Origin: Sphagnum compactum
Lineage: Eukaryota
NCBI GenBank assembly: GCA_965153455.1
Contig: OZ234493.1
Span: forward strand, 5,394,001-5,458,000
Direction: 5' to 3'
DNA length: 64,000 nucleotides
Shown: piece by piece, positions 1 through 64,000 of the stretch
How positions within the stretch are numbered: the first letter of the stretch is position 1
Layout of the letters: each line of letters starts with the position of its first letter
Translations under genes and position numbers: made by a program
Notes under the pieces: generated by a model
Seen by the model: only the letters and a program-made list of their open reading frames with translations
What the model was told of the DNA's origin: nothing
Databases searched by the model: none

Positions 1-809
1 TAGAAGTTCTTACTATAGGAATTCCAAGTTAAGAATTTCTTTTTTTCCTACCAAGTGGTTTTTGGTGGGAAAAATCGATTCATATGAAATGTGGTGGGAA
101 AATCTTGCATTCATTTCCTTGGTTCTTGTTCTTTGGTATCCAAAGCTAACTCTTAAATGGGTTCATTGAACTATTTGTTGTTTTGGTGTCTAGCCCAAAT
201 TTGGGCAATTTATCAAGGAACAATTAGACAAGGGCTCAATTTTGTATTCTTGGATGTTGTTTTGTACACACAAAATGTCTCATTTCTAAGCACTTGAATA
301 CAATTTTATGTGCTCAAAGCCTCAAATTTGCAGTCATCTCCTTGTTGTTTAATGTAACCTTGGACCCCCATTACCAATCAAGAAGTTGTACAGATTTGAT
401 AAAAAATTGATGGGCTCTTAAATTTTTCACAATAAAGGGTGAGTGTCTTGCACCTTATTACCGAACATTAAATTCCCTTAAAATCATCAAACAATTTAGA
501 ATTTTCGCACAACTCACTTATGGATGAACAATTGACCACAGATGAACTTTTGCTTGGTCATCACCAGAGAACAAAACTAAAACCAAGTATGTTACATGGC
601 GAAATCCGTGATGGGTGATGGGTTGTTCTACCCTAGTAACTCATGCCTTTTTCCCCCAAGATCACTACAGTTATTAGTTTTTTCATATGGATGGTAAAAA
701 GCTCAATCTAAAAGGATGCTCTTTTTGTTTTTGTTGATGAAATTGCTCCACGTGATTTTCTGTTTTGTTTAATAATGGCAAAAGATTGCCTCCCACACCA
801 TCATCATCC

Positions 810-1520
810 ATGAATGAACGATAAGATGCAGAGTGGATGAAGAAGAGAGTGATATGAGGGTAAGGAAGATTAGGGTATATGAGATTAAGCAAGTGAGCTT
901 CGAGCTCTGAGGTTCTTCTATTTTCGTTGGATTTCCATCCATTCAAATTACAACGGAGGCTTGTAACTTTTGTGGAGGAAGGAAGAAAGGAATGAATGAA
1001 TGATTGAATGGGCAGTAAAGATGAAGAAGAGTAGATGAGAGAAAAAGAGAGAGATTAGGTGAGTGGGATTGGGGTAAATGAGATTAGAGTAAGTGAGCTT
1101 GGAGCTCTGACGTTCTACGTTCGTTGTGTTTTCATCCATTCAATTTGCAACTGAGCAGAGTAACTGTTGTGGAGGAAGGAAGGAAAGAATGAATGAATGA
1201 ATAATGAATGGGCGGTAAATATATGAAGAAGAGTGGATGAATGAGAGAGAGAGAGAGAAGGGTAAGCGAGAGTAGGGTAAATGAGATTTTAGTGTAAGCG
1301 AGCTTGGAGCTCTGACATTGTATTTTCATCCATTCAAATTGCAACCGAGGAATGTAGCTGTTGTGGAGGAAAGAAAGAAAGAAAGAAAGAAAGCTTGAAT
1401 GAATGGGCGGTGAAGATGAAGAAGAGTGGATGAATGTGACAGAGGAAGAGGTTAGGGTAAAGTGAGATTAGGGCAAATGAGATTTGTGTAAGTCAGCTTG
1501 GACCTCTGACGTTCGTATTT
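810..1520. repeat. Degenerate tandem repeat, ~195-bp unit, ~3.5 copies, directly upstream of the complex I gene
   Basis: Recurrent block AAGAAGAGTGGATGA...GGGTAAATGAGATT...GAGCTTGGAGCTCTGAC...CATCCATTCAA. The marker CATCCATTCAA recurs near 936, 1133 and 1327; the last copy ends ~1520. Confidence 0.85.
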
Positions 1521-1704
1521 TGGTTTCGTGGTTCTTCCTCGCGGTGTTTGTTGTCGTGTTCTTTCTTGTTAGGGTAAGCAAGCAAGCTTCGATCTGAAGA
1601 GGAAGTGGGCGGGGCGGGACGGCGAGAGAAGGAGTGGGGATTTTTTTGTTTTCTCAAGGCTGTTGTTGAGGAAGCCAGCCTTGAGAACGACAGTGGTGGT
1701 TACG

Positions 1705-4120
1705 ATGAGGAGCTTGGGAAGTGCAGCCAGGAAGGCTGCAGTTTGTCTTAACGGTAGCGGCTATGGCAGTTCATTGGTATCTCAGCGACGAGCCTTAAGT
1801 CAAGCTGCTGCTGCTACTCCTCCTCCTCCTCCTCCTCCTCCTCCTCCTCCGCCACCAGCCGAGAAAACGCACTTCGGAGGATTGAAAGATGAGGATAGGA
1901 TATTCACAAATCTGTATGGATTTCACGATCCGTTTCTGAAGGGAGCGGTGAAGCGAGGGGACTGGTATCGGACCAAGGATCTGGTGTTGAAAGGCACGGA
2001 TTGGATCGTGAACGAGATGAAGAAGTCGGGGTTGAGAGGGAGAGGAGGTGCAGGATTCCCTTCTGGATTGAAGTGGTCTTTCATGCCTAAGGTCTCCGAC
2101 GGTCGGCCCTCCTACCTTGTTGTCAACGCTGATGAGAGCGAGCCAGGAACTTGTAAGGATCGCGAGATCATGAGGCATGATCCGCACAAGCTTCTCGAGG
2201 GATGCTTGATCGCTGGAGTCGGGATGCGAGCTCGGGCTGCTTATATCTACATCCGTGGGGAGTACGTGAACGAGCGGCTCAATCTTCAGAAAGCTCTTCA
2301 TGAGTGTTACAAAGAAGGTAACCCTTTTCCTGCCATCAGCAAAATAAAACTCTTCCAGATTGATTCTGCCATCACATTTGCAAACTTGATTTCCATTCTC
2401 CAGATGACAGTTCTGTTCTCCACCCTTGGAATTGTTGCAGACATTCAGTTTTCCAGTATCATGATGATTCTGATTTTGTGATGTATTTTACTGTAACCCT
2501 AACAGGTTTACTTGGAAAGAATGCTTGTGGTTCGGGTTATGACTTTGATGTCCACATCCACTTTGGGGCTGGTGCCTACATCTGTGGAGAGGAGACAGCA
2601 CTGCTGGAGAGTCTTGAGGGAAAGCAAGGCAAGCCTCGGTTGAAGCCTCCCTTCCCTGCAAATGCAGGTCTCTACGGATGCCCTACGACAGTCACCAATG
2701 TTGAAACCGTTGCTGTTTCTCCTACGATCCTCCGAAGGGGGCCTGAGTGGTTTGCAAGCTTTGGCCGCAAGAACAACTCTGGTACCAAACTGTTCTGTGT
2801 GTCTGGACATGTGAACAAGCGGTGCACTGTGGAAGAGGAGATGAGCATTCCTCTGAAGGAGCTCATTGAACGGCATTGTGGTGGGGTGAGAGGTGGTTGG
2901 GATAACCTGTTGGCAATTATTCCTGGAGGATCCTCAGTGCCTCTTCTTCCCAAGAGTATCTGTGATGATGTTCTAATGGACTTCGATGCCTTGAAAGCTG
3001 TCCAGTCAGGTGAGTTTGATTTACCTGCTGTTTAGTTTTGTTGGAAATGTCATCCATTGAGTTTTTTGGCAACAGGGCTAAGGAGTAAGGTTTGATGTTT
3101 GTTCAGGCCTTGGAACGGCGGCAGTGATAGTGATGGACAAGTCAACAGATGTTGTGGATGCCATTGCACGTCTTGCCTACTTTTATAAGCATGAGAGCTG
3201 TGGTCAGTGTACCCCATGTCGAGAGGGAGCTCCTTGGCTATGGCACATGATGGAGAGACTCAAGGTTGGGAATGCACATCTTGAGGAGATTGACATGTTG
3301 CAGGTCAGATTTTGAATGGCTATTTGCTGTTGGTTTTCTATCTTGCTCATGATTGCTTTGATGTGCTTACAGGATTTGTTCAGAGTGCAGGAGGCCCCCA
3401 CCACTACCCTCTATGTAGGCCTCTCTATGTCCTAGTCTTAGAAGCTTGCTTGCTTGCATAGGGACAAGTTGAGATGAATTACCCTTTACCCTTACAAGCT
3501 TGTTGCAGTTTGAGTTATGATACTTTTAGAGCTAGCCAACATCACGACTGAGTCTTCCAATTTCTTCCGGAAGTGTGATGGAAAATCAGGACACAGATTG
3601 TGTACGATGGTTTGCCGAAATTTTGGGCAAGTACTAATCTACACCCACTGTTGGAAGCTGACAAAGTCAGTGGGCAGTCATGGCAGCTTGTCACTGCTAT
3701 TTGTAATGAAGGTGAAGGTCTGACACTTTGTGAATTTTCACAAGGTTATGACTCCTCTCATTTTTGTGTTACCTTCAAAGTGTTGTGGAGATTCCTATGG
3801 AATCTCATAGATATAATTGGAATTCTTCACATTTACAAATAAGGCTGCATGAAAGTGGTGCTTTAAATGCATTGATTGTCTTTTAAGGGGTGGCAGTAAT
3901 GTTTGATGGAGCCAATAATACCAGTCAAGTGCTGATGGTTGGGCTTTTCTTGTACCAGGAGGTTACCAAGCAGATTGAGGGACACACCATATGTGCATTG
4001 GGTGATGCTGCTGCATGGCCTGTGCAAGGTTTGATAAGGCATTTCCGCCCTGAGCTTGAGTCCCGCATTTTGGAGCGAGCAAAGCGTGAGCAACAGGAAT
4101 TGAAATTGGCATCTGGGTGA
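1705..4120 (+). CDS. NDUFV1: NADH:ubiquinone oxidoreductase 51-kDa FMN subunit (NDUFV1/NuoF homolog), mitochondrial
   Basis: Exons 1705-2317, 2506-3009, 3107-3303, 3959-4120 (all GT-AG; 1476 nt, 491 aa). Motifs [51 protein letters not shown] and the Fe-S motif [12 protein letters not shown]...[12 protein letters not shown]. Arg/Ser/Ala-rich N-terminal presequence. Confidence 0.97.
1819..1857 (+). repeat. (CCT)10 microsatellite plus CCG CCA CCA, encoding a 13-proline run
   Basis: Read directly at 1819-1857. Confidence 0.95.
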
Positions 4121-7100
4121 GAAATGTGCATGCTATGAATTTAACTGAGTACAGTATCTTTGAGTGATAGAAATAGATGACTTCTTGGAAAGGAAATCAC
4201 TGTCAGCTCAATTAGGCACCAGGGTGAAGGTGCAAGTACTTCATTACAAATTTGTTGTCACAACTGGAGTTGACTGCCTCCAGAGATTGTGAAGTGATGT
4301 GGTTCATATGGTAACAAGTATGGGTGACCATGATTATTAGTGTCGGATTAGTGTACAGAGATTCACTGTGGCAATTGAATTGTCAGTGTGCATCATTTGT
4401 GCATGTGATTAAATGCAATAGACAGATGTAAGAATTGGAGCATGATATTAGCAGATGTGGTTGTCTTGCCAAAGATTCAAAAATTAGGATTCTAGCAACC
4501 GTGACCACTGATGACCATTGTCTGTGAATGCAAATAAAGAGCACTGTCTTGTACCCTGATGCTAGTGTGACTGAGGTGTTCTTATTCTCACTCAACCTTT
4601 GGAATATACTGGTGGAGACTTGAAATATCATGCAGAGTTTTCAAGACTGTGAGAGAGATATATTTGGGTTTTACAATCATGTTACTCTTGGGTGAACAGG
4701 CCTTAAATTTGAAGGGCCTTTGTGCTCTTCACCTGTGAGATTTCTCCACTAGCCTTCACATTGAAAGACTGACCACAAAAAAAGTGGTCTTTGCAATTGA
4801 AAAACTCTTCAGAAATTTTCCCTTTGCAAAACCAAACATGTATGACCTTGCACTGAAAACACATTAGAGGCATATTGAAAGCTACATATCTTCAAGGACC
4901 CACCTATCTTTCACATTTCTATACAATGTATGTTTGCTCCCAATCTAACAATGGTGGTGCACGCTCAACAAGTGACAATGCACATTAAAACATAAATTAT
5001 CCAATCTCAAAACACATGTCTTGATATTTATGCTCAGATTCTAAAAATTGAAAATCCTATAACATGATACTGGTTTTTGATACTTTCACATATAAGCCTG
5101 GTCGAGGTATTGGACTGGTATTGGGCCCAAGGATGATTTTTGCCTGGTATGAGATAAACTTAGTATTGAGAGTGATATAAAACTAGTATGAATGATGCTG
5201 GCATTATCTCAAATCTCTACTGGTCTGGTATTGGTATAAGGCTTGTATATTGCCTAAGGTGATACCAGATTGACATGTTCTTTCATACCAGTATAGATAT
5301 CAATACTATATATGCCTAGAGTGCTCCATATATATGACAACAACATTGGTTTATACACAGCTAACCACTGTGATTAGCTTTGGGACAGGAATACAAAGAA
5401 AAATTGTTTCCTGCCCACACACCATCCATAGTGCATGGTGTGACATGGTGAATTCTCGTTTTGTTTGGCCAATGGTTAATACCAAGGTAATGGCTATTGG
5501 GTTATGAGGAGTTTGGTTGTAAAAACTAAAACCCAGTGTTGGCTGGTTTCATGTTAATGGGTATAAATTTTTAGACTAGTTAGTTCCATAGGTTTTCTAG
5601 TAATTACTAGTTACTAGTGATAGATTTATTGTTCTTGACCCAAGGGGTGAAGCTATTGGGATTAGGTAACTCAGGTTAATGAGTGGTTGGGAGTAATCCA
5701 TTCAATCATTTAGGAAATTTTTAAGAAGGGATTAGAATAAGGGTTTTATTTTCTATGGATCAATGTGAGCCTTGTGGGTGATATGTGAAAAAGAGAGACT
5801 AAAGGAAATGGAAGAGAAGGGGAGAGGAATTCGATACTTGGAGGTGTGGAGAATTTGGGAATGAAGGACTTTCGTGAAGAGGGATGTAAGGAATGGAAAA
5901 AGATGTATGTACCTTTGTGTATGATTTTAGTGGAGGATGGTTGAAGGACTCGAGTCTCTTGTGATGTATTGCTATTCTATTGAGTGAGGAAGGTAGAGTA
6001 ATTGATAATCTACAAGAAGGATGCTTCATTAAGTTAGTAGTTACGTATTTTTTTAAGACAAAGAGTAATGAGGCTTAACCTTTGGTAGTCTTTGGATAGC
6101 TAAGCTACTAGTTGCCATTGGAAAATAGCAGCCAATCTTTGATGGTAGAAAGCAACATAAAGGAAGATCAATGAAGAGTTGCCTTTAAATTGAAGGGTAC
6201 TTCTGTAGGTGAAAGTAACTACTCTTGAGTTTTGATTACCTTTCATGTTTCCCCTCTCTATTTTATCCCCATTATCCCCTAGTTTAGATCATTTATAGAA
6301 GGGTAGGTTTGGTCTTAACTAGGAGGCCCCTATCTATTTCCTTCTTTTTGGTATGACATCTTACTTACTACTTGGGTAGTTGTAGTAAAGTAAGCTAGTG
6401 AGAGTAGTTTTTTTTTGCATTTATAAGGTGTTGACATTGTCCCTTGGTTTTACTACCTTGAGGACAATAATGATCAAAGGCTATAGTTTCACCTTTTAAC
6501 ATTCTAGTTAATGGGTACCTAGACTATTGATTCAAAATTTTGATTTTTTTTTTTCATAATCGAAATTTGAATTGACAACCAACCTTTCACTAAAATAGGA
6601 CCTAAAATGAGAACCAGCCCCAAAATTCAATTTATCTAGGTTCTAGTTTTGGTTTTTTAATTAAAATTTTAATTTTTTAAAAAAAATTCTTATTTTGGTT
6701 AGACATGCTGTTAATTTTAGAAAAAATGAATCAAAGTTTTAAATAACACAACAACATTCTTTTGAATAAAAATTTGGGTTTTAGTGGGCATGTAGTTCTT
6801 ACTTTTAGAATGTGTTTCAAGTATATATTATTTATTATTTATTTAACTTTTTTGTGGGTTTCGGCATCTAGTTCATATAGTTGGTCACATTTATTTGTGG
6901 TACAATGAGTAGTAAAAAGACAAGAAAATCTCAGTTTTGGGCTTTGAATAATTCAATAAAATGGGATTTGGTATGGAATTGAACCTATTTATGATTTTAA
7001 AAAAAAAATCCATACCCAAAGGTTTCAAAAGGTGAAGAACTAGGTCCAAAACATTTTTAAAAAATCTTAGGTTATATCTTATTTTATAAGATCTCAACTT

Positions 7101-7139
7101 ATTTATAATTATTTATAATTATGTTTTTAAAAGTATTTA

Positions 7140-8720
7140 ATTAATATTATTTTAAATTATTTTAAATTATTTCACCTTAGATTATTTTAGTCTACTTCAC
7201 CCTAAGGTATTTTAATGTATATTTGGTTATTCTAAATTATTCCATCTTTTGTTATTTAAAATTATGTTACCAAAGGTTATTCTTAATTATTTTAAATTAT
7301 ATTTCAAGATTTTTAAATTATCTTTTTCTTAAACTATTTTAGGTTGTTCTAAAGTATTGTATCCTAGTTTAGGTTATATAGTTTATAATAACCCAAGATG
7401 TAATAACTTATAATAACTTAAGGTCGAATAACATGAAATAATTAAAATAACTAGAAACAAGATAGGGTGAAATGACTTAGATTAATAAAAGATAACCTAA
7501 TTAATTATAACATAGGGTAAAATACCTTATAATAAGATTAGATGGAACAATTCATGACAAATAATAACCTAAGGTGGAATAATCTAAAATGATTTAGAAT
7601 TACACAAGGTGGAATACTTTAAAATAATTGAAAATAATTTAAGGTAGAATAATTTTAAATAGCTTAAAATGAAATAATTTAAAATATCCAAAAATAACTT
7701 AAGGTAAAATAATTTAGAATAACCTAGTGTGAAAAAGCCTAAAATAACCCAAAATAGTCAAAAGTAGACTACAATAATCTAGAATGAAATAACTTGGAAT
7801 AATTGAAAATAAAATAAAATAAAATAACCTATGGTGGAATATCCAAGAATAGTTTAAAGTGGAATAGCTTATAATAACCAATAATAGCTTAGGGTGATTT
7901 AACCTAAAATAACTTAGGGCAAAATAATTTGAAAAAATGTAATAACCTACAATAGATCACGGTTGAATAACTTAAAATAGCCAAGGATAACATAAAGTAA
8001 AATAATCAAGGGTGAAATAATTTAAAATAGATTAAAATTTTTTAAGTAAAATAATTTAATATAGATTATTTTTTAATAAAATAATTTAAAATAACTAAGA
8101 AAACATAAAGTATAATAGTTTAAGATTAAGCTAAAATCTTAACTTGTGATACCTTGTAAATAACCTAAGGTATCAAACACTAGCTTAGGAATAACTCATA
8201 ATAATTTACATTAATTTAGGAATAAACCTAAAATTAGTGTAAGAACCTAACTTATGGTAACCCATACATAGACTTGGGTAGTTTATAGTAGCCTACACTA
8301 ACCTAGGAACCTAAGTCACAATAGCTTACACATAGACTTGGATAACTTACATTAGTTTAAAAATAAATTACAATAACTTATTAATATTTTAGGTTATGTA
8401 AGTATGTAAGGTAAAGTAACAAAGTAACATAGGTAGGAAAAATATTTAGGGTAGATATTTAGGTAGGTTAGGAAAAAAATTTGCATAATAATATGTGACG
8501 ATAAGTCATATCACTTATTTAAATAATGATTCAATGGTTAAAGACCTGCTCCTTAAACTTGAAGGTGAGGGAAAGTGAAAATTCAAACTTTTATACTTAT
8601 ATGTTAAGTTGATGGGTTTAAGTGGCCTAGATTTTAAACTTAGGTTAAGTGGTTTAGTTTAGATTCCTAGCTGCTTAGTTTAGGTTAAATAGCTAGCCTA
8701 ACTTAATTTTGGGTTCTTAT
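7140..8720. repeat. AT-rich low-complexity repeat built from AATAACCTAAGGT / AGGTTATT-like short units
   Basis: Dozens of degenerate units. Orientation is AGGTTATT...AAATTATT before ~7380 and AATAACCTA(A)GG after. TAGGT/ACCTA-rich tail to ~8720. Confidence 0.6.
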
Positions 8721-8939
8721 GTGCTTAGCCTAACTATGAACTTTAAGGTTGGCCTAATGAATTAACTATTAGTGAATGTGATTAATGAATTCATTTGTCC
8801 ATAGAAACTAGTCTCTATTCATTAGGGGTTAACCAACTTTCCCATGGGAAATTTGTTCAAGTTCATTCAAAATATAATCAAATACAATGTGAACTTGAAC
8901 ACATATTGGTGTAATGAATTGTTGAACGCTTGCCCATTA

Positions 8940-10230
8940 TGTTGGGTAAGGGGCTAAACAAGCTTGTTAGGTGAACTTGACGACACACTTGACATAAAAG
9001 TCTTGGGCAAGACCATTCCATGACATTAAGGTCTAATGTGGTATATTCCACAAAATAATAGTTAAAATTAGAAAAATTCAACAAACACATTTTGTTCATT
9101 ATTATGAATGTGGCTGTAACCCTAAATTAAAGCTTTTCCATGATTGGAGAATGATCATTGTTCAATTTGGGGTCACATCTACTTTTGGTGTTGGTTATTG
9201 AGCAAGAAGGAAAAGCTTTTGAAAGCATCAAAAGATCACAATTGAAGCAACTTTCAACGATTTATTATTTTGTTTGTCTTGCAAAATAGGAGCACTTTGA
9301 TTCAGAAATCTTTGCATGGTAAATAATATTTTTGAATGAATGTGTGATAGTTGGAGTTCCGTTTAGGATTTGATGTTGCTAAACCTAGCTAGAGCATGTT
9401 GGCATCGAATCTTGGTTTAATGACATTTTGTTTGTTTTGGAGATGGGCATTCTTGTGGTGCATGCGATTGTTGCGAAGTGAAGTGTGCCATGGACCTTGG
9501 TGTATAAGAAGGCGACAATGTTGCTAGTCACAAAGGAAGTGTTATATATACAAACCCTTAGTAAGAAAAATTGTAGAATCTTATTGTCTTCCACTACATC
9601 TTTAGGCATTGCATTTTACTTGTTTACTATAAGGATGCATCGGAGGAAGAGGATGACAATACTAGGCATTGCCAAGGTTTGGTGAGGAAATGTGGGGAAT
9701 GTTAAATTCTAGAATTTTTTGGGTAGATAAACTTTGGAGCATGCAATTGTGTACATTTAGTGTTTATGAAGTTCAAATGACCTTGTCGGTCTAAATCAAA
9801 TGTTGACTGTTAATTGGGTGCTTGTGAAATGGAGGTGTGGTAGTTGGTGCATGGGTATGAATTGATTGTGAAAATGTTGTACTTTAGATTTGTGACTTAG
9901 ATGACCTTGAGGGTTTGAGTTTGGTGGATTCATAATTGTGATGATCCTATGTGTAAGGGAAACATTGTGAAGTTATGTTATGGGTTTAGAGTAAGTATGT
10001 AAGAATGTCTTGATGGAGTGTGTTGACTAGATTCTCCTATTGAGCATTAAGAGGATTGGGTAATAAGGGTTTTATATCTTCATGATCAAACTTATGGACA
10101 TTGCTATCCTAGAAGGTGATTTCTCTTATGTCTTTACTTGTTTTTGACTTCTAGATAACTTCTGCTTGAGATTGTGGGATAGACTTTGGTAGAAACAATG
10201 TTGTGAGATAAGTTTAGTGTAGTAACCCTA
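8940..10230 (-). pseudogene. Decayed transposon ORF with an OTU-like cysteine protease remnant (possible N-terminal part of a Helitron/Helentron protein)
   Basis: Minus-strand fragments in OTU order across frameshifts: HCFYQSLS (10177-10200), DHEDIK (10070-10087), PLHIG (9945-9959), HNYEST (9923-9940). Weaker CFNC and SWNGLA fragments near 9250 and 9015. Confidence 0.4.
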
Positions 10231-11149
10231 ACAATACAAGCTCAAATATTTAGTGGCAACAGGTTGTTTTGTTGTTTGTGGATGGTAGTGGGATAGTTCA
10301 AGGGGTTAGATGGGACCTGAAAGAAGGACCATATAATAATTACAAGATAGTGTTTGATCCTGCGAAGAATCCAAGTAAGATGAGGACTTGAGTTAGCTAA
10401 GGTGCAGCAGATGGCTCCCAGAGGGAGTTGTATTAATCAACCAGCAACAATAAATTGATGTGGTGATTTATCCCATGTATCAACATAGAACAAGAACATT
10501 TCACAATCCTATATTGTGTGTTTCTTAATCTCTGAGGTTTGTCTCATTTAGCTGATGACCTTCTTTTTGTTCACATGTGCTCATTACTGGAAGATCATGC
10601 AGTATGGTCAAGAAAGTGACATAATCTGCCAACCCAGACCTTAATGTTTTGATTTCAATTGGTTTCCAGAGTAGCTATTAATTTCCGTGATTAGCAACAT
10701 ATCAGAAGCAGAGGATTTCCAGCTTTGCTGATGATTAGTACTACCACTGAACTTGGATCATCACACAACATCCAAAACTATGAAATTCAAACATCCTTCA
10801 GGCAATGAGTGTTGAGCATTGGAGTATGTAAATCCTGAGCATTGAATAAACCCTAAACCCAATACTTTGGTTTTCAGCTCAAAATAGAATAGAGGGACCT
10901 GTTTGAAGCCTGTTTCTGCTTATTTCCCAACAGAAGATCACAATTGGAAAATTTTCTGCACCACCACCACCATAAGTTCTATAACTTGGAGAGCAATGTA
11001 CAAGGAAAAAAATGTCCAGCAAGATGATGAATCAATTGCTAAAGAGTAGTTAAAAAAATATTAAACCACCCAAAAAGCAAGCTTTAAAATCTTCAAAGCC
11101 TTTTTTTTTTTGGGTGAAAATTCCACAACTTTTTTTCACCTTTGATTTG

Positions 11150-11580
11150 AATGGTATTAAGAAGGAAGGAAGGAAGGAAGGAAGGAAGGAAGGAAGGTGT
11201 TTTCTAGAGGACCTTGTTTTGAATTGTATGAAGAAGAAAAAGGTTTTGTGGAAAACCTTGTTTTGAATGGTATGAAGAAGAAAAAAAAGGTTTTCTAGAA
11301 AACCTTGTTTTGAATGGTATGAAGAAGGAAGGAAGGTGTTTTCTAGAGGACCTTGTTTCAAATTGCATGGCAAAGAAGAAGCTTTTCTAGATGACATTGT
11401 TTTGAATTGAATGAAGAAGACGAAGGAGAAGAAGGAAGGAAGGTTTCCTAGAGGACCTTATGGTTTTGAGTATGAGCTTGTTTTGAATATTGGGTGTGAA
11501 GAAGGAGATCTTCAAGGTTTTTTTCTAGCTAGATGCACTAGCTGTTTTGACTTGAATGAAGAAGGAGGAGGTTTTCAAGA
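11150..11580. repeat. ~45-bp minisatellite in the 3' flank of the GT47 gene, with one unit inside the CDS end
   Basis: TGTTTTGAAT(T/G)GxATGAAGAAG...GGTTTTCTAG recurs near 11214, 11259, 11305, 11353, 11397, 11478 and 11543. (GAAG)n run at 11161-11197. Confidence 0.8.
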
Positions 11581-13046
11581 GTGATATCGAATGCATCTTT
11601 AGTCTTGAGATCAGAGCCAGGTTTAGTGTACAAGAGGTTGGGAAGAAACCCATTGATGGTCTGTTGCATGGAAGCAATGGTGGATGCAGGAATCGTGTTG
11701 AGCTCCTTGATGACATTGATGGTGCCATTGGCAACAGCTTTTGCATCAAAGAAAACAGAGTAACTGCTACCATTGGCAGGAAGATGCCACATGTATTGTC
11801 TATAAGCTGTGTACTTGCTGAAGAAAACAGGTATGCTTCCAGAAATCAAGCAATCAAACACACCCTTCCTTGTGGCACTATCACCTCTTGGTTGCAAGCA
11901 GAAAACAGAATTCAGAAAAGCTTGAGCAAGGATTTGTGGGCTTCTCTCACAATCCACAACATTGCAGCTGAGAAGAGAACAGAGACCAGGAGAATCCGAG
12001 CATTGGGTCATCAGTTGGCTTCGTAAGGAATGAGCCAGAACAATACCAGGACGAGGAGCACCAGCAAAAAGCACAAGGAATTTCCGTTTGAACCTCAACA
12101 CAGTTCGTTGCCAGGAGAAGATCTGCTCATCTGTGTAAGGATGGAAAGAAGTGGGGTATGGGATTGCTCTCTGATCTTCACTGTAGTAAGCTCTCTCGAT
12201 CGAAAGCTTGGTGACATTCTCCAATTCTTTGATTGTACTGAGTGAGTTCCCCCATCCATCTGCTGCATCCGCAAACTCCCCTCTGTTGTAATCCCAGATA
12301 ATTCTTCCCAACAACAACACATGCTTGTGTCCACCACTGCGCTCCCAGTGAGGACTGCTTTGCAACCACCCAATCAACCTCTGACTCGCTCGATCTTTCT
12401 CCAAGGAGCTTGTGTTGTAAAGCTTGAGAGTCAGGTCCACAGCGCTGTAGAAGGGAATGTAGCTCAAGATGGCCTTGTGGGGATCATCCGTGAGACAAGG
12501 ATACACTTTCAATCTCTCATGGTACAAAAGCTCAAGAGAGAATTGGTGGGTTTTATACCAGGCATCAGGGGGGAGCAAGAAGTTGGAGAGAGGATCGGTA
12601 AAGTTCAGCTTGATTTGGTCTCCCAGTCCCTTGTTTCTCAAACCTCCGCAGATGTGCACCCAAGGAGGATCCACACGACAATCATCCACCAACTGTTTGT
12701 TGAACTGGGGTGGAAGATCATACATGTAGACGTATTTCCCCGCACATTTGGTCCTCGTATCAGCTTCTGGTTCTTCTTGCCTTGATCTGCTCCATGTGGG
12801 CGGCAGCATCTTTTTCTCATCTGATCCTGCTCCACTTCCTCCAGCTCCAGAACCAGCTGCTGTATCGAACAACAGAAGAGATCTTGGACACTGAAAAGAC
12901 ACATCTTGCAAGAGACCCACGAGAACACACAAGCCTATGACCACACACACCACCATCACAAGCATGCTTGAAACCATCCGGATTGAGCCATGAGTGAGCT
13001 TGTGAGCTGGGAGGATGCTCATCATCCGGCTGCCCGGCGGCTGCAT
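11538..13046 (-). CDS. GT47/exostosin-family glycosyltransferase, xyloglucan galactosyltransferase MUR3/XLT2-like
   Basis: Intronless ORF of 502 aa from the ATG at 13046. N-terminal transmembrane helix (MLVMVVCVVIGLCVLVGLL). Family motifs CAGKYVYMYDLPPQFN, WYKTHQFSLELLYH, GGHKHVLLLGRIIWD, AIPYPTSFHP and SVFCLQPRGDSATRKGVFDCLISGSIPVFF. Confidence 0.93.
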   Translation of the reverse strand: MQPPGSRMMSILPAHKLTHGSIRMVSSMLVMVVCVVIGLCVLVGLLQDVSFQCPRSLLLFDTAAGSGAGGSGAGSDEKKMLPPTWSRSRQEEPEADTRTKCAGKYVYMYDLPPQFNKQLVDDCRVDPPWVHICGGLRNKGLGDQIKLNFTDPLSNFLLPPDAWYKTHQFSLELLYHERLKVYPCLTDDPHKAILSYIPFYSAVDLTLKLYNTSSLEKDRASQRLIGWLQSSPHWERSGGHKHVLLLGRIIWDYNRGEFADAADGWGNSLSTIKELENVTKLSIERAYYSEDQRAIPYPTSFHPYTDEQIFSWQRTVLRFKRKFLVLFAGAPRPGIVLAHSLRSQLMTQCSDSPGLCSLLSCNVVDCERSPQILAQAFLNSVFCLQPRGDSATRKGVFDCLISGSIPVFFSKYTAYRQYMWHLPANGSSYSVFFDAKAVANGTINVIKELNTIPASTIASMQQTINGFLPNLLYTKPGSDLKTKDAFDITLENLLLLHSSQNS

Positions 13047-14357
13047 TGAAATGCCAAAGAAATTATCACCCAACAGAATATAGACTTGGATAGTTCTAAA
13101 GACCGTCCAGAGCTGAAAGAGAGCGAGCTTGCTTTCTTTATAACACACGGGGACTTGTTTCCAAGCAAAAAACTAGAATTCGAAGCTCTTCAAGCAGGAG
13201 CTGCCGCTCACTATCTACCATTGAAACAGAAAAAGAAAGTGAAAAGCTAAGGAAGAAAATCTCAAGACTCTTCTAAACCTCACAGAAAACACACCCATCA
13301 TCAGCTGCTGCTTCTTCTTCTTCATCATCAACATCATCGTCATCACAGCATTTTGCAAACTATAGCAGCTGCTTCTTTCTTTCACACAAACACTCTGAAG
13401 ACAACCTGCAAGCATGACCCATTTCAGGGAATATTGTCCAAATGGGAACCAGAAAATTTGCTGCAAGAACGAATGAAGGGAATGTACGGTTGATTTCTTT
13501 CTTTCTTTCTTTCTTTCTTCCTGTGAAGAGATTTGTATTGTTGGATGCAGAAGGGAGGGGAAGAAGGGAACTAGTACTACTTCTTCTGCTGCTTCTGCTG
13601 CTGCTGCTTTCTGTACTAGTGCCAATACTGCAACTCGCTCAGTCCTGTGAATCCTGTTTGCTGGCTGTCTAATGACAATGATATTACTATTATTCTAGTG
13701 TTTGTTGGGTATTTTTATTGGCTGCGGCTGCTTCCCTGGGTAACCAGCATACTTCAATTTTTTCCAAGATGCCTCACGAAATGGTATGCTCGGTATCATG
13801 ATCTGTATATACGCATTAGAATTTTCTGCATTAGAAGTTTCTGCATTAGAAGGTAACAATAATGATATTCATCAGTTTGCTTGTCGTATTCAGGCTTCAA
13901 ATGAGTGACTGGATTTCTTCCTTCTCCACACGCCAGGCTGCCTTCCCTCAAATCTCTCCTCCTTTTCCTTTTTCTTTTGTTTGGTGTAGGATACCGCCTG
14001 AGGACGAGGCCATTATTACCCCAGTCAAATAAATAATAATAATTTTAAATAATAAATAATAATTATAAATTCTGCAAACGTAAAAATTCAAATAACTCAA
14101 CATCCCTCCAAAAATGGAAGAACTCTTCACTCCGAAACAAAATTCTGCCAACCTAAAATTTGGTTTTAGAACCTTCCTTCCCCACCCACCCCCCCCCCCC
14201 CCCCCCCCAAATGCTAGAAAATGTTTGGCAGGTCTGTTGTCTTTCGTCTTTACCCTACCCAGCAAAAAGCACTCATCAATTTTAAGACTTTGCTTGTTTC
14301 CTTCCTTTCTCAACTGTTCTTACCCATGGCCTTTTTCTGTTTGAAAATAAATAAAAA

Positions 14358-14871
14358 CTAGTTTTGTGATACAACATATGTACACATACGGGGTAGTTGT
14401 CGTACCATCACAAGTTCAACATTTCAATGTGGAACATTTATTTTATTGTGTTCCAAAAGTAGAATATTTCAAAAGTTTTTTTTATTTCACTTTGTAATTT
14501 TTTTTTTGAAAAAATATTTCAACATTTCAAATTTTGATATCTCCTTTGCCTTGGGTCTAAAATTTCCCAAATCACCTTCATTAAATCCTACTCATTGAGG
14601 GCTTTCCAACGATACCAAAAGTGCACCCAAAATTTATTCTCTTATAATTTTTAGTTTTGACTTAAATGATTTTTCATCCAACAAAAAAAGTTGTTCAATA
14701 CTCGATAACTTCTTCATTGGTAGTCAAAACATTATGAGCCCAACTGGGTGTACCTTTACTCATCAAAGGCTTTCCAACAATACCAAGAGCATGGCAAGAG
14801 GCACCATGTTTTGGGAGATCTCAACATGACAAACAAAACAAACAAACAAATAACCTTCCTTCATAGATAGA
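14358..14871 (-). mobile_element. Non-autonomous Helitron-like element, apparently complete (~514 bp)
   Basis: Minus strand reads A|TCTATCTATGAAGGAAGG...CCCGTATGTGTACATATGTTGTATCACAAAACTAG|T: 5' TC, 3' CTAG, near-palindrome before the 3' end, inserted between A and T, no TSD. The internal motif GGCTTTCCAAC(G/A)ATACCAA is shared with the copies at 61.5-62.4 kb. Confidence 0.65.
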
Positions 14872-16429
14872 TAAGGAGCAAAGAAAAAAAGTGCCAATCA
14901 TCCCAAGGAAGATTTAGCTAGAATCTGGCTATTTAAATAAATCATATGTGAAAATTGACAAATCTTTTAAATCATCCTTCTACATTTTTGGTCACATAAT
15001 GAAAACCAAATGTAGAAATCTGGTGATTTCTTAAAAAGAAAAATTCACTAATGGCACGATTGAAACCCTACAAAATTATTGCATTTTCAAATTTTTAATT
15101 TCTTTTGGGGCATAATGTGAAAAGAAGGTTCATGATCAATCGTCAAATGATGCAATGATCGAACTTGTTTTTTTATTGAAAATTTGTTGGCTGAGACAAG
15201 AGAGAGGGATCATGTGACCCATATTTTGCTTGCATGCAGGCAACATTAGAGAGCGGCTGTGGGTGAGATAAGCTTCTTGCAATGAGAGGGATTAGCTCTC
15301 TCCTTTGAACTATGTCCAAAACTCAAACTGGTGGGGGGGGGGGGGGGGGGGGTTTAAATTGTTTTCAATTGCCCCTTTCCCAGTAGGCTATTGGAATTTG
15401 GGCCAAGTTTTGGGCAAAACAGAGTCCAGTGTGGGGGCAAAGCTCTGACAAGAGACTCTCTCTACTTTATGGACTTTGTGGTTCATCATGTGTTCATCAT
15501 GTGTGTCCCTTGCAAGTTGTAAGCTGAGGATCATCCTTTTCTTCTTTCAGAAAAATGCTCTGACAAGGTGGTGATAATTGCCCTGGGCACATGCTCCAAG
15601 CATTAGCCCTGTGAGGGCCCAGGCCTCACACCTTGGCACTTTTTTTTTTGGCAAAAAAAACACAGCTAATTTTATTTTTCACAAGACTAAGGAATTTTTT
15701 TTCAGGAGGGTCTGTTATGACATAAAATATCATATTAGTCTCTTTATATATAATTTTTTTAATTTGTAATTTTTTTAACATTAATTAAATGCATGAGCTG
15801 TGAGAATTGTGAGTCACACACACACAATGTGACATTTTGTCACCTTTTTTTAATTAGAACTTATGTGTAACTAAAGATATTAAAAATATTTAGACTATCG
15901 AGCTATTAGCATTCATTAGTTATACATTTTTAGTTCATTGCAATTATGCAATGGAAAGCGAATTGTTCTAACAGGGTCCATGCCAGTGGCTTTCCATTAG
16001 GCTATTGTGATCACAATTTGTTGTGTGTAGCTATCATCAGAGTACTTCTCTGTGTGAAGCCAATAGACCTTGTTTTGTGCACTACATATTTTATCTCAAA
16101 AGTTTGCTTGAGTCATTTTCACGATATGGGCATTTTATTTTATTTTTGGAGGTTTTTTTTTTTTTTGGTGAAGGATGCCTTGAAAAATCTATAGTGATAT
16201 TTCAAAAGTTTTTTTGGGTGAAAATTTGCATAATTTTTTATTTTTTTAGGGTTTGTTGTTGTTGAACTTAAGATTTGTGATCATGGATCCAGTTTTGCTT
16301 GGGAAGGCTTTTCAAAGTCAATAAAATTTAGTGGAGAATACAAATGCAAATCAAAGCCAATAAAAGGCAGTGCAAAATGAAAAAAAAAACTTATTGATGT
16401 GTTGAACCAAAGCTTACGTTCTATAGCTA

Positions 16430-16789
16430 TCAATTGTCACTACTACCACTACCATTTGTGGTCCTCGCTTTCAACGCAGTTTCAAAGAAAGCATTCATTT
16501 GTAGTTGTCCTTGAACTATCATCTGTTTGCCTTTCTTTTTAATTTGTAGCGATTGAAATTTGATGAACTTTGTCATTTTCATTTTCTTCATTTCAAGTTC
16601 CTTCACTATGTGTTTGAAATTAATGATGGCATTTGCAATTGCAAAGGAACAAGTAAACAACCTCCCCCTCTTCCTTGCCTTTTTGTTAGGTTCCCTTTGC
16701 ACAATAGGCAATTTGCATGTCCTAGTTTTAGGACTAGTAGAGTTCAAAAATGGAGTAGCTCCAACATTTGTAAAGTCATCCCAAGACAT
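16430..16789 (-). pseudogene. Fragment resembling the coiled-coil C-terminus of Myb/trihelix-like proteins carried by PIF/Harbinger-type elements
   Basis: ORF contains KKARKR followed by amphipathic AIANAIINFKHIVKELEMKKMKMT...QGQLQMNAFF. No DNA-binding domain or transposase is visible. Confidence 0.3.
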
Positions 16790-17439
16790 TAAAGTTTGTC
16801 TATAAAAGCTATTTAGAATATTTAAAGAATAACATTTTTTTTCTCATTAATATTCACAATCTCTATGTTTAAATGCATCATATGCACACCTTGATCTACT
16901 ACATGACGTATGTAATATAATATATCATGACAAAAAGAATGATATATTTTACCATTGCAAAAATCATGATTTTTTAATCTATTACATTGTGTAACCAATT
17001 TTAGTTTGCCACATCATTGAAATAAACATTCCCATTGTTTTTAAATAATAAAAATAAATCTGTCATGTAATCAAATCACAATGGTAGAGTTAATTTGTTG
17101 TGTGTTACCATATTAGCACTTACAACTATCATTGTGCACATGCACATATAACTAAAAATATAAAATCACCCTAAATGGTGCATCACCCCCAAACTAGCCC
17201 CCTATTTGGGGTTAAGTTCCCTTAAACCAAATAACAACATTGGAGTTTTTTTTGTAAATCTATTGGGAGTGAACAATTTGATTTTAAAGTGCAAAGGTTT
17301 TATTGGTTAGGTGTAAATGTGAACCTCATCATTAATTGCTTAACTACAATCCTCCCAAATCCTTGACCAAATGTGAATCATCATGGGGAAAAACTTAGGA
17401 TAATCTTACTATCTAATTATAAGAATATGTGATTAGGTT

Positions 17440-19600
17440 TGCATAATGCACCAAAGGCAAAACCATTTTCCAATTGGTATTTTTGCCAATGGTGGTATAA
17501 GACATCCCACATGCCAAATCACAAATCAACATAATGACAACCTCTATAAACTGCCCACACAACATACAACATAATTTATTGAAACAATTGGCAAAGATGG
17601 ATTAGCTTGACAATTAACATGCAAAAGATGACATAATGCACAATAATGCATGTGATCCTTCCATGTTTGACATCGTGTCCCTCCAACAATAACACTTTTA
17701 AAGGTAACACCTTTTGTATTTGCAAAATGATACACCTTACAATCACATCCAAAATAGTTAATGTTGTTTTCATATGTACACATAATCTATAAGCTTGAAC
17801 ATAAAGATTTGAGGTTGATAAACACCTTCATTAATAATGACATGTTGAAGTGTATTTCCATGACATTGAACAATTTCCAAATTTTCCATTACCACTAGCA
17901 TTACACATCAAAACAATTATTTGTTCACATGCTTGAAAGCACACATTTGAATCATCCAAATTGAATATTGCCATCACATCTCGTTGAATGGAGTTTGGTA
18001 GCTTAGGTTCATGACCAAACAATAGAAAATGTGGTGAGATTGATGCGAGAAAAACTTGTTAATTAAACTTGTACCCCATAGCAAACCATTGTAGTTGTAA
18101 ATTTTAATATTTAGTATGGCCTTTTTGAACCCCATATCTTCACAAACCTCCTTTCACCATCACAACATCCATTCAACTATTCCATTTGAAATTAACTTTT
18201 GATTCTCCAACAGTGGACAAATTATGTGACAATAATTACCATTAATGAAAAGTCAACATCACTATTGTTGAGGGATATTCATTCCTAAATAATTTTACCA
18301 AATTAACCTCCAAGAATTTTGTGGTCCAAACTTAAATCGAGGCCCTCTCCACCTCATGAGGCGTGTAAAGTTACCTAAAAATCAAATTATCATCTTTAAG
18401 CATGACGCAAATTTCTTGTCCTTTTAATTGGCGTAATTCCTTCAAGTTGAATGCAAAATGTCTAATATAACTTTACAATAATTATTTTATTTCCTGCACC
18501 TCACTTCTTATAACTATTGGACCAATATCTAATTCCCATGTTTATTTTGGTCATTAATATTTTGGGCTATAATGACAAAATACCCTTAACGTTCAAGGTT
18601 AAGGGCGTGGATTGTAATTGTTATGTAAAATGTGGGGATATACTTAATTGATTTGGTGCCCTCACATCACAAACCTCTTGTCCAACACCCAAAAATTTCT
18701 TTTGTTCTTTGATGCCACAATTGCCAAGAATGTACAACTTATTATAACATCACCCCTTTGCATTAACACGGTTGTCCCAACTTATGGGTGCAACAAGTAG
18801 GGTGTGTGGGTGGGCTTAATTGGCCAAAACGTTTTTGTTTTATGAAACCCAAATGTAGGATCCAAGTGAGGCAATTAAAGTTGATGACCTAGCCCAAAAT
18901 TTGCCTTCATGCACCTTTTAAAAGATTTGGCATTATAGTAATGCCCATGTAAAAACCCTATGGTTTGTTCCTTTTCATTTGCATTGGGTTCCTCCATGCG
19001 AGATAAATTGACATCCCAAATCATGCTTAATTTTGCATCTCAAAATGCATGAGATTGAAGAAAATTCAAATTAAATGTGGGTAGGTCTATTCATGGAAGT
19101 CCAACCCTATTGACCGTAGTCAAAGGTGGTCTATCATCATGGTGGATCGCATATGACAAGCGTCCAAGATTTATCATCTAGTATGTCTAACACCACCAAA
19201 TATGTGGGTGAATTCAAAATTAGTTGATATATGTGTTGGATCAGCTTGGGTGGTGTTAGGTTAACCCACATCCATTAGAATTGATGGACACATGAACCAA
19301 TAGTTGTAGCCCCCACTTGCATCAACTTACCAATCCAAGTTCAAATATGTTGCCATTTTGCTAAAGAATCTCCTAGTGGTGGAATATACTTTGACAAACA
19401 TGTATGTATGCAGATATATGGTGCATCTATGAGTGCTTATCGGCACAAACATGAAGTTGTAAAAAATGTAACAAATATTGATTCTATGCAAGCCAACATT
19501 CATGCCCCAGAAAAACCCTCCAAATTTTTGTCTCCAAATGAATTGAAATCTCCCATGCACATATGCCATTTCTCTACAAACCCAATGGTGTAGATGGTGT
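17440..19600 (-). mobile_element. Degenerate Ty3/gypsy LTR-retrotransposon internal fragment (RT N-terminus, integrase C-terminus, PHD finger)
   Basis: Minus strand: LKGQEICVMLKDDNLIFR*LYTPHEVERASI*VWTTKFLEVNLVK (RT start, ~18290-18430); AMGYKFN*QVFLASISPHFLLFGHEPKLPNSIQRDV (integrase core end, ~17980-18080); TLTILDV...VLLLEG..QTWKDH...CALCHL (~17620-17770); then the PHD-like segment. The left boundary is supported by the PHD fragment; the right boundary is approximate. Confidence 0.75.
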
Positions 19601-20702
19601 CCAATTTTAACCATGTATGTGGGAAAAATGAATTTCTGAAGAAATCCCCAAAATGATTATTTTAAATGACTTATTTTTACCAACTAAATTCTTGGTCTAG
19701 TCACTAACCCCTTGTTCACCAATTGGGTATGATGAAAAGTCAAACGAAGGAATTTTTAAAAAAAATATGGATGAAAATATTTTCAAGATGGATGAAAAAT
19801 GAAAAGGCCCAATTATTTTTTTTCCATGTGGCAAATTTGAATTGGCCTCAAACCTACCTCTTTCGAACCTTAGGTTCAAATTTTTGACAAAATAATGACA
19901 GTAGAAATCAGATCCCCCCTTTCCCTCTTATTTTAGGCTTGGCCTTGGGCATGCAATCCTATGGTCAGTAGATTTGGCTTGAGTTTTGGCAAGCTCGAAA
20001 CATAACTAGCAATTACAAACTTCAAGTTCAATTGTCATTGAACCTTTTTTGTGTTGTCACTTCCCCTTCCTTTTATTGCTACAATAGTTGTTGTTGCCTT
20101 TGCACATGCCCCATGTCAATTACAAAAGGGAGGAACTACCTTGCATGCCCCCTTATTGTGTTGCTATTCAAGGTCAACCAATTGATTGTTCATTTTATTT
20201 TTATTTTTTCCCCTCATATTCTGAATTTTTTGTTGCAAAATTTGGCCACCAAAAAAACACTGATGAGCACTTTACAGAAGGAACCCCCATCATGGGCTCA
20301 CGGAAAAGGGGCTTGGGGGAAGAATACAAGGAAGCCAATTAATTGTGAAAGCTAGTCCATTCCAACACCAGTGGAAACTTAGGATGTAGAGTCTAGACTA
20401 GTTACAACCATTGGACAGAAACAAAAAGTATGAAAGATAGGCTTTAAGTATTTAGTTGCTGAATAGAAACAAAAATGTACAACATACCTTGCTAGAAAAG
20501 AATAAAAAGCAAAAAGCAAAAAAATGGAATGAGCCACTCAAGGGCCCTCTCTCTCATTGCTGGGAGGAGGGTGCACCTGAATGAAAAACCTACAACTTGA
20601 TGGAAAAGAGTTGTATATGAGCTTTATAATCATATGAATGGCAGAATTGGTGTGTCACATGTGTGTGCCAAAAAAAGATTTGGGTTTGGAGTTTCATTTC
20701 TC

Positions 20703-21137
20703 TCTATACTTCTTCCTTTTTAGCTAACTCACCCTAAACCCTCAAGTCAATTCACTACCCACTTTGCCACATCCCTTTAGAATATGAGAAAGGTTAAGAA
20801 GGTTAAGGGAAGATTCACAACATATGGCACACTAAGCCTTTTGTTGTTACCATCTCACCTAAGAAGGCACACTAAGCCTTTGGTTCCCCCTCATTAACCT
20901 AGAAGTTGGTTAGGTTCTTGTTTGCCTAGATGCTTAGTTGAACTGGTAAGATCATAAAGTAGAAAAGGTATTCTCTACCCCAAATTGGCTAGTGATGAAG
21001 GTGCACTCGTTGCGATGTGTGGAAGAGATGAGGAATGCCTCCTAAGCACCACAACACACTCCAAAATTGCACTCACATGCGCATGCATGCTAGAGGTCTA
21101 AGGACACACACACACACACACACACACACGCAACTAG
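20703..21137 (+). mobile_element. Possible non-autonomous Helitron-like element
   Basis: Starts TCTATACTTCTT and ends (CA)n-CGCAACTAG|T. Internal duplicated GGCACACTAAGCCTTT. The 5' flank is not A, so support is weaker. Confidence 0.3.
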
Positions 21138-22226
21138 TTTTATAAAGTTGAAGACATTCTTATTCTTAATGTACACATAAATGAGAAATATGAATTAATC
21201 TTGGACCATTTCCCATAAAACATGCATGAAATGGAGTAGGTTTCATCCACTCCAAGTGGATTCCACTGTTCTCACCTAAACCCTCTACTCTGTCACATGG
21301 TTTGCATCAACTGAAATCATGAATGAATGGGTAGCTTTGATTTGAGTTGCTCAAAGAATTTTTTTGCTGGATATGCAAGAGCATCTCCTTGATCCTTTGT
21401 AAACCAACAGCAGTTCCCATGTCTCAAGAGTCCAGGAAATATATGATGCCCCATTGCAGAGAGGAGGTGAGGTAATTAGCAAGTAAGCTTTTTTCTGGTT
21501 GTGATCTCCACCAAGATCATGAACCTTTGAAGCCTCAAAATTTGTCTCAGCTGCACAAAATGCAGTCCACTTCCCCTGGATTCCTATCATAGAAGAATGA
21601 GCAAATCTGAATTACCCAAATGTCTTGAAGCAAGGGATTCCATAGAGACAGATAACAACATCCTAGGGATTCTAGTATTCACAAGTAATAAACCACAAAA
21701 TCTGAACAAAAAAGCTCACATTTGACAAGAATTATGCTCTAACAAGGACAAGTTCTTCCAGGACTGGAAATGACTGCATCAACTCCTGACAAATGGGTGT
21801 TGGAGGCCAATGTCAGACGTTAACCGGCATACTGAGTTTGTGTCAGAAGACCAGCAGTGACAGGAACTGGAAGACTAAGCCATGATGCATGGGTGACTGA
21901 CTAGCTTGCAAATGAATAAATAAGAGAGATGGGAGGTAACAAAGGAAACCGAGAAGGAAAGTGGAAACACAAAGAAAGTTCATAAGCACCATCATACACT
22001 ACAAATTGATTTCAGCCTCTCCTTGTTGGTAACCATTGTATCCATGATACAGAGCTTACATGTGGAAAATACACTAACTAGAGCCAATTGAAGTGTTGTT
22101 GATGAGACCTCCGTTAGACACAACCTGATGTTTGTGGAATTCAAGTTTCTGATCTGCAAATGGCAGCAGCAGCAGCACCTCTATCAACAATATCCACGTG
22201 AATGAATGGGTTTGAGTTCTGTACAA

Positions 22227-25200
22227 TCATTGTGCAGAGCTGACAGCCATGGACTCTAAGAGAGAGAGCCGGTTCTTGACAATCTGAAGCTTGTCTTCAG
22301 CTTCTTTTGCTTGATCTCTCACTCCTTGCACTACAGCTGCTGGTGCCTTCTCCACAAACTGCAATCGTTCCACCAATCTTTTTGATTGTCAAAAGCAAAC
22401 TTACTCCCCTCTTCAAACATGACATAAAAAAGTAAGCACTTCAGACATAATTTTGCTGATTAGAGCTGTTATCAAAGTTGGGACAAATGTGCTGCTTCAA
22501 TGTTCAAGTTGTGGGCATCTACTTGCAAAGAACAAGAGATGAGATTCATTGCACACCTTCCGACATCAAAACCTGAAGAAGGGCAATCCATTCATTTTGT
22601 GATTTTGCAGTACAATACAAAAGGCCTTTGTACCTTGGTTGATGAAAGGCGCTTCATACTGGAATCCAAGTCCAATTGCAGTTTGGAGGCCTGCTTATTC
22701 AGCCTTTCAACTTCTTTTCCTATGTCCACCATATCTGTTAATGGTAGATAGGCTTCCAACCCATCTGCCACAACTAAGTGCACTGATTGCATTGCCTCTC
22801 CTGCCCAAACCCAGGAAATACACTCAACATGTAAAGATGCCTTTGTTCAATCAGGAATCTGTCAGGAAAAAAGACACCTTTGTTGAATAAGCCTAGAAGG
22901 AACAAATTCACACCTCTGGTAGGGCTAAGACTTTAAAATCTAAGAGAGAAAACTGTACCACCTGCAAGGCAACTCTGTTGAGGAAATATGCTTGTACCTG
23001 GAGAGCTGGACAGTATCCGAAGATTGTCAGCATCAAGCCTGGAAAGTGCCACCAATACTGCTTTTTCCTCCTGCCCAAAACCCAAAAAACATTGAACCTC
23101 TGTATAAATCCTCCATTGTACCCTCTCCCCAACATCCTGCAATTGTAATTATAAACAAAACAAATGCAGCATTGGGGAAGGTCTCAAAATGGGGGGAAAA
23201 AGGGGGAGGTTGAAAGATTAAGGGGCTGTAAAGTACATCAATCACACTTTGGAAAGTTGGATTTGCCACAATGATGGCTGAGATTCGCTTTCCAGGCTCC
23301 ACTGAATACTCTGCCCGCGCATTCCTTATACTACGAATCTGTCACCACCCATCACATTTTTGAGAAACAATTGTCTAGCTGTTAGGAATGTGATTGAGGT
23401 GCCCATGCATAAAGACTACATACATTCTCTTCTACCCAAGAGAGACATACCAATGCTTGCAAGTCCTCAAAGTGCCGAACGGAAGTTGAGTCCTTGGAAA
23501 GACCTGACTGTGGCCATGTCGAGACTATCAGTGCAGGACCTTCATGTGGAATTCCCTGCAACAAGTGCACTTCATGTTTATACACATGGATCAAACACAA
23601 AATAGAAAACCAGGACCTTCATTTGGGCTTCACTGCACACAGAAGAAATCAATGTCAACCTCAATGTTAACCCTGCATCAGACAAAAAAGCAAATAAAAA
23701 AGAAAATGGCAGCTCCTCCAAACAGCACTGAAATTCTGCACTAAAAACACTCTATAAAAAGTTCACCATTTCTTGGGAATCATGAGTGTTCTAGACATTT
23801 GATTGGTTTCAAGATCTAGACCACCACATACACCCACTACCCATACACCAATGCAATCAAGACCACAAAATGCATCTCCATGCCTCGTGTAGGGATAAAC
23901 CCCAAAAATATGATCAGAAAAAATAAGGATCCAGAGCCCAACCTGCCAAAGCTCTTCAGTGACAAAAGGCATCAAAGGGTGCAATAACCTCAGCACAGCA
24001 TCAAACACATATACTAGCACTGCTTGTGTTTGTGCCAGAGAGGTGGAATCTTCTTTGTTGTAAAGTCGTGTTTTGCTTGCCTCAATGTACCTGTTGCCTC
24101 ACAAAATCATAGTTGCAATTCAATCTTTTGCACTAGGGTATATCAGCAAGCTTTGATGCTGTTTTAGAGCTCAATGAGTCAACAAAGACATTCAAAAGAG
24201 TGAAAGCCACAGTAATTCCAAATGAGAACGTAATCCTGCAATAACAAAGTTGCAAGGAGGAGCTAGTGTACCAGTCGGCAAAATCATCCCAGAAGAATGC
24301 ATAGATAGCACGTGCTGCCTCATTGAAAAATAACCTCTCGTAATCTGTTGTTACTGCATCCACGAGTGCATGTAGCTTTGACACCTGTCATCATGAATCG
24401 GTGGGAAAAAAGGCTGAAACTAAACAACATATGATAAGGACATGCCAGACAACAAGAACACAAAATACTTGAACATCAGATGATACAGAGACTACTACCC
24501 TGAGCTAAATTTTGCACAATGATGGCTGTTTTCAAACTCAAATCTTGTAACAAAGAGCAACCCATCAACAAGATCAGAGGTGCATACAAAATCCAGCAGA
24601 GAATGTGAAGAATGGTTTATATCCCACAAGACCAGAAACCATTTCTCTGGATGCCAGAAAGGAACCATTTTGGTGAACATGGTTGGCACAATGATTCTTC
24701 ATCACAACCAAAAACTGATTTCAAGTAGAAGGATAAGTTCCAGAACACAGCAAGGTGAGCAAAAGTGAGATTAAGAGGAGGGAAAATACATACCACCCAG
24801 CGATCTGTTAAGGGAAGACCACCCAATGCTGCCTCTGTATCAAACTGAGATACCCAGAAAAATTCAACTTCCCATTGTCTTCAATCAAAACTTCTTGGAA
24901 GAAGAAAAGGAAGAAAAAGAATCTGAAAACTGACACATCTAGATGAAGAAAGTGCTTCACCAGCTAAGTAAGCATCTTGAAAGACAATACATCTAGAGGA
25001 AGAAAGTCAAGTTTCTTCCCAAAAAAATTGGATGTGAGCAACGAGGACATACCTGATAATCTTGTAGACGTTTCCAAGCAGCCTCATCCGTGGAAGGTGG
25101 CAAATTTTGGAGAATGAATTTCCCAGCATTCCAGAGCTTGTTGGTGAAACCTTTGTTGGCATTCAATCTCTCCATTGACAAATTCAAATCCTACGTCCAG

Positions 25201-28200
25201 GACAGACAGCACGCAGAACAACATCAGACAAACGATGGAACATTTTTTCCACAAGGTTGTCACTACGATCCAAGAGTGCCATCGCAGGTTTCATGTATTT
25301 CGTCTATCATAACTCAACAGACTGACAGAATCAAGGTTTCTCCACCCAAACAAAAGGAAAGCTATTGAATCACAAAGGTCTACAGCAGAATTTGTGGGTG
25401 CTCAATTTCGTAGAGAGAAAAATAGGACTTCACCTGACCAGGACCACTACCAGTGACAAGCGTAAACCGCAGTGCATCCGTTCCATACTCTTGGATTGTG
25501 TCCAAAGGATCCACCACATTTCCAAGTGACTTTGACATCTTGCGACCCTGTTCATACCACATCACGATCAAATTGATAGCTTCATGATTCCCAGACCCAA
25601 GAACAACAGGTTTTGCTGAGAGGAAAAAAGGTGGCAGGGTACAGAGGAGCTCATGATTATGAGATTTATTAGAAAGAGCACTTGCCGCCTGCAAAGAATG
25701 AGGAAGGGAGGACAAGGAACGAGTCTTTTTTGAACATGATTTACCTGAGGATCTCGAACAAGCCCATGAAGATATACAGTTGAGAAAGGTGACTTTCCAG
25801 TGAATTCAATGCCCATCATTATCATTCTTGCTACCCAGAAGAAGAGAATGTCGTGTCTGATTCCACCCATTGCAATAGGCAATTCTATGTACGTTAGAAA
25901 ATTAAAAATTATCACATGAATCAGTCAGAAAAACCCAACAGAAGAAAAACACAAGAAACATTTCCCCTTCTGCTTCCAAGTGCACCTTCATTTAACATTA
26001 TTGGGTTATGTTTCTCGAGATCCATTTCCATAAAGACTGGAGAGCCAAAGAACAATACCCGGTTTCTAGCACAGAAGTTGGGTAGAATAGCTGGAAATCG
26101 TCTGCAGTGGTGTCAGGCCATCCAAGGGTACTGAAAGGCCATAGCCCACTGCAACTCACCACATATGCCACATTCCATCAATGAGCTGGTGATGACGCAG
26201 TATTCAGACTCACCGGATTTTGTCATACCAAAGTGCACACAGTAGGTTGGTACTACATCTGGACTAACTTTTTATCCTCAAGACAAAGACAAGATCTTCT
26301 GATCATCAGCTGAAGAGGAAAAAATTGTTACCTGGAAAACCAAGTGTCTAACACATCTGACTCTTGGGTAAGTTTCACATCACTGCCATACTTTGCACAG
26401 GCAAGACTATAAGCATCAGCTTCACAGCGTGCAACCACATACTCCTCTTCATCAGTGCCTTCCACATACCATACTGGAATCTGATGACCCCACCATAGCT
26501 GCCGACTGACACACCAGTCCTTTATGTTGGACAGCCAATGGTCATATATCTACTGCCAACCAACCACAAAAAAAAACAGGAAGATTGTAAAGCTCCAATT
26601 GTACTGTTGATGTTCATATGAATATAATGTGATCTTCCCACCCCGAGAAACAAAATCACCACTGTCGGGGAAAAGTTCGATTACCTTTTCAAATCTGTTT
26701 GGAATAATGCAAATTCCACCATCCTGAACAGCTTGCAGCGCTTTCTCTGCTAATGGCTTCATTGTCACAAACCACTGCTTGCTTACCAATGGTTCCACCA
26801 CCTAAAACACCCACAGCCCATAACCATAGTTGCCAGTTTGTGCCTACCCATCACCTGGATCTGATCTCTAATTAAACTCCAACAAAGTGCAAGCTTTGTG
26901 AACCCAGTTTCTACAGTTTCTCAGCTAGAGTTGCACATTCGCTATTTGGGAGAAAACTCTGATCTAATGCCCATTGCAAACAGACAGACAGAATAAGCTC
27001 AAAAGTCACTCAATGTTGTCACTATTGCAACTGTGTCAGAAGAAGCAGCAGCAGCAGCACATTAACATCAACAAAGATTTTGAAACAACGGGTACCTCGC
27101 CGCCTCGTTGGGACCTGGGTACCCGCATTGTGTAGGGGTCTGCCTTGATCGCCAGACCTGCCTTTTCCAGATCAGCCCATAGCTGTTTTCGTGCCTCAAA
27201 TCGGTCTAGTCCACTGCAACCATGGGGAAAAACATGGAGATCTATGCATCAGTACTTGACTTAAGAGAAGTTGGCTCATTGTCATTCACAGATTGGAATT
27301 CACGGGTTGGAAAGATCAGGGGAGAAGGGGTGTACCAATAAACTCCAGCTCGGTCATTGAGGGTACCATCATTATTCATAATATTGATAATTGGAAGATC
27401 CAACTTCTTGCCAATTGCGTAGTCATTTTGGTCATGTCCTGGTGTGATCTTCAAAGCTCCCGTTCCAAATTCTCTCTCAACATACTGCTCAGATGACACC
27501 CAAAAACTTCAACATTTTCTTTAGCTTTTTCAGTGTCATCTTACGGTAATAGTCTGGATTACATTTTCACCATGTTTACTTCAATGATCAATGTCAAAGA
27601 TGGGTGTTGTGATGATTTTTTCCAGTTCTATGTACCTCATCAGCAATGATGGGGATCTGGCGCCCCTCACTCAGTGGGACAACTGCCATTTTCCCTACAT
27701 ACTTTGCATACCGCTCATCCTGCAATATTTTTTTTCCATATAAGACAGATGATGCTCCCAGTCAACCTCCAGGGCTATTATCCCAAAGAGAAACATACAC
27801 AGCTTTTCTTTCCAGTTCCGTAGGATACAAATAAAAAGAAAACCCCCAAGAGTCCAGATCACAATACAAAAGAGCCAGAGCATACAAGAGAGAAAAACTG
27901 ATCTGTGCAATGAGAGTACCCACCTCGGGATGCACTGCAACAGCTGTATCTCCCAACACTGTTTCCGGTCTGGTAGTGGCAACAGGTAAATAGTCATCAC
28001 TGGTTTCAGCAGCAACCCACCGAATCTTTGGATTAGCATTATCTCTTATATAAAAAAATCACTAGTTGAATACAGTAGTTCCATCATCTCCTCTCCTTTG
28101 CAAAAGAAAGAGGGTCTCAACTTTTGTGACCAAACAAATGAGCAAATCAGGTATATACATTCATTCATTCCAAAAGAGTTCTGGTGTACCTTGTACCACC

Positions 28201-31200
28201 CGCAACATGATACTTGAAATAATAGAGTTTGCCTGGCTCCTCACTATATTCCACTTCCTGCACCCCAGCAGAACCTGTGGTTACAGTAAGTCTGTGCGGG
28301 GTTGCCATAGACACATCCCCCCCCCTTCCCCCTGCGTGTAAGGAACTATTGACCAGGAACTAATGCCATTGTGGCGAATGGGGGAGATAGAGGGGCGGGT
28401 GTTTGGTACCAGATCTGACACTGCCGTTTGGAGATTGGGTGACCAATTCACCATGTAACTACCTGTATCAAAGATGTGCATCACAGCTCCAAATGTCAGT
28501 TGACTCTACTATATACTTTTTGAGGTTATATAAAAGATTGCTTGGAAGAGTAGATAGCACAAGCAGAATCTTGTGAACGAGATGGAGATTGTTAACATTA
28601 ACTGTAAAAGGACAGAGTACCTATTGCACCACCAATCCATAGAGAAGGCAAAAATTAGATATACCTACCACGATAAACAAGACCCTTTTCATGGAGATGG
28701 ACAAAAGCCTCCATCACAGCTCCTGCATGCCCCCACCCCCACATGCACCATTCACAATCAATGTCCAAAAGAGTAAATAGCCAAGCATAAAAAACTGAGC
28801 AAAGAATATACAAATTGTCAGTAAGTATAATGCACATGTTTCTGGTAGCTTGATTATGCTTCCAAACAAGATTTTAAGGAGAAGCGGCAGATGGGTCTCA
28901 TCCAATGCTTGATGGGTCTCATCCACAATCAATGAGGGAAAATGTTCATGGACATGAAATGGGTGGATTGGCATTGTCAAGTTTGTAGCAGAATTAAGAG
29001 GAAACCTCCCATGAAGTGCAAAGTTGAGAAGAAAACACTACTTACGACTCAACTGATCATCAAGGGTGAAGCGTTCTCTCGTCCAGTCACATGATGCACC
29101 TAACCGCCGCAGCTGATTTGTGATGGCACCCCCATACCTAGAAGCAATCAATGTTTTTAACTCTCAGAAAAGCTAGCTGCAGTCTCTAGTATTTATGTCT
29201 TTGTCATCTTCTGTCAACTGATTTCTCTCATCTCTAGACTCTTGCTGAACAATGTGCCTTTTTGCAACCAAGCATTGGAAACAAAAGGAAGGCTTTCGCC
29301 CTCAAAAGTTTGAAAGATGTACCAACTTCACAACGTGAGAAAAAGTTTGTGAGAATAACCTAAAACTTAAAAGAAAACAAACAGATTGAAGGGATGATGA
29401 AATGCTGGCACCCAAGTATGAGAAACAAAAGATAGTGAGCAGGGTTTGAAAGCAGGAGTGTATTATACTTTTCTTTCCATTCCCAGACTTTGCTCACAAA
29501 TTCTTCACGACCGAGATCTGTTCGCTTGATACCTTGTGAAGCCAACATTTTCTCCACAACCAACTAAATTTTTTGATTCCACCAAAAGAAAAAAAAAACT
29601 GTCAGAGGATGAGCTTGCTTCTAATATTTCATTCACAACATTGTCTCTTCCTCATATGAAGAACTTGCAACATCAAAACTAGGACTCACAAACACTGAAA
29701 GACCCACCCACCCAACCACCCAACATTGTCTACATTTTGCTTTCTGGCCAGCTGGTGCGCAGGAGAGAGGGCAGGCGTACCTGAGTGGCAATTCCAGCAT
29801 GGTCAGTGCCAGGAAGCCATAAGGTAGGCCTACCTCTCATGCGCCAAAACCGTGTCATTGTATCCTGGCAAACCCAAAACTCAATTCAGTGTTTTGAAGA
29901 GCAATGACACCCATCTTGAACTCTCTCTTCTTCTCATCTTGGGAGCAGGAACAGAAGAAGCAAGAGCAAAACCCCAACACAAGAAGAAAAAAAATATCCA
30001 GGCATAATCATTAAGCAAAGATCATCCATCTTGCGATTTCCATTTTCCATGGAGTTTTGCAATATGGCAGAATGGTCATGACCCACCCACTGTCAAAAAC
30101 TCTCTCTGAGAGAAAGCAAACGATTTCCTGTTCTCCAAGAAGCACAAAGTAAGCAAAGCAAAGCAAATCAAAGCAAATGAAAAAAAAGAATCACCTGAAG
30201 TGTGACAAACATAGCATGGCCCATATGAAGAGCTCCAGTCACATTTGGTGGTGGCATTGATATGACAAAAGGCTCTCCTCCTCCTACAGATGCAGAAGAA
30301 GAAGTGTTGGGCTTGAAATAGCCTTGAGCCTCCCACCTGCACAGATGCAAATCCACACCCCACCCCTCCAAAAAAAGCCTTAAAGTTGTGAACTTCTTTA
30401 CTACTAGAAAAACCCCACATCTATCTCCCCTGCCTGCCACAAGTGATTGCAAAAGAGAAGGGAAAGGTTTTGAAAAGTCTTTAGGTATTCATTCTGGTTA
30501 GAAAGTCATACATACCAGTTGTAAAGATGCTCTTCAGAAGAGAAGTCAAAGTTTTTGGAAAGCTCGATCGGAGCAGCAGCAGCAGCCATGGTTTGTGGCT
30601 GTGGCTGTTGTTGTTGTTCCATGGAAGCTGAAAAACACAAACACACAAAGCTCCATTCAGAGGGGTTGTTGCTCCAGCATTCAAAAGTCCAGAAGCTCTG
30701 TGTCTCTGTCTCTCACACACACTTTGTTGCAGTAGAATTTTTTTTCTACTCTCAAATCAGCAAAACCCATTATGGGATTTGCCAAGCTCCACAACATCTT
30801 GACCAAATCACAACAGTTCAGAACACAATCAAAGCATTGAATGAGCCCAAGAATCAATCATCATGTCAAAACTTCTTCACAAGCCCAAAAGAATCATCAT
30901 GTCAACGACAAATGGCCACAACAACAACAGTTTCAGAGCAAAATCAAAAGCTTTAAAGAATCATGTCAAAGCTTCGAAGAAAACTTCAAGACTCATCATG
31001 TGAAAGCTCCTTAACAAGTCCAAAGTATCATCACGTTGGTGACAATGGCAGCAATAACAACAGTAGTTTCAGAACACAATCAAAAGCTTCAAAGCAGCCA
31101 AAGAATCATCATATCAAAGCATCTTCACAAGACCCAAAGAAGCATCATGTCACAGACAATGGCACCAAGGCCCTTACAAAGAGAGAGATCCAGACAGACA

Positions 31201-31770
31201 GACAGACAGACTCAGAGGTGTCTGTACCAACCATGGGTTTAAGGATTTGGGTGGTGCAATGCTTGGATTTCTCGAGAATTCTTTCTTGTCGAGAATTCTG
31301 GCGAATTCTTGAGAGGAAATCCAGACAAATTCATTCATGAATCACACAATTGCAACTGCAACAAAACCCAATTTGCGGATGTACCAGAATGGGGACTAGC
31401 ACCATAGAAGTCGTAGTGGTGTACCTGCTGCAGCAGAAAGACGAAAAGTGGTGGAAGCGCTTCTGCGTCGTCTGTGTGGAGGAGGAGGCGGAAGATGGAA
31501 ATCTTGTGCCATGAGAAAACCAGAAGAGTTGTTGCATCTTCCGTTGTTTCTGGACACTCCTCGAACCGCCCGTCTTACAGACCGCAATGGTGAAGAAAGC
31601 ACACACCCAGCAGAAGGGAGCGAGGAAGACGCAAGAAGGGAGAGAGACAGTGCTCTTCTTCTCCATAGGCGCAAGGATGAGGACATACGCAGAGTCGTGG
31701 AGTGCAACGCTCCTCCTGGACATCGACAGTTGCGCATTGCTGCGTGACCCAGCAGCTCCACACTCGCCAT
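22227..31770 (-). CDS. valS: Valyl-tRNA synthetase, organellar (plastid/mitochondrial, bacterial-type), 27 exons
   Basis: Exons (-): 31770-31425, 30627-30516, 30336-30195, 29864-29781, 29563-29469, 29137-29046, 28722-28669, 28462-28410, 28257-28190, 27999-27924, 27719-27636, 27484-27336, 27213-27096, 26801-26685, 26549-26332, 26148-26059, 25856-25745, 25547-25434, 25190-25053, 24844-24794, 24384-24272, 24090-23943, 23555-23451, 23338-23237, 23070-22998, 22800-22634, 22358-22227. All introns GT-AG; total 3153 nt = 1050 aa. HIGH-like [68 protein letters not shown] and a C-terminal coiled coil. Ser/Arg-rich transit peptide. Confidence 0.96.
30810..31170. repeat. Three degenerate ~115-150-bp direct repeats in ValRS intron 1
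   Basis: CAGTTTCAGAACACAATCAAAAGC...AAGAATCATCATGTCAAAG...CTTCACAAG.CCAAAG..CATCATGT...GACAATGGC recurs near 30813, 30928 and 31065. Confidence 0.75.
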
Positions 31771-32170
31771 TGCCGTTCTCTCCTCCTCCTACTCGCATCT
31801 ACCCATCATCATCGTCTTCTTCTTCGCGTCCTGCTCCTGCTGAACTCCTGCTGCGCTTTTTGTGTGTTGCCTTTTGTGGCTAGATTTCTGAGCCCTAGAT
31901 AGAACCACGACCACGACGACGGTGGTGTTGCAACTTCCTCGTACAGGAATCAGGATTGTTCATCTAGGCATCGGCAAGTCTTTCCGCATCGGGATCTGCC
32001 GGCGACGAGGAACTCACGACCCAAAGTCGCTGAATCCTGCGACAATCCTCCGCATTTCTCTCGCATACCTACTACCCATGTTGCGATTCTGGTTTCTTCT
32101 TGCGCTGCTCTTGGCTCCGTGAGACTCTCTCTCTGCTGAGAGTCTGTGGGTTCGTAGAAACAAGCAAAGG
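31771..32170. promoter_or_regulatory. Probable bidirectional promoter / shared 5' region of ValRS and ATP12
   Basis: Divergent ATGs at 31770 (-) and 32171 (+) are 400 bp apart. GC-rich, CpG-rich island with CT-rich leader tracts on both sides. Confidence 0.7.
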
Positions 32171-33914
32171 ATGATGGCACTAAGAGGAGCAGGAGCAGGG
32201 GCGCTTCTTTTCCGTGCGCTTTTCCGGCACCCAACGTGCTCCTCAACAGTAGTAGTTTCTTACAATGTTCTCCTCCCTGTCGAAGAGTCTGTTGGGTTGT
32301 TGTTGTTGCCGGAAACGAGCTTGCACGCTCCTGTTTTAGGTGGATTCTCTTCTTGCTTGGGTTTTCGAGGATTTGCTGCTGCTGCTGAGGTGAAGAAGAA
32401 CAATGCAGCGGCAGCAGCGGATGTGGTGCCGCGACCAAGCATGCCGAGGCTGAGCAGCAATGGGATCTTGGGTCGTCGCTTCTACAAGAAAGCGCATGTG
32501 AAACCTGCGGAAGACAGATCATCAGGGTGGTATGTGGTGCTGCTGGACAATCGCGTGCTCAAGACACCAGCCAAGAAGCCCTTGAAAGTACCCAATGCAG
32601 CTCTCGCACATGCCATCGCCGCCGAATGGGAATGGCAGGTAGGTGTGCATGCATGCATGTACCAAACCCCTTGAAGCTCACAAACCCCCCCCCCCCTCTC
32701 TGTCTCTCTGTGTATTGAGGGCTTGGATGGTTGCTGGGTTGTGTTGTTGGCAGGACAGTAGTGGCATCCGACCTTTCACAATGCCACTCATGAAACTGGC
32801 TGCCACCTCCATCGATCAGATGCCAAGCGACCGTGATCGTGTCGTCGAATCACTCTTGAAGTACTTCCATACCGATTCTCTATGTCTTCGAGCTCCCGAC
32901 ATGGACCCTCTTGCAGGTCTCCCCTTCTCTCTCTCCCTCTCAGTGGACATGGATCCTCTTGCAGGTTCCCTTCTCTCTCTAAACCCTAAACCCTCTCTTA
33001 TTTCTCTTTCTCTCTCTCAGGATATGGATCCTCTTGCATGTTCTCTCTGTCTCTCTCTGTGTTCACTCAGATCTTTGTTTCATGGGTTGCTTGAGTGGGG
33101 AATTTCTGAAAGGTGCACATACATGGTGTTCTCATAGATTCATCTTCTTCTTGAAGCTTCTCTATGATGGTTCTTCTCTCTTTCTCTTTGTCCTCTTTTC
33201 TGTGTTTACTTCTGTTTAGGGTTTTGCTGCTTTGAATAGTTCCTCTGTCTTCTTCTTCCTGGGTGGTGGGTTTGTTTTCTTTGACCATCATCATCCTTGA
33301 CTCATTTGCATTGATATGTCCACCCTCCTCCTCCATCAAATTGGGAATGTTGTTTGTTGTTGTTGGAGAATATCTACATGTGTGTGTTCATGTGTGTGCA
33401 GAGAAACAGGTGAAGATGTGGGACCCATTGCTTGATTGGTTCAAGAGTGAGATTGGTGTTCGACCTTTGGTTACTTCAAGCATCTTTGGCACAACGCAAC
33501 CTCCCGAGGTGTTGGATGCTGTGGAGAAAGCAGTCCGTCAATGTAGTGATTGGCAATTAGCAGCAGTTGATTGGTTGGCAGGAACCGCACGCTCACTGAT
33601 TGTGGCATTGGCGATAGCTCGAGGTCGACTGGGCATTGAGGAAGCAATTGAGATCATTCGACTTGAGGAAGATCACCAGGCATGTATCTATGTGTGGCAT
33701 GCAAATGTTTTTTTTCCTGACACAGTTATTTTTCCTTTTGTATTGAACCTCAAATCTCTCAATGCCAACAAGTAGTGCTGCTAACTGACATCATTGTTGT
33801 TGACATGTCTTGTAGGTGGAGGATTGGGGTTATGTAGAAGGAGGCCATGACATTGATGAGGCTGACATTCGTGTCAAAATCTCCTCTTGCTCTGTTTTCT
33901 TGAGATTACTGTAG
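32171..33914 (+). CDS. ATP12: ATP synthase mitochondrial F1 complex assembly factor 2 (ATP12/ATPAF2)
   Basis: Exons 32171-32638, 32754-32916, 33402-33679, 33816-33914 (1008 nt, 335 aa); intron 3 is GC-AG. Motifs RRFYKK, LDNRVLKTPAKKPL, LAHAIAAEWEWQ, IRPFTMPLMKLA, WDPLLDW and RLEEDHQ|VEDWGYVEGGHD. Confidence 0.94.
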
Positions 33915-34021
33915 GTGAGCAAGCAAGCGAGCACTGTTTCTTCTGCACAAAGTTAAAAATAAGTACACAGATATCATTTGATCCAATCCAGGAGTAGAAG
34001 AAGAATGCCTCCAATTTCTGT

Positions 34022-34092
34022 CACCTTCCAGCGGCTAATGCTTGATTTCAGTTGCGTGCCACCTTCCAGCGGCTAATGCTTGATTTCAGTTG
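34022..34092 (+). repeat. Perfect 33-bp direct duplication (38-bp period) in the ATP12 3' region
   Basis: CACCTTCCAGCGGCTAATGCTTGATTTCAGTTG at 34022-34054 and 34060-34092. Confidence 0.95.
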
Positions 34093-36170
34093 TGTATGCT
34101 TTGCAGCAGTTGGTATGTATGTTGCAGAGGTCATTTGAAAGATGCATCTTTATGAAGGTGAAGAGCAAGGCTGTCAAAAAGAGAAAGGAACCATTGATGA
34201 TGGTGCATTTGAGGCACAATATTCTTTGCAATTTTATGCATTGGTAATCTTCGAACTGTGTGCTCTTCTTTTCTTTGTTTTGCAGACAAAATGGGGATAC
34301 AGCAATGAGCTGCTGCTGCTGCTGTAATAATTGGAAGGAATGTTTTTTCTTGCAATGTTCTCACCACAACTCACTCAGCAGCATTTGCAATCTGGTACGC
34401 AAATTTCCCAAACCTCAGCATGACCCAAGTGAAATTTGTTGGTAGCATGACCTGAGTGAAAAATTTGTTGCAAACAACAAATAGAGTGCTTGTAAGTAAC
34501 AAGGTGGGTGCTTCTTGACATGAAGAGAATGTCAGAATTTTTTCATGATTCATGTTAAACTTAGTCCATCAGTTACAATTGCATGAATTGCCTCAGTCAA
34601 TCTTTTATGCAAATTTTGACTGGATGGGAACCAGATAGGATATCTAGGGATGAATGTGTTGTGCAAGTATTATACAATCCATGAAAGATCTACAATGTGA
34701 TCAAATACATGTGCAGATCATAAATTGTCATATGATGGAAAAGAGTTTCCCAGAATCCATTGTTGTAAGTATTAACTACATGTAAAGACTAGACAGTTTT
34801 TGTTCACAATGTTGTCTATTAGATCATATCATTGTATTTTGCAGAAACAAAACATTCAAACTGCTGGTGTAACTTGAGTGTTTGTTTCAGTCACATAGGA
34901 TTTAAAGAATAGTGGTTAATGCTTGTCAATTTGGGATGAATTGCAACATTAAAACATAACAACAAAATCATTCTGCATCCTCATATGCTGTTGAAAAGAA
35001 TTGTATTACTTTACAATGCATAGCACTTAACATACAAGAATGAATTAAACCATTCAACAATTGCTTTTCCTTGTCACCATTTTAGAGGTTTTGATTTAAT
35101 CTGTATATTGATTCTATAATCATCTTGTTACTTTGTTCCTATGCTTATATACACCATTCATATATGTATTATTTATCACATGATTTGGGCTCTTTAATGT
35201 CATGGTGAAAACAAAATGTTCAAATAATCAAGACATAAAATCTAACATTCAACTACTTTCTACAATCTAACTCTTCCCAATATTTCAACCTATATAATCA
35301 AAATCAAGGTAGAGTTCTAAAATAACGTGGAAATGGGTATTTATTGAAAGGATTGGTGACTTTTAAAAGACGCTTGAAGATTGTTGTTGTTTCTCTTTTG
35401 TTTCGGTTATCATCACAATGGTGTGTAGCTTTTGGTTTGCTGAAAAACAAATCATTTGAATGTTCCAATTCTTTTGTTTGAAAAGCCTTAATAAACAAAG
35501 ATGGGAGATAAAGTCTCATAAGTAGTCTTTACTAGGTGGGTTGAATGAAAATGCTTGGGAATTTGTCTCTAAAAAGCTTTGTGTTTTCATTGCCTATTAT
35601 TTGGTTGTCAAATCATTATTGATGATGCAATTTGTTCTATTGTACAATTCCATCACAAGTAGTAAATCTAGTTTAGATAATTTCCACAAAATGTGTACAT
35701 GTATAGGCTACAATATTCATTTCAACTGTGAGTTAATGTTGATTTGTTCACTTACATTTGACCTTCACAATGATCATTTTTTCTAATGCACATATTGATC
35801 CGACTTCAAGTTGAAACTTTTTGGTTGTCATTTGATAAACATAGCACATCATACGTAAATGTTATATGTTAATACAAGCAACATTTGTAAACTTTTATGT
35901 ACCATAATGTCAGATAGCGAGGATATTTATGATCAAAGCTTTTATAAAAATGATTGGATATAATAGAGTTTATGAAATTCGAAGAATAATGCTTGCAATA
36001 TTGTATACGATATATATAATTGAAATATTCTAATGATCCGTAAAAGCTAAATGGTTTGAAGCAAAAGCAATCTCATCATGTGAAGTGGTTGTGGATATAA
36101 CCAAGTGTCAATAGTCATAGTGAAGTGGGTAAATAAAGTAGCCTTGTCACACCATTTAGCTTTCACTTAA

Positions 36171-36432
36171 GAAATTTCAATTAAAACTTATGAAATTTGA
36201 ATTAAGATCTCAAGTTATGTCTTATGAATTTCAATTAAAACTTATGAAATTTGAATTAAGATCTCAATTTATGTCTTATGAATGTCAATTAAAATTTATG
36301 AAATTTGAATTAAGATCTCAATTTATGTCTTATGAATGTCAATTAAAACTTATGAAATTTGAATTAAGATCTCAATTTATGTCTTATGAATGTCAATTAA
36401 AACTTATGAAATTTGAATTAAGATCTCAATTT
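36171..36432. repeat. 54-bp minisatellite, ~4.8 near-identical copies
   Basis: Unit TCAATTAAAACTTATGAAATTTGAATTAAGATCTCAATTTATGTCTTATGAATG. It produces the spurious repetitive ORF 36190-36447. Confidence 0.95.
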
Positions 36433-37974
36433 TTTCAAAATCATTAAATAATTTTATGTATTATCGTGTTTTAAATCACAATCTAAAAATGAAAAATCAC
36501 TTGTGAAAACTTACTACCACATTGCAATTACACAATTTTTAAAATGATGGATACTTATTACAAAATTATTTGATTTATTTTATGTATAAGTTTATTTTTG
36601 CCATTGTGTCTCATTTTTTTAATGCACTTCACTCAAAAAATTCAAACAATATCTTGCCACATGTTTTTTTTTAACATAACTATTCAATAAGATTTGGAAT
36701 AAATGTGAAGCATTTTCAAAATAATGCATAACCTAATTATTATCCTATTTCTTTTTTCATCTACACTTATAATAAACTACAACATATTTTCACATATCAT
36801 TATTTGTACATCAAATAAAAGAAATGTAATTATTTAGGTGTTAGATGTTTGATAAATGAATGTTCATGAATGAAACTTTATCCATGATGGATGAAAAGTG
36901 GATGATCATACAAGATGAAAAGTGGATGTTCATACAATGATGTTGACAAACTATTATGGATTTAGCAATTCTTGTTGGGAAAAATATCAAAAAATAGTGC
37001 AATTTAAGAAAAAAATGTAAACAACAAAAAAAATTGCTAAAACATTGAGATCACAAATTCCAAAAAATAAAATGTTACCTAATGAGTAAAAGTTTCAAAT
37101 TAATCATATAATTTCAACATTAAACATATAAACAATTCCAATGTCAAATTTATTTGAAATTTTTTAAATCTAATCTTTGATATTATTAAAAATAAAACAT
37201 TATTCAATTTTTTGATAGTTTAAAATAAATATTAATGATGTAATTGAGTCTTCTTTTGTGATGAATGTCCACCACTTTACAAACATAAGAAAGACCATCA
37301 TTAATATCAACAAAATATTTATTTTTCTATTTTTAAAAATGATATAATTTTATAATGCTTGGACTTGTAGCCAAAATATTAAAATATTTTAACAAATTTT
37401 TTACTTCCATATATGGCTTATAAGCAGTATACATCACTAAATTTTCTTACGGATGATCTTGAAGAAGATTACAAAATTGAAAAAAAATGAAAAGATTCAA
37501 AATTCATTGATGTTATTATTAATATCAACATTTATAATTCCTTCATTTATTTATTTATTAAGTGAAATTTTTAATTCATCTTTAAATATTTAAACATAAC
37601 TTGTAACAAAATAAGTTTCATTTTTTTGATAAACCATGTTTAAAGTTAAAATAATAAATATAAAATATTGATAATTTTTCATAATAATTATAATATAATA
37701 CTTAAAATCTAAAAATGTTAAATCCATTGTTTTTAACATGGGATTTGTTTCATACATTAAAAAAAAATGGGGATAAATTAGGGATTTTTAAAAAGTTTTT
37801 TTGGTGTGGCATCATGAACATTCATAATAAGAAACTTGTCCAAGATGCTTAAAACAAATTGGGGAAAAACATACATTTTAATTTACATAAATGTACAAGA
37901 ATTTAATATAGGAATTTTTTTAATTTAAACGTCTCCATGCATTCTAGACTTGCATACATGAACATTTTGATCTA

Positions 37975-38630
37975 ATCATTAACCCATTGAAATATAAATA
38001 TAAGACTTCTTAAAATTTTATACATCCATTTCAAAAAATTATGGTGAATGTAAATGCAACTCTATTGGTAATGGATTTAACAACATTCAAATAAAATGAT
38101 TCAACACATGTGAAAATGTTAATAATTAAAAAGATGCGAAAAATTCACTAACCCATTCAAATATAAATGTGAGGCATTAAGTTGTTATGTGTGTTTCAAT
38201 ATATACTAGTAAATGCAATATGCAATGTTTGAACAATGGTTTCAATAAGTTCAAAGTGGATGATTCGACTCATGTAAAAATATTGATAATTTAATAAATG
38301 TGAAAAAATTCATTAAACCATTCAAATATAATTATAAAATATGGAGTTGCATGTGTTTTAATATATTATAATAAGTGTAAAATGCAAGTTGTGAATAATG
38401 GTTTTAATATTTCAAAAATGAATGGTTCAACTGTAATAATTGGAAAAATGTGAAAAATTCATTAATTCATTTCAATATAAATGTGAAAATTTTAATTATT
38501 ACATGTGTTTAATAAATTATGGTAAGTGTAAAATGCAACTGTTAAGTAATGGTTTCAACATGTTAAAAATTGATAGTTCAATTTATGTACCATGTTTATA
38601 GTTTAAAAATCATTAACCCATTATAATACG
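37975..38630. repeat. Degenerate ~150-170-bp tandem repeat, ~4 copies
   Basis: CATTAACCCATTCAAATATAAAT...GTAAAATGCAA...TAATGGTTT.AA...GATTCAAC...TGTGAAAAATT starts near 37977, 38146, 38311, 38460 and 38611. Confidence 0.8.
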
Positions 38631-38859
38631 TTGTGTAAATAAAGTTAAAAACTACCTCAATTTTCACGTTAATAATTCAAAATTCTTAAATAATTAAATA
38701 AGGTCCAAATTATACTCATAAATGAACAACGTAATGAACATAACAACTATGAATAATATTGAGCATTAATTAGTGTGACAAACCACTTGCAAACTTAAGA
38801 TGACTAAATGTATTTGAAATGTAATCAAATTAAACAATACTTGCAATGTGTGTGGGTGG

Positions 38860-39730
38860 AAAAGGACATGATTTCTTGTTGTGAACATTAATCCTTGTGC
38901 TTAATGTGTACTATGTGTTGTAATCAATTTAAATAAGAAATTGTGTTCTTGTTATAATTTGAAAGAATTTGAACCAATTTTAATATTTTTGGATATGGGT
39001 TTTATTGGTGTCCATGTAGGATGTATTTCATGTTCATACAAGTGCGCATTCCTTATTCTTGTGAGTTGACCACATTTGGGATTATTAAATAATATCCATA
39101 TGACTTTTTGTGAATTGAATAACTTTATTTGATCCTTGGAATATTCCATCCACACATTTATAGGACCATTATATGTTGCATAATTTATAGCACAAAGTTC
39201 AACCAATATATTAATTTTTATTTGAACCTTTGATTCCTTAACGTAGTCATGTTGTGAAGTTTGCATCATTTTGTAATTGAAATGATTGAAAACATGTGTT
39301 ATGATGTCTATCTTGTGCATGCAATATGAATACATCCCCTGCATTTCAAAAGAAAGCCAATTCATTATGTTTTTGTATTGCTTCATTCATGTAAGATAAA
39401 TATGAAAATTTTGGATCATTTAACAGTGTATTTTATTGATTATTTACAGTATCCAAATTTGATTGCAATTATGTAATAGTTTGAAATTGATTTAAGATGT
39501 TAATGAATTGTTCATCACTTGGCACATGACTTGCTTCAATTCATAACATTTATTTTTTTCCATCCAAAAATTTGGGACTAAACTATTAATGTTGTTTGCA
39601 TTAGTTTTGAAAACTCCTACATCACGAATTAGCTGATATTGATAAAAATCTTTAGTGATAATTACATTGAATTTTCCAAAAAGAATTGAGTGAATACGTG
39701 TGATCATTAGTAGAAAAATGTCAATTTGCA
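38860..39730 (-). pseudogene. Pif1-family helicase remnant (Helitron-type)
   Basis: ILFGKFNVIITKDFYQ (motif III-like), CYELKQVMCQ (IV), LVELCAINYATYNG, WTPIKPISKNIKIG, then ITRTQFLI* and TH*AQGL (V). Stops and frameshifts present. Confidence 0.75.
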
Positions 39731-40350
39731 TTTATAATTTGTGACTAAAAAATAATTGCATAAGTGAGGTTGCATTGAACCTTTAATCGCAAATGATGAT
39801 TTAGTGTGTTGTCAACACATTTTTCATGGATGAAACATACAATCAACATATATACACTTTCATCCTTTGACTAGTGTATAACATTTCCAACTACTAACCA
39901 TTCTTTTCTAACTAGTAAACAACCTTATCACTAAATGCCTTTTGTCAACATAATAATTTTTTGGGATTTTTTTTATTGAAATATTAATCTAGGCCATCCA
40001 TTATGGATGATAATAGATTTTGACACATACTTTAATCCGATTTTAACATGTGGCACAATTTGAAACTATATGTATATGACTTTATATTATATATGATGAG
40101 GAAAAATCAACATGGTCCAATTTCAACTATATACATGATGACGTTTGGATAAAGGAAAATTTGATACAAGGTGTTTGGAAATTATTTTTGATGAAAATTA
40201 AATTTTTATTGAAATCTTTATCTCAACCATCCATTATGATTATTCAATTTAGATGTATTTATATTGTGACACGTGGCATGGTCAAAAGTTGCTACGTGGC
40301 ATATTGATTGAATTTAAAAATAAAAATAAAAATAAATAATTACTTACATA

Positions 40351-41266
40351 TGTTGGAACCCTAACCTCGGGCTTGCGATCAAGGCAAGGGCTTACAAGGG
40401 TGCGAGCCAAGAGTGAAGCCCAAGAATCACATTTCATGCTCCCGTGATTGTAGGATAAAGTGAGGGAATGAACCTTCACACTCCCAAGTGAGCTCCCACT
40501 TCGGGAGTTGGACTCCTGATGGACTCCCGAATCTTCAACGAACAATTGCAAGAATCAAAATTCATTGGACTGAAGAGTTCTTTATACCATTGAAAAGTTC
40601 TTGGAACCTAGATGTCTAAAATGAGCTTGCCTGACCCATTCGGGTGCTTGGTACACAAGTTATATCCAAAAGAAAGGTCGAGATTCAAACTGCCAATTTG
40701 ACTCCCGACCACTAAAAGTCAAAAATCGCCCTGATTTATTTGCATGCAGGTGACATGCTACATATAGTTGAAAAGTTCTCGACAAGAGATACAACTTTGC
40801 TTTAGACCTCACCTCAATTGGAGGTTTGCATAAAGAGTTATGGGCCTCCAAAATTGTGGGAGTCCCAATTTCGAGAATTTCGGGACTACAACTTGGGAGT
40901 ACCGGGACAAAATGACATTTGGGTGCTAGCCCCGCGGCCAGGCATAGAGAATATTATAAGGGGGAAGGTGATGACTTCCCCCAAGTCTGAGCCGTGGTGA
41001 GTCTTATGAGTTCGTGTTTACCCGTGGTTTGTCCGTACACCAAAAGTGTTCCGACTATGCACTAACCAACTTGTTGTTTGGTTTGTGCCAGTCCATGTGA
41101 ATAATTGACCCAGTTGTCATTCATCCTAGTCCCATCCCGAAACTCCAGTGCACCCCACTACCCCTGAAATGTTGCGAACCAGGGAGCGCGCCCCAACTCC
41201 TTCTCCTTCCGTTGTTTTCACCTTTGGATTCGTAGTTGAGTCCATAAAGAGTTTAGTGCTGCATCA
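40351..41266 (+). mobile_element. Solo LTR (~916 bp) of an LTR retrotransposon
   Basis: Sharp GC-richer island in AT-rich DNA, starting TGTTGGAACCCTAACC and ending ...GTGCTGCATCA. No internal coding motifs. Flanks ACATA / ACAGG match only 3 of 5, so the TSD is degraded or absent. Confidence 0.65.
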
Positions 41267-41279
41267 ACAGGGTAAAAAC

Positions 41280-42950
41280 TATGTGCATAAAAAAATACCT
41301 ACCTCCTTAGGATACATATGTACCTAAGCTACTTACCTATTTGCCCACCTAGTTATCTAAGTAAGAAGGTAGGTAAATAGGTAGGAAGGTAGAAAGGTAG
41401 AAAAGTAGGTGATTTAAAAAGTAACAATGTAATTTATTTTTTAATTTTATGTTTTGCCTAAATAAGGTTAAACTTCTTTGAATTCATCCCAAATCACACA
41501 TGATTTTGAATGTGAAATCCAAAGAGAAGGCACCCTTTTTATAAGTTTTGTAAGATGACATTAGAATACAAAACATATTGGTCAAACCTTTTAGTTGCAC
41601 CTTAATCGCAAATTACAATTAAAAATGATTTTTCCACAACTTTTAAACTTGTAGATTTTAATTATACAACAAAATAGATAATAAACAAGTAACTAATTAA
41701 CTCACTAATTAATTAGCTAATAACTAATTACCTACCCACCCACCCACTTACAAGACTACTTACTACATATGATTGTTTAATTATTTTACTAATTTTTAAA
41801 GTAGTATTGATCATTAATCTTTCATAGTTTCTAATAACTAATCAATTGGTTCATTGCAATAAATCAAGATTAATGATAAATAATTTCAAGAAATAATTAT
41901 TTACTATCTAACTAATTAATTAAGTCACAAATCAATCATTTAATTTTTAAATATATTTAATTATAAAAATTAAATCTATAATAATAGATTTTTATTCATT
42001 CAATTACTAAAATGAAAATGATATTTTTACCTCAAAAAATGAACCTATTAAATTTATTGTCATCAACTAATTAAATAAAAAATAATTAGGTATTAATTGA
42101 TAATCTAACATAATAAACTAATAACTAATTGGTAATTCCTAAATATGAACTAATTAATATTTATTAGCTACTAACCATAATTCTTGATTTATAAATATTA
42201 ACTATTTCATAGTTAAATAGAACTAAACAAAATAGTAAATAAATTATTACTTTGAATTGAGGAAATATTAACTAATTAAAATTTTATGTATTAGACAAAA
42301 AAATAATATTATGAGTTTTATTTATTTATTAAGTTAAAGTTAAATCAGTTTTAATTAATCATTAATAGTTACCAGACAATTTAATTTGTGAAGAATTCAT
42401 TATTCATTGGCTGGCTAAATATTTACTAATTAGTAGTGATTAGCTATTAACCATAATTTTTGATTAACTACCTAAATCAATTATTGAAATATTTCAGAAC
42501 TAATCATATATTTGAGAATTAATTAAATAAGGAATAATTAGATAATTATCATCTGAATGATTATTTAAAATAATTATTTATTTCATAGTAACTAAATATT
42601 TAATAATATTTAATAAATTATTGATAAATCGTTGATTGATAAATATTAAATATAGTATTAATTTATAAACTTGTTGATAGAAATAAAGTAATTTTTAATT
42701 AACTAACTATTATTTCATATTTCCGAATTAATCAATTAATCAATATGAATAATTCATGAATATTGATTAATTATTTTTTGAAGTAACTAATAAATAATAA
42801 CTGATTATTATTATTATTATCATAAATAAAATTAAATGATTAATTGAGATTATTTTAGTTCATATTTTATACTAACTAATGAATTATTTGAAAATGATAA
42901 TTGTTAATTAAGTAATGTTCATTAAATACAACGATTATATCATATTAATA
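41280..42950. repeat. Extremely AT-rich low-complexity tract (TAATTAATTA / AACTAAT-rich, with an ACCT/AGGT block at its start)
   Basis: Composition read directly; no ORFs in the track. Confidence 0.6.
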
Positions 42951-43420
42951 TGACCCTCACTACTATAATACCTTAATAAAGATGGTATATTTTGAAATGG
43001 ACCATACAAAATCAAAATTATTTTCAATCCAATATGCCCATAATTTATAGTCAAATATATGTTTAATATATTTTGAACATAATTTAAATGCACTTCAATA
43101 TGTTAAATAAGCTTAATAGATGTTTAATATACCTTGAATAAAATCTATATAATATACTTTTGATGTAGTTTAGAAAACCCTGGTGTACATTAGTAAATGT
43201 ATAAACACATTATAATATGTAACCAAATTGCAACTAATTTTGTAATAAATGAATCCAAGAAGTTAGTTAATATGGAAGGATGTGTAATTTAATAGTCGCA
43301 TTATAATTGTAAAAATATTCGTAAAGTTTAAAAGATGGTGACTAATTGTAAAAATGATAAAACAAAGTTGCAAATAATAAGTAGTTGCAAATTGAATGGT
43401 TACATATTACAAGATTTCTA

Positions 43421-43720
43421 CTAGTGATTGGTGGCGAAAAAGAACATCACTTGAAGTGACCCCCCATTGGTGGCGAAAAAAAAATCATTTGAAGTGATTC
43501 TCCATTGGTGGTTAGAAAAAAAAAAACCACTTGAAGTGACCCACCATTGGCGGCAAAAACAAAATACTTGACCCACCATCAGCAACGAAACGAAAATCAT
43601 TAGAGTTACCCCATTGGAAGGGGGAAAAAAATCACTTAATTGACCCCCATGGGTTGTGAAAAAACATTCCATAAACTAACCCCATTGGCTAGGAGAAAAA
43701 CATTCACTTGACCTAAAAAA
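43421..43720 (-). repeat. ~38-bp subterminal tandem array ending in CTAG|T on the minus strand (possible Helitron 3' end)
   Basis: ATTGGTGGCGAAAAAAAA.CACTTGAAGTGACCCCCC repeated ~7-8 times and decaying rightwards. Minus strand ends CGCCACCAATCACTAG|T. Confidence 0.6.
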
Positions 43721-43949
43721 CCCCCTTGGGTGGTTAGTGGCCAAGGCTATCTTTTGATAATCAATATCTCATATAGCCTAGGAAATTTGAACTCACGTCC
43801 TCACTATTGATCCTTGTAAAGCCCTTTCAATGTATATTAATGAACCACTTTATCTTAAGTATACTAGTGTGTATTTATTTGAGCTTTATTCCATTAATTT
43901 TTCACAATTTTGTTTTATGAACTTAGGGTTTTTATTTTTTAATTTGTGA

Positions 43950-45070
43950 GCTTGGGGTTCTGTAGATTTGTTCTTATCAACTTTTGAAGTCCTCCATTTG
44001 TTTTCTTCGAGTTTTTGTTAATTTTGGAGAGTTTTGGGGTCTTCAATTTTATTTTCTCAACTTTGGATAGTTTGGGTTTTAATTCTTCTTTTGGTGTGAA
44101 GTTTGGGGGTCTTTGGTATTGATCTTATGAACATCCCCAATTTTCAATTTTCTTTTTTTTAAGTTTGGGAGTTTTCGATTTTCTTTTTGTCATTTTGGAG
44201 GGTCTTTGGATTTCATTTGGTGAACTTTGGGGGATTTTTTGTTTTTTGTTTTAGAAAAAGTTCAAGGGTTTTTGAATTTCATTTTGTGAATTTTGGGGAA
44301 ATTTTTGTTTTTAACAAATTTCGAGGGTCTTCAATTTTCTTATGACATTTGGGGGTCTTTAATGTTTTTTTTTGGTGTGAAGGTTTGGGGGGGGGGGGGG
44401 TGTGTGTGGTGATGCTTTGCTCTTGTGATTTTTGAAGGTTTTCTATTTTAGTATTTTGAAGTTTAAGAGTCTTCAATTTTTCTTCTTGTAATTTTGGGGG
44501 TCTTCAATATTTTTGTGTGAAGTTTCACAAGGGGGGAAACATGGTATCTTCTTGTGAACTCTCAAGGTTTTTTGTTTTTGTAAATTTTAAAATTCCAAAA
44601 TTCTCAATTTTCTTCTTATCATTTTGGATAAGAAATGATATTGAAGACCCAACTTCAATTTTTTTGTGTGAAGTTTCACAAGGGGGGAGATCGAGTATTT
44701 GCCTTTCTTTTTGTGAAATTTGAAAAAATTTTGTTTTCATATTTTGAAACTTTGGAGTTTTCAATTTTCTTCTTGTCATTTTGGGGTCTTCAGTTTTTTT
44801 GTGTGAAGTTTCACAAGCAAGGAAACAAGGTATTTGCCTTCTATCTTGTGAACTTTAATTGAAGGTTTTTTGTTAAATGGTACTCTAAAATTCCAAAGTC
44901 TTTAATTTTTTCCCTGTCATTTTGAAAGTTCTACATGGGGGGAAATAATGTTGGGGGCATTGTTTAAAAATTTGGGGTTTTCAACTTTGTTTGATGGAGT
45001 TCAAGGATCTTCGACTTTGTTTCTGGGAATTTTAGAGGTTCCCAAATTATTTTCTAGTGAACTTGAACTT
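43950..45070. repeat. Degenerate T-rich repeats (TTTTGGGGGTCTTCAATTTT; GTGTGAAGTTTCACAAG ~145-bp period x3)
   Basis: GTGTGAAGTTTCACAAG at ~44515, 44666 and 44801; many GGGGTCTTCAATTT variants. Confidence 0.7.
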
Positions 45071-47199
45071 GTTTTCCCACTTTGTTTACATCATTTAACT
45101 AATGTCTTTGCAAAACTAGTTCATTTCACGAGCAAAAATTTAAAAAAAATTAATATCACTTGCATTGTTCCTACCCATGGCAATATCCTAAGTCAAATTT
45201 GAGCACTAAAATTTTGTTTCATATGTTTTCAAGATCACCAATGAAGGTCTTTTTTTTCTTTTGAAAAACAAATGGGGTTTTGAGGTGGATGGGATGATTA
45301 CATACCTAATGGTGTTAGGCTATTAAAATAAAATAAAGATTAAAGTAAAGGATTTAAGTTGTGAATGTATGGATTATTGAAAATTTGAAGGAATAAATAT
45401 CAATTTTGAGCAAATCTTTGAATTTTTTCACAACTGCCAATTCTATTTTTTTATATTTGTTTATCCCTAACTTAAAAATTGTTGAACATTGAAAAAACAC
45501 CAAATTCCCAAAATCCCACCTTATAGGCCTCCTTTTATGAAAATGTCTTATTCATATTTTGTCTTCAATTATGGGAATTGTTCAACATTATTTCAGATTT
45601 TAATAATTTGTGCTCCGAATTGATGAACTAGAACTTGAACAATGTGTCAGATAGACCAAATGAAATAGCCACCATTCCATAGTTTGTTCCCTTGAAGGCA
45701 TAGCCAATAAATTGTTGCTTGCCATGGAAATTGCTAATGAAGTGCAAATATGGCTCTCGATTCATAGCAAAATTGGAAGTCGTTTAAAACCCCCCAAAAC
45801 ATAACTTTTGCATCTTTTACATGACTTGAAATATATTTCTATATTAATGTTCCATTAAAAAGCAAGTATTATGTAATAATCTTTTATTTTTGTGTAAAAA
45901 TAAATAAATTTGTGTACATAAGATATAAATGTTTTTTCAAGTTAGGAAGAAGATTAATATACATAAAACAAATGGATGATACTATGGACAATAGATAGTT
46001 GATCATTAGTTAATCCATGTTTAGTTCCTTTTTTTAAAATGATATTCAATAATTAATTCACAACAATATTCATCCAAGGCTAAGCTATCATTCAAATGGA
46101 AAAGGTAAATTTCTTAATTGTTCTACAAGTATTCAAATTCAATTTCTTTTAACCATGTATTTATTTGTGAGGTAGGTTTAGTTGACCCCCACTTCTTTGA
46201 TCATTAGATTAAAAACCATTGGAATTTTAAAATTTTCCCAACCAATTCTTCAACATAATATCCGACTAGTAATTATGTAACATTTCCATTCACATCTATT
46301 TCAAGTTCATTTTCTTTTGAACTTGGCTCTTTTTGAAATTTTCAAGTCACTAGCAAAGGCAAAAGTAAATTATTAGTGAAGATGATGTTCATTTGACACT
46401 CTAAAACTTTAATTTATTTTCTTTCATGTTAAATAGATATACATTGTAGTTTGTTTACTACATTATAACATATATGTGTCAAAGTAATTTTTTGTACAAT
46501 TTGATTTCCTATATATATATTTTCAAGTATTATTGGTTTGTTTAAAATCCTTTAAAAGAAAAAGTTTTAAATTTAACTTCTTAATCCTTCAAATTTCATT
46601 TTCAAATCCTTTATGCAATCCTTCAAAATAATTTTCAAGTCCTTTGCTAACCTTTTTTTTATCTTATTTTCCAATCTTTATAGCCACTTATTCACAATTT
46701 TACAAATATTTTAAAATCATTAATTCGTTTTTAGAATTATTGTAAAATGACTTCCAACAAAATCATCAAGGTTTCATTAGCTTAATAAATTTGATTTGAC
46801 TATTTATGATATTTTAAAGTGAGATTCGAAATTGACATTGAAAGTAACTCTTTGGGGGGGAATTTTTGCATGGTGGTGACAAATTTTTTGTGTAAATTTG
46901 AAAAAATTCCCCCAAAAACACTTACCAATCAAAACCACAATTTATTCTTACAAAATTAACAAAAACCCTAATTGGAAATTTTTAAAAATATGTTTTCATA
47001 TGGACAAGAACCCATTCTTGAGTTTAACAATTCCTTAAGTGGTTAAACATATATAATTGTTAAAATTCAAATCATTATATATCCAAATGTCCATACATAC
47101 CAATGAAGACCATTATAATATTATGTTCCAAACTAATCAACATATCAATATTCAACTTGATTCCAAATATAATAAAATTCTTCAATTGATTAATTTGAC

Positions 47200-49450
47200 T
47201 ACATTTTGTTATCTATATATGAGAATTAAAAAACTTTATCATTTGCATATAGCAAAAGAAAAATTGTTCTTAACTTGTTTCTCACATGTTGAACATTTCA
47301 TTAACACAAATAATCATTCATATGAAATACATAAATTGAAAAAAATTGAACATTGAACTATAAAACTACAAGGCAACATTTCAATAGGCTATTTTTGAGA
47401 AATAACAAATCTTCATCTTAACTCTTTGCTCCAAAAAATATCAAATGCACCAATATATCAATGCTTATTTTGTGAAAGACTACATGTTTCCATGGATAAA
47501 TAACATCACTTTTAAATCATTTACAAGTTATGACCTTTCTAAACATTTAGGTGACATATTCCTCATGTTTTTTATATGTGGTGCATGCTTAAACCCAAAT
47601 GATTAATAAAAGGGAAAATCCTTTGTACCAAGTGCCAAATTTCTATATATTTTTAGGAACTTAACCATGACTTTTGTTAACTGTTTACAACACTCAAAGA
47701 AAGGTTAATTTCATTGCATTGAACTTTTGCACAAATTTATAAACTACATATACAAAAGAATTGACATCAAATCCATTTTTTAAAAAAAATATCTACAATT
47801 TTTTATAAGAAAAGCTACATTTAACATTAATGGGTCCACCATACGCTTTTTTTTCATATTTAAGAAATGAATCATATGCTAATCTTGAAAATTTGAGTTC
47901 ACAAAATTTGAATAATTTAATATATCAATATAAACAACGTTGGTTGATTGTCATAGATGAAATACTCTTTTGGTTGAAACAAACATGTTTAATGCCATTA
48001 GTAAAAAAAATTGATCAATAAAACAAATTCATAATAAGTTTTTTTTGTTGGGCTTAATGTTGTAATCTTAGTTTGTGATTTTTCCCAAGCATCATTAATG
48101 ATAGACAAATGGCCCATGTTTAAAAAGTTGAATGATTGGCTTGAAGTTTTAGTTCCAAATGTTTGTCATCATCACATAAAGTGTTATGAAGTACACATGG
48201 TCATGCATCAAAATGATATGAGATTCATCCATTCACTTAATAGATTTTGAAACAATATATAACACCCAAATAAACATCAACACATTGAACAATGCATGTT
48301 TACTTGAACAAATGGCTCCAAAAGACCACATTTATTTTACACAAACACAACAACATTTGTTCATAATCATTTAGTATTCCAAAAAACAATAGGTCAAAAT
48401 TTCATCCTCTTAACTATAGATTGTTCAATGCCATTCAACTAACGTTTACCAAATGACCCCAATAAAATTGCAAGGTTCCACCGTTACAAATACAAGAAAA
48501 CATCTTCATCGAATTGTGTGCAAGAAATTATGCAAGTTACGATGAACTTGTTAATGGAATTGATGGTTTGTTCAAAATTACAACTTGTATGAATAATAAG
48601 TCATATATTTGGATTGACTTTTTGAATCTTAATTAATAGGTTGTCACATACAACATAAAAATGCATTTTTGTACACATAAAACAAAACATAATCAACATG
48701 GACAACCATAAAAGAAATACCATTAAAGAAATACCATTAAGCAAATGTCATACATAATTAATCACTTGAATACAATTTCCAGATCAACTACTTGTTGGTA
48801 AAATACACCAATCCCAAAAGGTTGTATTAGATGAAATGACATTTGACCCTATGTCTATAAACAAACATCAATCGAACCATATAACCTTCTTTCATGTCTG
48901 TAAATTGTACCTCTTTAACCCATTACAAGATTCAAAATTTCATGAAATTGATGCATGTGTCATTCATGAAATGAAAAAGCCCATGACATTTTTAAATTAA
49001 GAACTATTGTTTCCCAGGTTAAAAAATATTGTTATTCACATTTATCATTCAAAGTCTTAATATTAATTTTTTGCTCCAACATTATTAAGATGTTCAAAAT
49101 GATCATAAGTTAGAAAATCTCATTTTGATAAGAAAAAACATAATCATATATATATTTGACAAACATGACACTATAATGATGGACAATAATTCAATGAAAC
49201 TCTACAAAATCATATGAAACAATGACAAACACTAGATCAAAATTTATTATAAATACTTTTAATTCTAACACCAAAAAAATTGTACATGTTATTTCTTTAC
49301 ATAAATCTCATTCTATCTCTCTTACAATTTTTTGGGAAATGTTACATGGATTCATCATTATACCTCATTAACTTCATGTCCCACAAATATTCTAGGTGAC
49401 TTCAACATTGATATGCTTATGATTTCAAGATACTTCATCTAATTAAACTA
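47200..49450 (+). pseudogene. Decayed Pif1 helicase plus apurinic/apyrimidinic (EEP) endonuclease ORF, Helentron/Helitron2-like
   Basis: In order: KEKLFLTCF (linker), KATFNINGST (47811), WLIVIDEIL (47941, Walker B), FVGLNVVILVCDFSQA (48044), CYEVHMVMHQNDMRFIHSLNRF (48182), ELCARNYASYDELVNGIDG (48511), IQFPDQLLVGKIHQSQ (48770). Then the endonuclease-like IIQSLNINFLLQHY*DV (49044), IVHVISLHKSH (49279) and CPTNILGDFNIDML (49377-49418). Confidence 0.75.
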
Positions 49451-51889
49451 CAACAATGACTTTTAGAAAATTCAATTTCAAACAAGTGTAGTCACAATAA
49501 CATGTACTAACTTGTAACGCTTGCTTGGTTTTTTCATGTTTTGAAGTTGTAATTTAATTTGATGTTGAAATTGTAAGATTTGTTTATATAATTTTATTTA
49601 ATATATCATGGGAACATTTAAATTAATTTGAAATTAACCTAATGAGTAAAAAATAATAAAAGCACTCATCAAGCATTGTAACGTTTATTTTTAAGTAATA
49701 AAAGGATTTGTAAATGGATTTTTTTTTTCAAAATGACATTTTTTGCCAAATTTTTAACATAAACCTTAATAAAATATTATGAATTTTTTTTTAAATTTAA
49801 AACAAAATTGAAATTTTTTTCAAAAATATTCTTAAAATATTTTTCAAAAAGCAGTCACAAAAGCAATAAAAAAATAAGCAAATTTGGCTCATGTTATCCT
49901 ATTTGCACCCACACTCCATATCCATATTTCCATAACAATACAAAATGGTCTCATTTGTTAAATATGATAAGTACATGTATAAAATTGATATATATGCACC
50001 AATGTCCATAGCAATTAATTCTTGGTAAGTGTACTAGAAGCTTACTACCCCAAATATCATAAACCCATGTATATATATTGCATTCAAATTTCCTAACAAT
50101 TTGCCCAATGTGTTTAATTAACAATATAAAATTTTGTTTTCACTTGAGCACACAAATGTACTATATATACATTCCTATACTATTTCATACTCAATACCTA
50201 GACCACATCACTCTCCTCACTGGGCTTGTTATGAATAGGGTTTCAACTTGCTCATGTTTAGGGACCTAGCTAGTATTGCATTACACTAAAAGTGAAATTG
50301 GAAAAATAAAAAATAAATTCAATTTATGTTGAGGTCATCCATGTATTATGATATTCCTTGAATCTTTCAAACAATACAAAGAATGCACGGCCCCAATTTC
50401 TTTAACCATTTTAATTACGATTTTATTGAATTTTGTAATCTCAATAATATTGGTCAATATACAATAACTCATCATATTGTCACTCCTATATACATGCATG
50501 TATGGTCACGATGCACACATATTCCCAAGCTCACAATCATGTTAATTAATTGGTCCATAGAAATACTCTATTTGATTAGATCCACATTGAGTGATGTATT
50601 CACCGAGATATGAGATATTTCGGTTGAATGCATATAACCATCTTGAGTGATTTGGTATGTGTATCATGTTATGGCACATTGTGATCTATGCCCAAAAACT
50701 AGCCTTTAAACTCATCTTTATTGCAAGCACAATTAAAAAATAAAAGAAAAATAAAATCATGTATAGATAACAAATTGTAAAGAGCTATGAGAATTTTCAT
50801 ATTATATTTGGAGGATACAATCTCAAGTGTATTTTTCACTTCCGTGAAAGGCGAATATTTTTGAAAAAAATGCAAAGGTTCCTTTGGAGTGAGCGAGCAT
50901 TTCAGTTTTCAAAATAAAAGCAAAATGTGCATCCTCTTATGTTTGTTTTTTTCATGGGAAAAATGGAAAAAATTACATTTATGTGGGGAAACACCCACTC
51001 CTTGGGCTTTGCCTAACTCCATACCCTAAGACCTCTCATCTCAAAATGAATGAAAGTGATGAAAATTATGATTAGGAATTGCATAACATTTGGGAGAAAA
51101 TGGATGAAACTAAGGATTCGGAACCACCGGTTGACTGAGATGACATTGGAAAAATTATGGATGAAAATATTGAACACAAGCGCCAGGTTGAACTTATGGA
51201 TGAACATCAATCAGGCTGCCAGGGGACACAACAAACGTGAATCACAGAAAAAGAAAAAGTGGACGCATTGGACAAAGAACACAAAGGAAATGGATGACCT
51301 TTTGAAAGAAAGTGGATGAGGAGGATTTACTCGAAATGAAAAAAATTTAGGAGGAGAGGTGATATTTATTTTTGGACAAATTTTGTCGTTAATTCGACCC
51401 AAAAATTGGGTAAATTTTGGAGAAAAATGTGTTTTTTGTTGTCTAAAACCAACTGATTTTGTTATTTCTCCAGAAAGAAATGGCGAAATTTTCAATAACA
51501 CAAAATTGAAAAAAACCTACAAGGCATGGAAAGAGAGAGACAGAGGAAAAGAAAAAAACGGATGAGGGGAAATGGATGGAAGTGGGAAGGAAAATGGATG
51601 GATGTGAGAAAAACTGACGCGAGGACGGATGCACAAGTGGATGAGAAATGGATGCAAGTGAGCAACAACGTGGGGATCACAAATGGATGAGAAGAGAGCG
51701 GCCACGAGCACTGCGAACAAGCTTGTGCGCAGACTGCATGGCCAGGGAGGAACCGCCGTCGTTGTAGTTTGTCGCTGCTGTTGCCGCTCCAGGCTCCGTC
51801 TTCATCTTCCTCGATCTGCCTGGCTTCCTGCCTGCCTTCCCTCCCATCGCTCCTCTTTCTTTCTTTCCTTCCTTTGCATCTCCCAATTC

Positions 51890-52240
51890 TTGCTCCACAA
51901 GCTCAAGAACAACAAGTTCAAAACCAAACAGAAGCAGCTGCCAAACAAGCTCCACAACAAGTAGAAGAAGACCGAACAGAGGCAAAAGGTTCGACAACAA
52001 GCTTCACAACAAGTAGAAGAAGACCAAACAGAGGCAGGAAGATTTGACAAGTAGAAGAAGAGGAAACAACAGAAGCAGCCAAAGATTGCTCAATATCATG
52101 TAGGACACGGAAGCAGAAGCAGTCGAAGAAGAAGCACAAGAGCAATTCATTCAGGAAGTACAAGCAGTCGAAGAAGTAGAAGAGGAAACAGAAGCGGTGG
52201 AAGAAGGACGAGGAAAGAAAGAAAGAAAGAAAGAAAGACG
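51890..52240 (+). repeat. Purine-rich degenerate repeats upstream of LIP1
   Basis: CAAGCT(C/T)CACAACAAGTAGAAGAAGACC(G/A)AACAGAGGCA twice at ~52-bp period plus partial copies; GCAGTCGAAGAAG twice; (GAAA)n, (GACG)n and (GACA)n runs. Confidence 0.75.
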
Positions 52241-52336
52241 GACGGACGGACGGGCAGAGGGACAGACAGAGACAGAGAGACAGAGAAGGGGGGGGGGGTT
52301 TCTTGAAGGAGGCAGGAGGCGGGGACAAGGGAAAAG

Positions 52337-55300
52337 ATGAAGTGGAGCATGGCAGGATCGCGGTTCATTGCTCTGCTGCCTTATTGTCAGCGTAGAGTAG
52401 GAGCGAGAGCAGCCAGATGCAGCACGATGTTGGCGACGTCGGAAGAATCTCAAGTGCTAAAGCTTGGACAGGCATGGAAGCGCGCGTATCATCATCATCA
52501 GGCGTCGCCGGTGAGCACTGTCGGAGTTCAAGATGGCAATGCGCCTTCCATTTCCATTGGTGAGAATCATCCCCTGAGCTTCTTGAGGTTGGCGCTAAAA
52601 CTCTTTCTGTGGATCTGGATCCCTTTTCTTCGGGAGATTTTTGCAGGGTTTAGTGTTCGCGCATGTCGTCACGTGGACTGCCTTTGAATTCCATCTCTGT
52701 CTCTGTCTCTCTCTGTGAGTAAACCTAAACAAGGTCGGATTGCTCAATTGTCCAATGGCAATTGCTGTAGAGAGGTCATAATCATCTCTGGACGATGGAT
52801 TTTGGAGAACAACTTGTTTATTTTCTTTCATATCAGCATCGACAAGTGTCAAACCCTAACTGCCAGGACATGCGGATCTTTTGATGCATGCAGAGGGAAC
52901 TGTAATGCTTGCTTGCTGTAACAGCCCTATGAACCCCTCTATAGCCATGTTTTTCAGGGTTTCAGATTGCATGTTTTTTTCTGTTCTTGATTCTCAGTTT
53001 CTGGAGCTCCTAGGACATATCTGTAAAGCTCCACACACTCTACACACTCTAGAGACACTCCATCAGCATTCTTGCATTGGATGCTTTGATGGTGCAAAAT
53101 TTCTGACATCGGAGGAATTGTTATGGGGTTTGCAGGTCACCAAGTGCAAAGCTCTTCAATGGAAGCAGCAGCAGTCTCGGAGTTGTCAGATCCAGCACCA
53201 CCAACACTGGCAACCCTTCAAAGTCAAAGCTTGTCGTCAACTGAAGCAGCAGCCACAGAGTTGTCAGCTCCAGCAACGCCAACACTGGCAGCCCTGCGAA
53301 GTCGTCTATCCAGTGGGGGTCCAAGCCTCATGGACTTCATAACAAGCTCCAGTTCCAGTCCAGAGGGATACTCTGTTGAAGTGGGCACTAAAAAGGCTCC
53401 GAAACCCAAGCCTGAGTGGATGAAAATGGTGATCCCAGGCGGTGACAAGTATGCAGCTATTAAGTCCAAGTTACGGGAGCTGAAGCTCAACACTGTGTGT
53501 GAGGAGGCCAAGTGCCCTAATATCGGGGAATGCTGGACGGGTGGTGAAACTGGGACTGCCACAGCAACAATCATGATACTTGGAGACACTTGCACTCGCG
53601 GTTGCCGGTAAAAAGTCAATGATGCCAGGCTTTAGATCATTTCACAAGAGCTTGTTGATGCCATCCTTTCATGTGCTAGTGAGATGCTATTTGAGCTTAG
53701 GGTTTATGGTTATGGTGCAAGAAGCAATGGTGACATAAAATGCCATCATCAGTATTTGTAACCAGACCACTTTTGAGGTTTGCTTGACAAGAATGGGATG
53801 GTGTAGGTTTTGTGCAGTTAAAACATCACGGGCACCACCTCCACCTGACCCAGAAGAGCCCAAGAAAGTAGCTGAAGCAATAGTAGCATGGGGCCTTGAT
53901 TATGTTGTGCTCACCAGTGTGGACCGCGATGATATGTCTGACCAGGGCAGTAACCACTTTGCAGAAACTGTGAGGCACCTGAAGTCCCGCAAGCCTTCCA
54001 TGCTGGTGGAAGCCTTAGGTCTCTCTCTGTCTCTCTCTGTCTCTCTCCTTCCTCTTCTTCTTCTTCTTGAAATTCAGAGTATTGCAGCCTTTCAAGTGAT
54101 TTTCTGTGGGAATTCAATATGTCTTGTTTGGTTTTTTCCTTCCATGTGGTCCTGCTGAATGTCAAGTGTGACATATGATGCAGTTCCGGACTTTCGGGGG
54201 GATTCTGAGTGTGTAGAAAGAGTGGCCACATCAGGGCTCGATGTGTTTGCTCACAATATTGAGACAGTTGAGGAGCTTCAAGCCTCTGTGCGTGATCACC
54301 GTGCCAACTTCAGTCAATCAATTCACGTGTTGCAAATGGCCAAAGAGATGGCACCCCCTGGCACGCTCACTAAAACCTCCATCATGCTTGGGTGTGGGGA
54401 AACTCCTGTCCAGGTGATGAACATTCTTTGACTGAGTATTGGAATTTCAGCCAAGCAGGGTTTAGGAGTTCAAGCAGGACAGAATGTTCTCATAATTTTC
54501 CTGCTTGACATTCAGCATGTTAGCACATCATCACACTGGAACAATTTGTTCGTGTACAAAAGCAGTCTTCCATAAGTAGCATTTTTATCCTGTAGTTCAT
54601 GTATCAATGCCCAAAAGGAATGACTGAGTCGTGGAATGGTGATGTGTCTCTCTCTGTATCCATTCCCTGTTTGTAAGTGGAAGTCTTTGTGACAGTGGGT
54701 GATAGTGGATGGATATAGGTGGTGGAGACAATGAGGAAAGTGAGGGAAGCTGGAGTGGATGTGATGACATTGGGCCAATACATGCGCCCTACTAAGCGAC
54801 ACATGCCTGTCTCCGAATATATCACTCCTGAAGCCTTTGAAGAGTATCGTAAAATAGGGTTGGAAATGGTGAGCCTTTCCCCAACTCTCTTCTTTTCTGG
54901 CTCCAATCCAGTCTTCCTTTTTTTACCGTGCGTCCTCCTCTCTCTTAATGTCTTAGCAATAATCAAACTGTATGTGATGACAATTACAAACGAAAGCTTC
55001 CAGTCTCTTCTCTCCCCATTTGACAATTTCACTTCCGTTCCAAAGGTGTGGTATTGGCTAGAAGGGTTATTGCTGAGGCTTCAACTCAGTTCTTGTTTCC
55101 AACTCAATATTGAAGCTCTGAACAACTTGGTGCTCACCTTTAGCTCTTCTATCATCCTTCCTCCTGTTTTTCACTTGTGTGTGGTTTTTGGGTCTCTTGT
55201 TGTCATCTGTTGCCTCCATGCCTCACTGGTTGGGACCATTTTTTTTTGGTGTAAGGTTTTGCTCAGCATCCTTGAGATGTATTTGTAGAGAAAAGTTTAC

Positions 55301-55477
55301 CACACTTACATTTTTCATTCTTTTGTGTCAATCATGTTTTCTCGCATCCAGGGGTTCCGCTATGTTGCATCAGGCCCAATGGTGAGGTCATCTTACAAAG
55401 CTGGGGAATTTTTCATCAAGTCCATGATTGAAGCAGACCGTGAGAAAGATAAGTTAACTGCAGCTGCATCTCTCTAG
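52337..55477 (+). CDS. LIP1: Lipoyl synthase (radical SAM), mitochondrial type
   Basis: Exons 52337-52559, 53136-53607, 53807-54018, 54184-54413, 54719-54868, 55352-55477 (1413 nt, 470 aa; the start could instead be ATG 52349). CX4CX5C ([12 protein letters not shown]), CX3CX2C (CTRGCR|FC), [32 protein letters not shown] and C-terminal VRSSYKA. Exon 1 was assigned by phase compatibility and is less certain. Confidence 0.94.
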
Positions 55478-57019
55478 AGATCTTTTGCATTCACCATGTT
55501 GGCAGAAACTATTTAAAGACTGGATAGTCTACGCAAGTGACTATAAGGCAACATGTCACACACAGTTCATAATGCTTAGGGTGATATGCCTTGGAGAGGC
55601 AATGGATAAGGTCATTTTTTTATCATAGAAACTAGGTGAGTGTGATCAGTGTTTGCTGTAGATTGTGTTGCAGAGTTGGACTGTCTGGACCCAGGAATGT
55701 ACAGTCTGGCAGTATATTTGGGGGTTCCTGAAGCAAAGATTTTCTTCCCTTATTGTAACTATTAAAGGAACAAATATGCCGACATTGGCATGGAATGAGA
55801 AGGCACATCTCAAATGGGCAATGCCTAAAATGGGCAATGCCTTTGCAAATACAGGAGGTGGCAAGAGGTTTTTGGCAGTTGGGTGGGATCATGGATCATC
55901 ACTTCTGTTGTCATGCTGAAATGATTGTTTCACTCCTGGTCAAGTCTGGCGATTTTGGGTGGTGTTGAGTACTTATAAGGGGTTGCCTAGAAATCCAAGT
56001 TTGCTGACAGGTTTAGTTGGTTGTGAGTAGAAGTGAAGATTTTGTTTGCGATTCACTGATGATCTCTACACACGATTGGGAGTGAACGAAGTCAGTTGAG
56101 GAGAAATGCTAGCTTGTGTTGCCATCCACACCAAAGGTGGATACTTTGTGAGGGATGCCCATGGGTAAATTGTGCCCCACTCATTCTTGTCATGTTTGTT
56201 TTGGTTTGATAAGTATTGATGTTGACATGTTACCAAGTTGGTTGAAGTGGCAATGAAGAATAAGCATTTGATTGTAGTACACACTAAAACCAATTTCTTG
56301 AATTGTGAACAAAATATATTGCCTTGAATGACATTTGGTGTGGTAATGGAAGGTGTATTTGGATGGGTTAGGGTAGGTAGGCTGGTGAGCAAACACACTT
56401 AAAAACTCAAAAGGAGGTTGAATCCTCACTCATTGTTCCTTTACTTCCTGAAGCTCAAAGAACATTTGTAGCCCTCCACTTAGTGCTTCCGATGCCTCAA
56501 AAATTGCTCAATTTGCTAAAGGAATGGGGAAGATACGGGGTCTTTGGTGCAATAGGGTTTAGTGATGGGTGCATTAAAACGATAAGGATTTTGAGCTTCA
56601 AATCTTTGATTGATGCATCTTTGCCTCTACTGCAAAGATGTTTTGTGAAGCCCTAGTAGGTGCACCAGTCAGGTTTTTAATCACTCAAAACCGACTAAAA
56701 ATGAGGAAGATATGGGGCTGGATCTAGAGAGTGGTCTAGAGCTATTTTTTCAAAAAAATTGAAGCAAACTATCACTTCATCCTTCTTCTTGTGTTTGCTG
56801 TGACTCTTTTACTTCTGATGCTCAAAGAACAATTATAGACCTTCAGTTTGCACATCCCCCAAGTCACAAAAATCACTCAATTGAATTAAGGGATGAGGAA
56901 AATATTGAAAGGTGTTTGGTGATAAGTATGTGTTCTACGATGGGCGGTTCTACCCTGGTTAGAAATATTGCCACCATGATTAGCGTAGTGTTGACGATAG
57001 CCAAAATGTGAATCAAAGT

Positions 57020-57662
57020 GTTCATGCTTAAAGAATCATGAAAAGGAGGCCAAATTGGAAGATGCATTGAAAGGCATACATACAGAGATGAAAGCACTCA
57101 AAATGAACTATGCTAATTGTTGACCATAACTCTAAATAAGGACCAAAATGCTTGTGCTTAAAGAACCATGAGAAGAAGGCCAAATCAGCTGACAAGTGAA
57201 CTAGGCTGGACAATGGATGGGGAAACAAAAGAATAAGAATGCCAAATCGGAAGATGCTTTGAAAGGCATGAGGATGAAAGCAACCAAAAGTGAAGTAGGA
57301 TGGACAATGGATGAGGAAACAAGAAGAGTAAGAAAGCCAAATTAGAAGATGCTTCAAAAAGGCATAAGGATAAAAAGCATCAAAAGTGAAGTAGGATGGA
57401 TTTTGGATGAGGAAACACAAGAGTAAGAAGGTCAAATCAAAAGATGCTTTAAGAGGCATTTTAAGGATAAAAGCACTCCAAAGTGAACTAGGATGGACAA
57501 TGGACGGGGAAACAAAAGAGTAAGAAGGTGGAATCCGAAGATGCTTTGAAAACACATAAGGGTAAAAGCACTCAAAAGTGAACTAGGACGAACAATGGAT
57601 GGGGAAACAAAAGAGCAGCAACACATTGGTTGCCAATCAAAGGGCACAAAAGTGAAGTAGGG
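57020..57662. repeat. ~95-bp tandem repeat, ~5-6 copies
   Basis: GTGAA(C/G)TAGGATGGACAATGGATG(A/G)GGAAACAAAAGAGTAAGAAGGCCAAAT.GGAAGATGCTTTGAAAGGCAT..GGATAAAAGCA near 57196, 57290, 57385, 57483 and 57578, with a partial copy at 57652. Confidence 0.9.
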
Positions 57663-60600
57663 CATACATACATGGGTCCTCCAAAAGGGTCACCTTATCT
57701 ATTGGCCATGGTACTGAATGCCAATCTCCTCAAAACAATGTGATAGCACAATTGGAATAGGCAGTTGAAGAAGATATCTAATTGCAAAATATTGTGTATC
57801 TAAAGAGCTAATCATCTTGGTTAAAGATGGAGAATGCGAACAATAATGACCATTTATGAAAAAACTACAAGATAATTTTAGATCTTAAGTTCGGTTGAAA
57901 ATAATACACTTGAAATAAAGGAATAAACACAATACAAGATAATTCGGATCTTAATTAGGTCAAAAATGTCCTTGAAATAAAGTGACAAACCCAATTGAAG
58001 TCACAGTGCATATTTTTGAAGCATGGATATAGGGTCAAAAAAGAAAGGAGTGGGGGAAAATGGGTGTGCAAAAAAGAAAATGAAAAAGCTAGAGATATGA
58101 GTCCATGCCACATAGGTGCACTCCCCCAAGTTGTGTCAAAGTGGAAAATTTTCAACAAAGGTGCTTGTGAACATGGGGAGCTTAATGGAGACTCGGAAAA
58201 TAAGATGAGCTTTGGAACAAATGCTACAACTTGATTCAAAGAAAGTCTTCATTGGGGAACTAAAGGTGCTCTATAAAAAGTACCTACATAGACCTTGTGT
58301 ATGGATGGGATGATGCATAGGTGAACTCAAACTTCCAATTTGATTCCACAATGGTTAGCTTAGTTGATGTGTTGAATACGTACCTATTAACAACTGGGTA
58401 ACCCTTACCTACATACTAACCATCTACATTGCATCTACTTACCTAATCACCTATTGTTCTACCCACCTACTACTACCTACAGAATTGCTCTACCTTTGTT
58501 TTTCAAAAAATTAGGAAAGGTTACCCAAGGTGAAACCCAACATCAACTCACTTTGGATCAATTGACTATCAAGTTAGAACTCATAAGATGCTTTCACCTT
58601 GTCCTCTTTGCTAATGAAGATCCAAAACACTCAATTAAACTAACCTCAAACCAAATTTGAAGCTTATCTTAGTTCCTGGACATTTTCAGCTAAGTTTGAA
58701 TAATTTTATATCTTTTAAAAAATGCAGATGTAGAATCTTGAGTGTGTGTACATTTATTTGCAAATTTTAAATTTTAAATTTGATTAATTTAATTAAAAAT
58801 TTCAGACGATTAGCCACTGGTCCTTAAGCTTCAATGCCAGAGAAAGGCCTTTGCCTCTACACCGCCCCAGGAAACACAGTAAAGACAAACTGTAACATGT
58901 TGTGTGTTAAGAAATGTAAGTTTAGACCCGACAAACAACCCATTCTTGAAAAACCCACAAAGACCGAAGAAAAAACGCACACAACAATTTGGTCAGTGTT
59001 TTGAGCGGGGAACAACAAGTATACGTACTTACTTACACTTCCCTCTTTATGCACACGATCTGAGTGCCTCTCCAATGGTCAATAGACTAAGGTACTGGGA
59101 CTCTGCATCTTCCAAAGCTCATTAGACCCAGTCAAGCTGCTGCATCCACCATTCCACATGACATCATAAAATGATTTTATTTTATTTTTTTCTTTTTTTT
59201 GGTGGGTCATGGAGCACTTGGTGGACCAAAAAACCAAAAAAAAAAAACCCTAAAAAGATAAACCCTAATATAGTATAAAAAAGCAGGTCCCAGCAAAGTG
59301 GAGTGAAGTACAAACTTTCCCCCCAAGTAGGTGTGTACTTTTGAATCTTGAGATTAGATATTGTTCATGTTTTGCAAGTATGGCGGAACGAATAGTTTGA
59401 GGAGGACAAAGAAAGTTTTTTCAAGTTGCATTCGGTTGCATCCAGAAGTAAAGCAAATTGCAACTGAAAGTTAGCAGCAATGGTGGTGTTCACTTGAAGT
59501 TGGGTATTATAACATTGTTTTTCTGGTACAACGAGCTGCTGACCTTTTCAGGCAGTGATATTAATCCCAATGGAATTAAAAATTTATCAATGTTGGTTCG
59601 GTCACTTTATGTATGCATGGGATTTCAAAGGATGGTTATGATCATATGAATCCCTTATTAGAGTATCATAGCTTACAAGACATTATCTATGGCACGAGGG
59701 AATATGTTCTTAATCATTTTAGTTTCAGTTAATTACATAAATTGTTTCTTCACATTATTAAGTATTTGCGCTTTCCAATTGTGTTGGGTTTTCATCAAAA
59801 TATTAATATTTGAAAAAAATTGGGGGAGAATTGTTACTTGGATGAATCCTGAACAAAGAACATGTAATTTAGAATTTGTGAAAAATGAACATTCCATCTT
59901 CCATGCATTTAATAATTTAAAAATTAGGCAAACTCTACAAGTCTTGTTTCTATCTACACAAAGCTAAACTGAGTATTATATATAAACTTAATCACGACTT
60001 CATGCTAGAGTTAGACATCTTGCGTTGGAAGTAGTTTTGGATGGATGATGATTAAGAAGAAACCCGATGTTACAACTAAATAAATCTCAACTCCAAGAGG
60101 CAGACAAAGTCATGATGTACACAAGAGGAGGCTTTCAGCTCTTAATTTATCACATATCAATGTTCATATTCCCAGGGCTTTTTTTGGTGGAAATTTTTGG
60201 AAATTTTCAAATCTTGGTGTAAATTTTAATATTTTTTCTTTTAAAATGAAAATTTTTCACCAAACATTTGAAACCACAAAATTTTAAAAAAGCCATGATT
60301 CCCATCCTGAAAATAAATTTAAAACTATTTCACTTTCAGATGCCCCCGTTGGTTTAAACAATAATAAAGGTGTACAAAGATGCATGAGGTCCATGTCATG
60401 ATATTAGCATGAATCTCACTAGTTTTGAAATATATTAATTGCATACTAGATTACCTTGTTTACATGACAAATGAAAATTCTTATTCATTGGCATAAGATT
60501 TTTTAATGCAATTAAAACCAAATTACATAGGGAAAAAAATAAAAATGAGATGCATGACAATGAAGTAGAGCTTTTGAAATAATTGGAATATCAAATCATT

Positions 60601-61219
60601 TACAAAGTCCCCTTCCTTACTCCTAGAGCTTTAAGTCCAAAGTATTTGGTTTTTAAAAACCTAATTCTAAGTTACTATGAGCATCATCTCTAGTGGTGCA
60701 ATATTGGATGAAGAAGAGCATTGATCTTGCTAGTTTGGAGCATATAAACATGGCTTTGAGTCAGCAATTTTACATAGGATGCAATGGGTAAGCAAAAGGC
60801 CGTTTCACAATCCAACTCTTGTTCTTATTGGCCAGATGATTTGATGATTGGTTCAAGTGGTTTGCTATTAGTGATACTCACACCTTGTACGGTGTTAGTG
60901 TCATGTTTGTGGTTGGGCCCTGGGAAACACGAAGAAGCTCGGCAGATCGGATTGGATTGGATGTAAGATGTAGCGTTGGAGGGCCACATGTTGAGTGAGT
61001 ATGGGTGGAGCTGCTCCAAGTATGTTGTTTCTACATGTGCACTTCAAGACCTCCTGTTTATGTTCGTTTGTTCCAATGAATTCTAGCATCAAGGTGTTGT
61101 AGTCTCAATTGAATGTGTGTAGTAATCATGTTGCCTAAAGGCATGGCCCAACAAAAGTTCTTATAGGGATCCCAAGTATGAGCATGAGATTCAAGAACTA
61201 CATACCAGCTATTTTAGTA

Positions 61220-61241
61220 TAGGGTTTAGGGTTTAGGGTTT
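61220..61241 (+). repeat. Short interstitial plant telomere-type repeat (TAGGGTT)x3
   Basis: TAGGGTTTAGGGTTTAGGGTTT read directly. Confidence 0.8.
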
Positions 61242-61505
61242 TTCCAACCATAAATCCATTTATCTTTTTTTAAAAATTATAACGACGTTAAAAAGTTATC
61301 ATTCTCAAGTTGGATTACTTCTGCACATTGATGAATTTGCCATGATTCATCTCATCTCCGCACATAGCAAGCCACATAATCAATTGCAACACCACTTACT
61401 TTCAAGTTGGAAACAAAATCCTAATTTCAAGGGCCTTGTGAGATGATTCTTCATATGACCATAGCACTAAACGACATCTAAATATTGTGCTTTTGCACAT
61501 TTAAC

Positions 61506-62415
61506 TCTCTTTAAGGAGGTAGTTTGTTTGCTTTGTTTATTTGTCACAATGAGATCTCCCAAACCACAATACCCTTTGTTGCCATTCTTGGCATTCTTGG
61601 AAAGGCCTCCATAAGTAAGGGTGTACCAAGGTGACTTGGTGGTGTTTAGACTTACAATGCAAGAGTTATTGAACATTGAACAATTCCAAAAAAAAGAATT
61701 CAAAAAAATCAAAACTAAATATCTTAGGAAAATTGGGGCCAGCTCAAGGTGTTGTTCGAAAGCCCTTGACAAATTTGGCATTTGGAAACCTCAAATAAAT
61801 TGGAGGTGATTTTGTAAATTTTAGACCATAGGGTGGGGTGGAGTGGAGAGATTTAATTTTGAGTGTTTTTTCATCAATGAAAATTCATTTTATTTTTAAA
61901 ATATTTTTTTCACAATTGAGCTTTATTGTCAAGGTCCTATTCACACTTGGGTTGAGGCACTAGCCACACTAGTCTATCTATTAAAGAAGGTAGATTATTT
62001 GTTTTGTTGGTTTGTCACATTGAGATTTCTCAAATCACAATGCCCCCATCACACTCTCGATACCATTGGAAATCCCTCAATGAGTACGGGTGCATTGAAA
62101 TGGTTTCATTATGTTTAGACCTATAATACAATAATTATTGAATATTGAACAATTTTTTCAAATAAAAAGCTTTAAAAAAACTTTAAAAAACTAGAAAAAT
62201 TGGGGCAAGCTCTTGGTATTCTTGGTATTGTTGGAAAGCCCTTGATGAGTCGTGTGGAGGTGATTTCATAATCTTTAGACCTTAGACATGATAGATATTG
62301 AATTTTGAGGAGTTTTTGTCATTGGAAGTTTTAATTAAATTACAAAAACTGATTATGAAAGGAAAGATTAGTTGAGTAACGAGTTCACAATCGGGCCAAT
62401 GGCATAAATCACATA
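61506..62415 (+). mobile_element. Two tandem copies of the non-autonomous Helitron-like family (same family as 14358-14871)
   Basis: Copy 1 ~61506-61972 ends GCCACACTAG. Copy 2 starts immediately with TCTATCTATTAAAGAAGG (61973) and ends ~62415. Both share TTTGTTT..TTTGTCACA.TGAGAT.TC.CAAA.CACAAT and GAAAGCCCTTGA. Confidence 0.7.
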
Positions 62416-64000
62416 AATTTTTGTCATTAAATGGGCAATTTGCTCATTGTTTGCATATAGCCTAAAAATCCATTCAGTATTGTTATGAAGGGTAAATCAT
62501 TAGCCCAAAATTAGAATTTTCAGCCACAACAAATTGAAGGATCAAAAACTAGTTGTGACCAAAAAAGGAGCATTTGGCGTTCTCGTTGTGCTTGGGCAGT
62601 CATTAAATTTTTCAGATGTATGACCGATGCTCCAAGTATAAGAAGCGAAAGACATAATTTATTTATCACAGCCCTAAACCGTAACATTACCCAGTCAATC
62701 AATAAAATATTCTTGGACAAATTCAACACCCGACCCATCTGATTTTGTCTTATGTAACCGTCCAGAGATTCTTATTCTGGACTCAAAATTGAATTCAGAA
62801 GGTCAGTTTACCCCCAATATATTCATATGTGCACATAGCTTCTTTTTTTTTTTCCCCTAACTGCCCTAGGTGCCCAGCAATTTTGCGGTCAGCTTGGAAT
62901 GTAACCTAGTAGTTCATTGAAGTTCAGATGCCTGGATGTGTCATAATTTACTCGACTTACTTACGATCGTTGCACACCAACACAAGGAAGGACCATACTA
63001 GAGCCGAGAGTTAGTTTAACCATACTTCTTATACTACTTAAGTTGAGTTAAACTACTAGATGTAGTAACCCTGGTGGGCCTCTACAAGGTGGATTTTCCG
63101 TTGAATCATTCTTGAGTATCAATGTGGGACCGACCTTCCTTCCTTCCTTTGGGCAACTCTTCCTCATCCAACTTGAAGTAACTAGTTTGGTGGAGAAGCA
63201 TGATGTATTTATTATATAGTCTGGATGAAGAACCTTTGTTGGGTGAGTGACAGCAACAAACAATTTGTGTGTGAGTTGTGGAATGTTGCTCAAAGAGTAC
63301 GTACATCCACCCACACTCTGCCTGCATGTGGGTGCCATGAATGTGTAACCACATCCAAATTAGTGTACAAGTTAATAACTCTCGACGACCTCACGGGGTC
63401 ATCCATCATCATGAAATTCTGGATCGTGTAGAGTGAGGATTAGTTGAAAGCCATCCATCTCATGGGCCACACACATTCTGACCGAGCAATCAAAGTTGAT
63501 CACAGTTCATTACAAGAGAGAGAGAGAGAGCACATTTGGAGCACGTCCACGGAAATTGGGAATCTGGGTTTGCATCATTGTTTCTTACATCCATGATTAC
63601 TTATTTTAAGTATCTCAAGTCTCACCCCCATAAACTTGAAAATGGGAGTTTGCTAAAACCATCTCCACCCCACACCAGCAAACACCGCTCTTCATGAAAT
63701 CTTGCACGAGGGTAGCAAGCACAAATCCCTGCTGCTCTCCAGTGTTAATGGTCCATTTTGCAGTGGTCATTTTAACCGCTTGAAAAGCTTTTTTTCACCC
63801 ACCCATGGATTTGGACAAGGACTATTACTTGCCCAGATGTAAAGAGAGAAATGATGGTCTTTGAGAGTTTAAAGGGACTTTGATGACATTTTGTGGGTGG
63901 ACACAGTGATCATCACTAAACAGGATTTCATTCTAAAATAAAGGAGATGTTTGCCCTAATGGGATGGAGATGCTCTCTCTAATAGCAAAGCAAGTGAACC

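What the first reader, a model, noticed from the sequence alone, without database searches (positions are those of the whole stretch)
47200..49450. Fossil Pif1 helicase fused to an AP endonuclease: an endonuclease-bearing (Helentron-like) rolling-circle element in a land plant
Seen: collinear Pif1 motifs (KATFNINGST, IVIDEI, GLNVVIL..DFSQ, CYE..VMHQND..F...LNRF, LVNG.DG, IQFP..L....IHQSQ) followed in the same orientation by EEP/APE motifs (SLNIN, VISLHKSH, ILGDFNIDML). Established: canonical angiosperm Helitrons encode Rep-Hel, often with RPA; Rep-Hel with a C-terminal APE typifies Helentron/Helitron2 elements, best described outside land plants. Inference: this genome hosted an endonuclease-carrying rolling-circle family, the best candidate here for an undescribed system.
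Basis: partly seen in the sequence, partly recalled or inferred. Interest (0 to 1): 0.72.

Follow-up and report, generated by a model that had tools for sequence, protein, structure and literature searches.

The report
Dead endonuclease-bearing Helentron in a moss
This is a broken copy of a rolling-circle transposon whose helicase is fused to a DNA-cutting endonuclease (a Helentron); the type is best known from animals and its wider group is already on record in mosses, so this is a well-supported new plant member of a known kind rather than a new system.

Summary
Confirmed. All quoted motifs lie in order at 47811-49418 (+). No single frame hits Pfam, but a frameshift-aware alignment runs through helicase and endonuclease against a coral Helentron protein (score 191; 12 shuffles at most 49). 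The copy is dead: at least 9 stops, 13 frameshifts, a ~2.7-kb deletion of Rep and Walker A, and a ~430-bp insert splitting the endonuclease, which ends near 50118; the 3' end is 50228, followed by TT. Sister copies give the whole element, about 12-13 kb: OTU-like, DUF6570, Rep, Pif1, endonuclease, 11-bp subterminal inverted repeats and a 3' stem-loop. The endonuclease follows the helicase at 45 of 60 loci, never otherwise. Both domains group with animal Helentrons, not with LINEs or canonical Helitrons, and both were under purifying selection between five subfamilies (pN/pS 0.32-0.58; 0.94-0.98 within one). No intact copy was seen. 'Undescribed system' fails: HELIANO (PMC11417382) reports HLE2 in 13 land plants, including Sphagnum, and land-plant hosts in the endonuclease-rich subgroup. 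My searches found no text spelling out an endonuclease-bearing moss family. Earlier scan notes shown concern canonical Helitrons only.

The parts
46570..47449 (+). Decayed upstream part of the element; true 5' end not found
   Evidence: Matches sister copy L196/L002 at 70-84% (46570-46607, 46700-46845, 46993-47275, 47209-47694); no match further left above shuffle level
47450..47746 (+). Remnant of the cysteine-rich region and start of DUF6570 (PLYQVPN, FAQIYKL)
   Evidence: tblastx to family majority; coordinates; DUF6570 over Pfam cut-off in sister copies L180 and L181
47746..47751 (+). Deletion junction, out of frame: about 2.7 kb lost (rest of DUF6570, all of Rep, helicase Walker A)
   Evidence: Family positions ~1675 joined to ~4405; Rep protein P0001 scores 36 on window 40001-47800 and 369 on sister L194; one contig of another sample of the same organism spans 45655-49573 without gaps
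47749..48898 (+). Pif1-family helicase fossil, from motif Ia to motif VI
   Evidence: PIF1 E 3.4e-17 in sister L183 and 4.2e-23 in P0270
49044..49482 (+). AP-type (EEP) endonuclease fossil, N-terminal two thirds; about 20 residues missing around the catalytic glutamate motif
   Evidence: Exo_endo_phos_2 E 1.3e-7 in sister L180 and 1.2e-9 in P0270
49483..49913 (.). Later ~430-bp insertion of a very high-copy AT-rich repeat, splitting the endonuclease
   Evidence: Absent from 4 of 4 sister copies aligned; summed contig depth 2237-7090 against about 20-40 beside it
49914..50118 (+). C-terminal end of the endonuclease (HIW-like and terminal D-x-H motifs)
50185..50228 (+). Decayed 3' terminus ending CTTG, followed by TT at 50229-50230
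   Evidence: Same end in L005, L006, L014 (CTTG|TT) and L004 (CTTA|TT); 2 of 7 rows aligned (L003, L008) do not show it
38845..39725 (-). Second Helentron helicase fossil in the window, of another subfamily; no Rep or endonuclease found beside it
   Evidence: Score 431, 40% identity to P0270 residues 95-383; groups with L206/L207/L212; Rep and endonuclease probes score 45-46, chance level

Best explanation
The locus is a dead, internally deleted copy of an endonuclease-bearing HLE2 (Helentron) transposon. Shown: the family has the order OTU-like, DUF6570, Rep, Pif1 helicase, AP-type endonuclease, with helicase and endonuclease in one reading frame, inside about 12-13 kb bounded by 11-bp subterminal inverted repeats, a nested 5' inverted repeat, a 3' stem-loop and T-rich ends; it diversified into at least five subfamilies while both domains were kept by selection; afterwards copies decayed neutrally. 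From established knowledge of Helitrons: Rep nicks and joins a single strand, the helicase peels it off, and the element is pasted at a TT site without target duplication. Inferred: the endonuclease did useful work during transposition, most likely nicking or processing the T-rich target (my odds about 55%; alternatives are removal of abasic sites or 3' blocks on the single-stranded intermediate, or a purely structural role). Inferred: this copy lost Rep after insertion or in one event, then took a later repeat insertion; it does nothing today.
For: Domains in single sister copies, by reference. A 280-aa stop-free stretch in L175 joins helicase motifs V-VI to the endonuclease; the majority of 20 copies gives one 887-aa open stretch over both domains; P0270 is a natural 677-aa stop-free Pif1+EEP protein, 56% identical to the L175 piece. 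Linkage 45 of 60, other arrangements 0 of 60. Trees: moss copies plus P0270 form one group (98) with sister P0055 (100 and 99), inside animal and unnamed Rep-helicase-endonuclease proteins, for helicase and endonuclease alike. Ends. pN/pS 0.32-0.58 in 20 of 20 subfamily-by-domain comparisons, all bootstrap upper limits at most 0.72; single copies against their own majority 0.94 (helicase) and 0.98 (endonuclease) in family A. No RNA reads over 45837-49510, depth 8-17 over the host gene at 53185-54500.
Against: No Pfam hit in the window's own frames. Rep and the 5' end are missing from this copy. The Rep hit in sisters is below Pfam's cut-off (27 against 28.9 bits) and OTU is weak (E 0.02). The 20-copy majority still breaks several times upstream of the helicase (at least one break at a run of one base), so one frame from OTU to endonuclease is inferred, not shown. 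The within-family control is 0.76, not 1, for the window's own, more mixed subfamily, and codon alignment guided by a protein favours low pN. Both trees are quick trees without bootstrap and without endonuclease-free Helitron2 or host Pif1 sequences. No empty site was examined. The role of the endonuclease is untested, here and in print (PMC8788227). The RNA result is one poly(A) run, 12% read.
Confidence: 0.93

Rival explanations
1. A LINE endonuclease inserted by chance behind a Helitron helicase at this locus.
For: AP-type endonucleases are common in this genome (142 Pfam matches); the Helentron endonuclease is thought to come from a non-LTR element originally (PMC4067079).
Against: Same order and strand at 45 of 60 loci and no other arrangement; in-frame fusion; the endonuclease groups with Helentron endonucleases (96) and away from 14 reverse-transcriptase-linked ones; none of the sister loci that I recognised is among the 142 generic matches (by eye, not computed).
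Confidence: 0.01
2. A canonical Helitron (HLE1) of this genome that captured an endonuclease independently.
For: Canonical Helitrons are abundant here, some with open frames up to 1638 aa.
Against: The helicase lies far from six HLE1 copies of the same genome; DUF6570, a marker of HLE2 in PMC11417382, is present; the ends are TT and subterminal inverted repeats, not TC and CTRR.
Confidence: 0.02
3. Pseudogenes of a host Pif1 gene and a host AP endonuclease, or a domesticated fusion that still serves the host.
For: P0270 matches cellular Pif1 structures better (E 1e-30 to 1e-22) than the HLE1 transposase Helraiser (E 1e-13).
Against: At least 150 dispersed matches per probe, transposon ends, Rep in sisters, no introns in the aligned domains, many stops and frameshifts, no RNA in one run.
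Confidence: 0.01
4. The element is a Helentron, but its endonuclease was an inactive passenger in mosses.
For: In the window's subfamily, family A and P0270 the terminal D-H motif has one extra residue (D-Y/F-H), unlike animal Helentrons and subfamilies C and D. HELIANO regards such domains as non-essential.
Against: Purifying selection on the endonuclease is as strong as on the helicase, including between D-x-H subfamilies A and W (0.38 for both); the N, E, GDFN and DH motifs are kept in P0270.
Confidence: 0.15

Closest known systems
Helentrons of animals and fungi (Thomas et al. 2014, PMC4067079; HLE2 subgroup b of Li et al. 2024, PMC11417382)
   Same: Rep-helicase with a fused C-terminal AP-type endonuclease, DUF6570, OTU-like domain upstream, subterminal inverted repeats a few bases from the 5' end, a 5' inverted repeat nested in the subTIR, a 3' stem-loop, T-rich ends, deletion derivatives; both domains fall among coral, sea-cucumber, mollusc, acorn-worm and lancelet proteins in the trees.
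   Different: Plant host; a separate long-branched group (about 25-33% identity to animal proteins over the helicase end and endonuclease); part of the group has D-x-H in place of D-H at the end of the endonuclease; all copies examined are dead.
HelenSM92 and the other 555 HLE2 of Sphagnum magellanicum (PMC11417382)
   Same: HLE2 in a moss, short terminal inverted repeats, TT sites.
   Different: HelenSM92 is described with a GIY-YIG domain and is 16-19 kb; no AP-type endonuclease is mentioned in the text or legend. Its domain figures are images that I could not see, so overlap with this family is not excluded.
Helitron-5_SMo of Selaginella (Repbase, classed HLE2 in Table S1 of PMC11417382)
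   Same: HLE2 in a land plant.
Canonical Helitrons (HLE1) of the same genome
   Same: Rep plus Pif1 helicase, rolling-circle mechanism.
   Different: Distant helicase; TC and CTRR ends by definition (recalled and PMC4067079); several have long open frames, whereas the Helentrons examined have none.

Membership tests
Helentron (HLE2 with endonuclease) | Rep domain (HUH and two tyrosines) upstream of the helicase, in the family | tested here: met
   Helitron_like_N E 6e-6 (27 bits, cut-off 28.9) in L184; LGPPTFF, SEHDHG and YCTSYMTK motifs in the family majority; Rep protein P0001 scores 369 on own-subfamily copy L194
Helentron (HLE2 with endonuclease) | Rep domain in this copy (autonomy) | tested here: not met
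   Deleted at 47746-47751; P0001 scores 36 on window 40001-47800. The copy is a non-autonomous remnant.
Helentron (HLE2 with endonuclease) | Pif1-family helicase | tested here: met
Helentron (HLE2 with endonuclease) | AP-type endonuclease fused in frame to the helicase C-terminus | tested here: met
   280-aa stop-free piece of L175; 887-aa open stretch in the 20-copy majority; P0270; linkage 45 of 60
Helentron (HLE2 with endonuclease) | Transposase in the HLE2 clade; DUF6570 present | tested here: met
   Helicase tree, 69 rows; DUF6570 over cut-off in 2 of 2 pieces chosen for it and at 50 places in the genome. No Rep tree was built.
Helentron (HLE2 with endonuclease) | Subterminal inverted repeats, nested 5' inverted repeat and 3' stem-loop, in the family | tested here: met
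   Family A: 5' TTGTT-GGCTCTGTCCT-ACAGAGGC in 20 copies picked from 41 matches for starting near the same position, 13-20 of 20 per subTIR base; 3' AGGACAGAGCC then GTGGC-AGA-GCCRC. Own-subfamily copies L006 (3') and L196 (5') carry the same repeat.
Helentron (HLE2 with endonuclease) | Both termini in this copy | tested here: inconclusive
   3' end recognisable but decayed (50228); no 5' repeat within two mismatches in 44001-47300
Helentron (HLE2 with endonuclease) | Insertion at TT without target duplication | tested here: inconclusive
   TG|TT at 12 of 13 3' ends; T before the 5' end in 17 of 20; no empty site was compared
Helentron (HLE2 with endonuclease) | Accessory OTU and RPA-like genes (optional) | tested here: inconclusive
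   OTU E 0.02 in 2 of 3 pieces; upstream frame: 0 of 4 pieces hit Pfam, Atlas first hits are plant OB folds at 0.79, a lead only
Helentron (HLE2 with endonuclease) | Rolling-circle transposition activity | not testable with these tools
   No intact copy among those examined; needs a transposition assay
Canonical Helitron (HLE1) | 5' TC and 3' CTRR ends, A|T insertion, HLE1 transposase | tested here: not met
Non-LTR retrotransposon (LINE) | Endonuclease at the start of ORF2, followed by reverse transcriptase | tested here: not met
   The frame stops right after the endonuclease and the element ends 0.1-0.7 kb later; tree

The most novel reading that the evidence does not exclude
Mosses have carried their own old lineage of endonuclease-bearing Helentrons, distinct from the animal lineages, in which the endonuclease stayed under selection through at least five subfamilies and in part changed its terminal catalytic motif to D-x-H; this has not been spelled out in print, and stop-free members such as P0270 suggest that recently active versions survive in some related plant, which would give a plant system for asking what the Helentron endonuclease does.
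Probability: 0.45. Interest if true: 0.55.

Novelty: new member of a known kind. Interest (0 to 1): 0.4.

Why it matters
Helentrons were long thought absent from land plants (PMC4067079), and the 2024 survey that found HLE2 in plants did not state in its text whether the plant elements carry the AP-type endonuclease. This family shows that they can, with full Helentron ends, at chromosomal loci, so contamination is not the explanation. Purifying selection on the endonuclease equal to that on the helicase bears on an open question: the domain's function is undetermined (PMC8788227) and it has been called non-essential (PMC11417382). The locus itself is an inert fossil.

Tried and rejected
Frame-by-frame Pfam scan of the window: 0 of 9 frames hit PIF1 or EEP. 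Pfam PIF1 and Helitron_like_N searches of the genome returned only canonical Helitrons among the 150 scored, so they miss this family. Search for longer relatives with a Rep piece: 1 of 216 candidates. Search for an intact copy: none among 20 family copies of 10 kb and 11 further stretches; longest natural stop-free piece 281 aa; the searches are capped, so an intact copy elsewhere is not excluded. 5' end of the window copy: not found. Metagenome scan with P0270: 62 pattern matches, none confirmed; a second scan with an alignment could not be made. Names for the unnamed proteins P0001, P0055, P0132 and P0270 could not be looked up, so their hosts are unknown. Run list: no RNA holder listed; small-share rows, the moss metagenomes among them, were not used unless laid. 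The careful helicase tree did not finish; the quick tree was used. No Rep tree, no test of one clade, no structure prediction and no absolute dating were done. The host was not identified by my own test: moss is taken from earlier scan notes. Literature searches; bioRxiv supplements were closed and figure images of PMC11417382 (Fig. 8B, S8, S16) could not be seen, and these bear on the novelty claim.

Full report
Observation. The window is G000:C1:5394001-5458000 of a 382-Mb assembly. With stops read as X, 0 of 6 frames of 46500-49801 hit PIF1 or an EEP family. A frameshift-aware protein-to-DNA alignment against three intact Rep-helicase-endonuclease proteins scored 103, 144 and 191; 12 shuffles each reached at most 44, 51 and 49. 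Two of the three alignments cross from helicase into endonuclease; one of these proteins, P0213, is named as a coral protein. Against P0270, a 677-aa stop-free Pif1+EEP protein from an unnamed metagenome contig, the copy scores 796 at 43% identity with at least 9 stops and 13 frameshifts.

Anatomy of this copy. Similarity to a sister copy begins near 46570. 47450-47746 holds the start of the DUF6570 region; the sequence then jumps, out of frame, into the helicase at 47749. In family coordinates about 2.7 kb are lost, with all of Rep and Walker A. Of the sisters checked, L009 and L013/L194 keep this region and L002 has a different deletion, so the deletion is not a family trait. A ~430-bp high-copy repeat at 49483-49913, absent from 4 of 4 sisters, splits the endonuclease, whose end lies at 49914-50118. 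The element ends at 50228 with CTTG, followed by TT, as in 4 of 6 sisters aligned. The 5' end was not found. In one poly(A) RNA run (12% read) depth is 0 over 45837-49510 and 8-17 over the host gene at 53185-54500. A contig of another sample of the same organism spans 45655-49573 with 11 differences and no gaps; contigs of organisms B and C (one run each) cover 45987-47512 at roughly 8-10% difference, which fits a shared, old insertion, though the left border is unknown and their cover of the junction is not shown.

The family. DNA search with the copy gave 23 matches, the longer ones 65-76% alike. Protein probes from better copies gave 150, 150 and 149 matches, the first two at the cap. Of the 60 best helicase loci, 45 have an endonuclease match downstream on the same strand within 3-3.5 kb and 0 have another arrangement; the 138 endonuclease loci used come from a capped list, so 45 is a lower bound. 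Twenty 10-kb copies show a shared element reaching at least 6 kb upstream. Pfam on single stop-free pieces gave OTU (E 0.02, weak), DUF6570 (2.5e-8), Helitron_like_N (6e-6, just under cut-off), PIF1 (3.4e-17) and Exo_endo_phos_2 (1.3e-7); 7 of 21 pieces hit nothing and 4 more only unrelated families at chance level. One natural 280-aa piece joins helicase motifs V-VI to the endonuclease, and the majority of 20 copies has one 887-aa open stretch across both domains. Upstream the majority still breaks several times, so a single frame of about 2100 aa is inferred. An own-subfamily copy (L194) carries the DUF6570-Rep region. A further upstream frame may be an OB fold (Atlas 0.79, a lead; 0 of 4 pieces hit Pfam).

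Ends. In family A the 3' end is sharp: AGGACAGAGCC, then a 5-bp stem-loop GTGGC-AGA-GCCRC, then TTG; TG|TT is seen in 12 of 13 copies, two of them degenerate. The 5' end reads TTGTT-GGCTCTGTCCT-ACAGAGGC in 20 copies chosen from 41 matches for starting near the same position. GGCTCTGTCCT is the reverse complement of the 3' subterminal 11-mer, and CTCTGT/ACAGAG is an inverted repeat nested in it. This is the layout that Thomas et al. describe for Helentrons (PMC4067079, passages). Pairing 5' and 3' matches gives 12.0-13.2 kb for three long copies and 3.4-8.9 kb for three shortened ones; the 3.4-kb copy keeps part of the helicase and the endonuclease, like the window copy. Own-subfamily copies carry the same repeat.

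Relationships. In the helicase tree (69 rows; quick IQ-TREE, SH-aLRT only, careful search unfinished) the 24 moss rows and P0270 form one group (98), sister to the unnamed P0055 (100), inside a group of animal and unnamed Rep-helicase proteins (98, 100); six canonical Helitrons of the same genome lie far outside. The endonuclease tree (72 rows, FastTree) repeats this: moss group 98, sister P0055 99, Helentron group 96, with 14 reverse-transcriptase-linked endonucleases apart. Limits: references were gathered from relatives of this family, the HLE1 rows are near-copies, endonuclease-free Helitron2 and host Pif1 are missing, two other DUF6570 loci (L203, L204) were left out for scoring too low, and no clade test was run. 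I therefore name no donor and no direction of transfer.

Selection and age. Between majority codons of five subfamilies, pN/pS is 0.32-0.58 for helicase and endonuclease in 20 of 20 comparisons, with dS about 0.8 or more. Single copies against their own majority give 0.94 and 0.98 in family A but 0.76 in the window's more mixed subfamily. Fifteen family A copies differ by 13.7% on average (range 11.3-16.4%). So both domains were kept while the subfamilies diverged, and all copies examined have since decayed; none of 31 stretches held a frame over 281 aa for this group. Family A, the window's subfamily and P0270 have one extra residue in the last endonuclease motif (D-Y/F-H); subfamilies C and D and the animal proteins have D-H.

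How it worked. Shown: anatomy, linkage, ends, descent, selection, death. From knowledge of Helitrons (recalled; PMC8788227 passages): Rep nicks and joins, the helicase unwinds, one strand is transferred. Inferred: the endonuclease acted in transposition, most likely on the T-rich target (about 55%), otherwise in repair-like processing of the intermediate or structurally. Its function is stated to be undetermined in PMC8788227.

What is known. Thomas et al. 2014 found Helentrons absent from most plants and could not exclude contamination for the few hits (PMC4067079, passages). Li et al. 2024 (PMC11417382; passages, sections 21-23, supplement parts 1-2 and table rows; preprint passages) report HLE2 in 13 land-plant species, 555 in Sphagnum magellanicum, with an example carrying GIY-YIG; the endonuclease is enriched in subgroup b, whose hosts include land plants. 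Seven full-text searches showed no paper, by listing, describing an AP-endonuclease-bearing moss family, but the figures that could show it were not visible, and subscription journals and Repbase were not searched. Earlier scan notes: the 8 shown of 22 concern canonical Helitrons and call the host a peat moss, which I did not test; a sequence look-up found nothing.

Verdict. A real, dead, Rep-deleted copy of a plant Helentron family; a new member of a known kind. Interest 0.4: the selection on the endonuclease and the complete anatomy in a moss are useful to transposon specialists, but the group is already recorded in mosses.

Noticed in passing
window 38845-39725 (-): Second Helentron helicase fossil from a different subfamily, 8 kb from the first and on the other strand; no Rep or endonuclease beside it.
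   Followed up: yes
window 49483-49913: AT-rich ~430-bp repeat of very high copy number (contig depth about 100 times the background) inserted in the endonuclease; no clear terminal repeats or target duplication seen.
   Followed up: partly
L015 (G000:C13:9123420-9126974), minus strand, locus 2149-3183: A helicase C-terminus, then a stretch that looks like a Ulp1/C48 peptidase (label recalled; no Pfam hit), then the endonuclease: possibly a subfamily with a protease between the two domains.
   Followed up: partly
L175 (G000:C3:603501-613500), element strand 8555-10000: Two more endonuclease remnants of the D-H type follow the first one, suggesting nested or tandem Helentron ends.
   Followed up: no
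L202 (G000:C653, a 34-kb contig), L203, L204: Other DUF6570 elements unrelated to this family; L202 has a 615-aa frame with STPR repeats and DUF6570 and may come from a non-plant passenger in the assembly. Many top endonuclease matches also lie on small contigs.
   Followed up: partly
G000:C1:15864299-15867657 (-) and G000:C1:31192567-31199406 (+): Shortened family A copies of 3.4 and 6.8 kb with both ends; a group of matches starting at position ~120 of the 5' probe may mark a short non-autonomous family.
   Followed up: no
G000, many places: Canonical Helitrons with open frames up to 1638 aa at several loci, so HLE1 looks recently active while the Helentrons are long dead.
   Followed up: no
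window 36173-36432 and 37976-38609: A 54-bp tandem array at 98% match and a 150-160-bp tandem array next to the second helicase fossil.
   Followed up: no
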